Source: a virus (Duplodnaviria > Heunggongvirae > Uroviricota > Caudoviricetes). Taken from it: a DNA stretch of 30,976 bases. How positions within the stretch are numbered: position 1 is the stretch's first letter; every line of letters starts with the position of its first letter. The stretch lies in the IMG/VR virus record IMGVR_UViG_3300030444_000240. One strand, written 5' to 3'. This document shows positions 1 to 30,976 of the stretch, piece after piece. The notes below the pieces were generated by a model, which ran no database searches, had not been told where the DNA came from, and was given only the letters and a program-made list of their open reading frames with translations. Position numbers and translations under genes: made by a program.

Positions 1-3000
1 TTTCTCGGTGCCATGACGGAGGATGATGCCCGTCCTGAGGCACTGCGCCGTTTTGAACTGATGGTGGAAGAGGTGGCGCGTAACGCGTCCGCGGTGGCAC
101 AGAACACGGCAGCCGCGAAGAAGTCAGCCAGCGATGCCAGCACATCAGCCCGTGAGGCGGCAACCCATGCGACTGATGCTGCAGGCTCAGCACGCGCAGC
201 CAGCACGTCAGCCGGACAGGCTGCTTCGTCGGCTCAGTCAGCGTCTTCCAGCGCAGGAACGGCATCAACAAAGGCCACTGAAGCATTAAAAAGTGCTGCC
301 GCTGCAGAGTCCTCAAAAAGCGCGGCGGCTACCAGTGCCGGTGCGGCGAAAACGTCAGAAACGAATGCGGCAGCGTCACAACAATCAGCAGCCACTTCTG
401 CATCCACCGCGACCACGAAAGCGTCAGAAGCAGCCACTTCAGCACGGGATGCGTCGGCTTCAAAAGAGGCGGCAAAATCATCAGAAACGAACGCATCATC
501 AAGCGCCAGTAGTGCCGCTTCCTCGGCAACGGCGGCAGGAAATTCCGCGAAGGCGGCAAAAACGTCCGAGACGAACGCCAGGTCTTCTGAAACGGCAGCG
601 GGACAGAGCGCCTCGGCTGCGGCAGGCTCAAAAACAGCGGCTGCATCATCTGCCAGCGCCGCGTCAACAAGTGCCGGGCAGGCCTCAGCCAGTGCCACCG
701 CTGCCGGAAAGTCGGCAGAAAGTGCCGCATCGTCTGCTTCAACAGCCACAACGAAGGCTGGCGAAGCCACTGAGCAGGCCACGGCAGCAGCGAGGTCTGC
801 TTCCGCAGCGAAGACATCCGAAACGAACGCAAAAGCGTCGGAAACCCGTGCAGAATCCTCAAAAACGGCAGCGGCATCGTCCGCCAGTTCGGCGGCGTCA
901 TCGGCATCATCGGCGTCTGCTTCAAAAGATGAGGCGACCAGACAGGCGTCAGCAGCGAAGGGCAGCGCCACGACGGCATCCACGAAGGCGACAGAGGCTG
1001 CTGGCAGTGCGACGGCAGCAGCTCAGAGCAAAAGTACGGCGGAATCTGCAGCAACGCGCGCTGAGACAGCGGCAAAACGGGCAGAGGATATTGCATCCGC
1101 CGTGGCGCTTGAGGATGCGAGCACGACGAAAAAGGGGATAGTACAGCTCAGTAGTGCGACTAACAGCACTTCCGAGTCACTGGCGGCAACACCAAAAGCC
1201 GTTAAGGCCGCGTATGACCTGGCTAACGGGAAATACACCGCACAGGATGCAACGACAGCACAGAAAGGGATAGTTCAGCTAAGCAGTGCGACCAACAGTA
1301 CGTCTGAAACGCTGGCGGCAACGCCAAAGGCAGTAAAATCAGCCTATGACAATGCAGAGAAACGTCTGCAGAAAGACCAGAACGGCGCTGATATACCCGA
1401 TAAGGGACGCTTCCTGAACAACATTAACGCGGTCAGTAAAACAGACTTTGCTGATAAGCGTGGTATGCGTTATGTGCGGGTTAACGCTCCTGCAGGTGCA
1501 ACATCTGGAAAATATTACCCTGTTGTTGTTATGCGTTCTGCTGGCTCAGTAAGCGAACTGGCATCAAGGGTCATTATCACCACGGCAACGCGAACCGCAG
1601 GCGATCCGATGAATAACTGCGAGTTTAACGGATTTGTTATGCCTGGTGGCTGGACTGACAGGGGGCGTTATGCTTATGGAATGTTCTGGCAATATCAAAA
1701 CAATGAACGAGCCATCCACTCAATAATGATGAGTAATAAGGGCGATGATTTGCGCTCTGTGTTCTATGTTGATGGCGCAGCTTTCCCTGTTTTTGCGTTT
1801 ATCGAAGATGGCCTGTCAATATCCGCACCTGGTGCTGATCTCGTTGTTAATGATACGACCTATAAGTTTGGGGCAACAAATCCAGCGACTGAATGTATCG
1901 CGGCGGACGTTATCCTTGATTTTAAGAGTGGGCGTGGTTTTTATGAGTCTCATTCGTTAATCGTTAACGATAACTTGTCATGCAAAAAACTTTTTGCCAC
2001 AGACGAAATTGTAGCGCGTGGTGGTAATCAGATTCGAATGATAGGTGGGGAGTATGGTGCATTATGGCGTAATGATGGCGCTAAAACTTACCTGCTGCTT
2101 ACCAATCAAGGTGATGTTTATGGTGGCTGGAATACATTAAGACCGTTTGCTATTGATAACGCAACCGGCGAACTGGTTATTGGAACCAAACTGTCCGCAA
2201 GTCTGAACGGTAATGCATTAACAGCAACAAAGCTGCAAACGCCAAGACTGGTTTCTGGTGTTGAGTTTGATGGTTCCAAAGATATTACTTTAACCGCCGC
2301 GCATGTGGCTGCTTTTGCCAGAAGGGCAACGGATACATATGCCGATGCGGATGGTGGCGTTCCCTGGAATGCCGAATCAGGCGCTTACAATGTCACCCGC
2401 TCTGGCGACAGCTATATTCTGGTTAACTTCTATACCGGAGTCGGAAGTTGCCGGACCCTGCAGATGAAGGCGCATTACAGAAATGGTGGTCTGTTCTACC
2501 GTTCTTCAAGAGACGGTTATGGTTTTGAGGAAGGCTGGGCAGAAGTTTATACCTCGAAAAATCTTCCACCAGAAAGCTACCCAGTCGGCGCACCAATCCC
2601 GTGGCCATCAGATACCGTTCCGTCTGGTTATGCCCTGATGCAGGGGCAGACTTTTGACAAATCTGCCTACCCGAAACTTGCAGCCGCTTATCCGTCAGGC
2701 GTGATCCCTGATATGCGTGGCTGGACGATTAAGGGCAAACCCGCCAGTGGTCGTGCCGTATTGTCTCAGGAACAGGACGGCATTAAATCGCACACCCACA
2801 GCGCCAGCGCATCCAGTACGGATTTGGGTACGAAAACCACATCGTCGTTTGATTACGGCACTAAATCCACGAATAACACCGGGGCGCATACCCATAGTTT
2901 AAGTGGCAGCACGAATGCAGCTGGTAATCACAGCCATAGAGATGGCCGTCGATTTAACCCCAGTGTTTTTAAAGATACTTATCAATATGGTTATACAAGC

Positions 3001-3267
3001 TCAGGTCAAAATACCTGGGATGTACAAGGCTCAGTAGGTATGTCTACGGGGTGGTTAGCTAATACCAGTACAGATGGTAATCATAGCCACTCACTGTCCG
3101 GCACAGCAGCATCTGCAGGTGCACACGCGCATACTGTCGGTATTGGTGCTCATACGCACTCTGTTGCGATTGGCTCACATGGACACACCATCACCGTTAA
3201 CGCTGCTGGTAACGCGGAAAACACCGTCAAAAACATCGCATTTAACTACATTGTGAGGCTTGCATAA
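1..3267 (+). CDS. stf: Side tail fiber protein, lambda Stf-like (5' partial; frame open from window position 1)
   Basis: Translation begins [24 protein letters not shown], then a long Ala/Ser/Thr-rich segment with KTSETNA repeats, and ends with PIPWPSD...[10 protein letters not shown] and His-rich GAHTHS/GSHGHT repeats and [11 protein letters not shown], matching the lambda Stf architecture as recalled. The central part (about 1380-2550) is a different, non-repetitive domain, and there is a tandem repeat of a [28 protein letters not shown] unit at about 1129-1350. Confidence 0.9.
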
Positions 3268-3838
3268 TGGCATTCAGAATGAGTGAACAACCACGGACCA
3301 TAAAAATTTATAATCTGCTGGCCGGAACTAATGAATTTATTGGTGAAGGTGACGCATATATTCCACCTCATACAGGTCTGCCTGCAAACAGTACCGATAT
3401 TGCACNNNNNNNNNNNNNNNNNNNNNNNNNNNNNNNNNNNNNNNNNNNNNNNNNNNNNNNNNNNNNNNNNCATCTCGTTGAAGATCATCGGGGTAAAACG
3501 GTTTATGACGTGGCTTCCGGCGACGCGTTATTTATTTCTGAACTCGGACCGCTACCGGAAAATGTTACCTGGTTGTCGCCGGGAGGGGAATATCAGAAGT
3601 GGAACGGCACAGCCTGGGTGAAGGATACGGAAGCAGAAAAACTGTTCCGGATCCGGGAGGCAGAAGAAACAAAAAACAGCCTGATGCAGGTAGCCAGTGA
3701 GCATATTGCGCCACTTCAGGATGCTGTAGATCTGGAAATCGCAACGGAGGAAGAAATCTCGTTGCTGGAAGCATGGAAGAAGTATCGGGTGTTGCTGAAC
3801 CGTGTTGATACATCAACTGCACCTGATATTGAGTGGCC
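3141..3838. repeat. Direct repeat copy 1 (stf 3' end plus tfa), about 700 bp, nearly identical by eye to 27794-28482
   Basis: Aligned by eye: tattggtgctcatacgcact... through ...gatattga(g/a)tggcc, with scattered substitutions. Copy 1 contains the N gap. Confidence 0.8.
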
Positions 3839-3860
3839 GATAATTCCTGTAACATCATAG
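3267..3860 (+). CDS. tfa: Tail fiber assembly protein (Tfa), copy 1; interrupted by an N gap
   Basis: [46 protein letters not shown] ... matches lambda Tfa as recalled; the ATG overlaps the stf stop (TAATG). Residues across 3406-3470 are unknown. Confidence 0.85.
3406..3470. other. Assembly gap or masked bases (65 N)
   Basis: Run of n characters in the sequence. Confidence 1.
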
Positions 3861-3972
3861 TCATTATTTATTTGTTTTGCTGACATGTTGTATACGACAA
3901 CGTGTCAGCAGTTTGACTGGTATTATAACGAATATATTGTAATGTTTTCTGGTGTTATTAATTGTTGTTTTA

Positions 3973-4926
3973 TTACCATATATCTATGGGTTTTGTTTTC
4001 TGCTCATCTAAACAAAATGCACAGATGTAAGCCCCCTTACTTCGGTTGTACTGAACCGTTTCTAAAGCAGAGTCAAGATGTTTACTATCAAAGTTCCAGC
4101 TTTTTTCCATAACAGAAACACATTTTCTGCAATAGAAACTTTCTTTTGAGTTAGTATCTCCTGAATCATTTTTAGTGTAGCCAAAGAATTTTTTTGCTGA
4201 TTCCTTTGAACATGCGGAAATGGCTGCAGTGAACTCATAATGAGTTTGAAGCATAGCCCATACAATACCTGAAAATTCTTCATCCTCGTCTTCATCTAAT
4301 CCTATATTAATGCCGCCAGAGGAATGTATTGCTTTATATTTATACCTATGCCATATCCAGTGTGCTGATTCAGTATTTAGATAGTTGTGAGCACGTACAA
4401 CTGATGTGAAAATTAGCTCTGGCATTATATCTGTTTTTTTATCAACCGTATGCATAAAACGATTTCTTAGAATGCGCATACTATTAAACCAAGTAATAAA
4501 GTCATCAGGCAGTGATTTAGAGGCGAAAGTATTATATACTTTAATTAAATCTTGGGCGTCTAATGTGTGGAAGTCTGAAAATGAAATGTTACCTTCACTA
4601 TCAGGTTTAGGTGTATTGCGAGTTGCATTCGTGATAAGTAGATAAGGTGATATTTCGACGATAAGTCCTTTTAGTCTGAATTCAATAGATTGAAGTATCA
4701 AATTAAAAGATGTAATCAATTTTGGTCTAGCAAATAACCAATAATGCTCTAAATTTTTAATATCTGATTCTGTATAGAATTCAGACGTTTTACAATAACT
4801 ATTCCAAAGGTTTATATCTCTGTAATCATAAGCTAAATCGGCAATTTTTTCCCAAGCCTCATTTACCATGTGGTCAGCCATTGTATAAAAATCAGTCTTT
4901 GTTGGAATGTCAGTTATCATTATCAA
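3973..4926 (-). CDS. Hypothetical protein with HEPN-like Rx4H motif and C-terminal CxxC...CxxC zinc-ribbon-like motif (candidate Abi-type protein)
   Basis: 317-aa ORF in AT-rich DNA just downstream of tfa. Contains RNRFMH (R-x4-H) in the middle and CRKC...CAFC near the C-terminus. No confident family assignment. Confidence 0.5.
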   Translation of the reverse strand: MIMITDIPTKTDFYTMADHMVNEAWEKIADLAYDYRDINLWNSYCKTSEFYTESDIKNLEHYWLFARPKLITSFNLILQSIEFRLKGLIVEISPYLLITNATRNTPKPDSEGNISFSDFHTLDAQDLIKVYNTFASKSLPDDFITWFNSMRILRNRFMHTVDKKTDIMPELIFTSVVRAHNYLNTESAHWIWHRYKYKAIHSSGGINIGLDEDEDEEFSGIVWAMLQTHYEFTAAISACSKESAKKFFGYTKNDSGDTNSKESFYCRKCVSVMEKSWNFDSKHLDSALETVQYNRSKGAYICAFCLDEQKTKPIDIW

Positions 4927-5157
4927 TCTACCTTTGGGTCTTTATTGTTGTCTATCAAGATATAATATTCAGGCTGGAGTGGCTAATGTTGATCTACTTA
5001 TTTTCTCCCGGTAAGTCAGTTTATCGCGATATAAGCCGCATTTGATTTTGGCGACTATGGTCGTGTTAGGTATGTATCTGGCGTGTTACTGCGCCAGATT
5101 AAATATAAACCAATAATATTAAAGGGTGTTACTCTCTTGACAGATTTAGGGAACAAA

Positions 5158-5393
5158 TCACTCGTCAGCTGACTCCCAAGTATCTTTCAGAGTTTCCTGA
5201 ACAAAAGTTTTAGCTGAATCTTTATCGGCGGTGCGCCTAACAGAAAAACCATCGTTGCTGGTGGCTTTTACGATCATCTCCACATCGTCATAATGCTCGC
5301 CAATGTATTGGGTTAATTCTTCCTTTAATGCGTCTACAGCGCCGTTTGGCATTTGGTCATTTTGTCTTTGGCTATGGAGATCTCAATACGCAT
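5158..5393 (-). pseudogene. dinI: DinI-family protein gene, apparently frameshifted near its 5' end
   Basis: ORF 5158-5352 ends ...[12 protein letters not shown] (DinI-like C-terminus). An upstream ATG at 5393 in another frame encodes [11 protein letters not shown] (DinI-like N-terminus) before a stop. A LexA box lies immediately upstream. Confidence 0.5.
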
Positions 5394-5406
5394 AACATTT
5401 CTTTTG

Positions 5407-5426
5407 TACTGCGTTTGTAGACAGTA
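5407..5426 (-). promoter_or_regulatory. Putative LexA (SOS) box upstream of the dinI-like gene
   Basis: TACTGCGTTTGTAGACAGTA fits CTG-N10-CAG with palindromic TACTG/CAGTA ends, 13 nt upstream of the ATG at 5393. Confidence 0.5.
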
Positions 5427-5634
5427 TTATTCTTATCTGTGTAAATAAACAGTATCAAGACTTCGTTTTAGCTGCATAAGAAAAAAGAGATGGATACATT
5501 CGGAAAGATTTTGATGGTGGTAGGCTAAGTGAATAGCCTAAAGGTGTTTTACCCCAATTATTCCCCGGTATTTCTCCGCATAAAAAACAATCATAAAAAC
5601 AACAGCCATAATAGGCTGGTTCTTAAGGGATTTT

Positions 5635-5674
5635 TGGTCCACGAGAGAATTTGAACCTCCGACCCCCGACACCC
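5635..5674 (-). other. tRNA 3'-end-like fragment (tRNA-Pro-like T-arm and acceptor, ending CCA); possible att remnant
   Basis: Reverse complement reads GGGGTCGGAGGTTCAAATTCTCTCGTGGACCA, resembling a tRNA T-loop and acceptor 3' end. No D-arm or anticodon arm upstream, and the T-stem pairing is imperfect. Confidence 0.3.
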
Positions 5675-5696
5675 CATAATGGTGTAATTAATCAGG

Positions 5697-6065
5697 TTAA
5701 ATATTTAGCAGATCCTCTACAATATCATTAAACCCAGATGCCTGTTTAGATACAGAATTGAATAAGTCTCTAAGTGCTTGTGTTTGCTCAAAAGTTTCCC
5801 AAAGTGTTTTATAACTTGGCGTTACAATTGCTAATACTAAGCCTTCCGCCCATGACCATTCATGTTCATCAAAATAGTAGCGATATTTTCTGCTGTATAT
5901 AACAAAATCCTTTTCCTTATATTTAGCATGAAACACAACTTGAATTATATCCTGTGTACCATTAACAAGGTTTTCAGGCGCATCAATTGCCATCCAATTT
6001 ATCATTTTTTGGACAGTTAACTTATTTAATGAAACAATTAGCTTTGTGGTTTTATCGTTATGCAT
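5697..6065 (-). CDS. Hypothetical protein (122 aa), second gene of a two-gene operon
   Basis: ORF in AT-rich DNA; its ATG lies 2 nt after the stop of the upstream ORF (TAAttATG). No recognisable motifs. Confidence 0.5.
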   Translation of the reverse strand: MHNDKTTKLIVSLNKLTVQKMINWMAIDAPENLVNGTQDIIQVVFHAKYKEKDFVIYSRKYRYYFDEHEWSWAEGLVLAIVTPSYKTLWETFEQTQALRDLFNSVSKQASGFNDIVEDLLNI

Positions 6066-6067
6066 AA

Positions 6068-6529
6068 TTAGTCCAGTTGCATATCTTTCACAATTTCGTT
6101 AACTCTTGAGTTGAGTATACTCAACTTCTCATAGAGCTTCCAGGCTTGGTCTTGGTCATTGATATTAATGGAGATTTCTTTTCTTCGAAAGATTCCTTTG
6201 GGTTTGACTTCATCAAAAAATATATCAATCTTTGAGCGTTCCTTGGTTGGAAGCCTGCTGAAAAGGCTTTCAGTTAGCACTGCACACTCAGTAAACTCCT
6301 TACGTATAAATTCTTTCTGAGTAACCCAGTCTCCAATAGCATCATTTATCAATGAGGCTTTTTTTTGAAGATTGCTATGGATTTCAGGTATTCGAACCTT
6401 GTTTCTGAGAGTGGCCTTCAATGAACGCGTCGTAAAAAAAAGTTTTACAGTTACAACAAAACCGACAATACCCGCTAGGGAGGATATGTCAGTTACCGTC
6501 TGTGATAGGGGCCAAGTCAGGATATCCAT
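6068..6529 (-). CDS. Hypothetical protein (153 aa) with one predicted N-terminal transmembrane helix, first gene of a two-gene operon
   Basis: Hydrophobic stretch SSLAGIVGFVVTVKLFF near the N-terminus; tightly coupled to the downstream ORF. Confidence 0.5.
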   Translation of the reverse strand: MDILTWPLSQTVTDISSLAGIVGFVVTVKLFFTTRSLKATLRNKVRIPEIHSNLQKKASLINDAIGDWVTQKEFIRKEFTECAVLTESLFSRLPTKERSKIDIFFDEVKPKGIFRRKEISININDQDQAWKLYEKLSILNSRVNEIVKDMQLD

Positions 6530-6559
6530 GATGAAAAATCCAATGCTTAAGTTGATACG

Positions 6560-6585
6560 AAAAAACCCGCATATGCGGGTTTTTT
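6560..6585 (-). terminator. Intrinsic terminator-like hairpin (bidirectional)
   Basis: A-run, cccgc-atat-gcggg stem-loop, T6 run. Confidence 0.5.
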
Positions 6586-6711
6586 CGTCGCTCGGGAGCC
6601 GCGGCTCCTTTGCGTATCCTTTTTTGTCTCCTCACCGTCTGGTCGGTGTCCTGCTGAGACTGCTAACTTCCTGTTTTTGTTGGTGTTGTCCTTACACCGT
6701 CCAATCATGAT

Positions 6712-6744
6712 TGGTGGAGCTGGCGGGAGTTGAACCCGAGTCCG
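6712..6744 (-). other. tmRNA (ssrA) 3'-end-like fragment; probable attachment-site core remnant
   Basis: Reverse complement GGACTCGGGTTCAACTCCCGCCAGCTCCACCA closely matches the E. coli ssrA 3' end as recalled (one mismatch). No tmRNA body upstream. Confidence 0.5.
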
Positions 6745-6816
6745 TATTTTTATAATTAGCTGAAATAAAACGATTAATACTAACCATTTTATTCTGCGGA
6801 TCTTTTGCGGCTCCTT

Positions 6817-7716
6817 TTATGTCTGGATGTGGTCGTCAACACATCCTCTTTTAAATACAGGCGCTTTTACCTTAGTTGGATCATCTGTTTTAAAGATTTT
6901 CAATCGTTCACTGAAGAACATTACCTCAGATCCTTTGTACCGATCTTGAGCACTGTAGTTTATTCCATATACTAATGATGATGTCTTATACATAGCTTGG
7001 ATCTCAGGAGTGTTATCGTAAGAAACAATCCAAGGTGTTTTAATATTATTCTGTACGACTTTTGCAACCCTAACATGATCATCATGATTATAATGGTTGA
7101 TATATAAACCTTTACCTTTTATGTAATAAGGTGGATCCAAATATGTTAATGAGTTTTGTGGCAATTGAATAACTATTTTTTTAATGAAATCAATTGCATC
7201 CATGTTATATAAATCTATTCTGTGACGATTTTCTGATATTTTATGGATTCGAGAAATCAAATCACTCTTATTATAGCGAGCGTCAAGCTTCCATTTCCCT
7301 TCTTGATTTTTACCGCCAATTACTCCACCTTTTAATATTCCAGAACGATTTGTTCTATTGAGAAAAAAGGTTGAGAAACCAATTGTTAAAAGATCATGGT
7401 CTTTAGGATTATTAATTATATCTTTCTGCCTAAACCATTCATCCATTGTAACTTCAGTTCTTTCAATTAAAGAACATAATTGATCTGCATGATTTAATAC
7501 ACTGTGCCAAAAAGCATAAACAGAAATATTAATATCATTAAGGATGATTTTTTCAGCTGCATTTAGATGTAACAGTTTCAATGCTAAACCAGCACCCCCA
7601 GCATATGGTTCGGCATAATGTATAGGCGAAAGATTATTTTCTTCAATAAGCCGAAGCATGAAATTTGCAAGCTTGCCTTTACCGCCAGGATAGCGAAGTG
7701 GGGTGTTAAAACGCAT
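6817..7716 (-). CDS. DNA N6-adenine methyltransferase, Dam/D12 class
   Basis: N-terminal RYPGGK, EPYAGGAG (AdoMet-binding motif I-like) and DPPY catalytic motif; 299 aa. Confidence 0.8.
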   Translation of the reverse strand: MRFNTPLRYPGGKGKLANFMLRLIEENNLSPIHYAEPYAGGAGLALKLLHLNAAEKIILNDINISVYAFWHSVLNHADQLCSLIERTEVTMDEWFRQKDIINNPKDHDLLTIGFSTFFLNRTNRSGILKGGVIGGKNQEGKWKLDARYNKSDLISRIHKISENRHRIDLYNMDAIDFIKKIVIQLPQNSLTYLDPPYYIKGKGLYINHYNHDDHVRVAKVVQNNIKTPWIVSYDNTPEIQAMYKTSSLVYGINYSAQDRYKGSEVMFFSERLKIFKTDDPTKVKAPVFKRGCVDDHIQT

Positions 7717-7750
7717 ATGATACCTCTAAATGTCAGATCTAAAGTATATC

Positions 7751-7789
7751 AAAAAAAGGGCTTTGTGGCCATCACATAAAGCCCTTTTT
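7751..7789 (-). terminator. Intrinsic terminator between the OLD-like gene and the MTase gene
   Basis: gggcttt-loop-aaagccc hairpin flanked by an A7 run and a T5 run; on the minus strand the stem is followed by a T-run. Confidence 0.6.
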
Positions 7790-7795
7790 AATCAA

Positions 7796-9529
7796 TTAGT
7801 TATCTGACAGATATGATGAGATGGTAGCAGAATCGACACCATGTCCACTTGTCATAATAACTTTAAGACTCTTTATTAGTTCATTCTTGAAGCTATCCGA
7901 TTGCACAGGATTTTTCTCGACCCAATATCGATATGGGTTATCTTTAACTCGCCCTTTTACTTGGGCCTGAAATTGAGTCGTATGTGCAAAATCTTTAAAC
8001 AGTTTTCTAACTATCCCGCCATGGTTTTTGTTAACTTTTTTATAATTATCTATAAGGATTTTTAAATCAATCGGAGCGTTACCAATCTTTAGCGTTGCAA
8101 TTATGTCTTTAGCTGTTTTCATAAAAACAGCTTTTGTAAATTTATTTTTATTTTCCCAATATGCATCATCAGGTGGTAAATTATATAAAAACTCAAAAAT
8201 CATTTGGTCTGGAGGTAAGGTGCTTGGAAGCAAACATAAGTTTTTTTCTTTTTTGGCTTTTTTTGCATTAGCACTATTGTCGTGAACAACATCACCGTCT
8301 AAGACGATCAAGCTTTTAGCTGTAAATTCTGGTATTTTTCTTGCCATTAAGTCAAGCATGGCAGAGCAGCTAATATTTATATTCCCTAATGGATTTAATA
8401 TTTTATTTATTTTTCGATCTGTTATCAATTGTTTGAAAAAGTCGAAACCTTCTTTGTCTTCAAAATATACATTTGCCTTTGGAAGACAAATGTCATCATT
8501 AATTTTTACAGTTTCAACATGTAAATCAGCGTGGATATCTGTCCATGAAAGATTATTCTTTGTTTTAATATCTCCATATGTGTCTGTAAGATATATTGTT
8601 TTAAAGCTATCACTATCTTGTTTTGAACGATTATAGATATCCTCTATTATTAATGGAGAGTGCGAGGTCATGATTATTTGCAGATCGTATTGTTTTGCTG
8701 CTTTAGTTAGAATATTAATTAGCTCTAACTGTGCAGCAGGGAAAAGACCTGCATCGGCTTCATCAATTAACAATATTCCGCCATGATAATCAGAATAAGT
8801 TTCCTTCAATCTTTTAAATGAAAAAATTGCTTGGATTAATTGTCCAACATTATCTTCACCAACAGATACTGATTGGTGATCATAATTGTCACCATGGACA
8901 ACCATTGAATCGATAGTACCTTTTGTTGCTGTTACTGAGCTTCCATTGTTTTTTAGTAAGAGTTGGTTACTCATCATTCTAATTTCATCAGAATTTTCAT
9001 TGATGTACTGAACATCCCGTGTTGAGTAATCAGTCCTTAATGTAATAGGAAGAAGTCGTGCTAAGCTTAAAAAAATAACAGGATGAGTAACGTTTCTACT
9101 TTGGTTTTTTTCCGGTATTGAATCATTTCCCCTGACTACAGGCCTTGATTTATCTCTGTCACTGTAGCTGTATAAACCTAATGTTAGTTTTTCAAGATGT
9201 TTGTTCGATGCACCATCATAGACACTAATTTTGACGTCCATTGAACCAGGAACATCAAATTGTTCTGAAAGCCTAAAATGTTCGCTGAAAGCTGACTTGA
9301 AGCTGCCATTTGTTAATGTTTTATATTGTGTTAAATCAGTCTCAGGGTTTTTGGTAAAGTCCTTTGTAAAGCTAAATATTTGGGCGATAATGCCAAGAAT
9401 TGTGGATTTAGATGTGCCATTTTTACCACAAATAACAGTTAGGCGAGAACCAAACTCGATGTTTATATTTTTCAGTCCGCGAAACTTCACAACATTTATA
9501 TTTTTTAGTTTGGTAATTTGATTTGCCAT
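7796..9529 (-). CDS. OLD-family ATP-dependent nuclease-like protein (ABC ATPase plus C-terminal Toprim-like domain)
   Basis: Walker A ICGKNGTSKST, Walker B ILLIDEAD, TSHSP motif, then C-terminal VYFEDKEGFDFF and LIVLDGD (DxD). Start chosen at MANQITKL (9529), which has a GGAG 9-13 nt upstream and a palindromic hairpin beyond it; the ORF track extends to 9580. Confidence 0.7.
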   Translation of the reverse strand: MANQITKLKNINVVKFRGLKNINIEFGSRLTVICGKNGTSKSTILGIIAQIFSFTKDFTKNPETDLTQYKTLTNGSFKSAFSEHFRLSEQFDVPGSMDVKISVYDGASNKHLEKLTLGLYSYSDRDKSRPVVRGNDSIPEKNQSRNVTHPVIFLSLARLLPITLRTDYSTRDVQYINENSDEIRMMSNQLLLKNNGSSVTATKGTIDSMVVHGDNYDHQSVSVGEDNVGQLIQAIFSFKRLKETYSDYHGGILLIDEADAGLFPAAQLELINILTKAAKQYDLQIIMTSHSPLIIEDIYNRSKQDSDSFKTIYLTDTYGDIKTKNNLSWTDIHADLHVETVKINDDICLPKANVYFEDKEGFDFFKQLITDRKINKILNPLGNINISCSAMLDLMARKIPEFTAKSLIVLDGDVVHDNSANAKKAKKEKNLCLLPSTLPPDQMIFEFLYNLPPDDAYWENKNKFTKAVFMKTAKDIIATLKIGNAPIDLKILIDNYKKVNKNHGGIVRKLFKDFAHTTQFQAQVKGRVKDNPYRYWVEKNPVQSDSFKNELIKSLKVIMTSGHGVDSATISSYLSDN

Positions 9530-9551
9530 GTTTCTATCTTGCTCCGTAAAA

Positions 9552-9570
9552 TGGCCACAAATTGTGGCCA
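9552..9570. other. Perfect 9+1+9 palindrome between the int 3' end and the OLD-like start
   Basis: tggccacaa-a-ttgtggcca; on the minus strand it is followed by ATTTTA. Could be the int terminator or a recombination or regulatory site. Confidence 0.4.
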
Positions 9571-9587
9571 ATAGTTTCATGCTTGGA

Positions 9588-10754
9588 TTATATTGTTATC
9601 TTCTTCAAGCTTGTTTGTCCATCATATTCCTTCAGATATGAGCCATAGTGCCTGAAAAGCATCTCAGGCCCTTTATGCCCCATTTGAGCTGCAAGCCAAA
9701 ACAGGTTTGCTCCCCGGCTGATATGTCTGGTGGCGAATGTATGCCTGGTTTGATATGGGTTTCTGTAACGAATACCTGCTTTTCGCAATGTTGGCACCCA
9801 TGCTTTTTTCCTAATTGCATCAGCACTTGCCCAGGGTTTATTGGTCTTTGGATCTTCAAAGACAGTAGCATCCTTCATGAATGTAAATGGCTTCTGGTTT
9901 ATCAACGCCAACATTGCTTCTTCAGTCAGTTCAACTTTACGGGTACCGGCTTTTGTCTTTGTTCCTTTGATAACTCCGACAACACTTGCGCTCTGAACAT
10001 GGGCTGTTTTTCCAACAAAGTCGATATCATGCCATCGTAGGGCACATAATTCAGAACTACGCAGGCCTGTATGTATGGCGAACCGGAACAGATTTTCCCA
10101 TTGTTTGTTTCCGGCTGCTGCTAGTAATGCATCAACTTCTGCTGGTGATAGCGGATCAACCACATAGCTGCTTTCTGCTTCTGACTTATCACTTTGGTAG
10201 CGCGAAGCAGTTACCAACGATACGGGGTTAATTTGAAGTACCCCATCGGTTACGGCTTCATCAAGTGCTGACCGCAGGAAAGATAACTGGTTGCGAATTG
10301 TTTTTAAGGTCGTTTTCTGGCTTTGAATCCACGCTTTCAGGATTGCTGGTGTTAATTCACTTGCAGGGCAAATGTGGAGTGAGGCTAACGCACTACGGCA
10401 TTTTTTATAACCACCAATCGTAGATGGTGAAAGTTTTCTCGTTTCGCAGATTTCAAGGTATTCGTCCAGGTACATTTTTACCGTTTTGCCTGCAGCAGCA
10501 TTACCAAAAATTTTCAAACGAGCAGAACGGGGAAAATATTCCGCATAAATGAATGTTCCCCTTTCGATCTTATTATGAATTTCGCCGAGTGTGCGCTCGG
10601 CGTATTTAATGTTCTTTGGTGTTACTTCCAGATTGGAAAGAGGCTCACGACATTTAACGCCTTTGTAGGTGAAAGTTATATTGATCGTTTCGCCCTGGCG
10701 GTGTTTCCTGATTGTTACGCCGCGCGGTAGTTTGAGCAGTTTTGTCTGGCCCAT
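9588..10754 (-). CDS. int: Tyrosine site-specific integrase
   Basis: 388 aa; C-terminal catalytic region with RHTFATRH (HxxR) and LFWLAAQMGHKGPEMLFRHYGSY (catalytic Tyr); N-terminal arm-binding-like segment. Confidence 0.9.
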   Translation of the reverse strand: MGQTKLLKLPRGVTIRKHRQGETINITFTYKGVKCREPLSNLEVTPKNIKYAERTLGEIHNKIERGTFIYAEYFPRSARLKIFGNAAAGKTVKMYLDEYLEICETRKLSPSTIGGYKKCRSALASLHICPASELTPAILKAWIQSQKTTLKTIRNQLSFLRSALDEAVTDGVLQINPVSLVTASRYQSDKSEAESSYVVDPLSPAEVDALLAAAGNKQWENLFRFAIHTGLRSSELCALRWHDIDFVGKTAHVQSASVVGVIKGTKTKAGTRKVELTEEAMLALINQKPFTFMKDATVFEDPKTNKPWASADAIRKKAWVPTLRKAGIRYRNPYQTRHTFATRHISRGANLFWLAAQMGHKGPEMLFRHYGSYLKEYDGQTSLKKITI

Positions 10755-10933
10755 TTTGCAACCTCACTAAGATCAATCCACCTCTCCTTAACGCCTTCAA
10801 CCTTTAAAACCTGAACACCTTCACGCCAAACACCGCGCTGTACACGTTTGTTTATTGCTTCAGGAGTTTCGCCAGTTTCTTTGCAATAAGTTGAGATAGG
10901 AACACAATCGAGGTTCAGCATATGTTTCTCCAC
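10715..10933 (-). CDS. xis: Excisionase-like small DNA-binding protein
   Basis: 72-aa ORF overlapping the int start on the same strand, as in lambdoid xis-int; basic, W-rich small protein. Confidence 0.55.
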   Translation of the reverse strand: MEKHMLNLDCVPISTYCKETGETPEAINKRVQRGVWREGVQVLKVEGVKERWIDLSEVAKWARQNCSNYRAA

Positions 10934-10980
10934 TTAGCCCGCTGCACATGGGCAGTAATATCAAATTCCAGTCCTGATAA

Positions 10981-11196
10981 TTAATTTTGTTCTCTGGTTG
11001 CTACTTGTTTTATTGGCCTGATGCTGTCCAGGAGCAGACGGCGGCGCATGTTTGGCGCGCCCCAACGGTAACCAGTCTTTTTGTCGTAGGATTCACAACG
11101 TCCGACAACCCAGGAGGTTTCAGTGGAATGTAATTTCATCCGCTTTTCACCGTCTCGGGTGATAACAATTCCTGTATGAGTTTTTATCACGCTCAT
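10981..11196 (-). CDS. Hypothetical phage early protein (71 aa)
   Basis: ORF in the leftward early operon; start overlaps the upstream gene stop. Confidence 0.4.
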   Translation of the reverse strand: MSVIKTHTGIVITRDGEKRMKLHSTETSWVVGRCESYDKKTGYRWGAPNMRRRLLLDSIRPIKQVATREQN

Positions 11197-11555
11197 TTTT
11201 TATTCTCCGGTGCTTTCGGCATTACTGCCCAGTGGGTAATATTGACGTTTTCAAGGTCCCCGACCTGAAATGTCCACTGCCATTCTCCGGTTTCTTTTTG
11301 CCCCCATGTGTACCAGAGAGAACGCCAGCCAATCAGCCAGCCTTCTCCATTAGCATCAAATAACAGAACACTTTCATGTGCTGGCGGCAGTTCAGCTGAC
11401 ACTGGTATTACTTTGTTTTCCAGTGCTGCACATTTAGCTTCAAGCGCATCGAATTTACGTATCAGGTATTCAGCATCCGTTTCATTCACTTTCAGATCTC
11501 GCGGTACACATTTCCCGCGAAGAAACCCTTCCATTTCGAAAACATTCATGCGCAT
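11193..11555 (-). CDS. Hypothetical phage early protein (120 aa)
   Basis: ORF in the leftward early operon, translationally coupled to its neighbours. Confidence 0.45.
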   Translation of the reverse strand: MRMNVFEMEGFLRGKCVPRDLKVNETDAEYLIRKFDALEAKCAALENKVIPVSAELPPAHESVLLFDANGEGWLIGWRSLWYTWGQKETGEWQWTFQVGDLENVNITHWAVMPKAPENKK

Positions 11556-12082
11556 TTGCGTAACTCCGATAACTCGTTGAAGCGCTCAATAAACATCCCG
11601 TAGGCATGGCTCGGTGCCAGTGGAATCACGTTGAACATCTCTGTTGCCGGGATACCTTCCAGTACAGGCCAGAAAGAGCCATCATCAAGCCCGAGATCGC
11701 GGCGTTCGGTTGCCAGCATGATGAGATCGGCATATTTCACAGGCGTGCTCATAACCGTGGGTAACCCGTATTTCTCACGGATTACGGCGTCTATTTTTTC
11801 TTCCATCCGTTTATAGTCGGGAAGAAGGCGTTTCAGTGGCGCGGGGATGTCCTGGCAATACGCTTCTGTCGCATCATGCATTAACGCTTCAAAAGCAAAT
11901 TCCTGCGGTACCAGCTGGCTGCAAAGCACCGCATGTTGGGCGACGCTGTAGAAGTGTGAAAGATGGCCGGCAAAGCGACAGATATTTGAAAGGGAAACCG
12001 CGATATCGTTAATATCGATGTTGTCTTTATTTATCCTGTCATAATAAAAATGCTTCCCGGAAAAAGTTTTAATAAATGACAT
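11546..12082 (-). CDS. HD-domain phosphohydrolase-like protein
   Basis: FAGHLSHFYSVAQH ... HDATEAY resembles H...HD metal-dependent phosphohydrolase motifs. Start set at MSFIKTF (GGAG RBS); the ORF track extends to 12142. Confidence 0.55.
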   Translation of the reverse strand: MSFIKTFSGKHFYYDRINKDNIDINDIAVSLSNICRFAGHLSHFYSVAQHAVLCSQLVPQEFAFEALMHDATEAYCQDIPAPLKRLLPDYKRMEEKIDAVIREKYGLPTVMSTPVKYADLIMLATERRDLGLDDGSFWPVLEGIPATEMFNVIPLAPSHAYGMFIERFNELSELRKCA

Positions 12083-12627
12083 TTTGTTCTCCACGTTATA
12101 TGCGCTGCACCGCGCTGAATTCGGGTAAAAGGAAGCCCTCACCGTCCGGCGATTATTGAGTCAATTACATTTCCATAAATGCCCCCGTAGGGGCGGTTAG
12201 TTTCTCCACAAAACAGAGAAGAACACCTGCGGTGGCAGCCGCCCGGATGGATTGGGTTATGAGCCCGTCGTCCGATGATGCTCTTCTCTGTTTTGTAAAA
12301 AGGACGGTACCAGCCGGAAGCAAGGGTACAAGCTGGTACCGCCAAGACAACACACAGCATAAAGTTGTGGTGCCGGGTGCCTCCCGGTGCCTGGCGAAGG
12401 TTGTACACCAGACGGGTGGGTATCCACAGAAGGTCGACTGTCAGCCTTAACCTTAACCCGCGTGCGCTGAGCCGCATTCACCACAACGCTAAGGATTCTC
12501 TCTGGTTGAAAATACTTAGCTGTTATGTGCCTGCTTTTAGCCACATCAGGCGAGGTGGACCTGGTTATTCCCCAACAACAAGGATTCGGTATAATCTGGA
12601 TATCCCAACAACAGGTAGGAAGGAAAT

Positions 12628-12711
12628 ATGTACGTAGATAGCAATGAAAAATTTCATGTTCCGGTAAATCAGAGACCAGCACCGATCCCTGAGCCGAAAC
12701 CTGAAATGTAA
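12628..12711 (+). CDS. Small ORF (27 aa) preceding the membrane protein gene
   Basis: TATAAT at 12590-12595, AGGAAGG RBS, ATG at 12628; encodes MYVDSNEKFHVPVNQRPAPIPEPKPEM. Speculative. Confidence 0.3.
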   Translation: MYVDSNEKFHVPVNQRPAPIPEPKPEM

Positions 12712-12721
12712 GGGAATAGAG

Positions 12722-13201
12722 ATGACTCGAGACGATCTAGCATTCGATATTCATTATTCTTTCTTTCTTGAGAAAATGAATTACACCCTTTTAAATCGGA
12801 TAGACAAGAGCATAACTCTTGTTCTCATTGTCTTGGGCTTTTCTGTTTTTGCGCCATATAGCAATATGTTTATTTTTGGCGCATCTGTAGCTATTTTGTC
12901 GGTGCTTCAATTGGTATACCAATTTGGGCAGGAAGCTGGCTTATCAAAGGAACAGATGCGACAGTATAAAAGGTTGATTGTTGAGTTTTCCTCCCTTTCT
13001 GATGACGAACTACGCACTCGGTTTTTAAAGGTTCAAGACGCTGATAGTAATCCATGGAGATCTTTACAAGATGCTGCGTTCAAACGGACCTGTATTGCGC
13101 TGGGACGTGTTGATGAGTCAGAAATATCATTCATGCATAGCGTTATCGCATGGTTTGCTGGAGATTTGCCTCGGTCAAAAAGGTGTAATAATGACAAATA
13201 G
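12722..13201 (+). CDS. Membrane protein of unknown function (two predicted TM helices), convergent with cI
   Basis: 159 aa; hydrophobic segments ITLVLIVLGFSVFAPY and IFGASVAILSVLQLVY. Lies in the immunity region on the strand opposite the repressor, with its own putative promoter. Confidence 0.55.
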   Translation: MTRDDLAFDIHYSFFLEKMNYTLLNRIDKSITLVLIVLGFSVFAPYSNMFIFGASVAILSVLQLVYQFGQEAGLSKEQMRQYKRLIVEFSSLSDDELRTRFLKVQDADSNPWRSLQDAAFKRTCIALGRVDESEISFMHSVIAWFAGDLPRSKRCNNDK

Positions 13202-13431
13202 AATTCCCATAATCCCTAACCATGTACCTCCAAAGCCCAGACCACCATCACCAAAGTCACACAGGCTTTATGAGTATGAATTAATAATGGATTCTATATT
13301 GAGATGACCAAATGAATGCATTTATATATACATGGAAAGAGGATCATATACCCTTAAAACCTCGTCCTTCACCGCCAGAACCGAAGCCAAAATCCCGTTA
13401 AGTGTTGGGGATCTCCAGATTGTTAAAGAGC

Positions 13432-13456
13432 GAAGCGTCCTATAGGGCGCTTTTTT
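13432..13456 (+). terminator. Possible intrinsic terminator (imperfect hairpin plus T6)
   Basis: gcgtcc-tata-gggcgc followed by tttttt. Confidence 0.35.
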
Positions 13457-13573
13457 GTTGCTAACGAATCATCCTGGACTTCATATGCCCCAGGCGGCTA
13501 CTTCGTGGGCGTCCTACCTGTTCGTTGTTTCTCTTGGGTACATTATGTATCTCAAAGGTACATTGTCAAGTAT

Positions 13574-13595
13574 AAAAAAACCTGCCGAAGCAGGT
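13574..13595 (-). terminator. Intrinsic terminator directly downstream of the repressor gene
   Basis: acctgc-cgaa-gcaggt hairpin followed on the minus strand by a U7 run; 14 nt from the cI stop. Confidence 0.6.
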
Positions 13596-13608
13596 TCATA
13601 AACATTGA

Positions 13609-14283
13609 TTAGGCTTTGATTTTGTATCTTCTTGGTTTTCCTGAGAAAATCACTGTACCAATTATAGAGCAATTACCGTTGATCTTAATGTAAGGTTCAG
13701 GCCAGTTTGGGTTTAATGCTTTGAGGTAACGCTGTGTTCCATCTTCTATCAACCGCTTGAAGGTGGTTTCGCCTGTATCGTGCATCAATGCAATAACGTC
13801 GTCACCGTGGCAGGCAGGGACTTCAGGATCAACAAAAATCATGTCTCCCGGGCGGTACTCATCAATCATTGAATCACCAATCACCCGCAAGATATAAGTC
13901 ATTTCGCCACAGGGTACAGGGCAGGGGTAAGTTTCTGCTGTGCTCAAATCAACCTCAGAATAGCCAACTTCTTTCCATGCTCCGGCCTGTACCCATGATA
14001 TGACAGGGACTAACGTTATTTGTTTGTTAGTGATTGAAACATCAGGTTTTTTTGTGATGTTCGTGGTCTGGTGTTCTTGATCAAGCCATCCGACAGGCAG
14101 GTCGAAACATTTTTCGATGTGCCGCGCCATGCTGTCACCGATATTTTTAGTAGCACCATCTCCCATAAACCTGCTGGTCTGGGTTGGCTCGCGATCAATC
14201 ATAGTGGCAAAGGAAGAATTCCCGCCAACACCATCTCTCAGTTTTCTGGCGTTAGACCGCCGGATGTCATGGATTGTTTTCAT
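13609..14283 (-). CDS. CI-like prophage repressor with S24 (LexA-like) autopeptidase domain
   Basis: 224 aa; C-terminal ILRVIGDSMIDEYRPGDMIFVD ... FKRL resembles the S24 Ser/Lys dyad region. Divergent from a Cro-like gene, with palindromic operators between them. Confidence 0.85.
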   Translation of the reverse strand: MKTIHDIRRSNARKLRDGVGGNSSFATMIDREPTQTSRFMGDGATKNIGDSMARHIEKCFDLPVGWLDQEHQTTNITKKPDVSITNKQITLVPVISWVQAGAWKEVGYSEVDLSTAETYPCPVPCGEMTYILRVIGDSMIDEYRPGDMIFVDPEVPACHGDDVIALMHDTGETTFKRLIEDGTQRYLKALNPNWPEPYIKINGNCSIIGTVIFSGKPRRYKIKA

Positions 14284-14298
14284 AACGAAATTAAAACC

Positions 14299-14368
14299 CT
14301 TGTACCGTTAAGGTACAAGTATCTTGAAGGTTCATTTCAATCATGTAATATGTACACCGGAGGTACAT
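14299..14368. promoter_or_regulatory. Operator and promoter region between cI-like and cro-like genes
   Basis: Two palindromes sharing TGTAC/GGTACA half-sites: CTTGTACCGTTAAGGTACAAG (14299-14319) and ATGTACACCGGAGGTACAT (14350-14368). Confidence 0.55.
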
Positions 14369-14373
14369 ATTGT

Positions 14374-14574
14374 ATGAAAGCGTATTGGGACTCTTTAACC
14401 AAAGAACAGCAGGGCGAGTTGGCCGGAAAAGTTGGCTCAACACCTGGCTACTTACGGCTGGTTTTCAATGGCTATAAAAAAGCCAGTTTTGTGCTGGCTA
14501 AAAAACTTGAGCAATGCACGTCAGGTGCAATTACGAAATCTGACTTAAGACCGGATATCTATCCGAAAGATTAA
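14374..14574 (+). CDS. Cro-like (YdaS-type) small HTH regulator
   Basis: 66-aa ORF starting immediately after the operators (MKAYWDSLTKEQQGELAGKVGSTPGYLRLV...). The track ORF 14071-14574 overlaps cI and is an over-extension. Confidence 0.6.
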   Translation: MKAYWDSLTKEQQGELAGKVGSTPGYLRLVFNGYKKASFVLAKKLEQCTSGAITKSDLRPDIYPKD

Positions 14575-14605
14575 CAGAACACCTTCAATTTTTAACCACA
14601 GAACG

Positions 14606-15169
14606 ATGAGGCTAACCGTGGGTAAGTATCACTGGAAAGTAGAAAAACAGCCTGAGTGGTACGTGAAAGCTGTCAGAAAAACTATCGCAGCGTTGCCGGG
14701 TGGTTACGCTGAAGCAGCTGACTGGCTGGATGTAACAGAGAACGCATTATTTAACCGCCTTCGTGCCGATGGCGATCAGATTTTCCCGCTGGGATGGGCA
14801 ATGGTTTTACAGCGCGCGGCTGGCACTCACTACATTGCGGATGCTGTCGCACAGTCTGCTGGTGGGGTGTTCGTATCGCTTCCTGAAATTGAGGAAGTAG
14901 AGAACGCCGATATAAACCAGCGCCTGCTGGAAGTCATCGAACAGATCGGGAATTACTCAAAGCAGATTCGTTCGGCAATCGAAGATGGGGTCGTGGAGCC
15001 ACACGAGCAGACAGCAATTAATGATGAGTTGTATCTGTCAATTTCGAAGCTCCAGGAACATGCAGCACTGGTCTACAAAATCTTTTGCGCTCCAGAAAAG
15101 AGTGACGCCCGCGAGTGTGCAGCTCCGGGCGTCGTGGCGTTTTGTGTCTGTGGAGAAACTAACGCATGA
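14606..15169 (+). CDS. Phage early regulatory protein (CII/YdaT-like position)
   Basis: 187-aa ORF following the cro-like gene; family assignment is uncertain. Confidence 0.45.
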   Translation: MRLTVGKYHWKVEKQPEWYVKAVRKTIAALPGGYAEAADWLDVTENALFNRLRADGDQIFPLGWAMVLQRAAGTHYIADAVAQSAGGVFVSLPEIEEVENADINQRLLEVIEQIGNYSKQIRSAIEDGVVEPHEQTAINDELYLSISKLQEHAALVYKIFCAPEKSDARECAAPGVVAFCVCGETNA

Positions 15170-16002
15170 ACAGTTTAACGGCAAATAACCGTTTGTCGCA
15201 ACAGCTGGTGGTCAGTGTCGCTGAACACCTGTTGTTACGGCATGAATGCAGATTACCAAATCTCCTGGCTGTAAGTAACCACAGAGAACTTTACCTGACT
15301 GTGGGGGGCGAGTTGTGCAGGAACTTAACCGCTGGTTTCGTGACGGAAGAGGACTTTATGTTCATGTTATTCGTTGGGAGCCAGAAACACAGCGCGTTAT
15401 CTATCTTCGCAAAGACTACCCGCATGAGTGCTTTAGTCCTTTGTGGAAATTCAGGCGTGATTTTGTTGAGTGTGAAGGACCACCAGCACATTGATTCTGC
15501 CATTCCGGGACGTTACACTGTTCAGGCACCTTATAAAGCGGGTGCCGGGATTGGCGTCCTGGAATTGATCAAGGCGATATATGACGCGCCAGCGTCTTTT
15601 TTATCGTCCGCATTTGCTCACATCAAAGTTATGGTGGGCTGGGCGGGGGCATCGAAAGATGCGCCGGTTTCCTTGATCACCGGTTACGCCAACCCCGTTC
15701 AGTTCACCACCAGCGAAATTGGCGTTTCCGGTGGTGGAAGTATTTCACCGATCAAGGAGGCTGCCATCATGGCTACTGTCCCAGCCCTCACTCGTCTGAA
15801 TGATGAAGACTTACATAAACTCAGTTATGTAACAACTGCACTACGTGCTCTGCGCAAGGTAACTCTTTCGGATCCGCAGGCACATCAGGTTCTGGTAGAA
15901 ACCCTTCTTAACTTGCAAGCTGAACGTATTCGTCTGGCGGATAAGGCTAATTTTCATATTCACCGTCTCCTGAATATCAGCGGAGGGCATCGTCATGCTT
16001 AA
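15166..16002 (+). CDS. Hypothetical early ORF, possibly a composite of several small genes or frameshifted
   Basis: A 278-aa ORF, but a protein-like alternative frame runs through 15309-15480 after a G6 tract (15303-15308), and there is an internal RBS-ATG at about 15769 (AAGGAGG ... ATGGCTACT). Confidence 0.3.
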   Translation: MNSLTANNRLSQQLVVSVAEHLLLRHECRLPNLLAVSNHRELYLTVGGELCRNLTAGFVTEEDFMFMLFVGSQKHSALSIFAKTTRMSALVLCGNSGVILLSVKDHQHIDSAIPGRYTVQAPYKAGAGIGVLELIKAIYDAPASFLSSAFAHIKVMVGWAGASKDAPVSLITGYANPVQFTTSEIGVSGGGSISPIKEAAIMATVPALTRLNDEDLHKLSYVTTALRALRKVTLSDPQAHQVLVETLLNLQAERIRLADKANFHIHRLLNISGGHRHA

Positions 16003-16231
16003 TCCGTTGATCCTCAATATTTGCCGTTTGCTTCAGCGTAAAAAAACATCAATTCCTACAGTTGGGCAGTGGTACACCACGCCTGCAGGGCATGTTCTAC
16101 GTGTTAGCCTGGTTGACCGTGAATGCCAGAAGGTGATTTGTGAACCGCTGGGCCGTAATTACCGCGTCAGTATGCCGCTTATAGCCTTTCGCTCCGGAAA
16201 AAACATGAAGCATCTCGGAGGTGCAGCATGA
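15995..16231 (+). CDS. Hypothetical small protein (78 aa)
   Basis: ORF translationally coupled to its neighbours in the early-right operon. Confidence 0.4.
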   Translation: MLNPLILNICRLLQRKKTSIPTVGQWYTTPAGHVLRVSLVDRECQKVICEPLGRNYRVSMPLIAFRSGKNMKHLGGAA

Positions 16232-17046
16232 GTATGGAGCTGATGGTTAAAGCGATGAAAATTCGAGTGGGTAATCCATTGCGAAAACTGGTTCTGATCA
16301 AGCTGGCTGATAATGCCAGCGATCAGGGTGAGTGCTGGCCCAGCTACCAGCATATTGCTGACCAGTGCGAAATTAGCAAACGTTCTGTGATGAATCATAT
16401 TGCGGCCCTTTGTGAGTCCGGGCTGGTAAAAAAAGTCACCCGGAAAGGTGAAAAAGGTAACTCAAGTAATATCTATCTCCTTCATCTGGATGGTGCAGGA
16501 GATTCACTAGGGGGTAGTGCAAATAATTCACTATCTGGTGCAGCAAATTCACCAGGTAGTGCAGGAGTTGCACCAGGGGGTAGTGCAGGAGATTCACCCA
16601 GAACCAGTCACTCTTTTGAACCAGTCAAAGAACCAGTCAATGAACCAATAGCTGTTGGTGCATCTGCTGATGAGTCTGTGCGAGTTCGTTCAAACCGACC
16701 GGAATACTCTCCGGAGTTTGAGCAGGCATGGCTGGCATACCCCAAACGTGCTGGTGGCAATTCAAAATCTGCAGCCTTCAAAGCCTGGAAAGCCCGTTTG
16801 AATGAGGGGGTAAAACCCGAAACCATGCTGGAAGGTGTGAAACGCTACGCGGGCTGGGTATCTGCGATGGGTAACAGCGGCACACAATTTGTGAAACAGG
16901 CTGTCACGTTCTTTGGCCCGGATCGTCATTTCGAAGAGTCCTGGGAAGTTCCTGCGGTATCTGCAGCCAGACGCGAGGACCCGTACTTCAAAGCCAGTTA
17001 CGACAACGTGGACTACAGCCAGATCCCGGCAGGATTCAGGGGGTGA
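16228..17046 (+). CDS. Replication initiator-like protein (N-terminal winged-helix/HTH) with embedded iteron-like repeats
   Basis: N-terminal LVLIKLADNASDQGECWPSYQHIADQCEISKRSVMNHIAAL resembles replication-protein HTH domains; a central low-complexity linker is encoded by tandem DNA repeats. Confidence 0.6.
   Translation: MSMELMVKAMKIRVGNPLRKLVLIKLADNASDQGECWPSYQHIADQCEISKRSVMNHIAALCESGLVKKVTRKGEKGNSSNIYLLHLDGAGDSLGGSANNSLSGAANSPGSAGVAPGGSAGDSPRTSHSFEPVKEPVNEPIAVGASADESVRVRSNRPEYSPEFEQAWLAYPKRAGGNSKSAAFKAWKARLNEGVKPETMLEGVKRYAGWVSAMGNSGTQFVKQAVTFFGPDRHFEESWEVPAVSAARREDPYFKASYDNVDYSQIPAGFRG
16491..16598. repeat. Iteron-like tandem direct repeats (candidate origin of replication)
   Basis: About five imperfect copies of GGT(A)GTGCA-N-ATTCAC(T/C) within the initiator gene, analogous to ori lying inside lambda O. 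Confidence 0.45.
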
Positions 17047-17534
17047 TCATGAGTCTGTTAAATGACGTTCAGAAATTCATTGAAGCCCATCCGGGGTGTA
17101 CTTCCGGAGACATTGCGGATGCTTTTGCAGGTTACTCACGGCAGCGCGTTCTGCAGTCAGCAAGCAAGTTACGTCAGAGTGGGCGTGTGGCTCACCGTTG
17201 TGAAGGAGATACACGCAGACATTTCCCACGCCTGACTGAGAGAGCGCAGGAGCCGGAACCACAACCAGTTCGTGAAACCAGACCTGTGCGCAATTTCTAT
17301 GTCGGCACTAACGATCCCCGGGTGATTTTGTTGACCCGCCAGGCGGAAGAACTGGAGTCCAGGGGCTTATACCGTCGTGCTGCAACGGTGTGGATGGCGG
17401 CATTCCGTGAAAGCCACTCCCAGCCAGAACGAAACAATTTTCTGGCGCATCGTGAGCGGTGCTTACGGAAAAGCAGCAAGCGCGCTGCATCGGGTGAAGA
17501 GTGGTATCTGTCAGGGAATTACGTGGGGGCTTAA
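17043..17534 (+). CDS. Hypothetical protein; C-terminal region resembles PerC/ANR-type regulators
   Basis: 163 aa; ELESRGLYRRAATVWMAAF resembles the PerC-family core as recalled. Low confidence. Confidence 0.4.
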   Translation: MIMSLLNDVQKFIEAHPGCTSGDIADAFAGYSRQRVLQSASKLRQSGRVAHRCEGDTRRHFPRLTERAQEPEPQPVRETRPVRNFYVGTNDPRVILLTRQAEELESRGLYRRAATVWMAAFRESHSQPERNNFLAHRERCLRKSSKRAASGEEWYLSGNYVGA

Positions 17535-18187
17535 TGAGTAATAAATATTGCCAGGCGCTGGTGGAGCTGCGGAACAAACCAGCCCATGAACTGAAGGAAG
17601 TGGGCGATCAGTGGCGCACGCCGGACAACATTTTCTGGGGAATTAACACCCTGTTTGGCCCGTTTGTTCTGGATCTGTTTACTGATGGTGATAACGCCAA
17701 ATGTGCCGCTTATTACACTGCGGAAGACAACGCGCTGGCGCATGACTGGTCAGAACGTCTTGCGGAGCTTAAAGGTGCTGCCTTTGGTAATCCCCCGTAC
17801 AGCCGCGCCAGTCAGCATGAGGGGCAATACATCACCGGCATGCGTTACATCATGAAACATGCCAGTGCTATGCGTGATAAAGGCGGGCGCTATGTTTTCC
17901 TGATCAAAGCTGCCACCAGCGAAGTGTGGTGGCCGGAAGATGCAGACCATATTGCTTTTATTCGCGGGCGTATTGGTTTTGAACTGCCAGCCTGGTTTAT
18001 CCCGAAGGACGAGAAGCAGGTGCCGACAGGCGCTTTCTTCGCTGGTGCTATTGCTGTTTTCGACAAGACCTGGAAGGGACCGGCAATCAGCTACATCGGG
18101 CGCGATGAACTTGAGGCATGTGGTGAGGCCTTTCTGGTGCAGGTTCGCCAGCAGGCGGAAAAACTGGTCAGGGAGATGGCGGCATGA
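17534..18187 (+). CDS. Phage-type DNA N6-adenine methyltransferase
   Basis: FGNPPYSRA (NPPY catalytic motif). Start set at MSNKYCQ, whose ATG overlaps the upstream stop (TAATG); the track ORF starts at 17501. Confidence 0.8.
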   Translation: MSNKYCQALVELRNKPAHELKEVGDQWRTPDNIFWGINTLFGPFVLDLFTDGDNAKCAAYYTAEDNALAHDWSERLAELKGAAFGNPPYSRASQHEGQYITGMRYIMKHASAMRDKGGRYVFLIKAATSEVWWPEDADHIAFIRGRIGFELPAWFIPKDEKQVPTGAFFAGAIAVFDKTWKGPAISYIGRDELEACGEAFLVQVRQQAEKLVREMAA

Positions 18188-18507
18188 CGACATTAACTCA
18201 ATGCCAGCAGCAGGTGCTGGATATGCTGATTTCTTACCAGAAAGAACGTGGCTTCCCGCCAACCAATCAGGAGGTGGCAACCATGCTGGGATACCGTTCA
18301 GTGAATGCAGCAGTGGAGCATCTTCGCGCACTGGAGAAAAAAGGCGTCATCACGATAAAGCGTGGCGTGGCCCGGGGGATAACGCTTCATACCGCGGTGA
18401 AGGACGACAGCGAGGCGGTCGGGATTATCCGCTCACTGCTTGCCGGTGAGGAAAACGCAAGGCTGCGTGCAACCCACTGGTTACATGAGAGAGGCCTGAA
18501 AGCATGA
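18184..18507 (+). CDS. LexA-family N-terminal DNA-binding domain protein
   Basis: 107 aa: QQQVLDMLISYQKERGFPPTNQEVATMLGYRSVNAAVEHLRALEKKGVI resembles the LexA winged-helix domain; no peptidase domain. Confidence 0.6.
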   Translation: MTTLTQCQQQVLDMLISYQKERGFPPTNQEVATMLGYRSVNAAVEHLRALEKKGVITIKRGVARGITLHTAVKDDSEAVGIIRSLLAGEENARLRATHWLHERGLKA

Positions 18508-18893
18508 AGCTGATCCTGCCTTTTCCGCCCAGCGTGAACACGTACTGGCGACACCCCAACAAAGGGGCGTTTGCAGGTAAGAGCCTGATAAGCGCGGCGG
18601 GGCGAAAATTCCAGAGCGCGGCGTGTGCAGCAATAGTTGAGCAGTTACGTCGTCTGCCAAAACCAACGTCGGCACCTGCTTCAGTGGAGATCGTGTTGTT
18701 TCCTCCGGATAACCGGATCCGCGATCTGGACAACTATAACAAGGCGCTGTTTGACGCCCTGACCCACGCGGGTGTGTGGGAGGACGACAGTCAGGTGAAA
18801 AGAATGCTGGTGGAGTGGGGACCGGTTATCCCGGAAGGGAAGGTCGAGATCACTATCAGTAAGTACGAGAAAACGGCGGGTGCAGCCGCCTGA
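18504..18893 (+). CDS. rusA: RusA-like Holliday junction resolvase
   Basis: 129 aa; PPSVNTYWRH ... DLDNYNKALFDALTHAGVWEDDSQV matches the RusA pattern with conserved acidic residues. Confidence 0.8.
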   Translation: MKLILPFPPSVNTYWRHPNKGAFAGKSLISAAGRKFQSAACAAIVEQLRRLPKPTSAPASVEIVLFPPDNRIRDLDNYNKALFDALTHAGVWEDDSQVKRMLVEWGPVIPEGKVEITISKYEKTAGAAA

Positions 18894-18912
18894 TTAAGAG
18901 GAGAAACGAAGT

Positions 18913-19722
18913 ATGAATAATCTGATGGTCATTGATGGTATTGAAGTTCGTCGTGATGCTTATGGGCGTTACAGCCTGAACGATCTGCATCGCGCAGCAG
19001 TAGCATCTGGTGCAAATGCCAGAACCAAGGAGCCGGGAAAGTTTCTTTCCAGCCAACAAACTGTTGAGCTTGTTCATGAATTGACCAACACCCAGAATTT
19101 GGGTGTTGACCCGGTGAGTGTGATTCATGGGGGAAATGAACGGGGAACGTATGTCTGCAAGGAACTGGTGTATGCCTATGCAATGTGGATCAGCCCGTCA
19201 TTCCATCTGAAGGTGATCCGTACTTTCGATATGGTAACCAGCGCACCGGAAAAATTATCCGGACAGGCTGCTGACAAGATGCAGGCTGGCGTGATCCTGC
19301 TGGACTTTATGCGCCGGGAGTTAAACCTGTCTAACTCTTCAGTGCTTGGTGCCTGTCAGAAACTCCAGGAGGCTGTTGGCTTACCGAATCTGGCACCGCG
19401 CTATGCCATTGATGCTCCTGCTGATGCACACGATGGCTCAAGTCGCCCGACACTGTCACTGAGTGCACTGCTGAAACAGTATGGTATCCGCCTGACGGCT
19501 AATCAGGCATATCACCAGATGGTGAAACTGGGGATCGTCGAGCAGCGCGAACGATACAGCCGTACCGCGATTAACAACATCAAAAAATTCTGGTCGCTGA
19601 CAGCGAAAGGTTGCATGTTCGGCAAGAACATCACCAGTCCCGCAAATCCGCGCGAGACGCAGCCGCATTTCTTCGAATCCCGATTCCCTGAGCTGTTAAA
19701 GCTGCTCGATACCGTTCATTGA
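18913..19722 (+). CDS. KilA-N domain protein
   Basis: N-terminal MNNLMVIDGIEVRRDAYGRYSLNDLHRAA is typical of KilA-N; C-terminal domain unassigned. Confidence 0.65.
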   Translation: MNNLMVIDGIEVRRDAYGRYSLNDLHRAAVASGANARTKEPGKFLSSQQTVELVHELTNTQNLGVDPVSVIHGGNERGTYVCKELVYAYAMWISPSFHLKVIRTFDMVTSAPEKLSGQAADKMQAGVILLDFMRRELNLSNSSVLGACQKLQEAVGLPNLAPRYAIDAPADAHDGSSRPTLSLSALLKQYGIRLTANQAYHQMVKLGIVEQRERYSRTAINNIKKFWSLTAKGCMFGKNITSPANPRETQPHFFESRFPELLKLLDTVH

Positions 19723-19723
19723 G

Positions 19724-20719
19724 GTGACCGTGAGAGCACTACTGACCCCTGAAATTGCCCCGCGTATGGGGATCGTATTGTTCAGGCCAGGTTCAGAGCT
19801 GATGCCCCTGTTTATGCAGGGGCGTGTCCTGCTGGAGCCTGAGCCGGAGCGTTATTCATCTTTCGCCAGTGGTGCCGTTCCGGCGGCATCACAACCGCTG
19901 GCGGATGATCCTGCCGTTCGGGCCGTGTTCCGCAATGAGGCAGTGATCCGTCGTGCTGGTGGCGTGGAATGTCTTGAAAGCTGGTTACTTCGTGAAAAAG
20001 GCTGCCAGTGGCCTCATTCCGACTGGCACAGCGAGAACATGACCACAATGCGACACGCTCCGGGTGCAATCCGTCTGTGCTGGCACTGCGATAACCAGCT
20101 GCGCGATCAGTTCACGGAACGGCTGGAATCAATGGCAACGGATAACTGTGCCCGCTGGGTGTTGTCTGTTGTGCGTCGGGATCTCGGTTTTGATGACAGT
20201 CACGTTGTGACAATGCCGGAACTGTGCTGGTGGCTGATTCGTAATGATCTGGCGGATGCCTTACCGGAAAGTGCAGCCCGTAAGGCACTGAGATTACCGA
20301 AGCCTGTTGTGCCGTCTGTTACCCGGGAAAGTGACCTTGTGCCTTCGGTTCCTGCCACCAGCATCATCCAGGATAAGGCGAAAAAGGTGCTGGCGCTGAA
20401 AGTGGATCCGGAGTCGCCGGAGTCTTTTATGTTACGCCCAAAACGTCGCCGCTGGGTTAATGAAAAGTACACGCGCTGGGTTAAGACGCAGCCGTGTGCA
20501 TGTTGTGGAAAGCCCGCCGATGATCCCCATCACCTGATAGGCCACGGTCAGGGTGGAATGGGTACAAAAGCGCATGACCTTTTTGTGTTGCCTTTGTGCA
20601 GAAAGCATCACGACGAGCTGCATGCGGATACCGTGGCATTTGAAGAGAAGTATGGCTCCCAGCTGGAGCTGATATTTCGTTTTATCGATCGTGCGCTGGC
20701 GATTGGTGTGCTGGCCTGA
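19724..20719 (+). CDS. DUF968-like phage protein with C-terminal Cys/His (HNH-like) motif
   Basis: 331 aa; C-terminal [18 protein letters not shown] ... CRKHHDELH. Sits upstream of Q, as DUF968 genes do in lambdoid prophages. Confidence 0.6.
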
Positions 20720-20736
20720 TTTTGTGGAGAAAGTTG

Positions 20737-21114
20737 ATGCGTGATATTCAGATGGTTCTGGAGCGTTGGGGAGCATGGGCGGCTAATAATCATGAAGATG
20801 TGACCTGGTCGTCCATTGCCGCCGGTTTTAAGGGATTAATTCCTTCAAAAGTAAAATCTCGCCCGCAATGTTGTGACGATGACGCGATGATCATTTGCGG
20901 GTGCATGGCCCGTCTGAAAAAGAACAACAGCGATTTGCACGATTTATTGGTGGACTATTATGTCGGCGGCATGACTTTTATGGCGCTTGCACGTAAGCAT
21001 GGGCGATCTGATTGTTGGGTTGGCAGGATGCTCCAGAAAGCTGAGGGCGTAGTGGAGGGTATGCTGATGGTGTTGGATCTCCGATTGGAGATGGATGCTG
21101 ATTGTTCGAAATAA
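20737..21114 (+). CDS. Late-gene antiterminator Q-like protein
   Basis: Last gene of the early-right operon, immediately followed by a tR'-type terminator; Cys-rich ([12 protein letters not shown]). Start set at the ATG (MRDIQ); the track uses a TTG at 20722. Confidence 0.7.
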
Positions 21115-21212
21115 TTAAAGGAAAAGTTGCTGTCTGATTCTCATTAGTCTAACATTTTAAATGTTGGAATCGCAACGTAGTTATTATCATATAACAGCTT
21201 GTTTCCTGATTT

Positions 21213-21241
21213 AGCCAGCCTCCCCAAAGGCTGGTTTTTTT
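21213..21241 (+). terminator. tR'-like intrinsic terminator downstream of Q
   Basis: ccagcc-tccccaaa-ggctgg hairpin followed by a T7 run. Confidence 0.6.
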
Positions 21242-21269
21242 CTAATAAGTATTATTTCGGGTAGGGATT

Positions 21270-21794
21270 TTATTGTTTAACCCATAATAATTCATTGACA
21301 TTGAATCCCAACTTTTGAGCGGTTCGCACATAGTCTGCTTTTACTTTATCTGGAATAGTTGGGGTCCTTGCCAGAATCCATAGGTATTCTCTGTTCGGAC
21401 CACTGACAAGAGCATACTTATACTCATCATCCAGTTTGATTACATTATAGCCACCATAGAAGGGGCCAAAAAACGAAACCTTCAACGCTGCAGTTTTAGT
21501 ATCTCCAGTAAAGTATGCTTTACCTTCGCTCTCGCTCCATTTATTTTTCGTTGGATCGTATCCACGGTTAAGTACACGAATCCCTCCGTCGTTCCGTTTT
21601 CCATAAGTAGCGCTGACCTGTTCCAGACCACGTTCGAACCGGTTCTCGAGGCGAGCTATTTCATACCACTTTCCGAGGTAGCGGTTGGCGTCAAAATTTG
21701 TAATCGGCTGCACACCTTTAGGTGGTGTCGGGGCCTTACATGCTATAAGAGTGAAAGAGAGTGCAATGCCAGTCAACACAGGCCATAACTTCAT
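21270..21794 (-). CDS. blc: Bacterial lipocalin (Blc-like) outer-membrane lipoprotein
   Basis: Signal peptide with lipobox (LIAC); NFDANRYLGKWYEIARLENRFERG and KVSFFGPFYGGYNVI match Blc as recalled. Confidence 0.85.
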   Translation of the reverse strand: MKLWPVLTGIALSFTLIACKAPTPPKGVQPITNFDANRYLGKWYEIARLENRFERGLEQVSATYGKRNDGGIRVLNRGYDPTKNKWSESEGKAYFTGDTKTAALKVSFFGPFYGGYNVIKLDDEYKYALVSGPNREYLWILARTPTIPDKVKADYVRTAQKLGFNVNELLWVKQ

Positions 21795-21986
21795 AATAAA
21801 TCCTGTACTTTTGATAGTTGAGAGTAAGTATGAAAGATAGATGATTACGACCGATCACTTAAAGAACTTTCATACTATATTAGGAATAGTCCATAACAGA
21901 AAAATTGTCAGTGATGACGCCAGAAAGGCAATTTATTCCGTGCACTACACAGTTTATGTGTTAATGAATTAGTCAAGGGGGAGGAT

Positions 21987-22946
21987 ATGATAAAAAAACC
22001 TGTGATTGGAATCAGCGGTTGTCTGGCCGGTTCTGCTGTTCGTTTTGATGGTGGTCACAAAAGAGCTGACTTTTTAATGGACAAATTAGTGGAATGGGTA
22101 ACATTCAGACCAGTATGTCCGGAAATGGCTATAGGGCTGCCAGTTCCGCGTCCTGCTCTACGTCTTGTGCGCTCGACGCAAGGAAATATTCGGATGTGTT
22201 TCAGCCACGACCAGAATGAGGATGTGACAGAGAGAATGACAGAGTTTAGTCGTTCTTATATGGACAAATTAAAGGATGTATCGGGGTTTGTGGTTTGTGC
22301 TAAATCTCCCAGCTGTGGCATGGAGCGCGTGCGTGTCTATGATGAAAATGGTAATCGAGGTCGTAAAGATGGAGTGGGACTATTTACGAGCACTTTGATG
22401 GAAAAGTTTTCCTGGCTACCGGTTGAAGAGGATGGGCGATTACATGATCCAGTGCTTCGTGAGAATTTTGTTGAAAGAGTTTTTGCTTTGCATGAGCTCA
22501 ATCACCTTTACAAGGAGAAATTATCAAGAAGAGAGTTATTAGCTTTTCATAGTCGTTATAAGCTTCAGTTGTTGGCGCATAGTCAGGCAGGCTATAAAGA
22601 TATGGGACCATTTGTGGCTGCAATACACGAGTGGGCGGACCTTGAATCATACTTTGAGGTGTATCGTGATAAGCTGATGGCGATTCTCAGAAAACCTGCA
22701 TCACGTAAAAATCACACGAATGTGCTGATGCATATACAGGGGTATTTTAGTAACTACTTAAGTACACGCCAGCGTAAAGAGTTGAGCGAGGTTATACTTA
22801 ACTATCGTTCTGGCACATTACCTCTTCTTGCGCCGTTGACTCTGCTGAAGCATTATCTGGGTGAGTATCCTAATGATTACTTGCTTACACAGAATTACTT
22901 CGATCCCTATCCGGACGAACTGGCTCTAAGACTGATGGTAAATTAA
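21987..22946 (+). CDS. DUF523/DUF1722 fusion protein (YbbK/YbgA-like; DUF523 resembles TudS-type desulfidases)
   Basis: 319 aa with N-terminal Cys residues (GISGCLAG, VCPE, SCGMERV); GGAGG RBS upstream. Family assignment from memory. Confidence 0.6.
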   Translation: MIKKPVIGISGCLAGSAVRFDGGHKRADFLMDKLVEWVTFRPVCPEMAIGLPVPRPALRLVRSTQGNIRMCFSHDQNEDVTERMTEFSRSYMDKLKDVSGFVVCAKSPSCGMERVRVYDENGNRGRKDGVGLFTSTLMEKFSWLPVEEDGRLHDPVLRENFVERVFALHELNHLYKEKLSRRELLAFHSRYKLQLLAHSQAGYKDMGPFVAAIHEWADLESYFEVYRDKLMAILRKPASRKNHTNVLMHIQGYFSNYLSTRQRKELSEVILNYRSGTLPLLAPLTLLKHYLGEYPNDYLLTQNYFDPYPDELALRLMVN

Positions 22947-23297
22947 TTGTATGCGATATCATCCAAAAGGATGAGTTCCTGCATGCAGGATATTTACAAT
23001 CGTAAAAACTACACTATGATACCCAGAGTGTCAGTTTGTATAAAAACTCTGTTTACGCTGAAGAAACCATTGAGATGCAACTTAAAGTTGGTAAACATGC
23101 CAGTCAAAATATATAATATTATGATTCCACGCAGCTATATATAATATAACAGATTGGTTTAATAATTTGTCTTTGTGAGTTAAATACATAATTTTATACT
23201 TGTGATGCAATGAGATTTTCCTTATTGTTGAACTGGCGAATATTGATTTTCCACCTATACTTACCTGGTGTAACCCCAATGATATCAGGTGGATAAT

Positions 23298-24024
23298 ATG
23301 CCATACATATGTTCTATCATTTTGGTGTTGAACTCGTTTGATGTCCGAATTGGTAAAGAAGATATTTTATTTAAAAAAGGAAGTGCTGTTCTCATTGATT
23401 ACAATTTAAAAGATTTTTTTTTCATCAAATATAGATCATGCAATGATCGTAGATGTTGAAGAGAAAACAGTTAATGATTTCTTTAAAAGCAACACACTCT
23501 CACCTTTTTCTGTAAGAAGGTTTTATCCGGCATACTTGATGGTGGAATGTGAAGATTTTTCATTGTTAAAGAACTTGATTGCATGCTTGAATTGTGATGG
23601 CAGAACTGTGGATTTTGTTAGAAATCAAATATCACTTGCATGTCTTGCTATCTTATCTTCAGAGAAAATAGTGCAAAGTTTTTTATTTGGATGTCTTAAT
23701 AGTTTAGGAAGTAAAGTTAAGGCTATTATTCACACGGATATATCTGCAGCATGGAGACTTTGTGATATATCTTCAAGACTGTATCTGAGTGAAAGTCTGT
23801 TAAAAGGAAAATTAAAGCACGAAGGCTTATCATTTAGTAAGTTAATTCTTGAAGAGCGAATGGTGATGGCGGAAAGGTTATTAAGCTACAATTTATATTC
23901 TGTTGGAAAAGTTACTGAGATATGCGGTTATGAAAACACGTCATATTTTGTAAGTGTTTTCAGAAGATATTTTGGTGTTCCTCCCCATCAATATTCATCA
24001 AGATTTTTTTTAGAAAAGACATGA
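23298..24024 (+). pseudogene. AraC-family regulator gene interrupted by a frameshift at a T9 tract
   Basis: N-terminal frame (23298-23453) MPYICSIILVLNSFDVRIGKED... and C-terminal frame (23443-24024) with an AraC HTH region (FRRYFGVPPHQY) align to the intact paralog at 29997-30749; the frames meet at T9 (23414-23422), and T8 would restore one ORF. Confidence 0.6.
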
Positions 24025-24217
24025 TGTAACGTGATGCGTTTTAATGATTTTGTAATTTTCGTATTTGATAATTGTATGATGCTTTCAGCTACGCCAGAAT
24101 AATCGCTGGCGTTTTTCTTTTTGAATAGATGTTCAAGCCTTACGCTAATGTAACTTCTATACCTTTCCTCTTCGTTCCGAACCGTGTACACCATCCGTTA
24201 TTTGCGGAGGTGAGGCT

Positions 24218-24433
24218 ATGAAATCCATGGATAAGTTAACAACGGGCATTGCCTACGGCACCTCCGCAGGCAGTGCTGGCTACTGGTTTTTACAGCTGCT
24301 CGATAAAGTCACGCCCTCACAGTGGGCAGCAATAGGTGTGCTGGGTAGCTTGGTATTTGGCCTGCTGACGTACCTGACAAACCTTTATTTCAAGATTAAA
24401 GAAGATAAGCGCAAGGCTGCACGGGGAGAGTAA
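24218..24433 (+). CDS. Phage-21-type class II holin (pinholin, S21-like)
   Basis: [26 protein letters not shown]...[19 protein letters not shown] closely matches S21 as recalled, including the dual-start MKSM motif. Confidence 0.85.
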
Positions 24434-24437
24434 TTCA

Positions 24438-24752
24438 ATGACTCAAAACTATGAACTGATTGTGAAAGGGATCCGCAATTTTGAGAATAAAGTTACGGTA
24501 ACTTTAGCGTTACGGGACAAAAAACGCTTTGACGGTGAAATTTTTGACCTGGACATCTCGCTGGACCGTGTTGAAGGTGCCGCGCTGGAGTTTTATGAGG
24601 CAGCAGCCAGAAGGAGCATCAGACAGGTCTTCCTGGATGTTGCTGCCGGGTTATGTGAAGGGGACGAGCTGTTGCCAGAAACGCGCCCCTGTTCAGAGGC
24701 GCGGTATACCATAAAAATTAACAGTTCAGATAACTCGATTACGGGTTGTTAG
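24438..24752 (+). CDS. Hypothetical protein (104 aa) inserted between holin and endolysin
   Basis: ORF with no recognisable motif; its position is unusual for a lysis cassette. Confidence 0.45.
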   Translation: MTQNYELIVKGIRNFENKVTVTLALRDKKRFDGEIFDLDISLDRVEGAALEFYEAAARRSIRQVFLDVAAGLCEGDELLPETRPCSEARYTIKINSSDNSITGC

Positions 24753-24988
24753 CCTTTTGTTTCAGTTGGTTTTCCAATATCTTTCATTGGTAGCAACATT
24801 TCCAGATTGCTTTTGATATATGGATTATTTACATGTTCATTTAATTGATGAATGATTCCATTTTTTTCATTCTGGTCCAATACGGTAAATATTACTGTAA
24901 TCATATATTTAAGAGCTTCAATTTCTTTTGCTGTTGATGCAGGAGATGAGCAGTCAGCTGTAATATTGATAAAAACTTCTTTTTGCAT
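24749..24988 (-). CDS. Hypothetical protein (79 aa), AT-rich, antisense to the lysis operon
   Basis: ORF only; low-GC by eye. Confidence 0.3.
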   Translation of the reverse strand: MQKEVFINITADCSSPASTAKEIEALKYMITVIFTVLDQNEKNGIIHQLNEHVNNPYIKSNLEMLLPMKDIGKPTETKG

Positions 24989-25122
24989 ATCAAATCCTCA
25001 GATGGGGTAGCCCAGCCTGCATCCCCCATAATCCTTAACCAGAGCGCCAGTGTCCTACCACTGACGGGCTGAATGCTTAACATATCCAGGGTTCAGAAAC
25101 CGATAAATCCTGATAAATATCC

Positions 25123-25656
25123 ATGAACGTAAAAATCAGATACAGCCTGTCGGCTGCTGTTCTGGCACTGATTGCCGCCAGTGCTCCTGCACCTGACATT
25201 CTCGATCAGTTTCTTGATGAAAAAGAGGGGAATCACACCACTGCATACCGCGATGGCTCCGGCGTATGGACCATCTGTCGGGGAGCAACGATGGTGGACG
25301 GTAAACCTGTTATTCCGGGAATGAAACTGTCGAAGGAAAAATGCGCCCAGGTTAACGCCATTGAGCGGGATAAGGCGCTGGCATGGGTGGAGCGCAATAT
25401 AAAAGTTCCACTGACCGAGCCACAGAAAGCCGGTATCGCGTCATTCTGTCCCTATAACATTGGCCCTGGTAAGTGTTTTCCGTCGACGTTTTATAAGCGG
25501 CTTAATGCCGGTGATCGTAAAGGCGCATGCGAGGCGATTCGCTGGTGGATAAAGGACGGTGGACGTGATTGCCGTATTCGTTCAAATAATTGTTACGGTC
25601 AGGTTATTCGTCGTGACCAGGAGAGTGCATTAACCTGCTGGGGGATAGACCAGTGA
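25123..25656 (+). CDS. SAR endolysin (lysozyme-like, R21-type)
   Basis: N-terminal Ala-rich signal-anchor-release segment [15 protein letters not shown]; E-x8-D-x5-T catalytic triad spacing ([16 protein letters not shown]). Confidence 0.85.
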
Positions 25657-26156
25657 GCCTGTGCTCCCAGCTTATTGTTGCCGCGGTACTAGTGACCAGT
25701 GCGTTTATCGCTGGAAATATATGGTGTAGCCGCGGTTGGGAAAAAAAGTGGGCGGAACGTGACAGCGCGGAATCATCGCAAACAGCGAACGCGCAGACCG
25801 CAGCCCGCATGATTGAACAAGGGCGCATAATTGCCCGTGATGAGGCTGTAAAAGATGCACAAGCACAAGCAGCTAAATCTGCTGCCACTGCTGCTGGCCT
25901 GTCTGCCACTGTTAACCAGCTGCGCACCGAAGCAACAAAGCTTGCCGCCCGCCTGGACGCCGCAAAGCACACCGCAGATCTTGCCGCTGCCGTCAGAAGC
26001 AAAACAGCCGGAGCCGACGCCGCAGTGCTCGCCGACATGCTCGGCCGCCTTACAGAAGAAGCTCGATATTATGCTGAGCGATCTGACGAAAGCTACCGGG
26101 CTGGAATGACGTGTGAGCGCGTTTATGAGTCGGTGAGGACATCAAATTACAATTGA
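25653..26156 (+). CDS. Rz: Rz-like i-spanin
   Basis: N-terminal TM helix, Ala/Gln-rich coiled-coil-like body; start overlaps the endolysin stop. Confidence 0.7.
25855..26109 (+). CDS. Rz1: Rz1-like o-spanin lipoprotein embedded in the +1 frame of Rz
   Basis: Signal peptide with lipobox LLTSC followed by a Pro-rich mature region; nested in Rz as expected. Confidence 0.6.
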
Positions 26157-26251
26157 GTATATAAAGGATATACTTTACATTTTTTCTCTACGTCAATGAT
26201 TTGTAACATGGCCGGTTTAAATAGATTACCTGCCATGTTACTTAATCATTA

Positions 26252-26944
26252 TTATTCAATGGCATCTAAAATTTCATATGCTTCATTAACAAAATCTCTT
26301 ATTTCTTTTAGACATAACTCTACAAAAGGAATGACCTCATAATCTGTACCGTGGAATCTTATTTTTTTCTCTTCGGTTATGTTAATATTGATGGGGATTC
26401 CGTTCCCTGATTTTTCAACTTTACCATTTTCAATGGTGAAGTCTTCAATTCTCTGTCCATTGGTGAAATTATCTCTGAAAATGATTTTTGATGTAGCATC
26501 TGTCTTAATTAATCCAAACCCATTGATATTAACATCTATTCCTCGAACAATACTATCTTCACTCAATGGGATTGGTTTCCTATGTTTTACTTCGTTCGTG
26601 AGGTTACACATCATTCCAAGCCAGTTATTACCAGTTTGATAGTCTTGGATTGAAACAAAAACTGCATATAATGGAGATAATTCAGGTTGCTGGCAGTTTA
26701 ATTTTTTAATAAAGAAAGCATCTAAAAATTTTTTCTCGCCGTATGGGAAATAAATTTTTGGCCGAGGGGTTGATTGGTTAGTGGTATGTTTTTCATAACT
26801 ATCATTCGCAACGTATTCTAATGCGCTTCTTAAATTTTCAAGTATTGATTTAACCTTTACTGGTTTTATTTGTTGCGTATCTTTTAATATTTCAACGGTT
26901 TCTTCAACTTCTTGCAATAAATCTAACGTTCCTTCTCTGGACAT
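26252..26944 (-). CDS. Hypothetical protein (230 aa), AT-rich moron between the lysis cassette and cos
   Basis: ORF of unknown family in low-GC DNA, opposite in orientation to the flanking phage genes. Confidence 0.5.
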   Translation of the reverse strand: MSREGTLDLLQEVEETVEILKDTQQIKPVKVKSILENLRSALEYVANDSYEKHTTNQSTPRPKIYFPYGEKKFLDAFFIKKLNCQQPELSPLYAVFVSIQDYQTGNNWLGMMCNLTNEVKHRKPIPLSEDSIVRGIDVNINGFGLIKTDATSKIIFRDNFTNGQRIEDFTIENGKVEKSGNGIPININITEEKKIRFHGTDYEVIPFVELCLKEIRDFVNEAYEILDAIE

Positions 26945-27059
26945 TCTTAGTCTCCGTTAAGGTTTTGGGGCAAGTTTTTATAACTATTAGATTATCAATT
27001 AAATATTATGCCATATGCTTGCATGTAGTTGAACAGCCAACAAGAAAACAACAAAGCAT

Positions 27060-27287
27060 CTCATTTACGGGTCCTTTCCGGCGATCCGGGCTGTTACGGG
27101 GCGGCGACCTCGCGGGTTTTCGCTATTTATGAAAATTTTCCGGTTTAAGGCATTTCCGTTCTTCTTCGTTGTAACTTAATGTTTTTATTTAAAATACCCC
27201 CTGAAAAGAAAGGAAACGACAGGTGCTGAAAACGAGCTTTTGGGCCTCTGTCGTTTCCTTTCTCTGTTTTTGGCCGTGGAATGAACA
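27060..27287 (+). other. Lambda-type cos site (cosQ-cosN-cosB); cohesive-end sequence GGGCGGCGACCT at 27099-27110
   Basis: ACGGGTCCTTTCCGG...GTTACGGGGCGGCGACCTCGCGGGTTTTCGCTATTTATGAAAATTTTCCGGTTTAAGGC matches the joined lambda ends as recalled, directly upstream of the Nu1 start. Confidence 0.8.
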
Positions 27288-27908
27288 ATGGAAGTCAACA
27301 AAAAGCAGCTGGCTGACATTTTCGGTGCGAGTATCCGTACCATTCAGAACTGGCAGGAACAGGGAATGCCCGTTCTGCGAGGCGGTGGCAAGGGTAATGA
27401 GGTGCTTTATGACTCTGCCGCCGTTATAAAATGGTATGCCGAAAGGGATGCTGAAATTGAGAACGAAAAGCTGCGCCGGGAGGTTGAAGAACTGCGCCAG
27501 GCCAGCGAGGCAGATCTCCAGCCAGGGACTATTGAGTACGAACGCCATCGACTTACGCGTGCGCAGGCCGACGCACAGGAACTGAAGAATGCCAGAGACT
27601 CCGCTGAAGTGGTGGAAACCGCATTCTGTACTTTCGTGCTGTCGCGGATCGCAGGTGAAATTGCCAGTATTCTCGACGGGATCCCCCTGTCGGTGCAGCG
27701 GCGTTTTCCGGAACTGGAAAACCGACATGTTGATTTCCTGAAACGGGATATCATCAAAGCCATGAACAAAGCAGCCGCGCTGGATGAACTGATATTGGTG
27801 CTCATACGCACTCCGTTGCGATTGGTTCACATGGACATACCATCACCGTTAACGCTGCTGGTAACGCGGAAAACACCGTCAAAAACATCGCATTTAACTA
27901 TATTGTGA
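27288..27908 (+). pseudogene. nu1: Terminase small subunit Nu1, 3'-truncated and fused out of frame to the 3' end of a tail fiber gene
   Basis: MEVNKKQLADIFGASIRTIQNWQEQGMPVLRGGGKGNEVLYDSAAVIKWY... matches lambda Nu1 to about residue 169 (AAALDELI); from about 27794 the DNA matches the stf 3' end read in another frame. Confidence 0.8.
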
Positions 27909-28482
27909 GGCTTGCATAATGGCATTCAGAATGAGTGAACAACCACGGACCATAAAAATTTATAATCTGCTGGCCGGAACTAATGAATTTATTGGTGAAG
28001 GTGACGCATATATTCCGCCTCATACAGGTCTGCCAGCAAACAGTACCGATATTGCACCGCCAGATATTCCGGCAGGCTTCGTGGCTGTTTTCAACAGTGA
28101 TGAGGCATCGTGGCATCTCGTTGAAGATCATCGGGGTAAAACGGTTTATGACGTGGCTTCCGGCGACGCGTTATTTATTTCTGAACTCGGTCCGTTACCG
28201 GAAAATGCCACTTGGTTATCCCCGGAAGGGGAGTTTCAGAAGTGGAACGGCACAGCCTGGGTGAAAGATGCAGAAGCAGAAAAACTATTCCGGATCCGGG
28301 AGGCGGAAGAAACAAAAAACAGCCTGATGCAGGCAGCGAATGAGCATATTGCGCCACTTCAGGATGCTGTAGATCTGGAAATCGCAACGGAGGAAGAAAA
28401 CTCGTTGCTGGAAGCCTGGAAAAAGTATCGGGTGTTGCTGAACCGTGTTAATACAACAACTGCTCCGGATATTGAATGGCCA
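27794..28482. repeat. Direct repeat copy 2 (stf 3' end plus tfa), nearly identical by eye to 3141-3838
   Basis: See copy 1; the junction with Nu1 is at about 27794-27796. Confidence 0.8.
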
Positions 28483-28500
28483 GTAGCACCTATAGGGTAA
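27919..28500 (+). CDS. tfa: Tail fiber assembly protein (Tfa), copy 2, intact
   Basis: 193 aa, [74 protein letters not shown]...; nearly identical to copy 1 until the C-terminal tail. Confidence 0.9.
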
Positions 28501-29358
28501 ATTCGTAATGATTACCTAAATACGTTATTCTTTTGTTCAAAAAGTGATTTTGCTATAGGTAGGGAGTATGTTCTTGGATTAAGAATAAAAATCGCCATGA
28601 AAGAGCTTCATGGCGAGTACATAAACGTACAAAATGTGATGAAAGTAGAGTGGCGTAAGCCACTATATTAAGATGTGACAATAGCGAACAAAAGTAAATA
28701 ACATTTTATGGACGTTTAATTGTTAATTATAAAAACTAGAGTGCCCGATATTGTTTATCTTGCTTTAAAATAATGTACTCAAACCAAATTTTTGAGCTAA
28801 AAGCTCAAATAATATAAATGCAATGATAATGTTTAATAAGACAATTAGCTTGCTTTGTATTTTCATTTCGGAATACTGTTAAGTAACTTTGATGACCCTA
28901 ACAATAGATCGGAATTTTCTTAGAGTCAATGGTCACTGTTTTTGTTTGCAAAGCAAATGTTTTGGTGGTTATAAGTTGTCTTAATATAGTCACGCATGCA
29001 ACTTGTTCCATGCGGAGATTAAAGATTGGAATATAACGCGAAGATGGAATTAAATTACATTTGCAATAATCAATTTATTATTACTCAATAATTACCGATA
29101 TTATTATTGTAAATTAATCATTAGAGTGCAAAAAGAAATGTAACGGCAAAATAAGAGGACGATAGCTGAGAAAAAAGCGTGCTTTCCCAATCTGGGGCAA
29201 ATCACGTCTGAATGACACCTGAAAACAGGTAGTAGCCTCAAGAAGGCTTGGAATATTCTTCTTTAATGTTATGTAATTCATTGATTTTTCGTGTACGATT
29301 TTAAGACATTTATTCCAAGAAAAATTTTTAACTCTTTGATTTTTCGACTCTGTATCAT

Positions 29359-29420
29359 CGGTCTCGAAAACCGGAGTAGGGGCAACTCTACCGGGGGTTC
29401 AAATCCCCCTCTCTCCGCCA
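29359..29420 (+). other. 3' 62 nt of tRNA-Ser(CGA) (serU-like): anticodon arm through CCA; prophage att core, not a complete tRNA
   Basis: CGGTCTCGAAAACCGGAGTAGGGGCAACTCTACCGGGGGTTCAAATCCCCCTCTCTCCGCCA has anticodon loop CTCGAAA, a long variable arm and a T-arm; there is no matching acceptor 5' strand or D-arm upstream. Confidence 0.7.
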
Positions 29421-29438
29421 CTTTATCAATGACTTATC

Positions 29439-29491
29439 NNNNNNNNNNNNNNNNNNNNNNNNNNNNNNNNNNNNNNNNNNNNNNNNNNNNN
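29439..29491. other. Assembly gap or masked bases (53 N)
   Basis: Run of n characters 18 nt after the tRNA fragment. Confidence 1.
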
Positions 29492-29996
29492 GAAGGGTTA
29501 GATCGTCACTGTTTTCTGTTCGATACTGTGACATTCAGCACTTGATTCGCTATGGATCTGACAGGAAGGTTTTGAGCGAAAATTTGCAGTTATTCAGTCG
29601 TTTTCTTATCGGTCACCATTATTCTTTTAGACATTGATCCTACAAAGCTGCCGCAAAGTTGGTGGTAGGAACTGAAGTTGCGTAGAGAAGGGGTCAATAC
29701 CCGGAGGCAAACATGGGCTGGCAAAAGTGTAGCGGTATTAGGCGCAGCTATTTAGCCTAGTTATGTTTTATGAAAACTTGATATCATATAAGTGTCTTAC
29801 TTATTGGCTGTAAATAAGTTTTTCCTAAGGAATTGTTTCTTGAGTATCATTTGTAACTGTAACGGAATTTATAATCCTTTGCTTTATTGTTACGGTATTT
29901 TTTATCACACCCTATTTTTTATGTGGTTTTTTATACTGAAGTTTGGCAAAGTGAACTTTATATGCATATACTTCATCCTGGTTTCAGTTAAGTTGG

Positions 29997-30749
29997 GTGG
30001 ATGATATGGCAACTACATGTTCAGTTATATTGATTTTGGAGTCCTTTGATGTTTATTTCGGAAAAGAGAGTGTGTTTCTGGAGAGAGGTTCATCTGTACT
30101 TGTCGACTCTAGCTCTAGAGATTTTTTCCTGACATATCCTGAAAGAGTGATAGTGGCGGATTTTGGCGCTGAGTTTATTAGTCGCTATTTGAAAGCTAAT
30201 AACTTAAGGGATATTTCTGATTGTAGGGAATATCCATCTTATTTAAAAATAAACTTTGCTGACTTCAGTTTAATTAAAGGATTAATTAGTTGGGCTAATC
30301 ACTGTGCTGAATACATAGAAATTTTTGATGAGTCTATTGCTTTTACATGTCTCTCTGCATTTTCTTCTGAAAAACAATTTGGAGTATTTCTGTTTGAATG
30401 TTTGAAAAGCACAGGGGCTAAAGTTAAAACGATTATTCATACGGATTTATCTGCACCATGGCGTCTTAAGGATATATCATCAAGATTATATCTCAGCGAA
30501 AGTTTACTAAAGAGGAAATTGAAAGAAGAGGGGGTATCATTCAGTAAGATCATACTTGATGAGAGGATGCAAATGGCTGAATATTTACTCTGCACTCGTT
30601 GTTATCCTATTAGTAAAGTAGCTAAGGTCTGTGGTTATGCCAGTGTCTCATACTTTACTTATGTATTTAGACGTTATTTTGGTGTTTCTCCAAGTCAATA
30701 CTCTCAGAGGAGTTCAGAAAGTAAAATTCTTACTCACCAGGGAATCTGA
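29997..30749 (+). CDS. AraC-family transcriptional regulator (AppY/EnvY-like)
   Basis: 250 aa; C-terminal HTH region WRLKDISSRLYLSESLLKRKLKEEGVSFSKIILDERMQMAEYLL ... YFTYVFRRYFGVSPSQY. Confidence 0.8.
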   Translation: MDDMATTCSVILILESFDVYFGKESVFLERGSSVLVDSSSRDFFLTYPERVIVADFGAEFISRYLKANNLRDISDCREYPSYLKINFADFSLIKGLISWANHCAEYIEIFDESIAFTCLSAFSSEKQFGVFLFECLKSTGAKVKTIIHTDLSAPWRLKDISSRLYLSESLLKRKLKEEGVSFSKIILDERMQMAEYLLCTRCYPISKVAKVCGYASVSYFTYVFRRYFGVSPSQYSQRSSESKILTHQGI

Positions 30750-30753
30750 TCAT

Positions 30754-30976
30754 TGTTCTTGCCCCCTTATTTCCAGACAGGGGGTGTATCTTAAGTTAAC
30801 GTTACCCGCTGACGTCGATATTCTCGCGGAGAGCGATAACCCAACGCACTGTGCGGATGGTTTTCATTGTAATGTTCGATCGCCACTGCAAGATTATGCA
30901 ATGCCGTTCTTACATTCGGTTTCGGCATGAACGCGATGTAGTCTTCCTTCATCGTTTTCACGAACCTTTCTGCCAT
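30754..30976 (-). mobile_element. IS3-family (IS2-like) element, partial: terminal inverted repeat and transposase C-terminus; continues beyond the window
   Basis: The minus-strand ORF ends ...[55 protein letters not shown], like the IS2 InsD C-terminus as recalled; flanking DNA (...GCCCCCTTATTTCCAGACA..., ...GAGCGATAACCCAACGCACTGTGCGGATG...) resembles the IS2 end. Confidence 0.7.

What the first reader, a model, noticed from the sequence alone, without database searches (positions are those of the whole stretch)
3141..3838. About 700-bp direct repeat (stf 3' end plus tfa) flanking a 24-kb segment, with vegetative gene order across it
Copies at 3141-3838 and 27794-28482 are nearly identical by eye and in direct orientation. 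Reading left to right, stf-tfa-cargo-int-early-Q-lysis-cos-Nu1 is the order of a circular or vegetative lambdoid genome, not of a simple integrated prophage where int and the tail fiber genes are at opposite ends. This suggests tandem prophages, recombination between related prophages, or a collapsed repeat. Copy 1 contains an N gap, so assembly uncertainty here is real. The repeat could also mediate excision or deletion of the intervening 24 kb.
Basis: seen in the sequence. Interest (0 to 1): 0.55.

Follow-up and report, generated by a model that had tools for sequence, protein, structure and literature searches.

The report
Two prophages sharing a tail-fibre module
The 0.7-kb "repeat" is the same tail-fibre-tip plus chaperone module carried by two different E. 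coli prophages that lie joined together, an apparently intact phage in circular gene order and a decayed resident prophage, which is an ordinary kind of prophage mosaic.

Summary
Positions 3141-3838 and 27793-28482 are direct copies, about 95% identical, about 24.65 kb apart start to start.

It is not an in-place duplication. Copy 1 is identical to the stf-tfa of ssrA-integrating lambdoid phages ("P"). Copy 2 is identical to a decayed prophage ("R") in which Nu1 is fused to the last 127 nt of stf. That fusion ORF occurs in 9 independent metagenome contigs.

The "vegetative order" reading is correct at nucleotide level. Positions 6530-6816 are an intact attP: the ssrA 3' end core (6712-6744) with phage DNA on both arms. 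The P arm and core match a 44.6-kb circular phage record.

The window switches cleanly from P to R inside a DUF968 gene (20408-20487).

Best reading: a circular P genome joined to R by one homologous crossover. Whether this happened in the cell or in the assembler cannot be decided here.

A simple Int-made tandem lysogen at ssrA does not fit the right flank. A collapsed repeat is not supported.

All the parts are known kinds. Interest is low to moderate.

The parts
1..3267 (+). stf, the side tail fibre gene of phage P. Its 5' end (about 264 nt) is cut off by the window edge.
   Evidence: Frame 1 is open from base 1. Pfam finds phage_tail_N (only profile positions 93-134), Phage_fiber_2, Gp34_trimer and Collar. 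Window base 1 aligns 264 nt inside the stf of L070.
3141..3838 (+). Repeat copy 1: the last 127 nt of stf plus tfa up to 22 nt before its stop.
   Evidence: It is identical to the UK_Dog_Liverpool prophage over 3141-3405 and 3471-3838.
3267..3860 (+). tfa copy 1, the tail fibre assembly chaperone of P. It contains the N run 3406-3470.
   Evidence: ORF list. The homologous gene in L003 and L070 is annotated as tail fiber assembly protein.
3973..6529 (-). Right-arm cargo of P: a 317-aa ORF, a DinI-like ORF (5158-5352), a 122-aa ORF and a 153-aa ORF.
   Evidence: The same genes in the same order lie between tfa and ssrA in 10 of 10 looked-up genomes and in L003. The three large ORFs have no Pfam or PADLOC hits.
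6530..6816 (.). Intact attP of P. It consists of the P arm (6530-6711), the core (6712-6744), which is the last 33 nt of ssrA with one mismatch at 6739, and the P' arm (6745-6816).
   Evidence: The left arm and core are identical to the ssrA-proximal junction of UK_Dog and to the circular record pZ1323HEC0010-3. The core and right arm are identical to the distal junctions of UK_Dog and 19AR1321.
6817..9580 (-). Left-arm cargo of P: a D12-class adenine methyltransferase (6817-7716) and an AAA/OLD-like ATPase (7796-9580).
   Evidence: Pfam MethyltransfD12, and AAA_15/AAA_21. PADLOC PD-Lambda-5_B at E 5e-124, and PtuA/GajA-like ATPase hits.
9588..10754 (-). Tyrosine integrase of P, the type that integrates at ssrA.
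   Evidence: Pfam Arm-DNA-bind_2 plus Phage_integrase. It is the same gene as in prophages at ssrA in L002, L003 and L050.
10715..20407 (.). Early region of P, from the putative xis through yfdR, ymfK/T/L, replication and nin-like genes and KilA-N to the 5' part of DUF968.
   Evidence: About 99.95% identical to the KCJ3K291 prophage over 6711-20487. The closest named phage is SfV, about 97% identity over roughly half of query 3860-20400.
20408..20487 (+). P-to-R crossover interval inside the DUF968 gene (19730-20719).
   Evidence: Against P (L002), differences appear only from 20488 onward. Against R (L005, L001), differences appear only up to 20407. L005 then has 0 differences through to 29438.
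20488..27098 (+). Late region of the resident defective prophage R: Q (20737-21114), lipocalin (-), YbgA-like, AraC-like HTH, holin, DUF1327, lysozyme, a DUF2514 Rz-like gene, and a 230-aa ORF (-).
   Evidence: 99.6-100% identical to S43 (L001) and L005.
27099..27110 (+). Lambda-type cosN cohesive-end sequence GGGCGGCGACCT.
   Evidence: Read directly. Positions 27061-27792 are 97.7% identical to lambda and DE3 across their annotated cos site and nu1.
27288..27792 (+). Nu1', the first 505 nt of the lambda-type small terminase gene. It is truncated by a deletion.
   Evidence: Pfam Phage_Nu1, profile positions 1-164 of 164. Alignment to lambda and DE3.
27793..27919 (+). 'stf remnant, the last 127 nt of a tail fibre gene. 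It is joined to Nu1' at 27792|27793 with a 2-nt 'TA' microhomology. The fusion ORF 27288-27908 is out of frame with stf.
   Evidence: The exact 206-aa fusion ORF is present in 9 other contigs.
27793..28482 (+). Repeat copy 2.
   Evidence: It is 100% identical to S43 and L005.
27919..28500 (+). tfa copy 2, an intact 193-aa gene of R.
   Evidence: Pfam Caudo_TAP at E 6e-43.
28501..30976 (.). Right arm of R: an AT-rich spacer, a 61-nt serU 3' fragment (29360-29420), an N run (29439-29491), an AraC-family regulator (29997-30749) and an IS remnant (30791-30976, -).
   Evidence: In S43, L005, L006 and L007 this arm is followed by yagP'-paoDCBA.

Best explanation
The repeat is not a duplication made in place. 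It is one conserved module, the C-terminal tip of the side tail fibre Stf plus its assembly chaperone Tfa, carried by two different lambdoid prophage genomes that lie next to each other.

The left genome (P) is an ssrA-integrating, SfV/e14-like lambdoid phage. In the window it is circularly permuted: stf-tfa-cargo-attP-cargo-int-early. Its attP is intact, so this copy was not inserted through its own integrase site.

The right genome (R) is a decayed resident prophage of the S43 type. In relatives it sits between fbpC and paoD. It has lost everything between codon 168 of Nu1 and the last 127 nt of stf through an illegitimate deletion with 2-nt microhomology. It keeps Q, lysis genes, a lambda cos, Nu1', 'stf and an intact tfa.

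P and R are joined by one clean crossover within an 80-nt interval of their shared DUF968 gene.

The most likely mechanism is inferred, not shown. A circular P genome recombined once with R through RecA or a phage recombinase (Campbell-type insertion by homology). That places P's tail end upstream of attP-int-early and leaves R's late end downstream. The two stf-tip/tfa modules then end up as direct repeats 24.65 kb apart.

Shown: the repeat, the lineage purity of each copy, the intact attP, the deletion junction and the single P-to-R switch. Inferred: that the join happened in a cell, and that a reciprocal hybrid junction lies left of the window.
For: Copy 1 and its flanks (1264-6744) are 99.6-99.97% identical to the UK_Dog_Liverpool ssrA prophage, with 0 differences inside the repeat. 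Copy 2 and its flanks are 100% identical to S43 over 27793-29438. They have 0 differences from metagenome contig L005 over 20408-29438.

For attP, both arms are phage DNA. The P arm and core match the circular 44.6-kb record pZ1323HEC0010-3, whose gene order int-cargo-attP-153aa-122aa-DinI-317aa-tfa-stf-lom-J is the same as in the window. In 10 of 10 looked-up genomes the 153-aa gene normally abuts smpB-ssrA.

The single switch is placed by two comparisons. P-type KCJ3K291 differs from the window only after 20487. R-type L005 and S43 differ only before 20408.

The Nu1'-'stf fusion ORF is found in 9 independent contigs. One of them is a 69-kb contig that carries R alone between fbpC and paoD.

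Published experiments show that lambda recombines with defective prophages in this kind of stf-tfa homology (657 bp, 96% identical, longest perfect stretch 115 bp) and in the lysis-cos-nu1 region (PMC3945230).
Against: The reciprocal junction and R's left arm would lie left of the window and cannot be seen.

None of 5,426 complete E. coli genomes has this attP junction at 80% coverage or more, the one-piece Nu1'-'stf junction or the hybrid DUF968 allele. The arrangement is therefore unreplicated.

The source contig was not found in any collection, so read support cannot be judged.

The window has two N runs whose lengths (65 and 53) differ from relatives (56 and 52). This may mean a scaffolded short-read assembly.

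A graph-based misjoin in the 80-nt perfect stretch, between circular phage DNA and R, would produce the same sequence.
Confidence: 0.5

Rival explanations
1. Assembly chimera. The sample contains P as excised circular, replicating or virion DNA, which gives the attP junction. It also contains R in a chromosome of the same or another strain. The assembler walked from P into R through the shared DUF968 sequence. Both copies of the module are real, but they are not 24 kb apart on one molecule.
For: The switch lies in a perfect 80-nt stretch shared by P and R. Circular P-type DNA does get assembled as a separate replicon (pZ1323HEC0010-3). The arrangement is unreplicated in 5,426 complete genomes. 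R with this junction is otherwise seen only in metagenome contigs. The N runs have lengths that do not match relatives.
Against: There is only one switch, with no back-and-forth mosaic, and there are no N runs at the switch or at attP. A longer perfect stretch (137 nt, 20564-20700) lies nearby and was not the switch point. One in vivo crossover explains all features equally well. The DUF968/Q boundary is a natural mosaic joint in many genomes.
Confidence: 0.3
2. An integrase-made tandem array of two ssrA phages (attL-P1-attP-like junction-P2-attR). Later, homologous recombination between P2 and R at another chromosomal locus (inversion or translocation) replaced P2's late half.
For: The junction cargo-P arm-core-P' arm-methylase is what lies between two tandem prophages that use the same att site. 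The window's right-arm cargo is closest to UK_Dog, while its int side is closest to KCJ3K291, whose own right-arm cargo is different. The two sides of attP could therefore belong to two phages. Tandem prophages are common in E. coli (PMC8112680).
Against: It needs at least two events plus a large rearrangement. The right flank is R's arm, not ssrA. No complete genome shows such a tandem junction with this cargo.
Confidence: 0.1
3. A true local duplication or a collapsed repeat of one stf-tfa segment, arising either biologically or as an assembly artefact.
For: The direct orientation, and the N run inside copy 1.
Against: The copies differ at 32 of 633 compared positions. Each is identical to a different independent lineage. 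The left edge of copy 2 is a Nu1 deletion junction that is also found without copy 1 in 9 contigs.
Confidence: 0.02

Closest known systems
noh-'stf-tfa remnants of E. coli cryptic lambdoid prophages: Qin (nohA, stfQ', tfaQ) and DLP12-type (nohD, A', 'tail fibre, tfa)
   Same: R keeps Q, lysis genes, a lambda-type cos and a Nu1 homologue, followed directly by a 3' tail-fibre remnant and an intact tfa. All head and tail genes are deleted. Annotated relatives show nohA-J'-tail fibre-tfaQ and nohD-terminase'-'tail protein-tfa-AraC.
   Different: The deletion endpoints are specific: Nu1 nt 505 joined to the last 127 nt of stf. S43 has a different junction on otherwise identical flanks. NCTC9041-type loci keep more of both genes. 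The locus in relatives is fbpC/paoD, not the Qin or DLP12 sites.
Recombination between infecting lambdoid phages and defective prophages (De Paepe et al. 2014, PMC3945230; also the classical lambda qsr' and lambda rev hybrids, cited from my own knowledge)
   Same: Exchange happens through short, slightly diverged homology in defective prophages. This includes a stf-tfa block of 657 bp at 96% identity, with a 115-bp longest perfect stretch. The repeat here is about 690 bp at 95%, with a 115-nt longest perfect stretch.
   Different: Those are double-crossover or replacement hybrids recovered as phage. Here the structure looks like a single-crossover cointegrate left in the chromosome, and the crossover is in DUF968, not in stf-tfa.
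[quoted passage not shown] 2021, PMC8112680)
   Same: Two lambdoid prophage genomes are adjacent at one locus, with duplicated late or tail modules.
   Different: Those clusters arise by integrase action at att sites, either shared attB or attB inside a prophage. Here attP is intact and the join is inside a homologous gene.
ssrA-integrating SfV/e14-like lambdoid prophage family (for example the prophages of UK_Dog_Liverpool, KCJ3K291 and 19AR1321, and the circular pZ1323HEC0010-3)
   Same: P has the same integrase, att core (the ssrA 3' end), early region and stf-tfa-cargo arm.
   Different: In those chromosomes the genome is opened at attP and flanked by ssrA. In the window it is closed at attP and opened in DUF968.

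Membership tests
Cryptic lambdoid prophage with terminase-to-tail-fibre deletion (Qin/DLP12 type) | A Nu1 (noh) homologue downstream of a lambda-type cos | tested here: met
   Pfam Phage_Nu1 at E 1e-100. Positions 27061-27792 are 97.7% identical to the cos-nu1 region of lambda and DE3.
Cryptic lambdoid prophage with terminase-to-tail-fibre deletion (Qin/DLP12 type) | Head and tail genes are absent. Nu1 or A is joined directly to a 3' tail-fibre remnant followed by tfa. | tested here: met
   The junction is at 27792|27793. tfa is intact. The same fusion ORF occurs in 9 contigs.
Integrase-made tandem lysogen at ssrA | The junction between the two genomes has phage DNA on both sides of the att core | tested here: met
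Integrase-made tandem lysogen at ssrA | The array ends at the attachment gene, with ssrA next to the right-hand prophage's tail-fibre and cargo arm | tested here: not met
   The right-hand end is tfa-serU'-AraC-IS remnant of R. In relatives this is followed by yagP'-paoD. No tmRNA or tRNA gene is found in the window.
Campbell-type insertion by homologous recombination into a resident prophage | The inserted genome is circularly permuted and has an intact attP | tested here: met
Campbell-type insertion by homologous recombination into a resident prophage | A single clean parental switch inside a segment homologous in both partners | tested here: met
   The switch is at 20408-20487 in DUF968. 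P and R are about 97% identical there.
Campbell-type insertion by homologous recombination into a resident prophage | A reciprocal hybrid junction at the other end of the insert | not testable with these tools
   It would lie about 25-30 kb left of the window. The source contig was not found.
In-place segmental duplication or att-type terminal repeat | The copies derive from one another (near-identical, same lineage) or are att cores | tested here: not met
   The copies are 95% identical, and each is identical to a different lineage. The real att core is at 6712-6744, not in the repeat.
Assembly chimera | No reads or read pairs span the join, or read depth steps at the join | not testable with these tools
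   No reads or coverage are available. The source was not located.

The most novel reading that the evidence does not exclude
A natural isolate in which an apparently intact temperate phage became a prophage without using its own integrase or attP. It would have done so by one homologous crossover into a decayed resident prophage. If P's own packaging module is lambda-type, P's cos and R's cos would then bracket a full-length genome. That genome could be packaged straight from the chromosome, giving a P phage that carries R's Q-lysis module. R's retained stf-tip/tfa cassette would sit as a direct repeat able to swap or delete the intervening 24 kb.
Probability: 0.35. Interest if true: 0.45.

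Novelty: new member of a known kind. Interest (0 to 1): 0.3.

Why it matters
If the join is real, it is a natural example of a cryptic prophage acting as a landing pad for an incoming phage that bypasses its own att site. Laboratory lambda genetics predicts this route, but it is rarely documented in genomes. The region also shows how stf-tip/tfa cassettes kept in dead prophages create recombination substrates next to live phages. For annotation, the practical lesson is that prophage callers would misplace the boundaries here. The attP, not the repeat, marks the phage ends, and the second stf-tfa belongs to a different, dead element. If the join is an assembly chimera, the region is a useful warning case.

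Tried and rejected
(1) I tried to find the source contig in order to see the left side, without success.
- An exact look-up of the stf ORF found nothing.
- A related-loci scan in genome contigs gave at best 90% identity.
- Exact attP and Nu1'-'stf junction patterns found nothing in viral contigs.
- The attP pattern found nothing in metagenome contigs.

(2) I looked for the same P/R hybrid elsewhere.
- A 106-nt pattern across the switch hit 9 metagenome contigs. They are only 95-98% identical around it, so they are other alleles and not the hybrid.
- The DUF968, LexA-like, Q and Dam-like proteins are too widespread to be diagnostic, being listed in 293 to 24,625 blocks of the collection.

(3) I rejected the repeat as an att duplication. 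The att core lies elsewhere.

(4) I rejected gene conversion or collapse between the copies. There are no shared derived SNPs.

(5) At first I read the window ends as contig ends at repeats. I dropped this because the ends may simply be arbitrary cuts of a fixed-size window.

(6) I considered the serU 3' fragment as R's attR. The same tfa-serU'-AraC module also sits at the lambda att locus in NCTC9041, so it travels as cargo. I did not pursue it.

Full report
**Observation**

A repeat search of the whole window finds only two long direct-repeat blocks and no inverted repeats. The blocks are 3141-3405 vs 27793-28057 (98%) and 3471-3770 vs 28114-28413 (94%).

Alignment extends the second block to 3838/28481. 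It also shows that the two blocks are one repeat, interrupted by a 65-nt N run in copy 1 and 56 nt in copy 2.

Counting directly gives 6 differences in 265 nt and 26 in 368 nt. That is 32 of 633, or 95% identity, with a longest perfect stretch of 115 nt.

Copy 1 is the last 127 nt of stf plus tfa. Copy 2 is a stf remnant plus tfa. One correction is that the window starts about 264 nt inside stf.

**What the window is made of**

The window is E. coli-like DNA built from three lineages.

1. Positions 1-6744 (stf, tfa, a 317-aa ORF, a DinI-like ORF, and 122-aa and 153-aa ORFs) are 99.6-99.97% identical to the right arm of a lambdoid prophage integrated at ssrA in strain UK_Dog_Liverpool.
2. Positions 6711-20487 are about 99.95% identical to the left arm of the ssrA prophage of strain KCJ3K291. 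They hold an adenine methylase, an AAA ATPase, the integrase and the early genes up to DUF968.
3. Positions 20408-30976 match a defective prophage of strain S43 at 99.6-100%. They have 0 differences from metagenome contig L005 over 20408-29438. These positions hold Q, lipocalin, YbgA-like, HTH, holin, lysozyme, Rz-like, cos, Nu1', 'stf, tfa, a serU fragment, an AraC regulator and an IS remnant.

I call the first two parts P and the third R.

**The vegetative order is real at nucleotide level**

In normal lysogens the 153-aa gene abuts smpB-ssrA (10 of 10 places). The methylase-ATPase-int arm lies at the far end of the prophage, next to a partial ssrA copy.

In the window the two arms are joined. 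Positions 6712-6744 are the last 33 nt of ssrA with one mismatch.
- The left side is identical to the ssrA-proximal phage arm of UK_Dog.
- The right side is identical to the distal phage arm of UK_Dog and 19AR1321.

The same left arm plus core occurs in a 44.6-kb circular record, pZ1323HEC0010-3. This is a P-family phage in circular form. Its gene order is int-cargo-attP-153aa-122aa-DinI-317aa-tfa-stf-lom-J...terminase...lysis-Q-DUF968...int.

**Copy 2 is a deletion scar in a different, dead prophage**

Upstream of copy 2 lie a lambda-type cos (GGGCGGCGACCT at 27099-27110) and nu1. Together they are 97.7% identical to lambda.

Nu1 runs for 505 nt and is then joined at 27792|27793 to the last 127 nt of stf. 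The join has a 2-nt TA microhomology and is out of frame.

The exact 206-aa fusion ORF is present in 9 independent metagenome contigs. One is a 69-kb contig in which R, without any P, sits between fbpC/afuB' and yagP'-paoDCBA. The junction is therefore real and older than this window.

S43 has a different junction on otherwise identical flanks. It keeps less of Nu1 and 113 nt more of stf. NCTC9041-type loci keep nohD, 1 kb of the large terminase gene and 1.2 kb of the tail fibre gene. This pattern looks like independent nested deletions during prophage decay.

It is the architecture known from the Qin and DLP12-type cryptic prophages.

**The repeat is shared ancestry, not duplication**

Inside the repeat, copy 1 has 0 differences from the P-type UK_Dog prophage. 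Copy 2 has 0 differences from R-type S43 and L005. There is no sign of collapse or gene conversion between the copies.

The left edge of the repeat is set by R's deletion endpoint. In S43, which keeps more stf, similarity to copy 1 continues only 26 nt further, to 3115, and then decays. The natural module is therefore the Stf C-terminal tip plus Tfa.

This is expected from established knowledge of Stf and Tfa, because Tfa is the chaperone for the fibre tip. That link is my inference and was not tested here.

**How P and R are joined**

Compared with P-type KCJ3K291, the window has 2 substitutions and one 3-nt indel between 15000 and 20487, and dense differences from 20488 onward. Compared with R-type L005 and S43, it differs at 8 or more sites up to 20407. 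After that it has none against L005 through 29438, and only one (at 23414) against S43 up to 27617.

The switch therefore lies in an 80-nt interval of the DUF968 gene, where P and R are about 97% identical.

The gene downstream of DUF968 varies widely among relatives. Different Q types and different antisense cargo follow it, so this is a natural mosaic joint.

**Mechanism**

One event explains the intact attP, the permuted P, the single switch and R's chromosomal right flank. That event is a single homologous crossover between a circular P genome and R, a Campbell-type insertion by homology rather than by integrase.

It predicts that P's head and tail genes lie left of the window. Beyond them would be a reciprocal DUF968 hybrid and R's left arm.

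Experiments with lambda show such recombination with defective prophages, including in a 657-bp, 96%-identical stf-tfa block (PMC3945230).

I cannot distinguish this from an assembler walking from circular P DNA into R through the same 80-nt perfect stretch.
- The arrangement is unreplicated. No complete E. coli genome (0 of 5,426) has the attP junction at 80% coverage or more, the one-piece Nu1'-'stf junction or the hybrid DUF968 allele.
- The source contig could not be found.
- The two N runs (65 and 53 nt) do not match the 56 and 52 nt in relatives.

An integrase-made tandem array is a weaker rival. The right flank is not ssrA, and extra rearrangements would be needed. In its favour, the two sides of attP are closest to two different reference prophages.

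My estimates are: in vivo homologous cointegrate 0.5, assembly chimera 0.3, tandem array plus rearrangement 0.1, local duplication or collapse about 0.02.

**Consequences of the repeat**

Recombination between the two copies is plausible. They total about 690 bp at 95% identity, with a 115-nt perfect stretch. The comparable stf-tfa homologies between lambda and the Qin and Rac prophages gave recombinants at about 2x10^-6.

Such an event would delete attP, int, the early genes, R's lysis genes, cos and Nu1'. It would fuse P's stf to a hybrid tfa and R's right arm. This was not tested.

**Verdict**

Linkage of the two copies on one molecule is unverified.

All components are known kinds: a cryptic prophage scar, a shared stf/tfa module, and mosaic recombination. 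The only unusual point is a possibly chromosomal prophage with an intact attP. Interest is low to moderate.

Noticed in passing
window 6817-9580 (- strand): Between int and attP lie a D12 adenine methylase and an OLD/ABC-type AAA ATPase. The methylase matches PADLOC PD-Lambda-5_B over its full length (E 5e-124). The ATPase's best PADLOC hits are PtuA-, GajA- and AriA-like. This looks like defence cargo. The slot is hypervariable in relatives: a ParA module in pZ1323HEC0010-3 and DarT plus NADAR in L071 and L079.
   Followed up: partly
window 29360-29420: This stretch is an exact 61-nt match to a sequence that I recalled from memory as the 3' end of tRNA-Ser(CGA), serU. That identity was not checked against a reference. 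It lies in R's non-coding right arm and ARAGORN does not call it. The same tfa-serU'-AraC-IS module also sits at the lambda att locus (ybhC/ybhB) in NCTC9041-type genomes. It may be a fossil att site or an attB carried inside a prophage.
   Followed up: partly
window 27617-27793 vs L001 20718-20831: S43 and the window carry different Nu1'-'stf deletion junctions on flanks that are otherwise 99.6-100% identical. NCTC9041-type loci keep nohD, a partial large terminase gene and 1.2 kb of tail fibre. This points to repeated independent nested deletions at this spot.
   Followed up: partly
window 6557-6711: About 155 nt of the attP arm next to the ssrA-like core closely resemble the native chromosomal sequence downstream of ssrA in 19AR1321 (L050), with scattered differences. 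The phage therefore carries a copy of the host's ssrA-downstream region, including a terminator-like hairpin, in addition to the 33-nt core.
   Followed up: partly
window 3406-3470 and 29439-29491: The two N runs are 65 and 53 nt long, but every close relative has 56 and 52 nt there. The hidden sequence in relatives looks ordinary. The 65-nt run keeps tfa in frame (+9 nt). Whether these are scaffold gaps or masking is unknown.
   Followed up: partly
window 21270-24024: Three non-phage-looking genes sit between Q and the holin: a lipocalin (- strand), a YbgA/DUF1722-like protein and an AraC-type HTH protein. This Q-lipocalin-YbgA module is very widespread, being listed in 24,625 blocks of the collection. 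In other relatives the position just downstream of Q holds Kiwa (KwaAB) or a KAP NTPase.
   Followed up: no
window 26252-26944 (- strand): A 230-aa ORF in an AT-rich stretch between the Rz-like gene and cos has no PADLOC hit and is annotated as hypothetical in S43. It is a possible moron or defence gene.
   Followed up: no
window 3973-6529; L013 10001-10833: The 153-aa and 122-aa cargo ORFs have no Pfam or PADLOC hit. In some genomes (for example GCA_031118815.1) they remain next to ssrA after the rest of the prophage is gone.
   Followed up: no

What the first reader, a model, noticed from the sequence alone, without database searches (positions are those of the whole stretch)
3973..4926. HEPN-like (Rx4H) protein with C-terminal zinc-ribbon-like motif, directly downstream of tfa
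This 317-aa AT-rich ORF has RNRFMH, which fits the HEPN R-x4-6-H RNase motif found in Abi-type proteins, plus CRKC-x28-CAFC near the C-terminus. The slot just downstream of tail fiber genes is a known moron and defense hotspot. A single short motif is weak evidence, so the call is tentative.
Basis: inference. Interest (0 to 1): 0.6.

Follow-up and report, generated by a model that had tools for sequence, protein, structure and literature searches.

The report
Prophage solo HEPN RNase with zinc ribbon
This prophage gene encodes a previously undescribed single protein combining a HEPN-type RNA-cutting domain with a zinc-ribbon tail, most likely a stand-alone anti-phage "suicide" nuclease, though its function has not been tested.

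Summary
The ORF is real. It sits tail-to-tail with tfa in the cargo slot between tfa and the ssrA attachment site of a lambdoid prophage.

The RNRFMH motif alone is chance-level (about 1 R-x4-6-H expected), but it holds across the family. Among 149 representatives, R152 and N153 are 100% conserved and H157 99%. A second HEPN signature, E80-x3-K84, and four Cys are also conserved.

The family has about 600 clusters across several phyla. It is always annotated "hypothetical", has no conserved partner gene, and usually lies in prophage cargo slots or defence islands.

Best reading: a solo HEPN RNase that acts as an abortive-infection effector, analogous to HepS, DARNA and ApeA but not homologous to them at sequence level. 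The fold is well supported. The defence role is inferred.

The parts
3973..4920 (-). CDS of the 315-aa protein (stop included), identical to RefSeq WP_000627053.1.
   Evidence: Searches show the ORF. Homologues start MI[TI]DIP. RefSeq annotates 948 nt in E. coli HS and in NZ_CP148393.1.
4931..4935 (-). Shine-Dalgarno-like AAAGG, 10 nt upstream of the ATG at 4920
   Evidence: Read directly from the sequence. Inference only.
4378..4899 (-). HEPN-like helical core, residues 8-181: helix 1 (8-45), helix 2 (65-95), an insert (96-138, beta-hairpin plus short helix 122-132), helix 3 (139-157) and helix 4 (167-181)
4669..4683 (-). E80-F-R-L-K84, the E-x3-[KR] second HEPN signature in helix 2
   Evidence: E80 is 95% and K84 98% conserved in 150 aligned sequences (query plus 149 representatives). 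145/149 keep [ED]x3[KR] together with RNx3H. The motif definition is in PMC3710099.
4450..4467 (-). R152-N-R-F-M-H157, the R-x4-H catalytic motif at the C-terminal end of helix 3. R149 lies one helical turn earlier.
   Evidence: R152 and N153 are 100% conserved, H157 and R149 99%. The canonical location is given in PMC3710099.
4182..4359 (-). Helical linker region, residues 188-246. It includes the conserved W188/R192 and a low-confidence acidic loop at ~200-217 (GLDEDEDEEFSG) that is shortened in the Acinetobacter and other shorter (~300-310 aa) members of A1.
4012..4131 (-). C-terminal zinc-ribbon-like module, residues 264-303: C264-R-K-C267, a 32-residue spacer, then C300-A-F-C303, with beta-strands 289-292 and 297-300
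   Evidence: The four Cys are invariant in A1 and present in 133/149 representatives; the rest are truncated. Members give weak zinc-ribbon Pfam hits.
3878..3910 (.). Inverted repeat (14-bp arms, 93% complementary, 5-nt loop) between the convergent stop codons of tfa (3860) and this gene (3973). Probably a bidirectional terminator.
   Evidence: I2. The consensus terminator scan did not call it because there is no T-run, so its function is inferred.

Best explanation
The gene encodes a stand-alone, prophage-borne HEPN-superfamily endoribonuclease with a C-terminal zinc-ribbon module. It most likely acts as a single-protein abortive-infection or superinfection-exclusion effector.

Proposed mechanism, step by step:
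1. The N-terminal ~180 residues form a four-helix HEPN domain. Shown by structure prediction plus a fold search.
2. R152, N153 and H157 at the end of helix 3, together with E80 and K84 in helix 2, form a metal-independent RNase active site. As in other HEPN enzymes, this site is completed by homodimerisation. Inferred from the superfamily signatures; the residues are near-invariant.
3. No antitoxin or partner gene travels with it, so the protein is probably held auto-inhibited in the lysogen. Inferred by analogy with HepS and DARNA.
4. A cue from an infecting phage, either a protein or a nucleic acid, is sensed through the C-terminal helical and zinc-ribbon part and switches the nuclease on. 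Speculative.
5. Cleavage of tRNA anticodon loops or other cellular RNA stops translation and aborts the infection. By analogy only.

It belongs to a lambdoid temperate phage and lies in the variable cargo segment between tfa and the ssrA attachment site.

For: **Signatures defined in PMC3710099, all present:**
- R-x4-H at the end of helix 3.
- N after the R.
- E-x3-K in helix 2.
- An insert between helices 2 and 3.

**Conservation.** 145/149 cluster representatives keep both motifs.

**Sequence-level echo.** HEPN_Swt1 is the most frequent Pfam family among members (11/29 and 12/106, best E 9e-5). HEPN_RiboL-PSP, Cthe2314, Apea and DUF4145 follow, and the matches (inspected for HEPN_Swt1 and HEPN_Apea) cover the motif region.

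**Mobile and cargo context:**
- E. coli: tfa | gene | dinI(pseudo) | 2 ORFs | ssrA att.
- A closed 44.6-kb circular lambdoid phage record also carries it.
- Proteus: just after the prophage integrase.
- Acinetobacter: between prophage replication genes and late genes.
- Acidovorax: at a prophage end, after the lysis genes.
- Rosistilla: inside a prophage-like element.
- Photobacterium: next to an integrase.
- 9 IMG/VR loci carry it.
- Rahnella: between an OLD-family ATPase-TOPRIM nuclease and a HEPN/Toprim-NTD1 protein.

**Solo status.** No neighbour is conserved across genera, and there is no tandem-repeat RNA-antitoxin array.

**Patchy distribution.** It is present in 15 of 5,426 complete E. 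coli genomes and is AT-rich.

**Precedents.** Solo HEPN defence proteins that cut tRNA anticodon loops are known: HepS (PMC13043305), DARNA/PD-T7-3 and ApeA.
Against: - No experiment or expression data exist. RNase activity, dimerisation, zinc binding and any phage phenotype are all untested.
- No curated profile matches. Pfam, NCBIfam, PADLOC 2.0 and PHROGs give nothing at or above threshold, and all HEPN Pfam hits are below the gathering score.
- Profile searches against PDB sequences find no HEPN protein.
- Foldseek against PDB and BFVD gives no significant hit.
- tblastn finds no copy in 50,697 GenBank phage genomes.
- In Pectobacterium the gene sits in a small chromosomal islet without obvious phage genes beside it.
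- The promoter scan is uninformative, so expression in the lysogen is not established.
Confidence: 0.55

Rival explanations
1. It is the toxin of a cryptic toxin-antitoxin or addiction module that stabilises the prophage, rather than a sensor-effector of phage infection. The antitoxin would be a small unannotated protein or RNA, or a host factor.
Against: No MNT or other partner is adjacent. No neighbouring ORF of 40 aa or more within 2.5 kb is conserved across genera. There is no tandem repeat array upstream. The motif is RNRFMHTV, not the RX4HXY of HepT. The gene keeps its C-terminal zinc module, which is not typical of minimal HEPN toxins.
Confidence: 0.1
2. It is an RNase that serves the phage's own life cycle or offence. 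Examples would be host RNA shut-off, processing of phage transcripts, or counter-defence such as destroying host guide or signalling RNAs. Under this reading it does not protect the lysogen.
For: The gene is carried by complete temperate phage genomes. In Acinetobacter prophages it is co-oriented with early and middle genes, between the replication and late modules. In E. coli it lies 230 bp downstream of an SOS-box-preceded dinI-like pseudogene, so it might be induced together with the prophage.
Against: Its position within prophages is not fixed: after tfa, after int, in the nin-like region, or after the lysis genes. It is rare among related phages (15/5,426 E. coli genomes and 0/50,697 GenBank phages), which is typical of accessory cargo rather than a life-cycle function. 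It also occurs in non-phage islands next to defence-type nucleases.
Confidence: 0.15
3. It is a catalytically inactive HEPN-fold protein that binds RNA, nucleotides or another protein as a regulator, like MtlR/YggD or the substrate-binding HEPN domains of nucleotidyltransferases.
Against: According to PMC3710099, the non-catalytic families are the ones that have lost Rx4-6H. Here R-N-x3-H and E-x3-K are kept in 145/149 divergent members.
Confidence: 0.07
4. The resemblance is fortuitous. It is an unrelated helical-bundle protein in which a short motif happens to occur.
Confidence: 0.03

Closest known systems
HepS (Gifsy-1 prophage 'HEPN solo' abortive-infection protein; PMC13043305, PDB 9oik)
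DARNA / PD-T7-3 (ssDNA-activated HEPN tRNase; bioRxiv 10.64898/2026.02.22.705581)
   Different: The PADLOC library (models of known and candidate systems, in which I assume PD-T7-3 is included) does not match this protein at E<=1. The DARNA C-terminal domain is a ~300-aa Pds5-like helical repeat with no zinc module, and the protein is 456 aa and forms dodecamers.
Swt1-like / Abi2 clade of the HEPN superfamily (Pfam PF18731 HEPN_Swt1 and relatives; Anantharaman et al. 2013, PMC3710099)
   Same: This is the best, and a recurrent, sequence-profile neighbour. The match covers residues ~98-166, which include the RN-x3-H motif. The 2013 survey lists bacterial Swt1-like HEPN domains fused to a zinc ribbon (Npun_R5629) as an 'active' architecture.
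   Different: All inspected matches are below the Pfam gathering score (best 17.4 bits versus 27.5 among ten A1 members scanned individually; best E 9e-5 among distant members, bit score not shown). I could not show that Npun_R5629 belongs to this family. It is not among the 120 closest relatives of a Nostoc member, and the paper's alignments are not held.
HepT/MntA (type VII HEPN-MNT toxin-antitoxin; e.g. PDB 5yep, 7ae2, 8xdj, 7bxo)
   Different: There is no adjacent MNT nucleotidyltransferase gene. The RX4HXY tyrosine that is AMPylated in HepT is absent (RNRFMHTV). This protein is more than twice as long, with extra helical and zinc-ribbon parts.
ApeA (Gao_Ape single-gene HEPN defence)
   Same: It is a single-protein HEPN anti-phage system that acts through RNA cleavage. 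A few family members give weak Pfam HEPN_Apea hits.
   Different: There is no PADLOC ApeA match. My recollection, not checked here, is that ApeA carries its HEPN domain at the C-terminus behind a large N-terminal domain. It has no Cys4 module.

Membership tests
HEPN superfamily | Four-helix up-down bundle resembling solved HEPN domains | tested here: met
HEPN superfamily | R-x4-6-H motif at the end of helix 3 / start of the loop to helix 4, with a polar residue (N/D/H) after R | tested here: met
   R152-N153-x3-H157 closes helix 139-157, followed by loop 158-166 and helix 167-181. Conserved at 99-100%. Definition from PMC3710099.
HEPN superfamily | Second conserved acidic residue in helix 2, typically E-x3-[KR] | tested here: met
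   E80-x3-K84 lies in helix 65-95 (95% and 98% conserved). 145/149 members keep both motifs. Spatial proximity to R152/H157 could not be measured because no coordinates were available.
HEPN superfamily | [quoted passage not shown] | tested here: met
   Residues 96-138 form a beta-hairpin-like element plus a short helix 122-132 (definition).
HEPN superfamily | Homodimer forming a composite active site; metal-independent endoRNase activity | not testable with these tools
   Only single chains can be modelled here. No biochemistry is available.
Any curated HEPN family (Pfam HEPN_Swt1, RiboL-PSP, Cthe2314, Apea, DUF4145, Abi_2, HEPN; NCBIfam) | Profile match at or above the curated gathering score | tested here: not met
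   The query has 0 Pfam or NCBIfam hits at E<=1. Members give only sub-threshold hits (best 17.4 bits against a cut-off of 27.5; best E 9e-5). This makes it a distinct family within the superfamily.
Zinc ribbon | Two CxxC knuckles on beta-hairpins that chelate one Zn | tested here: inconclusive
   C264xxC267 and C300xxC303 are invariant. Strands 289-292 and 297-300 lead into the second knuckle. Zinc-ribbon Pfam hits in members are weak. Metal binding and geometry were not verified. The 32-residue spacer contains two short helices, which is atypical.
HepT/MntA type VII toxin-antitoxin | Adjacent MNT nucleotidyltransferase antitoxin, and an RX4HXY motif with the AMPylated Tyr | tested here: not met
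   The flanking genes are tfa and a dinI pseudogene. No neighbour is conserved. The motif reads RNRFMHTV.
HepS family | Sequence homology to Gifsy-1 HepS | tested here: not met
Known or candidate defence systems in PADLOC-DB 2.0 (assumed to include ApeA, PD-T7-3/DARNA, PD-T4-x, AbiD/F/J/U/V, the PDC candidates) | HMM match to a system component | tested here: not met
   0 families at E<=1.
Type III (ToxIN/AbiF-like) RNA-antitoxin systems | Tandem direct repeats encoding the RNA antitoxin next to the toxin gene | tested here: not met
   There is no repeat array in 3800-5700 apart from a trivial 8-nt repeat inside the ORF.
Abortive-infection / anti-phage defence gene (functional class) | Reduces phage propagation when present; enriched next to other defence genes or in MGE cargo hotspots | tested here: inconclusive
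   The context is supportive: prophage cargo slots in 7 genera, 9 IMG/VR loci, and a Rahnella locus flanked by OLD-TOPRIM and HEPN/Toprim-NTD1 genes. No quantitative enrichment statistic and no phenotype were obtained.

The most novel reading that the evidence does not exclude
The about 600-cluster family is an undescribed, widespread single-protein immune sensor-effector. It is present in Proteobacteria, Cyanobacteria, Planctomycetes and Desulfobulbaceae. In this reading the C-terminal Cys4 zinc module(s) directly recognise a phage-specific nucleic acid or protein and allosterically open an N-terminal HEPN tRNase. Most members carry two zinc modules. The enterobacterial and Acinetobacter prophage clade is a trimmed one-zinc-module version that temperate phages carry to exclude competitors.
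Probability: 0.4. Interest if true: 0.6.

Novelty: new variant of a known kind. Interest (0 to 1): 0.5.

Why it matters
If confirmed, this adds a new family with a new sensor module (zinc ribbon) to the small set of single-protein HEPN abortive-infection nucleases such as HepS, DARNA and ApeA. It is missing from Pfam, NCBIfam, PADLOC and functional PHROGs, so current defence-finder pipelines pass over it even though about 600 sequence clusters exist across several phyla. It would also show that the tfa-to-att segment of ssrA-integrating lambdoid phages is a defence cargo slot. The protein is compact (315 aa) and easy to test for how a HEPN RNase is kept silent without an antitoxin. If it shows no defence phenotype, it is simply one more hypothetical HEPN-fold prophage gene.

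Tried and rejected
- **Curated profile libraries** (Pfam, NCBIfam, PADLOC, PHROGs) on the query: nothing usable.
- **Profile searches of PDB sequences** with both family alignments: only Cys-rich compositional hits (cytochrome c, C2H2 fingers, TRIM31), which I rejected as bias.
- **tblastn against GenBank phages:** no match.
- **Checking whether the 'Swt1-like HEPN + zinc ribbon (Npun_R5629)' architecture of Anantharaman 2013 is this family:** the supplement is not held, and Npun_R5629 is not among the 120 best relatives of a Nostoc member. This remains unresolved.
- **Literature search for WP_000627053:** no paper.
- **Two-gene system with the PD-Lambda-5-like methyltransferase/ATPase pair at 6817-9580:** rejected. 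A 3' ssrA fragment at 6712-6745 separates them, so they belong to a different, tandemly integrated prophage. E. coli HS and NZ_CP148393.1 carry the gene without that pair.
- **Partnership with dinI, ORF122 or ORF153:** rejected as a conserved system. These co-occur only in the E. coli element, and dinI is frameshifted.
- **Type III RNA antitoxin:** rejected, because there are no repeats.
- **Promoter and terminator consensus scans:** not informative, with 5 promoter-like sites against 6.8 expected.
- **The search for related loci with the diverse alignment A3:** failed for lack of a conserved stretch. The closer alignment A1 was used instead.

Full report
**1. The observation**

An open reading frame runs from 4926 to 3973 on the minus strand (317 aa from a TTG). 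Every homologue begins MI[TI]DIP. RefSeq annotates the identical protein (WP_000627053.1) as 315 aa, so the real start is the ATG at 4920, with AAAGG 10 nt upstream. The ORF has 33.6% GC, against 52% for the neighbouring tail-fibre genes.

RNRFMH is at residues 152-157, and the two CxxC pairs are at 264-267 and 300-303. The gene is next to tfa but convergent with it. The stop codons are 112 bp apart, with a 14-bp-stem hairpin (3878-3910) between them.

From composition, about one R-x4-6-H is expected in any protein of this size.

**2. Conservation**

A word-indexed search found about 40 clusters in Enterobacterales and Acinetobacter, all annotated 'hypothetical'. In their alignment R149, R152, N153, H157 and the four Cys are invariant.

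An exhaustive HMMER search with that profile found 595 clusters at 50% identity (469 with E<1e-10). These are about 300-aa proteins. Named relatives retrieved with the A3 profile come from Cyanobacteria, Planctomycetes, Desulfobulbaceae, Vibrionaceae, Marinomonas, Acidovorax and Paraburkholderia, among others.

In 149 representatives:
- R152 and N153 are 100% conserved, H157 and R149 99%.
- K84 is 98%, Q77 96% and E80 95% conserved.
- 145 keep both R-N-x3-H and [ED]-x3-[KR].
- 133 keep all four Cys; the others are fragments.
- 123 carry at least three further Cys after the fourth. This looks like a second zinc module, which the E. coli/Acinetobacter clade lacks.

**3. Fold**

I made two AlphaFold2 models, one from close homologues and one from 105 distant ones. 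Both are confident (pLDDT 87.7 / pTM 0.85 and pLDDT 89.1 / pTM 0.88) and share one topology:
- helices 8-45 and 65-95;
- an insert at 96-138;
- helices 139-157 and 167-181;
- further helices at 188-246;
- a C-terminal Cys4 module at 264-303 with a beta-hairpin.

Foldseek is insensitive here. It gives nothing significant against PDB or BFVD, although its only good-TM hit is again a HEPN toxin.

**4. Match to the superfamily definition**

Anantharaman et al. 2013 (PMC3710099) define the active HEPN domain by the following features:
- a four-helix bundle with an insert between helices 2 and 3;
- R-x4-6-H at the end of helix 3 running into the loop to helix 4;
- a polar residue, mostly N, D or H, after the R;
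- often an E-x3-[KR] in helix 2 lying next to the motif.

Each feature is present at the expected place: the insert at 96-138, R152-N-x3-H157 closing helix 139-157, and E80-x3-K84 in helix 65-95. I could not measure distances because model coordinates are not exposed, so proximity of the two motifs is inferred.

At sequence level no curated model reaches threshold. However, the commonest weak Pfam hits among family members are HEPN_Swt1 (11/29 and 12/106 members, best E 9e-5), HEPN_RiboL-PSP, HEPN_Cthe2314, HEPN_Apea and DUF4145. Where inspected (HEPN_Swt1 and HEPN_Apea), the matches fall across residues ~98-166.

The protein is therefore a member of the HEPN superfamily but of none of its described families.

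**5. Genomic setting**

Alignment with E. coli HS shows that window 6712-6745 is the 3' end of ssrA. Rfam gives a partial tmRNA hit there. The window therefore holds two lambdoid prophages integrated in tandem at ssrA. The left one ends ...stf, tfa | this gene | dinI-like pseudogene | ORF122 | ORF153 | att. The right one begins with a methyltransferase, an ATPase and int.

A closed 44.6-kb circular record (NZ_CP148393.1) is a complete lambdoid phage genome. It carries the same block between int/att and tfa, the counterpart of lambda's b region.

The gene is present in only 15 of 5,426 complete E. coli genomes and in no GenBank phage, but in 9 IMG/VR contigs.

Elsewhere it lies:
- just after a prophage integrase in Proteus;
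- between the replication and late genes of Acinetobacter prophages;
- after the lysis genes at a prophage end in Acidovorax;
- inside a prophage-like element in Rosistilla;
- next to an integrase in Photobacterium;
- in a small chromosomal islet in Pectobacterium;
- between an OLD-family ATPase-TOPRIM nuclease and a HEPN/Toprim-NTD1 protein in Rahnella.

Clustering all ORFs of 40 aa or more within 2.5 kb of the gene in 27 loci found no neighbour shared across genera. There is no tandem-repeat array of the type III antitoxin kind. The gene is a solo.

**6. Mechanism**

Shown: a HEPN fold carrying intact, strongly conserved catalytic-type motifs, plus a conserved Cys4 module; mobile, patchy, partner-less cargo of temperate phages.

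Inferred: the protein dimerises through the HEPN domain to form a composite, metal-independent RNase site. It is held inactive in the lysogen, is switched on by a cue from an infecting phage sensed through the C-terminal helical and zinc part, and then cleaves tRNA or other RNA, aborting the infection.

The precedents are recent:
- HepS of Gifsy-1 is a solo prophage HEPN protein. It rests as an inactive tetramer, is activated by tail-tip protein J and cuts tRNA anticodon loops.
- DARNA/PD-T7-3 has an N-terminal HEPN domain plus a C-terminal sensor, and is activated by ssDNA presented by phage SSB.
- ApeA is another single-gene HEPN defence.

None of these is detectably homologous in sequence to this family.

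I put about 0.9 on 'HEPN-fold protein with a catalytic-type site', about 0.75 on 'active RNase', and about 0.55 on the full defence model.

**7. Rivals**

- A cryptic TA or addiction toxin (0.10). No partner was found.
- A phage life-cycle or offensive RNase (0.15). The variable position and rarity argue for cargo, but possible SOS-linked transcription from the LexA-box promoter of the upstream dinI pseudogene leaves room for this.
- A non-catalytic HEPN regulator (0.07). The motifs are too well conserved.
- A chance resemblance (0.03).

**8. Novelty and score**

HEPN nucleases in prophage-borne abortive infection are a known kind. The 2013 survey even lists a Swt1-like HEPN fused to a zinc ribbon (Npun_R5629), though I could not link that protein to this family.

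What is new is a sizeable family with its own architecture (N-terminal HEPN, helical linker, one or two zinc modules). It is absent from Pfam, NCBIfam, PADLOC and functional PHROGs, and I found no paper mentioning it. I rate it a new variant of a known kind, with interest 0.5. It is a good, cheap experimental candidate, but not surprising to a specialist, and its function is untested.

Noticed in passing
window 6712-6745 (-), extended Rfam hit 6712-6814: This is a 3'-terminal fragment of ssrA (tmRNA), identical to the 3' end of the intact ssrA of E. coli HS except for one base. It marks the junction (att core) between two lambdoid prophages integrated in tandem at ssrA. ARAGORN calls no tmRNA because only the fragment is present.
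   Followed up: yes
window 6817-7716 (-) and 7796-9580 (-), directly following int 9588-10754 (-): A D12-class adenine methyltransferase matches PADLOC PD-Lambda-5_B (E 5e-124). Beside it is a 594-aa ABC/AAA_15 ATPase (phrog_3940; its best PADLOC hits are PtuA/GajA-type ATPases, and PD-Lambda-5_A is not among the top 25). Together they look like a PD-lambda-5-like 'compacted RM+Abi' pair in the int-att cargo slot of the second prophage. In NZ_CP148393.1 the same slot holds ParA plus two hypothetical genes.
   Followed up: partly
window 5158-5393 (-), with 5409-5424 and 5437-5452: The DinI-like gene is frameshifted ([19 protein letters not shown], then continuing in another frame), and RefSeq also marks it as a pseudogene. 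Two LexA-box-like palindromes (CTGT-N8-ACAG, one perfect) precede it. An SOS-regulated promoter may therefore still fire towards the HEPN gene 230 bp downstream. An 8-bp-stem hairpin without a T-run lies between them (~5075-5098).
   Followed up: partly
window 5697-6065 (-) and 6068-6529 (-): Two tightly packed ORFs of 122 and 153 aa have no family in Pfam, NCBIfam, PADLOC or PHROGs. The 153-aa ORF has a hydrophobic N-terminus. They travel with the HEPN gene in E. coli HS and in the 44.6-kb circular phage record, next to the att site, but not in other genera. They may be a separate two-gene cargo module.
   Followed up: no
window ~5640-5680 (-): A tRNA-3'-end-like sequence (GGAGGTTCAAATTCTCTCGTGGACCA) lies between ORF122 and the dinI pseudogene. 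ARAGORN and Rfam do not call it. It could be a relic att site of an older insertion.
   Followed up: no
window 6556-6589: A perfect GC-rich hairpin flanked by an A-run and a T-run (AAAAAACCCGCATATGCGGGTTTTTT) lies just after ORF153. It looks like a bidirectional intrinsic terminator, and it is what produces the spurious weak Rfam Thr_leader, isrK and RsmY hits.
   Followed up: no
window 3406-3470 and 29439-29491: There are runs of N (masked or unknown bases). The first lies inside the tail-fibre assembly gene tfa, so its translation shows a block of X.
   Followed up: no
L012 1197-2792 and 4145-5503 (Rahnella sp. AA, NZ_PITQ01000013.1): The Rahnella homologue of the HEPN-zinc-ribbon gene sits between an OLD-family ABC ATPase-TOPRIM nuclease and a protein with the HEPN/Toprim N-terminal domain 1. 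This is a small defence island.
   Followed up: partly
family alignment A3 (distant homologues P0041-P0189): Most distant members (123/149) extend beyond the fourth Cys with a further C...C...CLxCG module, a second zinc-binding unit. The enterobacterial and Acinetobacter prophage clade has lost it, and in most of the enterobacterial members (not the shorter Acinetobacter-type sequences) an acidic disordered loop (~200-217) is present.
   Followed up: partly

What the first reader, a model, noticed from the sequence alone, without database searches (positions are those of the whole stretch)
5635..6744. Two different tRNA/tmRNA 3'-end fragments inside the cargo region suggest serial or composite integration
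A tRNA-Pro-like 3' end (5635-5674, minus) and a 33-nt ssrA 3' end (6712-6744, minus, one mismatch to E. coli ssrA as recalled) lie within 1.1 kb, and a tRNA-Ser 3' fragment is at 29359-29420. Only 3' fragments are present, which is the signature of attachment-site cores. The ssrA-like core is on the 3' side of the integrase gene with the OLD/MTase cargo between them, so the integrase may be ssrA-specific while the right end of the region carries a serU-type junction. The element may be a recombinant of prophages from different loci or carry nested integrative islets.
Basis: partly seen in the sequence, partly recalled or inferred. Interest (0 to 1): 0.5.

Follow-up and report, generated by a model that had tools for sequence, protein, structure and literature searches.

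The report
Phage attachment core plus old relic
The two RNA-gene fragments are real: one is the working attachment site an E. coli lambda-like phage uses to insert into the tmRNA gene, and the other is a decayed leftover of a proline-tRNA attachment site, which is ordinary phage mosaicism.

Summary
All three fragments are real and no complete tRNA or tmRNA gene is present. 6712-6744(-) is the last 33 nt of ssrA with one mismatch. 5635-5685(-) is the 3' part of proL, decayed. 29359-29420(+) is 62 nt of serU, exact.

The ssrA piece is the att core of the neighbouring integrase and excisionase (9588-10933). The same integration module sits at ssrA in JJ1886, 2017-02-2CC and KCJ3K291. Each has an intact ssrA at the tail end and this fragment at the integrase end.

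In the window, phage arms lie on both sides of the core. That arrangement matches a 44.6-kb circular phage molecule and the excised form of the 2017-02-2CC prophage. So it is an attP-type or tandem internal junction, not a chromosome boundary.

The homology runs 155 bp past ssrA and includes a terminator. The mismatch lies 5' of the crossover.

The proL piece is a relic that travels with the DinI/tail-fibre arm, which abuts intact proL in true proL lysogens. The serU piece is a similar relic in a thrW-type prophage end.

The window is a recombinant of an ssrA phage and a thrW prophage remnant, with the switch at 20408-20487. This is known biology, so interest is low.

The parts
5158..5352 (-). 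DinI-like gene, part of the conserved tail-side arm (tail fibre, tfa, hypothetical protein, DinI)
   Evidence: Pfam DinI, E=9e-14. The same arm lies next to intact proL in strain 2020N21-246 and next to intact ssrA in HS.
5603..5618 (-). Terminator-like hairpin directly 3' of the proL relic. It is the phage-supplied proL terminator of the ancestral attP arm.
   Evidence: Terminator scan. The identical sequence follows intact proL in a true proL lysogen.
5635..5685 (-). Relic proL (tRNA-Pro GGG) att core, covering the 3' part of the gene from the anticodon stem to CCA. Decayed: 3 substitutions and a 2-nt deletion in the acceptor strand.
   Evidence: The 63-nt identity block of a proL-integrated prophage is defined by its two copies in L018.
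5697..6529 (-). Two tightly coupled ORFs (153 aa at 6068-6529, then 122 aa at 5697-6065) of unknown function, probably a moron cassette
   Evidence: ORF list. No Pfam, PADLOC or PHROG match. Present in only 13 of 5,426 complete E. coli genomes, always in this arm.
6557..6711 (-). Copy of the native ssrA downstream flank, including a perfect 16+16 hairpin terminator (6557-6588). It forms the tail-side arm of the att site.
   Evidence: Alignment. 89-97% identical to the flank of ssrA in 4,179 of 5,426 genomes. Hairpin found.
6712..6744 (-). ssrA att core: the last 33 nt of tmRNA, with G to T at position 6
6745..6816 (.). Integrase-side arm of the att site. It contains one copy (6796-6824) of a 29-nt imperfect direct repeat whose partner (6601-6629) lies on the other side of the core.
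   Evidence: Identical in all ssrA-type prophages aligned. Repeat found. Any role as an arm-type binding site is inferred only.
6817..7716 (-). DNA adenine methyltransferase, cargo between the att site and int
   Evidence: Pfam MethyltransfD12. PADLOC PD-Lambda-5_B, E=5e-124.
7796..9580 (-). AAA-family ATPase (OLD/Gabija/Septu-like), cargo
   Evidence: Pfam AAA_15 and AAA_21. PADLOC PtuA, GajA and ATPase-Toprim hits.
9588..10754 (-). Tyrosine integrase specific for ssrA
   Evidence: Pfam Arm-DNA-bind_2 plus Phage_integrase. 96% identical to the integrase of circular phage pZ1323HEC0010-3. Unrelated to the integrase of the proL prophage.
10715..10933 (-). Excisionase
   Evidence: phrog_2917 excisionase, E=1.6e-45.
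20408..20487 (+). Recombination joint between the ssrA-type phage (to the left) and the thrW-type defective prophage (to the right), inside the DUF968 gene
   Evidence: The SNP pattern switches here between KCJ3K291-like and S43-like sequence.
29359..29699 (+). serU relic: 62 nt of the serU 3' part plus about 280 bp of serU downstream flank. It lies in the end module of the thrW-type prophage. Positions 29439-29491 are masked as N.
   Evidence: The same module occurs in S43, RM10410 and UK_Dog_Liverpool.

Best explanation
The interval 5635-6744 is the stretch of a lambda-like phage between its tail-fibre genes and its integration module, the equivalent of lambda's b region plus attP.

The 33-nt ssrA 3' end is the working att core of the adjacent tyrosine integrase and excisionase. 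These phages insert into the 3' end of ssrA. The tail-side arm then supplies the last roughly 25 nt of tmRNA, the CCA end and a 155-bp copy of the native downstream flank with its terminator, so tmRNA stays intact. The displaced 3' fragment ends up next to the methylase / ATPase / integrase end.

Strand exchange must lie 3' of core position 6-8. The T at position 6 always stays with the integrase arm, and the intact ssrA in the same lysogen keeps G.

In this window the core has the integrase arm on one side and the phage tail arm on the other. It is therefore an internal, attP-type junction. My preferred reading is an unrecombined attP. A circular ssrA-phage genome would have entered a resident defective thrW prophage by one homologous crossover (joint at 20408-20487), or the phage is present as a tandem double lysogen.

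The proL fragment is not used by this element. It is a decaying half-site left from an earlier attP(proL). It still travels with the DinI/tail-fibre arm and marks the point where a different integration module was joined on.

Shown: the identity of the fragments, the int-ssrA linkage, the crossover bounds, the attP-type arrangement and the mosaic joint. Inferred: how the attP-type junction came to lie here, and the site-specific origin of the proL breakpoint.
For: 1. Fragment identities and their significance.
2. In JJ1886 and 2017-02-2CC, complete prophages run smpB-ssrA | tail arm ... int-ATPase-MTase | ssrA fragment | native flank.
3. In 12 loci carrying this methylase, the same arm and core follow it. 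Beyond the core lies csiD, a P4-type island, a P2-like phage or ypjA.
4. T versus G at core position 6 distinguishes the displaced fragment from intact ssrA within JJ1886.
5. pZ1323HEC0010-3 is a 44.6-kb circular lambdoid genome. It carries the same tail arm, core and a 96%-identical integrase, which is the attP form.
6. The 2017-02-2CC prophage carries both arms of the window, at 99.3% and 98.8-99.9% identity.
7. Citrobacter phage phiNP shares the module at 85% identity, and the aligned stretch reaches the last base of that record, at window 6712, the 3' end of the ssrA core.
8. The DinI arm plus the proL core abuts intact proL in 2020N21-246. The integrase of that phage is unrelated to the one here.
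9. The same arm breaks at the same boundary next to different DNA in PA45B.
10. The mosaic joint is located.
Against: - The source genome could not be found. What lies left of position 1 and right of 30976 is unknown, so attP retention cannot be separated from a tandem array of two different ssrA elements.
- No complete E. coli genome in RefSeq has the window's exact 5000-7500 arrangement.
- No experiment shows that this copy of Int/Xis is active.
- The idea that the proL breakpoint arose by integrase action, rather than by illegitimate recombination, rests only on its position near the anticodon loop.
Confidence: 0.8

Rival explanations
1. Tandem array at ssrA. An ssrA phage integrated into ssrA of a strain that already carried an older ssrA prophage or remnant, as in E. 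coli HS. The fragment at 6712-6744 would then be the displaced core between two independent elements. A later exchange, for example an origin-symmetric inversion, with the oppositely oriented thrW prophage would have joined the thrW-type right end.
For: - HS and 12 other genomes have exactly window 3471/5000-6744 directly downstream of intact ssrA as a remnant.
- Tandem arrays behind this same integrase arm are common, with P4-type islands or a P2-like phage as the neighbour.
- In UK_Dog_Liverpool the ssrA and thrW prophages lie in opposite orientation, so one crossover would invert the segment between them.
- Tandem arrays and within-array hybrids are described in PMC7192596.
Against: - It needs two events plus a resident element with the same arm.
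- The local sequence is identical to what an attP would give, so nothing in the window favours this reading over attP retention.
Confidence: 0.35
2. Landing pads. The proL and serU fragments are retained because they act as secondary attB sites inside prophages, letting proL- or serU-specific phages integrate into a prophage.
For: - Host-derived attB sequences in lambdoid prophage ends, used by other phages, are documented in PMC8112680.
- The serU piece is 100% identical over 62 nt and keeps about 280 bp of native flank.
Against: - The proL copy has lost 2 nt of the acceptor strand and carries 3 substitutions.
- No occupied copy was seen in the loci examined.
- The fragments lack the 5' part of the genes.
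Confidence: 0.12
3. Nested integrative islet. The 5690-6711 segment is a small mobile element inserted between two att cores.
For: It is bounded by two tRNA-type fragments and is rare, present in 13 of 5,426 genomes.
Against: - It has no recombinase gene, and its two ORFs match no family.
- The two bounding fragments come from different genes, so they are not a direct repeat.
- The segment is never seen apart from this arm.
Confidence: 0.03
4. Assembly chimera. Reads from an excised circular phage and from prophages with shared modules were joined wrongly, producing an attP-like contig.
For: - The exact arrangement is absent from 5,426 complete genomes.
- An exact 66-mer across the junction is absent from three large collections.
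- The region is full of repeated phage modules.
Against: - Each junction taken alone exists in finished genomes.
- The attP junction exists in a closed circular molecule.
- The joint at 20408-20487 looks like a normal homologous crossover.
Confidence: 0.07

Closest known systems
Phage and island integration into the 3' end of ssrA, with tandem arrays there (CP4-57 in K-12; arrays of integrative elements described in PMC7192596 and PMC4383910)
   Same: A tyrosine integrase lies next to its att site. The element restores the 3' end of the gene, and a displaced 3' fragment marks the far end. Several elements stack behind one ssrA.
   Different: This integrase has the lambda-like Arm-DNA-bind_2 architecture and is not the P4-type IntA. 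In the window the fragment has phage arms on both sides.
Lambda b region / attP / int / xis layout
   Same: The gene order is the same: tail fibre, tfa, accessory genes, attP, int, xis, early genes.
   Different: The target is ssrA, not the gal-bio attB. A defence-type methylase/ATPase pair sits between attP and int. The homology with the host site is 188 bp rather than 15 bp.
Host-derived attB sequences inside lambdoid prophages (Nakamura et al. 2021, PMC8112680)
   Same: Pieces of chromosomal att regions, with some flanking host DNA, sit in prophage ends near accessory genes, and more than one can occur per prophage.
   Different: Those sites derive from yecE, ykgJ/ecpE and ompW, and were shown to be occupied. 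Here the pieces derive from tRNA genes, one is decayed, and no occupancy was seen.
SopE-phi in S. Typhi, which carries a tmRNA gene fragment at a non-ssrA location (mentioned in PMC7192596)
   Same: An ssrA-type att fragment is found away from ssrA, inside another element.
   Different: That case was read as an off-target insertion. Here a homologous crossover with a resident prophage is the more likely route.

Membership tests
att core of a tRNA/tmRNA-targeting tyrosine integrase (ssrA fragment, 6712-6744) | Sequence identity to the 3' end of the target gene | tested here: met
   32 of 33 nt match E. coli ssrA, with no chance matches. The fragment also aligns to the ssrA genes of HS and JJ1886.
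att core of a tRNA/tmRNA-targeting tyrosine integrase (ssrA fragment, 6712-6744) | Cohesive integration module: integrase and excisionase close to the core | tested here: met
   The integrase is 2.8 kb away, and only the two cargo genes lie between it and the core. The excisionase is adjacent to the integrase.
att core of a tRNA/tmRNA-targeting tyrosine integrase (ssrA fragment, 6712-6744) | In lysogens, an intact target gene at one end and the displaced fragment at the other | tested here: met
   JJ1886, 2017-02-2CC and UK_Dog_Liverpool.
att core of a tRNA/tmRNA-targeting tyrosine integrase (ssrA fragment, 6712-6744) | The same junction present on an excised, circular element (attP form) | tested here: met
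   pZ1323HEC0010-3 is a 44.6-kb circular molecule whose tail arm, core and integrase arm are contiguous.
att core of a tRNA/tmRNA-targeting tyrosine integrase (ssrA fragment, 6712-6744) | Recombination activity of this Int/Xis on this core | not testable with these tools
   This needs an integration or excision assay.
Functional proL att site (fragment at 5635-5685) | An intact core matching proL over the identity block used by proL phages (63 nt) | tested here: not met
   The copy has three substitutions and a 2-nt deletion. Similarity fades within the anticodon stem.
Functional proL att site (fragment at 5635-5685) | A cognate integrase nearby | tested here: not met
   The only integrase in the interval is ssrA-type and is unrelated to the proL prophage integrase, aligning only over a 98-aa stretch at 22% identity.
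Complete tRNA or tmRNA gene | Full cloverleaf or full tmRNA detectable | tested here: not met
   ARAGORN finds none. Rfam tmRNA scores 24.7 bits, below the 47-bit gathering score, and only the 3' end aligns.
attB-in-prophage landing site (Nakamura 2021) | Host-derived att sequence with flanking host homology inside a prophage | tested here: met
   The serU piece keeps about 280 bp of flank at 95-100% identity to K-12. The ssrA core keeps 155 bp of flank.
attB-in-prophage landing site (Nakamura 2021) | Another phage found integrated at that internal site | not tested
   No systematic survey was made, and none was seen in the loci read.

The most novel reading that the evidence does not exclude
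Relic tRNA-gene half-sites in the end regions of lambdoid phages may not be passive scars. On this reading, integrase-mediated exchange at att cores is a regular way to swap whole integration modules between phages, with breakpoints at the anticodon-loop crossover. The better-preserved relics, such as the exact 62-nt serU piece with its native flank, would then still serve as landing sites that let other phages nest inside prophages.
Probability: 0.15. Interest if true: 0.45.

Novelty: new member of a known kind. Interest (0 to 1): 0.2.

Why it matters
It shows how to read this region. The ssrA fragment is an internal phage att site, not a prophage boundary, so prophage-finding tools that use tRNA fragments as end markers would split or mis-bound this element. 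It also gives a worked example of lambdoid phage arms carrying a layered record of earlier attachment sites (proL, serU). That record is useful for tracing swaps of integration modules. Nothing here changes current understanding of site-specific integration.

Tried and rejected
Finding the source genome:
- An exact 66-mer across 6701-6766 gave no hit in genome contigs, viral contigs or metagenome contigs. The pattern itself was verified in the window.
- Exact-protein look-ups did not help. The tfa ORF contains masked N and is not on record. The methylase and the DUF968 protein are too common to be diagnostic, with 2,124 and 21,566 blocks.

Other checks that led nowhere:
- The Rfam tRNA model did not detect the proL half-site even at E up to 10. 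Direct alignment was needed.
- Pfam, PADLOC and PHROGs gave nothing for the two ORFs between the fragments.
- The phage collection holds no close relative of the tail arm beyond DinI, and only phiNP matches the integration module.

Readings rejected:
- Phage-encoded tRNA pseudogenes. The flanks are the same arms that abut the real genes in lysogens.
- A nested islet. There is no recombinase, and the two bounding fragments are not repeats of each other.

Full report
**Observation**

- The last 33 nt of E. coli ssrA match 6712-6744 on the minus strand with a single mismatch, and no match appears in 100 shuffles.
- A 38-nt proL probe matches 5640-5677(-) with one mismatch.
- A 62-nt serU probe matches 29359-29420(+) exactly.
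- ARAGORN finds no complete tRNA or tmRNA gene in the window. No tRNA or tmRNA family reaches the Rfam gathering score. With relaxed thresholds the tmRNA model aligns only the 3' end.

**The ssrA fragment**

Window 5000-6744 is 99.8-99.9% identical to the DNA directly downstream of an intact ssrA in E. coli HS and about a dozen other genomes. Window 6557-12000 carries the methylase, AAA ATPase and integrase. It is 98-99.9% identical to one end of prophages in JJ1886, 2017-02-2CC and many others.

Reading those prophages end to end gives the same layout each time:
- smpB, then intact ssrA;
- the tail arm, tail, head and lysis genes, then early genes;
- xis, int, ATPase and methylase;
- the ssrA 3' fragment, then native flank (glaH/csiD or ypjA) or, in UK_Dog_Liverpool, a P4-type integrase island.

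In twelve loci that carry the identical methylase, the same 33-nt core and integrase-side arm follow it. In three of these the core has a deletion of 1 to 4 nt. What lies beyond the core varies: csiD, P4-type integrase islands, a P2-like phage, or ypjA. The integrase is therefore ssrA-specific, and tandem stacking behind ssrA is common.

The multiple alignment and the intact ssrA ends give three further details.
This T always stays with the integrase arm, while the intact ssrA of the same lysogen has G. A related circular phage also differs at position 8. Strand exchange must therefore occur 3' of positions 6-8, within the last 25 nt or so of tmRNA.
- The homology between phage and host does not stop at CCA. 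It continues for 155 bp (6557-6711) through a perfect hairpin terminator.
- The phage arm thus supplies both the end of the gene and its terminator.

**Configuration in this window**

The core here has the integrase arm on its right and the phage tail arm on its left. That is the attP arrangement.
- The same junction is present in pZ1323HEC0010-3. This is annotated as a plasmid, but it is a complete 44.6-kb circular lambdoid genome whose integrase is 96% identical.
- The prophage of 2017-02-2CC carries both arms of the window. Its excised form would reproduce window 5000-12000.
- No complete E. coli genome has this arrangement in its chromosome.

**Mosaic structure of the window**

Window 6711-21023 is 99.65% identical to the ssrA prophage of KCJ3K291. 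Window 19382-30976 is 99.6-100% identical to a defective prophage in S43. The SNP pattern switches between the two at 20408-20487, inside a DUF968 gene.

In UK_Dog_Liverpool the S43-type element is a thrW-integrated lambdoid prophage. Its layout is proA, thrW, int ... tfa, serU fragment, AraC regulator, IS remnant, yagP', paoD. S43 shows the same right-end context, while its left end is broken by IS elements.

One homologous crossover between a circular ssrA-phage genome and a resident thrW prophage would give exactly the window's order and leave attP intact. The alternative is a tandem array at ssrA followed by an exchange with the thrW prophage. In UK_Dog_Liverpool the two prophages lie in opposite orientation, so such an exchange would be an inversion. 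The window alone cannot separate these two readings, and the source genome was not found.

**The proL fragment**

In strain 2020N21-246 a lambdoid prophage sits at proL. Its tail arm (tail fibre, tfa, hypothetical protein, DinI, a short hairpin) is 98% identical to window 3471-5684 and runs straight into intact proL. The two proL copies flanking that prophage define a 63-nt identity block.

The window holds a decayed version of this block, with G29A, C31T, C61T and a 2-nt deletion in the acceptor strand. It is followed on the 3' side by the same phage hairpin. On the other side, unrelated DNA begins near the anticodon stem.

The integrase of the proL prophage is unrelated to the one in the window. 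In PA45B the same DinI-proL arm is joined to yet other DNA at the same boundary, and that copy is less decayed.

The fragment is therefore a relic half-site of an earlier attP(proL). It travels with the tail arm and marks where another integration module was attached. The position of the breakpoint near the anticodon loop suggests an integrase-mediated event, but this is an inference.

The two ORFs between the relic and the ssrA flank match no family. They occur in only 13 of 5,426 genomes, always within this arm.

**The serU fragment**

The 62 nt of serU are followed by about 280 bp that are 95-100% identical to the K-12 serU downstream flank. So this is an old prophage/host junction with captured host DNA. 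It sits inside the end module (tfa, serU fragment, AraC regulator, IS remnant) of defective prophages found at thrW or at att-lambda. It is not a serU junction of the present element.

**Comparison with known biology**

Three known phenomena cover what is seen here:
- integration into the 3' end of ssrA, with displaced fragments and tandem arrays (PMC4383910, PMC7192596);
- a tmRNA-gene fragment carried to a foreign site by SopE-phi (PMC7192596);
- host-derived att sequences inside lambdoid prophage ends (PMC8112680).

This locus is a further example of those kinds. The particular combination is an active ssrA attP with a 188-bp host-like block, next to a decaying proL half-site. I have not seen it described, but it adds detail rather than a new principle.

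**Verdict**

It is a new member of a known kind, and interest is low.

Noticed in passing
window 6817-9580: The cargo between the att site and int is a methylase that matches PADLOC PD-Lambda-5_B (E=5e-124), next to an AAA ATPase with PtuA, GajA and ATPase-Toprim hits. It is probably a phage-borne defence pair. JJ1886 carries RnlAB in its tail-side arm instead.
   Followed up: partly
window 3406-3470 and 29439-29491: Two runs of N (65 and 53 bases) mask sequence inside the tail-fibre assembly gene and inside the serU downstream flank. The second can be read from S43, RM10410 or K-12, where it is ordinary serU flank.
   Followed up: partly
window 3141-3770 and 27793-28413: Two copies of the tail-fibre end and tfa gene, 94-98% identical, lie in direct orientation 24.6 kb apart. 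Each carries an Rfam IS009 hit (3619-3817 and 28262-28460). Recombination between them could delete everything in between.
   Followed up: no
window 15526-15714: isrK (64 bits) and C4 antisense RNA (82 bits) lie side by side in the early region, upstream of or within an Ash/Rha-type gene. This is the P1/P7-like antirepressor control module.
   Followed up: no
window 6601-6629 and 6796-6824: A 29-nt imperfect direct repeat (83% identical) has one copy on each side of the ssrA core. The copies are candidate arm-type integrase binding sites.
   Followed up: no
L004 (NZ_CP148393.1, whole record): A record annotated as plasmid pZ1323HEC0010-3 is a complete circular lambdoid phage genome (terminase to lysis genes, int, attP) with a ParA-family gene next to the integrase.
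   Followed up: partly
L033 25122-31791 (UK_Dog_Liverpool): A satellite-like block (integrase, Icd-like protein, primase, SSB) interrupts the terminase large-subunit gene of the thrW prophage. It resembles the helper-embedded satellites of PMC10111431.
   Followed up: no
window 29164-29373, hit H170 (NZ_AP027170.1): In one strain the match to the left flank of the serU relic stops 15 nt into the fragment, at the anticodon loop. That is what a serU-phage crossover point would look like.
   Followed up: no
window 21270-24024: Downstream of the Q antiterminator, the S43-type part carries a lipocalin-family gene, a YbgA-family gene and an HTH gene before the lysis cassette. These accessory genes are absent from the ssrA-type relatives.
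   Followed up: no

What the first reader, a model, noticed from the sequence alone, without database searches (positions are those of the whole stretch)
5697..6529. Unknown two-gene operon (TM protein plus 122-aa partner) between two tRNA/tmRNA-like fragments
The two ORFs are coupled (stop and start 2 nt apart), AT-rich, and lie between a tRNA-Pro-like 3' fragment (5635-5674) and an ssrA-like 3' fragment (6712-6744). A terminator sits upstream of the pair. I recognise no domain in either protein. The first has one N-terminal TM helix, an arrangement common in small abortive-infection or toxin-effector pairs.
Basis: inference. Interest (0 to 1): 0.58.

Follow-up and report, generated by a model that had tools for sequence, protein, structure and literature searches.

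The report
Candidate two-gene anti-phage prophage cargo
Two tightly coupled genes, one for a membrane-anchored helical protein and one for a small soluble partner, sit as swappable cargo beside a prophage attachment site; the same pair occurs on many mobile elements and is most likely an untested anti-phage defence system.

Summary
Two minus-strand ORFs are real genes under purifying selection: A (6068-6529, 153 aa, one N-terminal TM helix) and B (5697-6065, 122 aa), 2 nt apart. They equal RefSeq WP_000353836.1 and WP_000551278.1.

The flanking RNA-gene fragments are attachment-site cores. One is the ssrA 3' end, the att core of an ssrA-integrating lambdoid phage. The other is the 3' 43-46 nt of tRNA-Pro(GGG) with its terminator, a relic from sister prophages at the real tRNA-Pro gene. 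Between them lies a cargo slot that holds an AbiTii protein or another ORF in other E. coli.

No Pfam, NCBIfam, PHROG, PADLOC, PDB or fold match identifies either protein. An exhaustive HMM search shows B belongs to a family of about 405 cluster representatives. In all 38 evaluable loci an A homologue lies directly upstream. These include an Aliivibrio integron cassette made of the pair alone, a Klebsiella IncF plasmid, and islets beside GmrSD, methylase, TIR, AbiC and caspase genes.

DefensePredictor (Science 2026) lists B as a predicted, untested novel defence gene.

Verdict: a self-contained mobile two-gene module. It is probably a membrane-effector defence system (about 0.5), with an addiction module as the main rival. 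Interest is moderate.

The parts
6068..6529 (-). Gene A: 153-aa protein identical to WP_000353836.1. It has a short N-terminal tail, one TM helix (about residues 15-34), a basic juxtamembrane stretch and a predicted cytoplasmic four-helix bundle.
   Evidence: ORF. Identical to the annotated RefSeq protein in E. coli HS and NZ_CP148393.1. Hydrophobicity. AF2 model pLDDT 68.5, helices 19-65, 68-92, 95-108, 126-152. Purifying selection. Homologues upstream of every B homologue.
5697..6065 (-). Gene B: 122-aa soluble protein identical to WP_000551278.1. It starts 2 nt after A's stop and belongs to a wide family of proteins about 120-130 aa long.
   Evidence: ORF. Identity to the RefSeq protein. 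dN/dS 0.07-0.13. 405 cluster representatives at E<=1e-3 in the exhaustive HMM search. Listed as a predicted novel defence gene in DefensePredictor Table S10.
6560..6585 (-). Strong hairpin with an A run and a T run (terminator of the ssrA trailer). It ends about 30 nt before A's start codon.
   Evidence: Fold dG -24.3 kcal/mol, z -5.9. The stem is kept and the loop varies across E. coli, Klebsiella and Leclercia and across different cargo types.
6586..6711 (-). Conserved ssrA 3' trailer / att-arm sequence between the ssrA CCA end and the terminator.
   Evidence: Nearly invariant across three genera (alignment A8). Window 6557-6744 matches at 89-97% next to ssrA or at a separate unannotated site in essentially all E. 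coli.
6712..6744 (-). The last 33 nt of ssrA (tmRNA): the att core of the ssrA-integrating phage. Here it has phage DNA on both sides (attP configuration).
   Evidence: Identity to intact ssrA ends at 6744. Partial Rfam tmRNA hit. Same layout in the circular record NZ_CP148393.1. The integrase at 9588-10754 is 96% identical to that record's integrase.
5635..5684 (-). 3' part (anticodon loop to CCA) of a tRNA-Pro(GGG) gene: a relic att core that forms the inner boundary of the cargo slot. The window copy has a 2-nt deletion and one T-loop change.
   Evidence: Alignment to the yejM-adjacent tRNA-Pro(GGG) gene. Conserved after the cargo in E. coli, Klebsiella and Leclercia. The same phage flank abuts the complete tRNA-Pro gene in sister prophages.
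5596..5618 (-). Terminator hairpin native to the tRNA-Pro locus, lying downstream of B. It is weakened in this copy.
   Evidence: Promoter/terminator scan. Fold dG -9.6 kcal/mol, z -3.6. Conserved with the tRNA-Pro fragment.

Best explanation
A and B form a self-contained, horizontally mobile two-gene module carried as cargo (a moron) in a swappable slot next to the attachment site of an ssrA-integrating lambdoid prophage. The most likely function is anti-phage defence of the abortive-infection type.

Proposed mechanism: A is anchored in the inner membrane by one N-terminal helix (N-out, C-in) and presents a cytoplasmic four-helix bundle. B is a cytoplasmic partner made in fixed ratio by translational coupling. 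B would either sense a phage cue or hold A in check. On infection A would self-associate through its small-residue TM face and damage the membrane, stopping phage growth.

Shown here: the genes are real, the pairing is conserved, the module is autonomous and mobile, the slot exchanges cargo, and the module keeps defence-gene company.

Inferred only: the defence function, the topology, the roles of A and B, and membrane damage.

In lysogens at ssrA the pair begins about 30 nt after the ssrA terminator with no consensus promoter. Expression is therefore probably by read-through from ssrA or from a weak promoter at the conserved TAT just after the T run (inferred).
For: 1. The genes are real. dN/dS is 0.07-0.13 for B; A has low pN with saturated pS.

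2. The pairing is strict. All 38 evaluable loci with a B homologue have an A homologue directly upstream on the same strand, with gaps from -35 to +5 nt (one locus overlaps further by the longest-start rule). These loci represent 14 clusters at >=80% identity. A homology is supported by hmmsearch E 6e-13 to 5e-5, reciprocal 6e-16, and hhalign 98.5%.

3. The module is autonomous. In the Aliivibrio fischeri chromosomal integron the pair alone fills one cassette between two attC repeats.

4. The module is mobile. It occurs in prophages at ssrA in E. coli, Klebsiella and Leclercia, on a Klebsiella IncF plasmid, in a conjugative-element region in Vibrio injensis, in an integrase island and beside IS elements.

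5. It keeps defence company. The same slot holds an AbiTii protein in other E. coli, and the next slot holds GmrSD. Neighbours elsewhere include GmrSD_N (two contexts), HNH, a 908-aa N6 methylase, a type I R-subunit-like protein, a caspase-like protein, TIR (two contexts), putAbiC and a D12 methylase with ParB_N. In the window a methylase matching PD-Lambda-5_B and an ABC-type ATPase sit across the att core.

6. DefensePredictor Table S10 lists WP_000551278.1 as a 'Predicted novel defense gene'. Mean log-odds is 7.33 against a strict cutoff of 4, with no HHblits or Foldseek hit to known defence proteins. In that study 45% of cloned predicted units protected against phage.

7. The A family keeps I21, G23 and T27 in the TM helix, a basic juxtamembrane stretch and a C-terminal KD..W(D/E) tail. 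This fits a membrane-anchored effector that self-associates.
Against: No experiment exists. Neither protein has detectable homology or fold similarity to any defence protein.

B has no conserved catalytic-type residues, and its AF2 model is unreliable (pLDDT 49.7).

A single-pass protein with a generic four-helix bundle is not in itself a pore former.

The DefensePredictor score uses neighbour genes and GC content, so it is not independent of the context argument. A was not found in the held, truncated tables.

Some loci lie between housekeeping genes with no defence neighbour. Toxin-antitoxin modules share all these contexts.

The strong terminator directly upstream and the absence of a consensus promoter leave expression in the prophage unproven.
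Confidence: 0.5

Rival explanations
1. Toxin-antitoxin or addiction module. One protein (probably membrane-anchored A) is toxic and the other neutralises it. The pair would stabilise the prophage, plasmid, integron array or island that carries it, without any dedicated anti-phage role.
For: Small, tightly coupled two-gene operon. Present as a single integron cassette in an array that also holds ParE/Phd. Present on an IncF plasmid near the replicon. B has an acidic C-terminal tail and no catalytic residues, as many antitoxins do.
Against: No similarity to any toxin or antitoxin family in Pfam, NCBIfam or PADLOC. B has no recognisable DNA-binding domain for autoregulation. In the enterobacterial prophage there is no room for an own promoter, which addiction modules normally have. 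Many TA modules are themselves defence systems, so this rival overlaps the main explanation.
Confidence: 0.2
2. Superinfection exclusion. Membrane-anchored A, helped by B, blocks DNA entry of related phages at the inner membrane, protecting the lysogen without cell death.
For: Prophage moron position next to the tail-fibre and att region. Inner-membrane anchor. Prophage exclusion proteins are often small membrane proteins (general knowledge).
Against: The periplasmic part of A is only about 14 residues, and the bulk of A and all of B are predicted to be cytoplasmic. The pair is equally at home in integron cassettes, plasmids and chromosomal islets that are not phages, where phage-specific exclusion is less expected.
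Confidence: 0.1
3. Accessory module with a function unrelated to phages, such as envelope stress, membrane homeostasis or a host-fitness factor, that simply hitch-hikes in mobile-element cargo slots.
For: No functional signature of any kind. Several loci have only housekeeping neighbours. The only profile hit of B to a solved structure is a weak match to PspA (E 0.034).
Against: The PspA match aligns predicted strands of B to a coiled coil and is at chance level. Alternative cargo in the same slot and frequent neighbours are restriction, Abi, TIR or caspase type. The distribution is patchy and strain-specific: 13 of 5,426 complete E. coli genomes.
Confidence: 0.17
4. Accessory factors of site-specific recombination at the ssrA att site, for example directionality or arm-binding proteins.
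For: The pair is immediately adjacent to the att core and its conserved arm in every enterobacterial copy.
Against: Sister prophages with the same att arm, and a circular phage with a 96% identical integrase, carry unrelated genes in this slot or the neighbouring one. The pair also occurs where no ssrA-type att site or tyrosine integrase of this kind is nearby. A membrane anchor is unexpected for a DNA-binding factor.
Confidence: 0.03

Closest known systems
DefensePredictor predicted cluster WP_000551278.1 (DeWeirdt, Mahoney and Laub, Science 2026, PMC13092281, Table S10)
   Same: It is the same protein as B, 100% identical. It is classed as a 'Predicted novel defense gene' with mean log-odds 7.33 and no homologue among known defence proteins.
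   Different: That listing is a machine-learning score for one gene among 1,041 clusters. It was not cloned or tested. The paper does not describe the partner A, the conserved pairing, the family breadth, the integron cassette or the att-slot anatomy. A was not found in the held, truncated tables.
RexAB of phage lambda (prophage-encoded abortive infection)
   Same: Works-like resemblance only: a prophage-carried two-gene system with one inner-membrane protein and one cytoplasmic partner, expressed in the lysogen (general knowledge).
   Different: No sequence similarity was detected in PADLOC or Pfam searches. From general knowledge, RexB has four TM helices and RexA is about 280 aa; here there is one TM helix and 153 + 122 aa. 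The genomic position also differs (immunity region versus att-proximal cargo slot).
AbiT / AbiTii-domain proteins
   Same: An AbiTii-domain protein (Pfam PF18864, E 3e-33) occupies exactly the same slot between the ssrA terminator and the tRNA-Pro relic in other E. coli.
   Different: It is not homologous to A or B (hhalign probability 0.1-0.2%). It is a single 306-aa gene instead of a pair.
Defence systems carried as integron cassettes (reported for sedentary and mobile integrons)
   Same: A homologous pair forms one complete cassette between attC sites in the Aliivibrio fischeri chromosomal integron. Papers report that integron cassettes encode phage defence systems (listed; only titles and abstracts were read).
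   Different: I found no evidence that this particular cassette was among those tested. The window copy is in a prophage, not an integron.
Type II toxin-antitoxin modules
   Same: Two small, translationally coupled genes on mobile elements, integron cassettes and plasmids.
   Different: No match to any toxin or antitoxin family, no DNA-binding domain, and the first gene is membrane-anchored.

Membership tests
A/B two-gene module (family defined here) | A B-type protein of about 120-130 aa is immediately preceded, on the same strand, by an A-type protein of about 148-172 aa with one N-terminal TM helix. | tested here: met
   38 of 38 evaluable loci; gaps -35 to +5 nt (one locus overlaps further by the longest-start rule); A HMM E 1e-37 to 1e-64. 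TM helix present in all upstream proteins checked.
DefensePredictor 'predicted novel defence gene' clusters | The protein accession is listed in Table S10 with log-odds above the strict cutoff of 4. | tested here: met
   WP_000551278.1, identical to B, has mean log-odds 7.33, range 6.87-7.85. This is a prediction, not a validation. A was not found in the held, truncated tables.
Experimentally validated defence systems (PADLOC-DB 2.0, NCBIfam 2026, DS-1 to DS-45) | Sequence match to a model or listed accession of a validated system. | tested here: not met
   No PADLOC hit for A, B or 61 B relatives; only scattered weak hits for A relatives (ZorA 1.5e-3; PbeC 8e-5 in one member). No NCBIfam family. 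Accessions absent from the held supplementary files, including the table of 118 cloned units.
Abortive-infection systems with a membrane effector | Confers phage resistance at the population level with death or arrest of the infected cell and loss of membrane integrity. | not testable with these tools
   Needs plaque, infection-dynamics and membrane-potential assays.
AbiT / AbiTii | AbiTii domain (PF18864) or profile similarity to it. | tested here: not met
   Pfam gives no hit for A or B. hhalign against the AbiTii protein from the same slot gives probability 0.1-0.2%.
Type II toxin-antitoxin | Recognisable toxin fold or family, and an antitoxin with a DNA-binding domain. | tested here: not met
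   No Pfam or NCBIfam hit for either protein or for 61 B relatives. Toxicity and neutralisation were not testable here.
Prophage moron / att-proximal cargo slot | Conserved flanks with different, unrelated genes between them in related prophages. | tested here: met
   The flanks 5603-5684 and 6557-6744 are conserved. The cargo between them is A/B, an AbiTii protein or a 273-aa ORF.
Integron gene cassette | ORF(s) bounded by attC recombination sites within an array next to intI. | tested here: met
   Met for the Aliivibrio homologue only: attC-type repeats at L010 6343-6466 and 7370-7491 bracket the pair, with an integrase at the array end. The window copy is not a cassette.
tRNA/tmRNA-targeting phage att site | Identity block equal to the 3' end of the RNA gene, present next to the intact gene in lysogens and next to an integrase in the phage form. 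| tested here: met
   ssrA core: intact ssrA directly followed by A/B in E. coli HS, Klebsiella and Leclercia; the core lies near the integrase in the circular record and in the window. tRNA-Pro block: the complete tRNA-Pro(GGG) gene abuts the same phage flank in sister prophages.

The most novel reading that the evidence does not exclude
A/B is the founding member of a widespread, previously undescribed two-component immune system. The family has about 405 clusters at 50% identity across Enterobacteriaceae, Vibrionaceae, Shewanella and marine metagenomes. Its two proteins have no relatives among known defence proteins. A single-pass membrane protein with a cytoplasmic four-helix bundle would be switched by a small non-enzymatic partner. 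The module is small enough to travel as one integron cassette. In ssrA lysogens it would be expressed by read-through from the host's very active tmRNA gene, so that immunity is switched on by integration itself.
Probability: 0.3. Interest if true: 0.65.

Novelty: new member of a known kind. Interest (0 to 1): 0.45.

Why it matters
If the pair protects against phage it would add a compact defence family (about 830 bp) with two unannotated protein families and probably a new way of coupling sensing to a membrane effector. It is common enough to matter: hundreds of sequence clusters, on prophages, plasmids, integrons and conjugative elements.

The att-proximal slot is bounded by a used ssrA core and a relic tRNA-Pro core. 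It is a ready-made place to mine further cargo in enterobacterial prophages.

The anatomy raises a testable idea: prophage cargo placed directly behind the ssrA terminator may borrow the host's tmRNA promoter.

One of the 1,041 untested DefensePredictor clusters now comes with its obligate partner, family alignments and contexts. That makes it a well-defined target for cloning.

Tried and rejected
1. Family libraries. Pfam, PHROGs, NCBIfam and PADLOC on A and B gave nothing. The weak DUF4130 and BrxA hits of B (E about 0.05) were rejected as chance. Scanning 61 B relatives and 13 A relatives one by one gave nothing consistent.

2. Solved structures by profile. The only hits were Dandelion-HEPN (E 0.34), which vanished with the deeper alignment, and PspA (E 0.034). 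Both were rejected. An RxxxxxH motif in B is not conserved and lies in predicted strands.

4. Split AbiT idea. Rejected by hhalign.

A scan of species-representative genomes with the enterobacterial alignment found nothing. tblastn of B against the INPHARED phage collection found nothing.

6. Tandem prophages at ssrA as the explanation for the window. Abandoned when the right end proved to be a tRNA-Ser-type relic followed by chromosomal DNA near the pao genes. The ssrA core here is best described as an attP configuration inside a mosaic prophage region.

7. Own promoter for the pair. The consensus scan found none between the terminator and the start codon. Only a conserved TAT after the T run is left as a weak candidate.

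8. Full-text literature search for the two accessions found nothing. They appear only in a supplementary table.

Full report
WHAT IS THERE

The finding's coordinates hold two ORFs on the minus strand. A is 6068..6529 (153 aa). B is 5697..6065 (122 aa). A's TAA stop and B's ATG are 2 nt apart. Both proteins are identical to RefSeq WP_000353836.1 and WP_000551278.1, annotated 'hypothetical protein' in E. coli HS and in NZ_CP148393.1.

The pair is 36% GC in a 44% GC window.

Both are real genes. Against the Klebsiella and Leclercia orthologues, B has dN/dS of 0.07-0.13. A has pN of 0.11-0.16 while synonymous sites are saturated.

A has one hydrophobic helix at about residues 15-34. An acidic 14-residue tail precedes it and the basic stretch RSLKATLRNKVR follows it. 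By the positive-inside rule this places the bulk of A in the cytoplasm (the topology is inference).

AlphaFold2 on a shallow alignment gives A a mean pLDDT of 68.5. The TM helix runs into a four-helix bundle. B gets only pLDDT 49.7, with three long strands and two C-terminal helices.

THE TWO RNA-GENE FRAGMENTS

Positions 6712-6744 are the exact 3' end of ssrA. Rfam gives a sub-threshold tmRNA hit there.

In E. coli HS, Klebsiella and Leclercia, an intact smpB-ssrA is followed directly by a conserved trailer of about 165 nt, a strong terminator, and then A and B. Behind them come DinI, further cargo and the tail-fibre genes of a prophage.

In the 44.6-kb circular record NZ_CP148393.1, which is a complete lambdoid phage genome, the same core sits between A/B on one side and cargo plus an integrase on the other. 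The window has this same attP-type layout. Its integrase (9588-10754) is 96% identical to that record's integrase.

The second fragment (5635-5684) is the 3' 43-46 nt, from the anticodon loop to CCA, of the tRNA-Pro(GGG) gene that lies next to yejM. Its native terminator follows.

This block is conserved after the cargo in all three genera and whatever the cargo is. In 249 of 5,426 complete E. coli genomes the phage sequence inside it (the DinI side) is present. In 40 of the 60 best-matching records that sequence abuts the complete tRNA-Pro gene at yejM. The one inspected in detail has the gene order tRNA-Pro, DinI, cargo, tail-fibre assembly, tail fibre.

The tRNA-Pro piece is therefore the att core of a sister lineage, kept as a relic. 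The ssrA att-integrase module was added outside it. A/B sits in the roughly 870-bp slot between the two cores.

THE SLOT EXCHANGES CARGO

The flanks 5603-5684 and 6557-6744 are conserved, while the content differs. It is A/B in 13 genomes: nine strains, counting the four records of E. coli HS as one, plus the circular record. In others it is a 306-aa AbiTii-domain protein (Pfam E 3e-33) or a 273-aa ORF.

The next slot, between DinI and the tail-fibre assembly gene, holds a 317-aa ORF here. Elsewhere it holds GmrSD or other ORFs.

Across the att core, a third slot next to the integrase holds a D12 methylase plus an ABC-type ATPase here. In the circular phage it holds ParA plus two ORFs.

EXPRESSION SIGNALS

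The hairpin at 6560-6585 is strong (dG -24.3 kcal/mol, z -5.9). Its stem is kept and its loop varies between lineages.

A starts 30-33 nt after the T run. The AbiTii cargo starts only about 12 nt after it. No consensus sigma-70 promoter was found.

The cargo is therefore probably transcribed by read-through from upstream: from ssrA in ordinary lysogens, and from the methylase operon in this window. A weak promoter at the conserved TAT is the alternative. This is inference.

WHAT THE PROTEINS ARE

Nothing known matches either protein in Pfam, PHROGs, NCBIfam (June 2026), PADLOC or PDB sequence profiles.

The word-indexed homology search found only Enterobacteriaceae relatives at 65% identity or more. 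The exhaustive HMM search with the B profile found 405 cluster representatives at E<=1e-3 and 97 at E<=1e-10. Nearly all are 117-140 aa and match over the full length.

The B family keeps W24, T17, L13, W72, L101 and an SG(I/V)D motif before an acidic amphipathic tail. It has no catalytic-type residues.

IS THE PAIRING CONSERVED?

I collected 39 loci with a B homologue, down to about 25% identity. These give 29 distinct sequences in 14 clusters at 80% identity or more.

Of the 39, 38 can be evaluated, and every one has an A homologue directly upstream on the same strand, overlapping or within 5 nt. One of them is probably frameshifted.

The upstream proteins are truly homologous to A: hmmsearch E 6e-13 to 5e-5, reciprocal 6e-16, hhalign 98.5%. 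All have the single N-terminal TM helix. The A family keeps I21, G23 and T27 in that helix and a C-terminal KD..W(D/E) tail.

WHERE THE PAIR LIVES

- ssrA prophages of several tail types in E. coli, Klebsiella and Leclercia.
- A Klebsiella IncF plasmid, next to a TIR protein.
- A conjugative-element region in Vibrio injensis, and Shewanella beside a T6SS effector.
- An integrase island, a locus next to putAbiC, and IS-flanked loci.
- Small islets beside GmrSD (two contexts), HNH, a 908-aa N6 methylase, a type I R-like protein, a caspase-like protein, and a D12 methylase with ParB_N.
- Sometimes between housekeeping genes.

The most telling case is the Aliivibrio fischeri chromosomal integron. 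There the pair alone fills one cassette between two attC repeats. The two genes are therefore a sufficient mobile unit.

PRIOR KNOWLEDGE

Full-text search for the accessions found nothing.

[quoted passage not shown] Its mean log-odds is 7.33 against a strict cutoff of 4, with no HHblits or Foldseek link to known defence proteins.

It was not among the 118 cloned units. Overall, 45% of the cloned predicted units protected against phage. The model uses neighbour genes and GC content, so its score overlaps my context evidence.

INTERPRETATION

Shown: a real, strongly constrained, strictly paired, autonomous and mobile two-gene module. It sits in a prophage cargo slot whose alternative occupants and frequent neighbours are defence genes.

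Inferred: anti-phage defence, probably abortive. Membrane-anchored A would be the effector. Translationally coupled B would be the sensor or brake. I put this at about 0.5.

An addiction (toxin-antitoxin) module is the main rival (about 0.2) and partly overlaps. Superinfection exclusion (about 0.1) and an unrelated accessory function (about 0.17) remain open. A role in recombination at the att site is nearly excluded by slot replacement and by the non-phage contexts.

NOVELTY AND SCORE

This is a new, unannotated family of a familiar kind: small mobile defence or TA-like cargo. One gene was already flagged computationally, but the pair is not described or tested. A specialist would find it plausible rather than surprising. 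Its value is as a well-defined candidate with a clear test. Interest 0.45.

CAVEAT ON THE WINDOW

The ssrA core here has phage DNA on both sides. The right end of the adjoining defective prophage ends at a tRNA-Ser-type relic next to chromosomal DNA, not at ssrA. The region is therefore a mosaic, and I did not resolve how it formed.

Noticed in passing
window 6817-9580 (-), with integrase 9588-10754 (-): A D12 adenine methylase (6817-7716) matches the PADLOC PD-Lambda-5_B model at E 5e-124. The adjacent 594-aa ABC-type ATPase (7796-9580) hits only generic defence ATPase models (PtuA, AriA, GajA; phrog_3940). This looks like a defence cargo in a third slot between the att core and the integrase, but assignment to PD-Lambda-5 is only half supported.
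   Followed up: partly
window 3973-4926 (-): A 317-aa ORF (WP_000627053.1, 'hypothetical') in the second cargo slot contains RILRNRFMH, an RNxxxH HEPN-type motif, and C-terminal CxxC...CxxC. It has no hit in any library. The same slot holds GmrSD or other ORFs in other E. coli. It is a possible further defence candidate.
   Followed up: partly
window 5158-5352 (-): The DinI-like gene is intact here (64 aa, Pfam DinI E 9e-14). The corresponding gene is annotated as a frameshifted pseudogene in E. coli HS, NZ_CP148393.1 and the sister prophages.
   Followed up: no
window 29360-29420 (+), and 29492-30976: The 3' part of a tRNA-Ser(CGA)-like gene (anticodon stem to CCA) lies after the second tail-fibre assembly gene. 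It is followed by chromosome-like DNA: an AraC regulator and an IS remnant, and in strain S43 the pao genes. The att-type cores on the two sides of the defective prophage (ssrA versus tRNA-Ser) do not match, so the region is a mosaic.
   Followed up: partly
window 3406-3470 and 29439-29491: Two runs of N (65 and 53 nt), presumably masked stretches. The first lies inside the tail-fibre assembly gene 3267-3860.
   Followed up: no
window 10754-28500: The prophage to the right of the integrase lacks head and tail genes. The lysis genes (25123-26156) are followed almost directly by a tail-fibre assembly gene (27919-28500). In strain S43 the equivalent region is annotated as a truncated DNA-packaging gene joined to a truncated tail-fibre gene.
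   Followed up: partly
window 3619-3817 (+), 28262-28460 (+), 15526-15714 (+): Two full-length Rfam IS009 matches (229 and 212 bits) lie inside the two tail-fibre assembly genes. An isrK / C4 antisense RNA pair (64 and 82 bits) lies in the early region of the defective prophage.
   Followed up: no
L005-L008 (Klebsiella prophages at ssrA), about 1-5 kb beyond the pair: The cargo behind the pair varies between strains. It includes an SRAP-domain protein, SEC-C proteins, a UmuDC-like pair, a TIR protein, a trypsin-like protein, DinI and a Tad2-like (anti-Thoeris family) gene. This is a rich variable region worth mining.
   Followed up: no
window 6586-6711 and equivalents in L001, L003-L005, L008, L009: The roughly 165 nt after the ssrA CCA end are almost invariant between E. 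coli, Klebsiella and Leclercia, while synonymous sites of the adjacent A gene are saturated. The trailer is under strong constraint (integrase or IHF arm sites, or tmRNA 3' processing). The cause was not determined.
   Followed up: no

What the first reader, a model, noticed from the sequence alone, without database searches (positions are those of the whole stretch)
6817..9587. OLD-family ATPase-nuclease next to a Dam-class methyltransferase: candidate R-M-like defense module
The 7796-9529 protein has Walker A (ICGKNGTSKST), Walker B (ILLIDEAD), a TSHSP motif and a C-terminal Toprim-like region (VYFEDKEGFDFF, LIVLDGD), the architecture of OLD-family nucleases such as P2 Old and Gabija GajA. 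It lacks the UvrD-type helicase partner of Gabija and the separate DUF4435 partner of PARIS. Its only same-strand neighbour is a D12/Dam-class adenine MTase (RYPGGK, EPYAGGAG, DPPY), separated from it by a strong intrinsic terminator. Both sit in AT-rich DNA between the integrase 3' end and a tmRNA-3'-end-like fragment, a classic cargo slot. This could be a modification-controlled nuclease system, or two independent morons (an exclusion nuclease and an anti-restriction MTase).
Basis: partly seen in the sequence, partly recalled or inferred. Interest (0 to 1): 0.78.

Follow-up and report, generated by a model that had tools for sequence, protein, structure and literature searches.

The report
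OLD-like nuclease–methylase prophage defence pair
At the end of an E. coli prophage sit an ATP-driven nuclease-like gene and a DNA adenine methylase gene that travel together as a fixed pair across many bacterial phyla, sharing the methylase with the validated phage-defence system PD-λ-5, so the pair is most likely an undescribed restriction-modification-like defence module.

Summary
On the minus strand, int (9588-10754) is followed by a 577-aa ABC/AAA_15 ATPase with a Toprim-like C-terminal domain (7796-9529), then a 299-aa D12 adenine methylase (6817-7716). A tmRNA 3'-end att fragment follows (6712-6736).

The ATPase half is clear from HMMs. No sequence profile detects the Toprim half. It rests on an AlphaFold model (best full-length matches T. 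scotoductus OLD and GajA), on Toprim strand order, and on invariant E357, D411xD413 and K512.

The methylase matches the PADLOC model PD-Lambda-5_B at E = 5e-124. PD-λ-5 is an experimentally validated ParB/HEPN + methylase system. No PD-λ-5 A gene is in the window.

Linkage is essentially obligate. All 78 informative genome loci carrying an ATPase homologue, from several phyla, have this methylase next to it. In phage contigs the methylase family pairs with the ATPase, with PD-λ-5 A, or with both.

"Two independent morons" is therefore rejected. The best reading is a methylation-keyed defence module with an OLD-type effector, a new variant of a known kind. Defence activity, methylation motif and nuclease substrate (DNA or tRNA) are untested.

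The parts
7796..9529 (-). Effector gene: 577-aa OLD-type ABC ATPase (about residues 1-335, with a family-specific conserved insert at about 55-215) fused to a Toprim-like domain plus helical tail (about residues 340-577). An alternative upstream ATG lies at 9580.
   Evidence: ORF. Pfam AAA_15/AAA_21/AAA_23. PADLOC PtuA/AriA/GajA hits cover the ATPase part only. PHROG 3940, unknown function, 1.7e-200. AF2 model pLDDT 89.1. Foldseek top hits TsOLD 6p74 (1.4e-11, 568 columns) and GajA. 1106 homologues at E <= 1e-5.
9401..9427 (-). Walker A / P-loop GKNGTSKST (G35-T43)
   Evidence: Translation. G35, K36, N37, G38, T39, K41 and S42 are invariant in 41 homologues. The motif is kept in ATPases of 24-32% identity.
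8753..8776 (-). Walker B ILLIDEAD (I252-D259), followed by the TSHSP H-loop at 8654-8668
   Evidence: The phmmer alignment to PtuA structures covers this stretch.
8180..8488 (-). Toprim-like core (residues about 348-450). Strand 1 ends in E357-D358 (8456-8461), strand 3 ends in D411-G-D413 (8291-8299), and strand 4 is followed by LPPDQ.
7751..7787 (-). Hairpin (AAAGGGCTTT / AAAGCCCTTT, 13-nt loop) plus T7 run between the two genes; terminator-like
   Evidence: Sequence. Fold -17.7 kcal/mol, z -3.46. Conserved in the Ec-RL2-1X and phiNP copies but not in the ICE, e14-like or Pseudomonas copies.
7743..7771 (-). Promoter-like site TGGCCA-17-TATACT with TG before the -10, just upstream of the methylase gene
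   Evidence: Consensus scan (the number of such sites in the region does not exceed chance). A -10-like element also precedes the methylase gene in the ICE (TATAAT) and e14-like (TATTAT) copies.
6817..7716 (-). 299-aa D12/Dam-class N6-adenine DNA methyltransferase of the PD-λ-5 B family. Motif I EPYAGGAG is at 7588-7611 and motif IV DPPY at 7126-7137.
   Evidence: Pfam MethyltransfD12 2.2e-19. PADLOC PD-Lambda-5_B 5.1e-124 and MTase_II 3.7e-107. NCBIfam dam subfamily, below its cut-off. The catalytic motifs are invariant across methylases with either partner type.
6712..6736 (-). tmRNA (ssrA) 3'-end fragment, the att core that marks the prophage end just beyond the methylase gene
   Evidence: Sequence. 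Single match, none in shuffles. No full tmRNA in the window. DNA beyond this point differs between genomes: glaH in JJ1886, an intA island in KCJ3K291, pinE/tail genes in 20AR1039.
9588..10754 (-). Tyrosine integrase of the prophage (context; upstream neighbour on the same strand)
   Evidence: Pfam Arm-DNA-bind_2 5.5e-23 and Phage_integrase 1.2e-16.

Best explanation
The two genes form one methylation-keyed defence module carried as cargo at the int/att end of a temperate phage.

Proposed mechanism: the D12 methylase, probably transcribed from its own promoter, puts N6-methyladenine on a so far unknown motif in the resident DNA. The OLD-type protein uses its ABC ATPase, and possibly the family-specific insert at residues 55-215, to detect DNA that lacks this mark. 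It then fires its Toprim-like two-metal nuclease against the invader.

The module is a sister of PD-λ-5. The same methylase family is combined either with a ParB/HEPN effector (PD-λ-5 A), with this ATPase-Toprim effector, or with both.

Shown here: the domain make-up, the methylase family membership, the near-obligate linkage and fixed gene order, effector swapping among closely related methylases, and the location on prophages, an ICE and phage contigs.

Inferred: that the module defends against phage, that the methylase protects self DNA, and that the effector reads methylation. The nuclease substrate (DNA or tRNA/RNA) is open.
For: Linkage. All 78 of the 80 genome loci that extend past the ATPase gene have a PD-λ-5 B-type methylase next to it. 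These loci come from Gamma- and Betaproteobacteria, Geobacter, Mycobacterium, Bacteroidota, Acidobacteria and Listeria. The other two loci end at a contig edge.

Gene order. In 92 of 101 pairs the ATPase gene lies directly upstream of the methylase gene on the same strand.

Independent contexts. In E. coli the pair occurs in 85 of 5426 complete genomes. It is also found in an ICE at 66% nucleotide identity, in an e14-like element at icd and in P. aeruginosa prophages downstream of the repressor gene. Citrobacter phage phiNP, an isolated phage, carries both ORFs intact.

Link to a validated system. The methylase hits PD-Lambda-5_B at 5e-124. PD-λ-5 gives broad phage protection and had to be cloned in an mrr-deleted host, which implies that its methylase modifies host DNA (PMC9519451).

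Effector swapping. Among 64 phage contigs with a methylase of at least 37% identity, 21 have the ATPase, 30 have PD-λ-5 A and 2 have both. Three-gene clusters occur in Enterovibrio and four other genomes. Methylase clusters at 50-55% identity mix the partner types.

Active-site conservation. ATPases only 24-32% identical to the window protein keep Walker A, Walker B, the H-loop, the Toprim E and DxD, and K512.

Fold. The full-length model matches TsOLD and GajA best. The C-terminal domain matches AriB, OLD and retron Toprim domains.
Against: No experiment was done on this pair. Nothing found in the searchable literature describes it.

Characterised relatives of the effector are not simple restriction enzymes. 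PARIS AriB and, according to a 2026 preprint, P2 Old are abortive tRNases (PMC11464382; 10.64898/2026.07.10.737580). No known methyl-reading or sequence-reading domain was identified. The methylation motif is unknown.
Confidence: 0.6

Rival explanations
1. Methylation-gated abortive infection or guard system. The ATPase-Toprim protein is a PARIS/P2-Old-like sentinel whose Toprim domain cuts tRNA or other RNA and kills or arrests the cell. It would be triggered either by unmethylated DNA or by phage anti-restriction proteins that attack the methylase. The methylase sets the self state, but the response is suicide, not DNA restriction.
For: Both alternative partners of this methylase family belong to families whose characterised members are mostly RNases or Abi effectors: HEPN in PD-λ-5 A and the OLD/PARIS Toprim (PMC11464382; 10.64898/2026.07.10.737580). 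The authors of PD-λ-5 called it a compacted 'RM+Abi' system. AriB is among the best structural matches of the C-terminal domain. OLD-ABC modules are proposed as backup suicidal effectors attached to BREX and R-M-like systems (PMC12839542).
Against: The structural similarity to AriB is no better than that to DNA-cutting OLD nucleases. There is no data on substrate or on cell fate. A guard with nothing but a methylase to guard is hard to rationalise in the two-gene form.
Confidence: 0.22
2. The pair is mainly an addiction (post-segregational killing) cassette that stabilises the prophage or ICE. Loss of the element dilutes the methylase, and the nuclease then kills the cell. Phage defence would be incidental.
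For: The pair always sits on mobile elements. The nuclease gene is never seen without the methylase gene, whereas about a dozen methylase loci lack either partner. This is the decay pattern expected of a toxin and its antidote.
Against: This behaviour is also a general property of R-M systems, so it does not exclude defence. Some of the partner-less methylase loci are cut by contig ends. The sister system that shares the methylase was selected directly for phage protection (PMC9519451).
Confidence: 0.1
3. Metis-like sensing. The methylase installs m6A on host DNA, and the effector is triggered by methylated mononucleotides or fragments released when a lytic phage degrades the host chromosome.
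For: Metis and PUA-Cal-HAD systems sense m6-dAMP. The Metis authors report MisA homologues in operons with adenine methylases and predict systems that carry their own methylase (10.1101/2025.11.05.686725; 10.64898/2026.01.15.699771). The effector has a nucleotide-binding ATPase.
Against: No PUA-like or other known m6-dAMP-binding domain was detected. E. coli already has abundant Dam m6A, so an extra methylase would add little signal. The idea is purely speculative for this family.
Confidence: 0.03
4. Two unrelated morons that happen to be neighbours: a stand-alone exclusion nuclease (Class 1 OLD-like) and an anti-restriction or orphan methylase.
For: A terminator-like hairpin and a promoter-like site separate the genes in this lineage. 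Prophage methylases are often orphans; for example, ST131 prophage methylases are described as orphan and silent (PMC4659465).
Against: Adjacency holds in 78 of 78 informative loci across phyla, with fixed order, in at least four unrelated element types, and down to 24-32% ATPase identity. The hairpin is absent in most relatives, where the genes lie close together.
Confidence: 0.02

Closest known systems
PD-λ-5 (Vassallo et al. 2022, E. coli ECOR7; PADLOC PD-Lambda-5_A + PD-Lambda-5_B)
   Same: The methylase family is the same: the window methylase hits PD-Lambda-5_B at 5e-124 and is about 50% identical to methylases that sit next to PD-λ-5 A. Both are two-gene cassettes on prophages, with the effector gene usually directly upstream of the methylase gene. 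Three-gene clusters that hold both effectors exist.
   Different: The effector is unrelated. Here it is an ABC ATPase with a Toprim-like domain; PD-λ-5 has a ParB-like/HEPN protein. No protein in the window hits any PD-Lambda-5_A model. By the stated composition of PD-Lambda-5 (A plus B), PADLOC rules would probably not call this locus; I did not run PADLOC itself.
OLD-family nucleases: Class 1 (P2 Old, T. scotoductus OLD), Class 2 (Gabija GajA), Class 3 (retron Eco8), Class 4 (PARIS AriA/AriB)
   Same: An N-terminal OLD-type ABC ATPase is fused to a C-terminal Toprim-like domain with a conserved E and DxD. The best full-length structural matches are TsOLD and GajA. The system is carried on prophages, like P2 old and PARIS.
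   Different: The conserved partner is a DNA methylase, which none of the four published classes has (PMC10568477). There is no UvrD-like helicase, reverse transcriptase or separate DUF4435 gene nearby. The C-terminal domain shows no detectable sequence similarity to P2 Old or to solved OLD or AriB structures. The insert between Walker A and Walker B is strand-rich and family-specific.
Type II restriction-modification systems with a D12 (Dam-class) methylase
   Same: A methylase gene is tightly linked to a nuclease-like gene, the methylase appears to have its own promoter, the system is carried on mobile elements, and the nuclease is never found without the methylase. The methylase also hits a PADLOC Type II methylase model at 3.7e-107.
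   Different: The putative nuclease is ATP-dependent and of the Toprim/OLD type, not PD-(D/E)XK, HNH, GIY-YIG or PLD. Sequence-specific cleavage and the recognition motif are unknown.
OLD-ABC-anchored RM-like or backup-effector modules described by comparative genomics (Krishnan et al. 2020 NAR, as cited in PMC12839542)
   Same: The general idea matches: OLD-type ABC ATPases coupled to Toprim or other nucleases and embedded in modification-based defence loci.
   Different: I could not read Krishnan et al. 2020. I therefore cannot tell whether this specific ATPase-Toprim plus D12 methylase pair was already catalogued there. The BREX paper describes such modules as add-ons to large BREX loci, not as a minimal two-gene system.

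Membership tests
OLD-family nuclease (broad sense: OLD-type ABC ATPase + Toprim) | N-terminal ABC-type ATPase with Walker A, Walker B and H-loop, of the AAA_15/AAA_21 type | tested here: met
   Pfam AAA_15 3.8e-15 and AAA_21 4.1e-12. The motifs are invariant in 41 homologues. Sequence matches to PtuA, AriA and TsOLD structures cover the ATPase part.
OLD-family nuclease (broad sense: OLD-type ABC ATPase + Toprim) | C-terminal Toprim domain: four-stranded parallel sheet with a conserved Glu after strand 1 and DxD after strand 3 | tested here: inconclusive
OLD-family nuclease (broad sense: OLD-type ABC ATPase + Toprim) | Overall fold like a solved full-length OLD protein | tested here: met
   Foldseek on the pLDDT 89 model gives TsOLD 6p74 at E 1.4e-11 (568 columns) and GajA 8sm3 at 1.5e-11 as the top two of 1386 matches. 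The TM-scores are low (about 0.3), which could reflect different relative placement of the domains.
OLD-family nuclease (broad sense: OLD-type ABC ATPase + Toprim) | ATP-dependent or metal-dependent nuclease activity | not testable with these tools
   This needs purified protein.
Gabija (Class 2 OLD) | Adjacent UvrD/PcrA/Rep-like helicase gene (gajB) | tested here: not met
   The neighbours are the integrase and the D12 methylase. PADLOC GajA hits cover only the ATPase motifs.
PARIS (Class 4 OLD) | ATPase (AriA) and DUF4435/Toprim (AriB) encoded as separate genes | tested here: not met
   The two domains lie in a single 577-aa polypeptide. No DUF4435 hit was found. AriA models match only the ATPase part.
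Class 1 OLD (stand-alone, e.g. P2 Old) | A single gene with no conserved partner gene | tested here: not met
   The methylase partner is conserved in 78 of 78 informative loci. hhalign against P2 Old aligns only the Walker B/H-loop stretch.
PD-λ-5 | B component: D12 adenine methylase of the PD-Lambda-5_B family | tested here: met
   PADLOC PDLC04018 at 5.1e-124, full length.
PD-λ-5 | A component: ParB-like/HEPN protein of about 450-510 aa next to the methylase gene | tested here: not met
   None of six ORFs tested between 3973 and 9580 hits a PD-Lambda-5_A model. True A components score 1e-74 to 1e-207 with the same models.
Type II restriction-modification system | A DNA methyltransferase with intact catalytic motifs, linked to a nuclease gene | tested here: met
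   Motif I EPYAGGAG and motif IV DPPY are invariant. Linkage.
Type II restriction-modification system | Sequence-specific cleavage of DNA that is unmodified at the methylase's motif, with no ATP requirement | not testable with these tools
   The motif and the cleavage activity are unknown. The presence of an ABC ATPase argues against a classical Type II enzyme.

The most novel reading that the evidence does not exclude
One methylase family serves as a shared 'self-marking' core that plugs into interchangeable abortive RNase-type effectors: HEPN in PD-λ-5, and an OLD-type Toprim here. In this pair the ABC ATPase would detect unmethylated invading DNA and switch on a Toprim tRNase. Self/non-self would be read from DNA methylation as in R-M, but the answer would be abortive infection. 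This would define a fifth, methylation-coupled class of OLD nucleases and a direct mechanistic bridge between R-M and Abi.
Probability: 0.2. Interest if true: 0.85.

Novelty: new variant of a known kind. Interest (0 to 1): 0.62.

Why it matters
How OLD-family nucleases tell self from non-self is an open question, and reviews ask how many OLD classes exist (PMC10568477). A widespread OLD-type effector that is obligately tied to a DNA methylase offers a simple, testable answer for one branch of the family.

The pair also gives a mechanistic handle on PD-λ-5. That system is validated but uncharacterised and uses the same methylase with a different effector.

On the practical side, the pair is present in 85 of 5426 complete E. 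coli genomes, including ST131 strains JJ1886 and JJ1887 and strain 042. It also occurs in P. aeruginosa prophages and in Citrobacter phage phiNP. The PADLOC v2 models do not appear to cover it as a system, so defence inventories and phage-therapy host-range predictions probably miss it. The methylase is likely to be logged as an orphan.

Tried and rejected
- Sequence-profile detection of Toprim in residues 320-577 (Pfam at E <= 10, PADLOC at E <= 1) found nothing relevant.
- A profile of the C-terminal alignment against all PDB sequences gave only chance hits.
- hhalign of the family alignment against P2 Old aligned only the Walker B/H-loop stretch; the C-terminal alignment gave nothing.
- Foldseek of the C-terminal model alone ranked AriB, BpOLD and TsOLD at the top, but not significantly.
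- I suspected that the 502-aa hypothetical gene beyond the att site in E. coli 20AR1039 was PD-λ-5 A. It has no PADLOC or Pfam hit and was rejected.
- In the Halomonas locus, the two genes upstream of the methylase gene turned out to be guaB and guaA, not system components.
- The look-up of the Lysinibacillus homologue's contig failed.
- The consensus terminator scan missed the intergenic hairpin, so I folded the region directly.
- Literature searches for an OLD + methylase system found nothing specific. Krishnan et al. 2020 could not be opened.
- I tried to link the methylase to a REBASE name through the ST131 methylome paper. M.EcoMIV is on a different prophage. A link to M.Eco1886ORF14565P is only a guess that the RefSeq locus tags did not confirm.
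Full report
WHAT IS THERE

The region lies in low-GC DNA (0.31-0.36) and carries three consecutive minus-strand genes. The first is a tyrosine integrase at 9588-10754 (Arm-DNA-bind_2 and Phage_integrase). The second is a 577-aa ATPase gene at 7796-9529; a longer ORF reaches 9580, but RefSeq homologues and family conservation start at the 9529 ATG. The third is a 299-aa methylase gene at 6817-7716.

About 80 bases beyond the methylase stop codon lies a 25-base copy of the 3' end of tmRNA (6712-6736, minus strand). It occurs once in the window, and no shuffle produces a match. ARAGORN finds no complete tmRNA.

DNA beyond this fragment differs between genomes that carry the same int-ATPase-methylase block. 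It is the chromosomal gene glaH in JJ1886, an intA island in KCJ3K291 and pinE/tail genes in 20AR1039.

The window is 99.9-100% identical to E. coli KCJ3K291 over the pair. Both proteins are 100% identical to those on an IMG/VR viral contig (L094).

THE ATPASE-NUCLEASE

The N-terminal 335 residues are an OLD-type ABC ATPase. Pfam gives AAA_15 at 3.8e-15, AAA_21 at 4.1e-12 and AAA_23 at 4e-07. PADLOC PtuA, AriA and GajA models hit at 1e-14 to 4e-20, but only over the ATPase motifs. Solved PtuA, AriA and T. scotoductus OLD structures match the P-loop and Walker B/H-loop stretches.

No sequence method recognises the C-terminal 240 residues:
- Pfam and PADLOC on that part alone find nothing.
- A family profile against all PDB sequences gives only chance hits.
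- hhalign against P2 Old finds no C-terminal similarity.

The Toprim call therefore rests on structure and motifs:
- An AlphaFold2 model built on 41 homologues has mean pLDDT 89.1. Its two best Foldseek matches in the PDB are full-length T. scotoductus OLD (E 1.4e-11, 568 columns) and Gabija GajA.
- Domain-only Foldseek ranks AriB, BpOLD and TsOLD near the top, but at E 0.14-0.4.
- The strand-helix order is that of Toprim. Strand 1 (352-356) ends in E357-D358 and strand 3 (407-410) ends in D411-G-D413.
- E357, D358, D411, D413, P435, P440, D441 and K512 are invariant in 41 homologues. The E, the DxD and K512 survive in partners only 24-32% identical.

I conclude that this is a diverged OLD-type ATPase-Toprim protein. 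The Toprim part is likely but not proven.

The family is large and uncharacterised. It has 1106 hits at E <= 1e-5, keeps a full length of about 570 aa and reaches Pseudomonas, Halomonas and Lysinibacillus. In PHROGs it is family 3940, of unknown function.

THE METHYLASE

It is a D12-class enzyme (MethyltransfD12, 2.2e-19) with motif I (EPYAGGAG) before motif IV (DPPY). Its best match by far is the PADLOC model PD-Lambda-5_B, at 5.1e-124 over the full length.

PD-λ-5 is a two-gene system from E. coli ECOR7, described as "ParB/HEPN, methyltransferase", that was recovered in a functional selection. It affected all but one of ten phages tested. It had to be cloned in a strain deleted for the mrr region, which implies that its methylase modifies host DNA. 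Its authors described it as a compacted "RM+Abi" system (PMC9519451).

No PD-λ-5 A homologue is present in the window. Genuine A proteins score 1e-74 to 1e-207 with the same models.

ARE THE TWO GENES LINKED?

Yes, about as strongly as comparative genomics can show.

E. coli. The pair is present in 85 of 5426 complete genomes. Diverged copies of both genes, in the same order, sit in unrelated elements:
- an ICE, between conjugation genes, at 66% nucleotide identity;
- an e14-like element, between icd and its integrase;
- an 85%-identical prophage copy.

Other species. In P. aeruginosa prophages the pair follows the repressor gene. In Halomonas it follows guaB-guaA, with the gene order reversed. 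Citrobacter phage phiNP, an isolated temperate phage, has both ORFs intact, although the methylase ORF is not annotated in the record.

Genome scan. A scan of one genome per species with the ATPase family returned 80 loci. They come from Gamma- and Betaproteobacteria, Geobacter, Mycobacterium, Bacteroidota, Acidobacteria and Listeria. Of these, 78 have a PD-λ-5 B-type methylase next to the ATPase gene. The other two end at a contig edge right after it. In 92 of 101 pairs the ATPase gene is directly upstream on the same strand.

Reverse scan. Searching phage contigs with the methylase family shows that the family has two main partners. Among 64 loci with a methylase of at least 37% identity, 21 have an ATPase of 544-581 aa directly upstream, 30 have PD-λ-5 A, and 2 have both. 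The rest have neither, and some of those are cut by contig ends. Three-gene clusters (ATPase + A + B) also occur in Enterovibrio and four other genomes. Methylases grouped at 50-55% identity mix the partner types. Effectors have therefore been swapped on a common methylase core.

THE INTERGENIC REGION

A hairpin (7755-7787) followed by seven T's, ending at 7751, folds at -17.7 kcal/mol (z = -3.46). A -10-like TATACT with an upstream TG follows it.

The hairpin is kept in close relatives only. The ICE and e14-like copies have other sequences there, but they also have a -10-like element before the methylase gene. In most distant relatives the genes are about 30-100 bases apart.

Independent methylase expression is thus plausible in this lineage. 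The terminator is not a defining feature of the system and does not argue for independence of the two genes.

MECHANISM

Shown here: the architecture, the linkage, effector swapping, carriage on mobile elements and homology of the methylase to a validated defence component.

Inferred: the methylase marks resident DNA, and the ATPase-Toprim protein acts on, or is triggered by, DNA that lacks the mark. I give this 0.6.

The main uncertainty is what the Toprim domain cuts. GajA and TsOLD cut DNA. PARIS AriB and, according to a 2026 preprint, P2 Old are abortive tRNases (PMC11464382; 10.64898/2026.07.10.737580). The alternative partner, PD-λ-5 A, carries a HEPN domain, which is usually an RNase. 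A methylation-gated abortive mechanism is therefore a serious rival (0.22) and the most novel reading.

The other readings rank lower. A pure addiction role is possible but does not exclude defence (0.1). A Metis-like m6-dAMP sensor is speculative (0.03). Independent morons are effectively excluded (0.02).

The strand-rich, highly conserved insert at residues 55-215 has invariant H84-F85-R86, R129, R133, R145-N146 and H149-P150. It is the obvious candidate for a DNA-reading or methyl-reading element, but I did not test this.

COMPARISON WITH KNOWN SYSTEMS AND NOVELTY

The pair works like an R-M system and is built like an OLD nuclease, but it fits none of the defined families:
- It is not Gabija, because there is no helicase.
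- It is not PARIS, because the domains are fused and there is no DUF4435 gene.
- It is not a retron, because there is no reverse transcriptase.
- It is not Class 1 OLD, because it has an obligate partner.
- It is not PD-λ-5, because the A component is absent.

The four published OLD classes include no methylase-linked class (PMC10568477). I found no paper describing this pair.

One caveat is that Krishnan et al. [quoted passage not shown] That paper may already list the gene neighbourhood.

I rate the pair a new variant of a known kind, with interest 0.62. It is widespread and appears to fall outside the PADLOC v2 models as a system. It is directly testable and bears on how OLD nucleases discriminate self from non-self. 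Its function remains an inference, and the general theme of a methylase paired with a nuclease is familiar.

Noticed in passing
window 3973-4926 (minus strand): A 317-aa ORF (TTG start) next to dinI, in low-GC DNA, contains RNRFMH, an Rx4H HEPN-like motif. It has no hit in Pfam, PADLOC, NCBIfam or PHROGs. It could be another uncharacterised cargo or defence gene on the other side of the att site.
   Followed up: partly
window 5697-6529 (minus strand): Two tightly packed ORFs of 153 aa (6068-6529) and 122 aa (5697-6065) lie directly beyond the att fragment and a bidirectional terminator-like hairpin (about 6560-6586). Neither has a hit in any of the four HMM libraries. They may form a two-gene cassette of unknown function.
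   Followed up: partly
window 3619-3817 and 28262-28460 (plus strand): There are two full-length copies of the Rfam family IS009 (229 and 212 bits). Each lies at the end of a tail-fibre-assembly-like ORF (3267-3860 and 27919-28500). The window therefore holds two tail-fibre-assembly-type modules about 24.6 kb apart, which suggests tandem or mosaic prophage DNA.
   Followed up: no
window 15526-15714 (plus strand): isrK (64 bits) and C4 antisense RNA (82 bits) lie side by side in the early region. This resembles a P1/P7-type antisense-controlled antirepressor module inside a lambdoid prophage.
   Followed up: no
L002 126-1007 (Citrobacter phage phiNP, OR565852.1, at the end of the record): An intact 293-aa D12 methylase ORF, the partner of the annotated 'AAA family ATPase', is not annotated in the GenBank record.
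   Followed up: yes
L011 5001-9209 (Enterovibrio norvegicus); also L015, L022, L047, L091, L105, L106: These are three-gene clusters that hold the ATPase-Toprim gene, a PD-λ-5 A (ParB/HEPN) gene and the methylase gene together. They could be the fuller 'RM+Abi' form from which both two-gene forms derive.
   Followed up: partly
L001 10102-11610 (E. coli 20AR1039): A 502-aa hypothetical protein lies beyond the att site, next to pinE. It has no Pfam or PADLOC hit. It is not PD-λ-5 A, despite its similar size and position.
   Followed up: partly

What the first reader, a model, noticed from the sequence alone, without database searches (positions are those of the whole stretch)
12590..13456. Own-promoter small-peptide plus two-TM membrane protein module, convergent with cI
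A TATAAT (12590-12595) and RBS precede a 27-aa ORF (12628-12711) and a 159-aa protein with two N-terminal TM helices (12722-13201), ending near a possible terminator (13432-13456). It is on the strand opposite the repressor in the immunity region, the position occupied by rex/sieB-type exclusion genes in lambdoid phages. I recognise no family.
Basis: inference. Interest (0 to 1): 0.55.

Follow-up and report, generated by a model that had tools for sequence, protein, structure and literature searches.

The report
Proline-rich microproteins with a two-helix membrane protein
This E. coli prophage carries a small self-contained operon next to its repressor, encoding a two-helix membrane protein plus three previously unannotated proline-rich mini-proteins that always travel with it in related phages; it is probably a membrane-acting phage-exclusion device of a kind not yet described, though its function was not tested.

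Summary
Window 12529-13459 (+) is a four-gene operon, not two genes.

All three peptides share an H-V-P-P-x-P-R-P-P-x-P core.
- In 75 distinct homologous loci the membrane gene always has a Pro-rich micro-ORF just upstream. These include lambdoid and P2-like prophages and Providencia and Elizabethkingia phages, down to about 31% identity.
- Lambdoid versions add 1-3 downstream copies.
- The peptides are under purifying selection (pN/pS 0.11-0.32).
- They occur naturally fused to the membrane protein or to each other.
- They are absent from a 15-billion-protein collection.

The membrane protein is phrog_6315 (unknown function) and looks SLATT-like only below threshold.

The operon sits antisense between PL and the early-left genes. 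It lies inside a conserved promoter/terminator "cassette frame" with covarying inverted repeats. The same frame carries other cargo genes in other prophages.

Best reading is a lysogen-expressed membrane exclusion or abortive-infection module with microprotein partners. The function is inferred, not shown.

The parts
12529..12612 (+). Conserved 5' block of the cassette. It contains a hairpin (GCCTG 12529-12533 / CAGGC 12547-12551), a CCCCAACAAC direct repeat (12570-12579 and 12604-12612), a -35-like TTCCCC (12568-12573) and a -10 TATAAT (12590-12595).
   Evidence: It is 83-93% identical to loci from Sodalis, Atlantibacter, Pectobacterium, Klebsiella and Cronobacter, whose CDS are only 63-67% identical. 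The same block precedes unrelated cargo genes in other prophages. No Rfam family matches it.
12593..12606 (.). 5' arm of the inverted repeat (AATCTGGATATCCC). It overlaps the -10 and start-site region.
   Evidence: It is complementary to 13408-13421 at 13 of 14 positions. The repeat is conserved in 180 loci, giving 49 distinct arm pairs, with compensatory changes.
12628..12711 (+). uP: 27-aa proline-rich microprotein MYVDSNEKFHVPVNQRPAPIPEPKPEM. Its stop lies 10 nt before the membrane-protein ATG.
   Evidence: An equivalent ORF lies just upstream of the 2TM gene in every locus where the upstream DNA was available, out of 75 distinct homologous loci. These include Fels-2, Yersinia, Providencia and Elizabethkingia phages. 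For the Fels-2-type uP, pN/pS is 0.17 and variable sites by codon position are 9/5/24.
12722..13201 (+). 159-aa inner-membrane protein (WP_000196297.1). It has an N-terminal helix, two TM helices and a conserved cytoplasmic helical domain that ends in the W-x-AGDLP motif.
   Evidence: It matches phrog_6315 at 2.8e-51. It has 78 close homologues and 254 clusters at 50% identity. The AF2 model has pLDDT 77 and the hydropathy profile agrees. It has no Pfam or PADLOC family.
13191..13307 (+). dP1: 38-aa proline-rich basic microprotein MTNRIPIIPNHVPPKPRPPSPKSH.... Its ATG overlaps the end of the 159-aa ORF in another frame, and AAGGTG lies 6 nt upstream.
   Evidence: It is conserved as a 21-25-aa ORF in the lambdoid loci, with pN/pS 0.11-0.16. 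It is fused in frame to the membrane protein in Pectobacterium P0022.
13312..13401 (+). dP2: 29-aa proline-rich basic microprotein MNAFIYTWKEDHIPLKPRPSPPEPKPKSR.
   Evidence: Paralogues are present in many loci, and some loci have three downstream peptides. Natural dP1-dP2 fusions occur in L002, L017 and L018. pN/pS is 0.31-0.32.
13408..13421 (.). 3' arm of the inverted repeat (GGGATCTCCAGATT).
13423..13456 (+). Conserved 3' block: TTAAAGAGC plus an intrinsic terminator (stem 13432-13440 / 13445-13453, then a T-run).
   Evidence: The terminator scan finds it. The stem is conserved while the loop varies across loci. The block is 78-88% identical between genera.
13526..13569 (-). Context: the early-left promoter PL (TTGACA-16-CATAAT, 13569->13542) with two OL operators (13526-13542, 13546-13562). 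It fires leftward, antisense through the whole module.
   Evidence: The promoter scan scores it 11/12. A 17-nt operator family TGTAyC-N5-GGTACA is shared with the OR region at 14301-14368.
13609..14283 (-). Context: the prophage repressor (ymfK, LexA/S24 type). It is convergent with the module.
   Evidence: Pfam Peptidase_S24 at 1.5e-26. RefSeq names it ymfK.

Best explanation
The region is a self-contained moron operon carried by an e14/CPS-53-like lambdoid prophage. Its gene order is uP, a two-TM membrane protein, dP1, dP2.

Shown:
- The membrane protein and the proline-rich microproteins (core H-V-P-P-x-P-R-P-P-x-P) form an obligately linked, translationally coupled unit.
- That unit is conserved from about 31% identity upward, in at least four different phage contexts.
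- The peptides are protein-coding and under purifying selection.
- The peptides are sometimes fused to the membrane protein's cytoplasmic C-terminus.

Inferred:
- The hydrophilic peptides act in the cytoplasm as partner or regulatory subunits of the membrane protein's conserved C-terminal domain, either gating it or acting as an antitoxin.
- The operon is expressed in the lysogen, because it lies antisense to the repressed early operon, and is shut down by convergent PL transcription on induction.
- The complex works as a membrane-acting phage-exclusion or abortive-infection effector. It would be functionally analogous to RexB or SLATT-type pore effectors, in the immunity-region hotspot where such genes sit.
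For: Architecture and linkage:
- In 2.9 million viral contigs a degenerate DNA pattern for H[VIM]PPxP[RS]PP hits 52 loci. In 41 of them a 2TM homologue ends 4-120 nt upstream. The other 11 are high-GC Arg/Pro-rich stretches with no 2TM homologue in the locus.

Coding selection on the peptides:
- pN/pS is 0.11-0.32 at pS about 0.5, with an excess of third-position changes.

Fusions:
- P0022 (2TM-dP1) is present in two Pectobacterium assemblies.
- dP1-dP2 fusions occur in L002, L017 and L018.
- In the AF2 model of the natural fusion the linker has pLDDT below 50, and confidence rises to 67 over the PRPP tail.

Coupling:
- In most lambdoid loci the uP stop (TGA) overlaps the membrane gene's SD (TGAGG) 8 nt before its ATG.
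- The dP1 start overlaps or abuts the membrane gene's stop.

Position:
- The module always lies between the early-left genes and the repressor, whatever the repressor type.
- That hotspot holds rexAB in lambda and bstA in BTP1 (PMC8585504).
- The same conserved cassette frame carries at least two other cargo genes in other prophages, as defence hotspots do.

SLATT-like fold:
- 10 of the top 35 BFVD structural hits are named SLATT.
- Sub-threshold SLATT_1, SLATT_4, SLATT_5 and DUF4231 hits all fall on the N-helix plus 2TM region.
Against: - There is no experimental or transcript evidence.
- The promoter is weak by consensus and was not called by the scan.
- No significant match exists to any PADLOC defence model, to Rex, to SieB or to any SLATT HMM.
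- No sensor domain or nucleotide-signalling partner is nearby.
- The peptide-protein interaction rests on gene fusion and linkage alone. The AF2 output gives no contact information.
- The other cargo genes in the same cassette frame also have unknown function, so calling it a 'defence hotspot' is an argument by analogy.
Confidence: 0.45

Rival explanations
1. The small ORFs are mainly cis-acting translational control devices. Ribosomes slow or stall on the proline-rich stretches, an EF-P-dependent or arrest-peptide-like effect. Through tight coupling this sets the dose of a potentially toxic membrane protein. The peptide products themselves would be dispensable.
For: - Many copies contain PP-type motifs such as RPPAPP, VPPKP and EPPPKP.
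- The uP stop overlaps the membrane gene's SD, and dP1 overlaps its stop.
Against: - The window's own uP and all Fels-2-type uPs have no consecutive prolines (RPAPIPEPKP, LPRPAPAPKPEP).
- Non-proline positions are also conserved (His in at least 90% of peptides, the aliphatic residue after it, the basic residues), with pN/pS 0.11-0.32.
- One to three copies lie downstream of the regulated gene, where a leader cannot act.
- In-frame fusions to the protein exist.
Confidence: 0.15
2. The basic downstream peptides are intracellular analogues of proline-rich antimicrobial peptides of the oncocin or apidaecin type. They would block the ribosome exit tunnel or DnaK as the toxic arm of an abortive-infection or addiction module. 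The acidic uP and/or the membrane protein would restrain or release them.
For: - The PRPPxP core and the aromatic/His-aliphatic-Pro start resemble apidaecin YIPQPRPPHPRL.
- The net charge of the dPs is +3 to +5. Active Api variants fall within +2 to +4, and Api genes are active when expressed inside E. coli (PMC11347161).
Against: - Api activity requires R17 and L18 at the C-terminus as well as P11 and R12. The phage peptides end variably (KG, GK, PKR, QPKPK, or long tails).
- The uP peptides are acidic or neutral.
- The peptide profile has no PDB sequence match.
- Constitutive lysogenic expression of a ribosome poison would be costly.
- The resemblance to oncocin is recalled from memory only.
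Confidence: 0.1
3. It is a lysogenic-conversion or phage-regulatory module with no anti-phage role. For example, it could be a membrane complex that modulates a host inner-membrane machine (FtsH/HflKC, Sec/YidC, transporters) and so affects lysis-lysogeny or host fitness. Alternatively it could be a classical injection-blocking Sie protein.
For: - The location in the immunity region and the lysogen-type orientation fit.
- The module occurs in many Enterobacterales prophages.
- In phage EKP1 it sits between Q and the holin, a typical moron site.
Against: - No similarity to known Sie or conversion proteins.
- Nothing links it to a specific host target.
- A SLATT-like fold is more typical of suicide effectors.
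Confidence: 0.2
4. The small ORFs are chance reading frames in Pro-codon-rich spacer DNA, and only the 159-aa gene is real.
For: - They are too short for gene callers. Nine of the ten peptide sequences looked up are absent from a 15-billion-protein collection.
Against: - Position and reading frame are conserved in the 75 distinct loci.
- Third-codon-position substitutions are in excess.
- The motif is enriched over shuffles.
- The motif is nearly exclusive to this module in IMG/VR.
- Natural fusions exist.
Confidence: 0.02

Closest known systems
SLATT (SMODS- and SLOG-associating 2TM) effector domains of conflict systems
   Same: - About 150-aa all-helical protein: an N-terminal helix, a two-TM hairpin, then C-terminal helices.
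- Carried on a mobile element.
- Some homologues are named SLATT by UniRef.
- SLATT proteins are enriched among the top structural matches.
   Different: - No SLATT HMM reaches threshold.
- It is stand-alone, with no SMODS, SLOG, TIR or cyclase partner.
- Its constant partners are proline-rich microproteins, which I found described for no SLATT system in the literature searches made here.
Lambda RexAB and P22/lambda SieB (immunity-region exclusion genes)
   Same: - Same hotspot between the repressor and the early-left genes.
- A small inner-membrane protein presumably made in the lysogen.
   Different: - No sequence relationship.
- Two TM helices rather than the four of RexB, and no RexA-like sensor.
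- Transcribed from its own cassette, convergent with cI and antisense to PL, not from PRM.
Proline-rich antimicrobial peptides (apidaecin, oncocin)
   Same: - Peptides of roughly 20-38 aa (Api is 18 aa; the phage peptides are mostly 21-29 aa).
- The downstream peptides are cationic with a PRPPxP core.
- Api is active when expressed inside E. coli (PMC11347161).
   Different: - They are bacterial/phage-encoded and cytoplasmic.
- They lack the essential R17-L18 C-terminus.
- The upstream copy is acidic.
- They are always linked to a membrane protein.
hok/sok-type type I toxin mRNAs (5'-3' fold-back)
   Same: - Membrane-protein operon with an upstream coupled small ORF.
- A conserved, covarying complementarity between its 5' and 3' ends.
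   Different: - The protein has 159 aa, not under 60.
- No antisense promoter-like site lies inside the module.
- The 5' arm overlaps the presumed -10 and start site, so it may not be in the mRNA.
- G-U against A-C counts do not favour either strand (29 v 23).
Prophage defence hotspots and morons (BstA next to cI; P2/P4 hotspots)
   Same: - Variable cargo at a fixed site near the repressor, with its own terminator.
- Present or absent among otherwise related prophages.
   Different: - Here the exchangeable unit is bounded by conserved non-coding blocks, not by conserved genes. The blocks are a promoter/leader and an inverted-repeat arm plus terminator.
- None of the three cargo types matches a known defence family.

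Membership tests
SLATT domain | Architecture: N-terminal helix, two closely spaced TM helices, then C-terminal helical extension. | tested here: met
   AF2 helices at 3-43, 50-87, 94-107, 113-127 and 137-145. Hydropathy peaks at residues ~38 and ~57, with a 4-residue loop between them.
SLATT domain | Significant match to a SLATT profile (Pfam SLATT_1-6 / DUF4231; NCBIfam SLATT_1-5). | tested here: not met
   - The window protein has no hit even at E <= 10.
- Among 32 close homologues the best hits are SLATT_5 at 0.034 and DUF4231 at 0.0095.
- None of 117 distant members has a SLATT hit at E <= 0.01.
- NCBIfam SLATT_4 and SLATT_1 score 0.016-0.034, and only for the Yersinia and Providencia homologues.
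SLATT domain | Structural similarity to SLATT proteins. | tested here: inconclusive
SLATT domain | Association with a nucleotide-signalling or other sensor partner (SMODS, SLOG, TIR and similar). | tested here: not met
   Neighbouring genes in 12 loci are ordinary lambdoid or P2 early genes and repressors.
Lambda RexAB | A RexB-like polytopic channel plus a RexA sensor, co-transcribed with cI. | tested here: not met
   There is no Pfam hit. The protein has two TM helices only. No RexA-sized ORF is present. The module is on the opposite strand to cI.
SieB | Match to the SieB family profile. | tested here: not met
   A Pfam scan at E <= 10 returns only Ion_trans_N at 0.33. That Pfam holds a SieB model is from my own knowledge; I did not confirm it.
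Type II PrAMP (apidaecin-like) | P11-R12 within a PRPPHP core. | tested here: met
   PRPPxP is present in most dP peptides (alignment A4).
Type II PrAMP (apidaecin-like) | Invariant R17-L18 at the free C-terminus. | tested here: not met
   The C-termini are variable (KG, GK, PKR, QPKPK, long tails). The requirement is taken from PMC11347161.
Type I toxin-antitoxin (hok/sok-like) | Hydrophobic toxin of under 60 aa plus a cis-antisense RNA. | tested here: not met
   The membrane protein has 159 aa. No promoter-like site lies on the minus strand inside 12590-13456.
Type I toxin-antitoxin (hok/sok-like) | Conserved long-range 5'-3' pairing of the mRNA. | tested here: inconclusive
   A 14-16-nt inverted repeat shows compensatory changes. 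The strand and even the molecule (RNA or DNA) are unresolved. The 5' arm overlaps the -10.
Phage moron | Own terminator, presence/absence among related phages, and orientation independent of the surrounding operon. | tested here: met
   The terminator is found. K-12 e14 has ymfI/ymfJ in the same slot and O103:H2 has a 171-aa gene there. The module is antisense to PL.
Phage moron | Own functional promoter. | tested here: inconclusive
   The site reads TTCCCC-16-TATAAT in this window. The position is conserved, but it reads TAATCT or GTTAAT in most loci and TATAAT in the Providencia phage. No transcript data are available.

The most novel reading that the evidence does not exclude
The H-V-P-P-x-P-R-P-P-x-P microproteins are a new class of phage-encoded polyproline-II ligands. 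They would gate or arm a SLATT-like pore, giving a microprotein-controlled suicide or exclusion effector, possibly by engaging the ribosome tunnel or a chaperone as PrAMPs do. The module would ride in a previously undescribed exchangeable cassette whose promoter and terminator ends are held complementary by selection.
Probability: 0.2. Interest if true: 0.8.

Novelty: new variant of a known kind. Interest (0 to 1): 0.62.

Why it matters
- It exposes a conserved family of 21-38-aa proteins that annotation pipelines miss. Nine of ten peptides looked up are absent from 15 billion predicted proteins. In Fels-2 the whole module is unannotated, and a spurious gene is called on the other strand.
- It ties this family genetically to a widespread phage membrane protein of unknown function (phrog_6315, 254 clusters at 50% identity).
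- If the peptides regulate a SLATT-like pore, this would be a compact, experimentally tractable model for how stand-alone 2TM effectors are controlled. It would also be a new type of prophage-encoded exclusion system in the classic rex/sieB slot.
- The conserved non-coding cassette frame with swappable cargo offers a handle for finding further lysogen-expressed accessory genes by their flanks alone.

Tried and rejected
- **Family searches.** Pfam, NCBIfam and PADLOC scans of the membrane protein, the peptides and the alternative cargo gave no significant family. PHROGs gave only unknown-function families.
- **Known RNA in the 5' block.** None was found. The only nearby Rfam signal is a sub-threshold STnc100 hit on the other strand, and it is absent from eight other loci. 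RNAalifold on the 5' block finds only an invariant 5-bp hairpin with no covariation.
- **Strand of the inverted repeat.** I tried to decide it from duplex energies (sum -740 on plus v -757 on minus) and from G-U against A-C counts (29 v 23). Neither decides it.
- **EF-P stalling as the common property.** Rejected, because several uP variants have no PP dipeptide.
- **Apidaecin-type mechanism.** Rejected as a family assignment, because R17 and L18 are missing.
- **Terminal inverted repeats of a mobile element.** Rejected, because the conserved blocks extend about 65 nt and 45 nt outside the arms.
- **Loci searches.** The genome-contig scan gave only 3 loci.
- **Literature.** Searches for SLATT + prophage + proline-rich, for small proteins + prophage, and for the accession numbers found nothing on this module.
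Full report
**Context**

The window is from E. coli and is 100% identical to strain KCJ3K291. The region belongs to an e14/CPS-53-like lambdoid prophage. Its layout is:
- integrase 9588-10754 (-) and excisionase;
- DUF551 and HD/YfdR genes on the minus strand;
- the finding at 12590-13456 (+);
- an S24 repressor, ymfK, at 13609-14283 (-);
- cro-like ymfT, CII-like ymfL and the replication genes on the plus strand.

**Observation**

- TATAAT lies at 12590-12595 and a strong SD at 12617-12624.
- The 27-aa ORF is 12628-12711 and the 159-aa ORF is 12722-13201.
- The 159-aa protein has two hydrophobic helices.
- The scan finds an intrinsic terminator at 13432-13453.

The 230 nt between the 159-aa stop and the terminator are not empty.
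- They encode dP1 (13191-13307), whose ATG overlaps the stop of the 159-aa ORF, and dP2 (13312-13401).
- uP, dP1 and dP2 share HVPVNQRPAPIPEPKP, HVPPKPRPPSPK and HIPLKPRPSPPEPKP respectively.
- A regular expression for this motif hits 4 times in the six-frame translation of the window, 3 of them here. Shuffles give 0.33.

**The small ORFs are real genes and obligate partners of the membrane protein**

The 159-aa protein has 78 close homologues in Enterobacterales. A profile search finds 254 clusters at 50% identity, nearly all stand-alone proteins of about 150-180 aa.

I collected loci through the look-up of encoding contigs, IMG/VR and GenBank phages.
- Among 75 distinct versions of the membrane gene, every one with upstream DNA available has a proline-rich ORF ending 2-21 nt before its ATG.
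- This holds for the roughly 34%-identical homologues in P2-like Fels-2 (MSDSDNFHVLPRPAPAPKPEPGQDKK), in Yersinia phage vB_YenM_42.18, in Providencia phage PSTNGR2lys, and in Elizabethkingia phage EKP1.
- Lambdoid versions carry one to three further copies downstream.

Several lines show selection on the peptide product.
- Codon-position counts show a third-position excess: 9/5/24, 5/4/20, 2/4/14 and 12/12/27.
- pN/pS is 0.11-0.32 at pS about 0.5.
- His and four Pro positions are at least 90% conserved across 32 diverse peptides.

Natural fusions exist.
- The Pectobacterium protein P0022 (two assemblies) carries ...MAKPPVDGHIPPRPRPPAPPKAQN as its C-terminal tail.
- dP1 and dP2 are fused in L002, L017 and L018.

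The converse test also holds. A degenerate DNA pattern for H[VIM]PPxP[RS]PP occurs in only 52 loci of 2.9 million viral contigs.
- In 41 of them a homologue of the membrane gene ends 4-120 nt upstream.
- The other 11 are high-GC Arg/Pro-rich stretches with no 2TM homologue in the locus.

Nine of ten peptides looked up are absent from a 15-billion-protein collection. In Fels-2 the whole module is unannotated and overlaps a CDS called on the other strand.

**The membrane protein**

- It is phrog_6315, of unknown function.
- It has no Pfam, NCBIfam or PADLOC family.
- AF2 (pLDDT 77) gives a long N-terminal helix running into TM1, then TM2, then a three-helix cytoplasmic domain.
- The conserved motifs are R26-x-D28, D108-S-x-P-W and A-G-D-L-P at the C-terminus.

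The SLATT relationship is suggestive only.
- UniRef calls some homologues SLATT.
- Sub-threshold SLATT_1, SLATT_4, SLATT_5 and DUF4231 hits appear in a few members.
- 10 of the top 35 BFVD structural matches are SLATT proteins, all at E >= 0.04.
- I therefore call it SLATT-like, not a demonstrated member.

**Peptide properties**

- All are hydrophilic.
- uP is acidic or neutral, with acidic flanks in most loci.
- dP1 and dP2 are basic, with net charge +3 to +5.
- The PRPPxP core recalls apidaecin. The residues that apidaecin cannot lose (R17, L18-COOH; PMC11347161) are not conserved, so membership in that class fails.
- Polyproline/EF-P stalling cannot be the common denominator either. The window's uP and all Fels-2-type uPs have no PP dipeptide.

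**Transcriptional setting**

- A near-consensus promoter (TTGACA-16-CATAAT) lies at 13569->13542 on the minus strand.
- It overlaps two copies of a 17-nt operator, TGTAyC-N5-GGTACA, that recurs three times at OR. This is PL.
- PL therefore reads antisense through the entire module before reaching the first early-left gene.
- The module's terminator and the cI terminator (13597-13578) bracket PL.
- In P2-like phages the module is likewise antisense inside the early operon.
- This is the arrangement expected of a lysogen-expressed moron that is silenced on induction. That expression pattern is an inference.

**A conserved cassette frame**

The non-coding ends are more conserved than the genes.
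- The roughly 85-nt 5' block (12529-12612) is 83-93% identical between genera.
- The roughly 58-nt 3' block is 78-88% identical.
- The CDS is 63-67% identical.

A 14-16-nt inverted repeat joins the two blocks (12593-12606 and 13408-13421).
- It is present in 180 loci, giving 49 distinct arm pairs.
- It shows compensatory changes: GGATAC/GTATCC in the Salmonella group, (G/T)ATATACC/GGTATAT(C/A) in L072 and L073, and a complete swap to GTAACCCTC/GAGGGTTAC in the L057-L066 group.
- Cognate arms pair better than non-cognate arms in the variant lineages.
- I could not decide whether this acts in the mRNA, in the antisense PL transcript or on DNA. Energies and G-U counts are symmetric, and the 5' arm overlaps the presumed -10.

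The same 5' and 3' blocks flank unrelated cargo.
- E. coli O103:H2 12009 has a 171-aa coiled-coil/CxxC protein there. This is the commonest cargo among 84 IMG/VR loci found with the 5' block.
- Two loci have a 148-aa protein instead.
- None of these has a known family.
- K-12 e14 has ymfI/ymfJ in the slot and keeps only the hairpin.
Most loci read TAATCT or GTTAAT there, and the Providencia phage has TATAAT.

**Interpretation**

Shown:
- a conserved, translationally coupled operon of a two-TM protein with one to four proline-rich microproteins;
- its packaging as an exchangeable cassette in the immunity-region hotspot.

Inferred, with overall probability about 0.45:
- the peptides bind the cytoplasmic domain as regulatory or antitoxin-like subunits;
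- the complex is a lysogen-expressed, membrane-acting exclusion or abortive-infection effector.

Rivals are pure translational control (0.15), PrAMP-like intracellular toxins (0.10), a non-defence conversion or Sie function (0.20), and artefact (0.02). I found no paper describing this module.

Noticed in passing
window 12294-12517 (-): There is a full-length but sub-threshold match to the prophage sRNA family STnc100 (40.4 bits against a gathering score of 47, E 6e-7). bioRxiv 10.64898/2026.05.13.724894 relates STnc100 to PasD. RefSeq annotates this stretch as a frameshifted pseudogene, and the corresponding K-12 stretch as ymfH. The match lies in the PL transcript just beyond the module.
   Followed up: partly
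window 12204-12300: A long inverted repeat (CTCCACAAAACAGAGAAGA ... TCTTCTCTGTTTTGT) lies between the STnc100-like element and the first early-left gene. Atlantibacter locus L004 has a similar sequence with changes on both arms. Its function is unknown.
   Followed up: no
L146 1838-2510 (E. coli O103:H2 12009); L148-L227: The same conserved 5' promoter/leader block and 3' inverted-repeat-plus-terminator block enclose different cargo genes. The cargo includes a 171-aa coiled-coil protein with two CxxC pairs (WP_000559922.1) and a 148-aa protein starting MSVISEEFF. None has a known family. This looks like a generic exchangeable moron cassette.
   Followed up: partly
L013 2887-3435 (phage Fels-2, NC_010463 about 30253-30801): The uP + 2TM module is unannotated in Fels-2. 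STM2733.1 and part of STM2735 are called on the opposite strand over it.
   Followed up: partly
L014 2848-2862 and 3359-3373 (Yersinia phage vB_YenM_42.18): A 15-nt, 93% complementary long-range repeat covers the SD and start codon of the upstream peptide ORF and a site inside the 2TM gene. A second, perfect 15-nt pair (2991-3005 / 3140-3154) lies just after the 2TM start. This may be mRNA-level control of translation.
   Followed up: no
window 15526-15714 (+): Above-threshold matches to isrK (64 bits) and C4 antisense RNA (82 bits) lie side by side in the early-right region, inside the ORF 15166-16002 that RefSeq splits into DUF4222 and ash-family genes.
   Followed up: no
window 3619-3817 and 28262-28460 (+): Two strong IS009 RNA-family matches (229 and 212 bits) lie inside ORFs of about 195 aa (3267-3860, 27919-28500). 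The first of these follows a 1084-aa ORF. I took the pair to be tail-fibre and assembly genes from size and arrangement only and ran no family search on them. If so, the matches may reflect conserved coding sequence rather than an RNA gene.
   Followed up: no
window 6817-9580 (-): Directly beyond the prophage integrase lie a 594-aa AAA_15/AAA_21 ATPase, whose best PADLOC hits are PtuA, AriA and GajA-type models, and a DNA adenine methylase. A second integrase (intA) lies further left. This is probably a defence cargo or a separate island at the attachment site.
   Followed up: partly
window 13457-13525; L146 2511-2580; L147 2511-2580: The first roughly 70 nt of the PL leader (GCTAACGAATCATCC...GGCGTCC) are conserved between prophages with different cargo and different repressors. 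(T/C)GCGAATCATCC follows the cassette terminator in most loci. The role is unknown.
   Followed up: no
L011 2994-3042 (-): A sub-threshold DicF-like match (33 bits, E 0.0025) lies in the early-left region of a Klebsiella prophage that carries the module. Early-left sRNAs seem common in these phages.
   Followed up: no

What the first reader, a model, noticed from the sequence alone, without database searches (positions are those of the whole stretch)
16491..16598. Iteron-like direct repeats inside the replication initiator gene
Five imperfect tandem copies of a GGT(A)GTGCA...ATTCAC unit encode a low-complexity Gly/Ser/Ala linker, resembling the arrangement of lambda ori inside the O gene. This is the likely origin of replication and initiator binding site.
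Basis: partly seen in the sequence, partly recalled or inferred. Interest (0 to 1): 0.4.

Follow-up and report, generated by a model that had tools for sequence, protein, structure and literature searches.

The report
Phage replication origin inside initiator gene
The five repeats are real and are almost certainly the binding sites of this prophage's own replication initiator, forming a lambda-style origin of replication inside the initiator gene, in a widespread initiator family whose origin I found described in no paper I could search.

Summary
Observation confirmed. Five copies of GTGCA-N5-T(T/G)CAC lie at 16493-16597, spaced 24/21/21/24 bp. They occur nowhere else in the window (6 strand-matches against 0.21 expected).

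Interpretation supported. The repeats sit in the disordered Gly/Ser/Ala linker of a 272-aa initiator (16228-17046). This has an N-terminal winged-helix domain (Pfam HTH_36), a linker, and a small helical C-domain.

Comparative evidence shows the repeats are DNA signals, not a peptide repeat.
- All 80 homologous genes from 80 gammaproteobacterial species carry 3-7 such dyad repeats at the same place and spacing (75 of 80 carry four or more).
- Repeat sequence co-varies with the initiator's recognition helix and wing (Mantel p~0.001).
- In many relatives single repeats lie in another reading frame.
- Copy number varies from 1 to 9 between otherwise near-identical genes.

These are conserved at synonymous sites and across reading frames whatever the repeat type. 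They stand where lambda has its AT-rich region.

The protein is not a lambda O (Phage_rep_O) family member, and no helicase loader gene follows it. No binding or origin assay exists. This is a new variant of a known kind, of moderate interest.

The parts
16228..17046 (+). Replication initiator gene (272 aa). It has no adjacent helicase or helicase-loader gene ('solo' initiator).
   Evidence: ORF. PHROG 270 'replication initiation protein' at 1.4e-88. Pfam HTH_36 at 1.8e-11. 98-99% nucleotide identity to the replication protein genes of SfV, mEp460, cdtI, 2H10 and Stx2a_WGPS2. The neighbouring genes are Ash-family, PerC-like, Dam, LexA-like and RusA.
16228..16491 (+). Coding region of the N-terminal winged-helix DNA-binding domain (aa 1-88). 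The recognition helix is about aa 49-61 (ISKRSVMNHIAAL) and the wing about aa 66-85.
   Evidence: AlphaFold2 model with pLDDT 78-91: helices 3-11, 17-29, 40-47 and 51-64, and a beta hairpin at 67-85. Foldseek hits are winged-helix regulators and the DnaD N-domain, all with E>0.01. aa 1-48 are nearly invariant in the family, while aa 49-88 vary with the iteron class.
16447..16488 (.). Least stable duplex segment of the gene, immediately left of iteron 1. This is one candidate for the AT-rich element, but the property is not conserved in GC-rich relatives.
   Evidence: Nearest-neighbour dG of 30-mers is -32.5 here, against a regional mean of -41.8 +/- 2.9. The equivalent Pseudomonas-type sequences are not AT-rich (listing).
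16493..16507 (+). Iteron 1, GTGCAGGAGATTCAC
16517..16531 (+). Iteron 2, GTGCAAATAATTCAC
16538..16552 (+). Iteron 3, GTGCAGCAAATTCAC
16559..16573 (+). Iteron 4, GTGCAGGAGTTGCAC (perfect 5-N5-5 palindrome)
   Evidence: (matches on both strands)
16583..16597 (+). Iteron 5, GTGCAGGAGATTCAC. In the family the last iteron ends 2 bp before the conserved core in nearly all loci (L071 is 1 bp out of register).
16598..16651 (+). Conserved origin core: CC + AGAACCAGTCAC TCTTT TGAACCAGTCAA AGAACCAGTCAA TGAACCAATAG. There are three exact GAACCAGTCA words at 16601, 16618 and 16630, and a degenerate fourth at 16642. It is a local AT-rich island relative to its flanks.
   Evidence: Searches show the repeats. 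The first word is read as R-T-S-H and the others as E-P-V, so the words lie in two frames. The block is about 90% conserved at the DNA level in phages of six genera. In 50 genome loci chosen by protein similarity only, codon identity is 95-100%, against 55% for invariant N-domain residues. The same words are read in other frames in Shewanella, Parashewanella, Aliivibrio and Avibacterium. Core GC is 0.40 against 0.53 downstream, and 0.45 against 0.62 in GC-rich hosts.
16492..16695 (+). Coding region of the disordered linker (aa 89-156) that carries the iterons and the core.
   Evidence: pLDDT is 30-48 for residues 95-156. All length variation among proteins at least 97% identical (242-302 aa) falls here.
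16705..16872 (+). C-terminal three-helix domain (aa 160-215), presumed to be the helicase or primosome recruitment module.
   Evidence: Helices at 162-170, 180-193 and 197-214, with pLDDT 58-77. PHROG 1701 'DnaD-like helicase loader' and PHROG 9327 'primosomal protein' match aa 147-249. In relatives, other C-domains are each paired with a different partner gene: lambda-P-like, DnaB-like helicase, or primase-helicase.
17017..17043 (+). Extreme C-terminal tail SQIPAGFRG, 8/9 identical to the extreme C-terminus of E. coli DnaT (SQIPPGFRG).
   Evidence: The tail is confined to enterobacterial members of the family.

Best explanation
Positions 16493-16651 are the origin of replication of this lambdoid prophage, embedded in the gene of its own initiator.

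Proposed mechanism:
1. After derepression, the initiator is made from the early rightward operon.
2. Dimers of its N-terminal winged-helix domain bind the five dyad-symmetric iterons. The core is GTGCA-N5-T(T/G)CAC and the extended form is T-R-GTGCA-N5-TKCAC-Y-A. The sites are spaced about two helical turns apart, so the dimers lie on one face of the DNA and build an O-some-like nucleoprotein complex.
3. This complex destabilises the adjacent conserved core (GAACCAGTCA words, 16601-16651), which plays the part of lambda's AT-rich region.
4. The C-terminal domain and tail then bring in the host helicase machinery directly, because no phage loader or helicase is encoded.

The peptide encoded by the iterons is only a tolerant disordered linker between the two domains.

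What is shown:
- the repeats exist and are unique to this site in the window;
- they are under DNA-level rather than protein-level constraint in the family;
- they co-vary with the DNA-binding domain;
- the adjacent core is under DNA-level constraint.

What is inferred:
- physical binding of the initiator;
- unwinding at the core;
- origin activity;
- the route by which the helicase is recruited.
For: 1. Five sites lie in 105 bp and none elsewhere in the window.
2. The gene is a phage replication initiator with an N-terminal winged helix.
3. Ten further phage homologues with 27-88% aa identity (plus cdtI, about 99% identical) all carry 2-8 dyad repeats starting about 265 nt into the gene, mostly at 21-24 bp spacing. 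Their arm sequences differ, for example GGGCA..TGCCC, TGCCA..TGGCA and GTGAC..GTCAC.
4. In an unbiased set of 80 genome loci chosen only by N-domain protein similarity, 80/80 have at least 3 repeats and 75/80 at least 4. For the first 40 loci, the real regions give 4-7 copies, while two kinds of control region from the same loci give at most 3.
5. N-domain identity against iteron-arm mismatch gives Spearman -0.55 and Mantel p~0.001. Pairs with at least 90% N-domain identity differ by 0.09 arm positions, and pairs below 80% differ by 5.5-6.2 of 10.
6. Spacings of 22+23 bp place single iterons in another reading frame in 30 of 45 well-registered loci. These include Pseudomonas prophages with the same GTGCA..TGCAC arms as the window.
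7. Copy number ranges from 1 to 9 in proteins at least 97% identical. The cdtI phage has 8 copies through a 66-bp duplication.
8. Within the window, all 7 Ala codons of the linker are GCA, against a 32% share in neighbouring genes.
9. The right-hand core is conserved at synonymous sites and across reading frames.
10. The anatomy parallels lambda and P22. Lambda's iterons are spaced 20/24/23 bp inside O and are followed by repeated ACAAAAGA-type words; P22 has its origin inside gene 18, followed by the same words (PMC7466680).
11. The iteron-encoded segment is predicted to be disordered.
Against: - No experiment on this initiator family was found. The Stx-phage 'Eru' papers state that nothing is known about replication proteins of these types (PMC8951638).
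- The right flank is not strongly AT-rich: dG of 30-mers is about -38 against a mean of -41.8. The least stable DNA lies to the left of the iterons.
- No DnaA box and no promoter-like site is present in the region.
- The protein does not match Pfam Phage_rep_O, and profile comparison with lambda O is not significant. The analogy to oriLambda therefore rests on architecture.
- The window's own five units are all in one reading frame, so the frame-independence argument comes from relatives.
- The IMG/VR sample was selected by the core motif. This was corrected by the later protein-selected sample.
Confidence: 0.85

Rival explanations
1. The repeats are merely a low-complexity Gly/Ser/Ala linker that expanded by slippage or unequal recombination. 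On this view the DNA repeat is a by-product of a peptide repeat and has no cis-acting role.
For: The segment encodes a disordered linker. Unit number varies between near-identical genes, as expected for slippage-prone repeats. All five window units are in one reading frame.
Against: Within units, the arms are conserved and the 5-bp spacer and inter-unit bases vary. This is the reverse of what recent duplication would give. In relatives the same DNA unit is read in different frames and gives unrelated peptides. The arms co-vary with the DNA-binding domain. The units are dyad-symmetric and keep 21-24 bp phasing in 80 species.
Confidence: 0.03
2. The repeats are initiator-binding sites, but they serve autoregulation, copy control, handcuffing or exclusion of related phages rather than origin firing. 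The true origin would lie elsewhere.
For: Iterons of plasmids also act in copy control. Cloned lambda iterons inhibit homologous phages (PMC3349717, abstract seen). No strong AT-rich DUE and no DnaA box lies next to the repeats.
Against: No other cluster of these sites exists in the 31-kb window. The sites lie about 265 nt inside the gene and far from its promoter, so they make a poor operator. They are always fused to a second DNA-level conserved element. The architecture matches the experimentally proven origins of lambda and P22.
Confidence: 0.07
3. The conserved 16598-16651 block is not an origin element but a recombination 'linker'. On this view it is a shared homology patch at the boundary between the N-terminal (specificity) and C-terminal (recruitment) modules, which lets lambdoid phages shuffle these modules.
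For: The same N-domain and iteron class is joined to at least four different C-domains exactly at this block, and vice versa. The block is identical at synonymous sites across very different hosts.
Against: Selection for evolvability is weak compared with direct function. The block consists of phased direct repeats of one 10-mer whose number also varies from 2 to 4. It always abuts the last iteron at a fixed 2-bp distance. It is a local AT-rich island in GC-rich hosts. Lambda and P22 have an analogous repeated word in the region known to be needed for unwinding. The two roles are not mutually exclusive.
Confidence: 0.05

Closest known systems
oriLambda inside gene O of phage lambda, and the P22, phi80, 82 and Stx-phage variants
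   Same: - The origin lies in the middle of the initiator gene.
- It has 4-6 dyad-symmetric iterons at 20-24 bp spacing, directly after the N-terminal DNA-binding domain.
- Iteron sequence is specific to the N-domain.
- Iteron number varies between relatives and adds or removes linker residues.
- A conserved repeated word follows on the right.
- The C-terminal part of the initiator is exchangeable and matched to the helicase partner (PMC7466680).
   Different: - The initiator matches Pfam HTH_36, not Phage_rep_O. No significant sequence or profile similarity to lambda O or P22 gp18 was found.
- The sites have 5-N5-5 arms (7-N5-7 in extended form), whereas lambda has 18-bp sites.
- The right-hand element is GAACCAGTCA words of about 58% AT instead of an A-tract-rich region.
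- No P, DnaC-like or DnaB-like gene follows in the window.
'Eru6' replication region of Shiga-toxin phages (representative Stx2a_WGPS2; BMC Genomics 2022, PMC8951638)
   Same: The window gene is 98.5% identical in DNA to the Stx2a_WGPS2 gene. It has the same neighbours (an Ash-family gene upstream) and the same HTH_36 protein.
   Different: That paper classifies the gene region only. It reports no iterons and no origin, and says nothing is known about how Eru phages replicate.
RepA_N plasmid initiators of Firmicutes (pAD1, pSK41) and DnaD-type winged-helix proteins
   Same: From my own knowledge, RepA_N replicons also carry their iteron origin inside the central, variable part of repA. They have a DnaD-N-like winged-helix N-domain and a host-specific C-domain. 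Here Pfam DnaD_N gives a sub-threshold hit (24.3 bits against a cut-off of 27). Foldseek lists the DnaD N-domain (2v79) and 4pql among weak hits.
   Different: There is no significant sequence relationship. The host range is different, and the context is a phage rather than a plasmid.
DopC/DopE of Cellvibrionales and Oceanospirillales (Brezellec et al. 2017, PMC5509034)
   Same: DopC is described as an O-like protein with an HTH_36 N-domain and a DnaT C-terminal motif. That is the same domain logic as the window protein.
   Different: DopC is a domesticated chromosomal gene next to a lambda-P-like gene. It is reported to lack iterons and not to be an origin. This fits the iterons being a cis-acting phage feature rather than a requirement of the protein.

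Membership tests
Lambda-type intragenic iteron origin (architecture class) | Three or more direct repeats with internal dyad symmetry located inside the initiator gene, downstream of its DNA-binding domain. | tested here: met
   Five GTGCA-N5-TKCAC sites at 16493-16597, starting at codon 89 right after the winged helix.
Lambda-type intragenic iteron origin (architecture class) | Repeat spacing near two helical turns. | tested here: met
   Spacing is 24/21/21/24 bp in the window. In relatives, 21-24 bp accounts for 281 of 310 spacings. Lambda has 20/24/23 bp.
Lambda-type intragenic iteron origin (architecture class) | Iteron sequence is specific to, and co-varies with, the initiator's N-terminal domain. 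| tested here: met
   Spearman -0.55 and Mantel p~0.001 over 92 loci, with 17 arm classes.
Lambda-type intragenic iteron origin (architecture class) | An AT-rich DNA-unwinding region adjacent to the iterons. | tested here: inconclusive
   The right flank has GC of about 0.42 and a 30-mer dG of about -38, against a mean of -41.8. The least stable DNA is on the left flank. The right flank is a conserved, relatively AT-rich island in the family.
Lambda-type intragenic iteron origin (architecture class) | The initiator binds the repeats, and the fragment supports replication. | not testable with these tools
   No binding or origin assay for this family was found in the searchable literature.
Lambda-type intragenic iteron origin (architecture class) | A helicase loader or helicase gene (P, DnaC-like or DnaB-like) immediately downstream of the initiator. 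| tested here: not met
   The next genes are PerC-like, Dam, LexA-like and RusA. Relatives with other C-domains do have P-like, helicase or primase-helicase genes.
Lambda O protein family (Pfam Phage_rep_O, PF04492) | A significant match to the Phage_rep_O profile. | tested here: not met
   The window protein hits HTH_36 and not Phage_rep_O. Lambda O and P22 gp18 hit Phage_rep_O at 1e-36 to 1e-38. hhalign against lambda O gives probability 6%, and BLASTP against P22 gp18 gives E>2.
HTH_36 (PF13730) winged-helix proteins | A match above the Pfam gathering score. | tested here: met
   44.1 bits against a cut-off of 25, over aa 17-67. All listed homologues carry PF13730.
DnaD_N / RepA_N-type initiators | A match to DnaD_N (PF21984) above threshold, or a convincing fold match. 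| tested here: inconclusive
   24.3 bits against a cut-off of 27. Some homologues have PF21984 precomputed. Foldseek hits to 2v79 and 4pql have E about 0.08-0.12.
Plasmid iteron initiators of the RepA/RepE/Pi type (Rep_3, WH1-WH2) | Tandem WH1-WH2 domains, or a Rep_3 profile match. | tested here: not met
   No such Pfam or NCBIfam hit was found. The model has a single winged helix.
DnaT (primosomal protein I; PF17948) | The DnaT DNA-binding three-helix domain. | tested here: inconclusive
   There is no Pfam DnaT hit, and hhalign gives probability 0.2%. However, the model has a three-helix C-domain, and the last 9 residues are 8/9 identical to the DnaT C-terminus.
Eru6 replication region of Stx phages | Near-identity to the Stx2a_WGPS2 region (AP012537). 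| tested here: met
   98.5% nucleotide identity over the whole gene (H22). Eru6 is defined in PMC8951638.

The most novel reading that the evidence does not exclude
The GAACCAGTCA word array is a previously unrecognised, host-independent origin core shared by a whole family of HTH_36 initiators, from Pasteurellaceae to Pseudomonas. It would be read, as double- or single-stranded DNA, by the invariant half of the initiator (aa 1-48) or by a conserved host replication factor.

In addition, 'solo' members such as this one would load the host helicase by mimicking a host primosome protein. The evidence for this is the DnaT-identical SQIPxGFRG tail in enterobacterial phages and other short tails in other hosts. 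If true, this would define a third way for lambdoid phages to recruit DnaB, without a P-type loader or a helicase of their own.
Probability: 0.25. Interest if true: 0.65.

Novelty: new variant of a known kind. Interest (0 to 1): 0.45.

Why it matters
This initiator type is very common. Part of the module is found in 3149 of 5426 complete E. coli genomes. About 5600 protein clusters are homologous to it. It occurs in SfV, ST64B, cdtI and several Shiga-toxin phage types (Eru5/Eru6). Yet RefSeq labels it only 'helix-turn-helix domain-containing protein', and the Stx-phage literature states that its replication is not understood.

Locating the origin, the specificity determinants (recognition helix and wing against iteron arms) and a universal core gives directly testable targets. 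These bear on Stx-phage replication, which drives toxin production. They also bear on replication-based incompatibility or exclusion between co-resident prophages, and on building origin/initiator pairs with orthogonal specificities.

It is also a clean natural example of a cis-acting DNA signal overprinted on a disordered protein linker, with the same DNA words read in different reading frames.

Tried and rejected
- **Sequence search of the PDB.** Searches with the protein and with a 36-sequence profile gave only weak generic winged-helix hits.
- **NCBIfam.** No family was found, and nothing for the C-terminal half.
- **Profile comparison with lambda O.** Not significant; the only 'hit' fell in lambda's own iteron-encoded linker.
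- **Profile comparison with E. coli DnaT.** The domain is not significant and only the 9-residue tail matches. I therefore do not call the C-domain a DnaT domain.
- **Foldseek against the PDB with the full model.** Only generic winged-helix matches, all with E>0.01, and the C-domain was not resolved.
- **Literature.** Searches for iterons or an origin in this family, for 'initiator-solo', for HTH_36 with iterons, and for the literal motif strings found no description. The review by Weigel and Seitz (2006), which may discuss such modules, is not held. pIGMS31 was checked and is irrelevant. The function of the DnaT tail is not described in PMC4132743 or PMC13377028.
- **Other sequence features.** No DnaA boxes and no promoter-like sites lie in the origin region.
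- **Classic AT-rich DUE to the right of the iterons.** Not found. The least stable DNA is on the left flank, and that property is not conserved in GC-rich relatives.
- **Circularity of the first sample.** The IMG/VR sample was selected with the core motif itself, so it cannot show core conservation. That analysis was repeated on a protein-selected genome sample.
- **C-terminal clustering.** Single-linkage clustering over-merged the classes, so only qualitative statements about C-domain classes are made.
Full report
**Setting.** The window is the early-right region of a lambdoid E. coli prophage. In order, it carries these genes:
- an S24-type cI repressor at 13609-14283 (- strand);
- a CII/CP76-like gene at 14606-15169;
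- an Ash-family gene at 15166-16002;
- a small ORF at 15995-16231;
- the gene in question at 16228-17046;
- a PerC-like gene, Dam, a LexA-like gene and RusA.

A 3.9-kb stretch around the gene is 99.9% identical to an E. coli chromosome, and parts of it occur in 3149 of 5426 complete E. coli genomes. There the gene is annotated only as 'helix-turn-helix domain-containing protein'. The gene itself is 98-99% identical to the 'replication protein' genes of phages 1720a-02, 2H10, cdtI, mEp460, SfV and several Stx2 phages. These include Stx2a_WGPS2, the type example of the 'Eru6' replication region (PMC8951638).

GTGCANNNNNTKCAC matches at 16493, 16517, 16538, 16559 and 16583. That gives 6 strand-matches against 0.21 expected, and there are none elsewhere in the window. 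The spacing is 24/21/21/24 bp. Flanking positions are also biased, giving a 19-bp near-palindrome T-R-GTGCA-N5-TKCAC-Y-A. The units encode aa 89-123, a Gly/Ser/Ala-rich stretch.

**What the protein is.**
- PHROGs place it in 'replication initiation protein' families. The N-half alone matches 'O-like' initiators. The C-half alone matches 'replication protein', 'DnaD-like helicase loader' and 'primosomal protein' families.
- Pfam finds HTH_36 at aa 17-67.
- An AlphaFold2 model built from 36 homologues gives a confident winged helix for aa 1-88. Residues 95-156 are disordered. Helices at 162-214 form a moderately confident three-helix domain, and the tail is disordered.

The iterons and the element to their right therefore lie exactly in the disordered linker between two domains.

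**Are the repeats DNA signals or a peptide repeat?** This is the key question, and relatives answer it.

1. Ten further phage homologues found by tblastn (27-88% aa identity; hosts Salmonella, Aeromonas, Vibrio, Klebsiella, Pectobacterium and E. coli), plus cdtI (about 99% identical), all carry 2-8 dyad repeats. These begin about 265 nt into the gene, mostly at 21-24 bp spacing, but the arm sequences differ. Examples are GGGCA-N5-TGCCC, TGCCA-N5-TGGCA, GTGAC-N5-GTCAC and TAGCA-N5-TGACA.

2. I scanned one genome per species using only conserved peptide patterns of the N-domain. This returned 80 loci from Enterobacterales, Pseudomonas, Aeromonas, Shewanella, Marinomonas, Aliivibrio, Xenorhabdus, Pasteurellaceae and others.
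   - A de novo search found at least 3 phased repeats right after the N-domain in 80/80 loci, and at least 4 in 75/80.
   - For the first 40 loci, control regions from the same loci gave at most 3 copies, against 4-7 in the real regions.

3. Across 92 loci, N-domain identity and iteron-arm mismatch are strongly anticorrelated (Spearman -0.55, Mantel p~0.001). The first 48 residues are almost invariant. The recognition helix and wing (aa 49-88) change with the arm class.

4. In 30 of 45 well-registered loci, one or more iterons are displaced by 22+23 bp. The same DNA unit is then translated in another frame into an unrelated peptide. This includes Pseudomonas prophages whose arms are the same GTGCA..TGCAC as in the window.

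5. Among proteins at least 97% identical to the window protein, lengths run from 242 to 302 aa. All of the difference is in the number of iteron units (1-9) and of the 12-bp EPV(K/N) unit. The cdtI phage has eight iterons through a 66-bp duplication.

6. Within the window, all seven Ala codons of the linker are GCA, against 32% in neighbouring genes. The units are not independent, so this is only supportive.

Together these results exclude a protein-level explanation. They are what is expected of binding sites for the adjacent DNA-binding domain.

Directly after iteron 5 comes CC-AGAACCAGTCAC-TCTTT-TGAACCAGTCAA-AGAACCAGTCAA-TGAACCAATAG (16598-16651).
- The first GAACCAGTCA is read as R-T-S-H and the next two as E-P-V, so the word already sits in two frames in the window.
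- The block is about 90% identical at the DNA level among phages whose iterons, C-domains and hosts differ.
- In the protein-selected genome sample, 50 loci that keep the peptide motif use the codons CCC AGA ACC AGT CAC TCT TTT GAA CCA GTC at 95-100% identity. Invariant residues of the N-domain show a mean top-codon share of only 0.55 (Mann-Whitney p=1.7e-5).
- Most loci without the peptide motif still have the DNA words. Many are base variants in the same frame. In Shewanella, Parashewanella, Aliivibrio and Avibacterium the words are read in other frames.
- The 50-nt core has GC 0.40 against 0.53 in the next 300 nt, and 0.45 against 0.62 in GC-rich hosts.
- In nearly all loci the last iteron ends 2 bp before this core.

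Lambda and P22 belong to the different Phage_rep_O family. They have an analogous pair of ACAAAAGA-type words immediately to the right of their iterons. I therefore read the core as the functional counterpart of lambda's AT-rich region. It would be the place where the duplex opens or the helicase enters, and is possibly read as a specific sequence. This is inference. A classic strongly AT-rich DUE is absent. The least stable DNA of the gene lies left of the iterons at 16447-16488, but that property is not conserved in GC-rich relatives.

**Mechanism proposed.**
1. Dimers of the winged-helix domain bind the five sites on one face of the helix.
2. They assemble an O-some-like complex.
3. This complex opens the adjacent core.
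4. The C-terminal module recruits the helicase.

The C-terminal part is modular in the family and matches the partner gene:
- one C-domain type is followed by a lambda-P-like gene (Klebsiella phage RothD);
- another is followed by a helicase gene (annotated 'putative helicase') (ZF40);
- another is followed by a primase-helicase (Stx2a_F451, Min27; 'Eru5');
- the window type is followed by no replication gene at all.

The window type ends in SQIPAGFRG, which is 8/9 identical to the extreme C-terminus of E. coli DnaT. This tail is restricted to enterobacterial members, and other hosts' members end in other short tails. A published HHpred analysis reported an HTH_36 N-domain in lambda O. It also reported an 'HTH_36 + DnaT C-terminal motif' architecture in the domesticated O-like protein DopC, which lacks iterons (PMC5509034). 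I could not confirm a DnaT-domain relationship with my own profile tools, so direct engagement of host primosome components remains a hypothesis.

**Comparison with what is known.**
- In architecture this is an oriLambda-type origin.
- In membership it is not a lambda O (Phage_rep_O) protein. It belongs to HTH_36, with sub-threshold DnaD_N similarity.
- It recalls RepA_N plasmids, which from my own knowledge also hide their iterons inside repA.
- The region equals 'Eru6' of the Stx-phage classification. Its authors report no origin and state that replication of Eru phages is unknown.
- I found no paper in the searchable library that describes these iterons or the core. An older review that might do so is not held, so prior description cannot be excluded.

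**Verdict.** It is a new variant of a well-known kind. That a lambdoid initiator gene contains its origin is ordinary. It is still of moderate interest for three reasons. The family is very widespread and experimentally untouched. The comparative data define specificity classes. And a universal, frame-independent core element and a loader-less design raise concrete, testable questions.

Noticed in passing
window 16598-16651: Three exact GAACCAGTCA words and one degenerate copy lie directly after the last iteron. They are conserved at synonymous sites and across reading frames throughout the initiator family, whatever the iteron class or host. This is probably the origin core, the counterpart of lambda's AT-rich region.
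   Followed up: yes
window 17017-17043: The initiator ends in SQIPAGFRG, 8/9 identical to the extreme C-terminus of E. coli DnaT (SQIPPGFRG). The tail is found only in enterobacterial members. Members from other hosts end in short tails, many of them acidic with an aromatic or hydrophobic last residue (..EDPLI, ..NEYL, ..SEDF, ..EDFI, ..DCNW). This suggests host-specific docking motifs. The partner is unknown.
   Followed up: partly
window 16492-16651; proteins P0001-P0042; L001 3001-3885: Near-identical copies of this gene in E. coli, Shigella and Salmonella differ only in the number of iteron units (1-9) and of the 12-bp EPV(K/N) unit (2-4). One variant (P0039, 247 aa) has lost the last iterons and the whole core, so it is probably a dead origin in a defective prophage.
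   Followed up: partly
window 16228-17046 versus L005, L006, L009, L010, L016, L025: The N-domain-plus-origin module is joined to at least four or five unrelated C-terminal domains exactly at the conserved core. Each C-domain type is paired with a different downstream partner: lambda-P-like, a helicase gene (annotated 'putative helicase'), primase-helicase, or none.
   Followed up: partly
window 16447-16488: The least stable duplex of the gene (30-mer dG -32.5 against a mean of -41.8) lies immediately left of the iterons, in the sequence coding for the wing of the DNA-binding domain. It is not AT-rich in GC-rich relatives.
   Followed up: partly
window 15995-16231, 16228-17046 and 17043-17534: Successive genes overlap by 4 bases (…GCATGA… at 16228-16231 and GTGA at 17043-17046). 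This suggests translational coupling of the small phrog_1153 ORF, the initiator and the PerC-like gene.
   Followed up: no
window 3406 onward: A run of N (a masked or unknown stretch) begins at 3406. Its extent and context were not examined.
   Followed up: no
L135 620-650 (lambda) and L216 1425-1460 (P22): Lambda and P22 share repeated ACAAAAGA(C/A)A words at 15-16 bp spacing to the right of their different iterons. This mirrors the GAACCAGTCA words of the HTH_36 family and hints that 'AT-rich regions' of lambdoid origins carry sequence-specific words.
   Followed up: partly
annotations (E. coli chromosomes): RefSeq labels the initiator only as 'helix-turn-helix domain-containing protein', and no rep_origin is listed among the annotated features under the E. 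coli matches. Neighbouring genes carry K-12 cryptic-prophage names (ymfL, yfdN). From memory, K-12 yfdO ('defective replication protein O') may be a remnant of this family. This was not checked.
   Followed up: no
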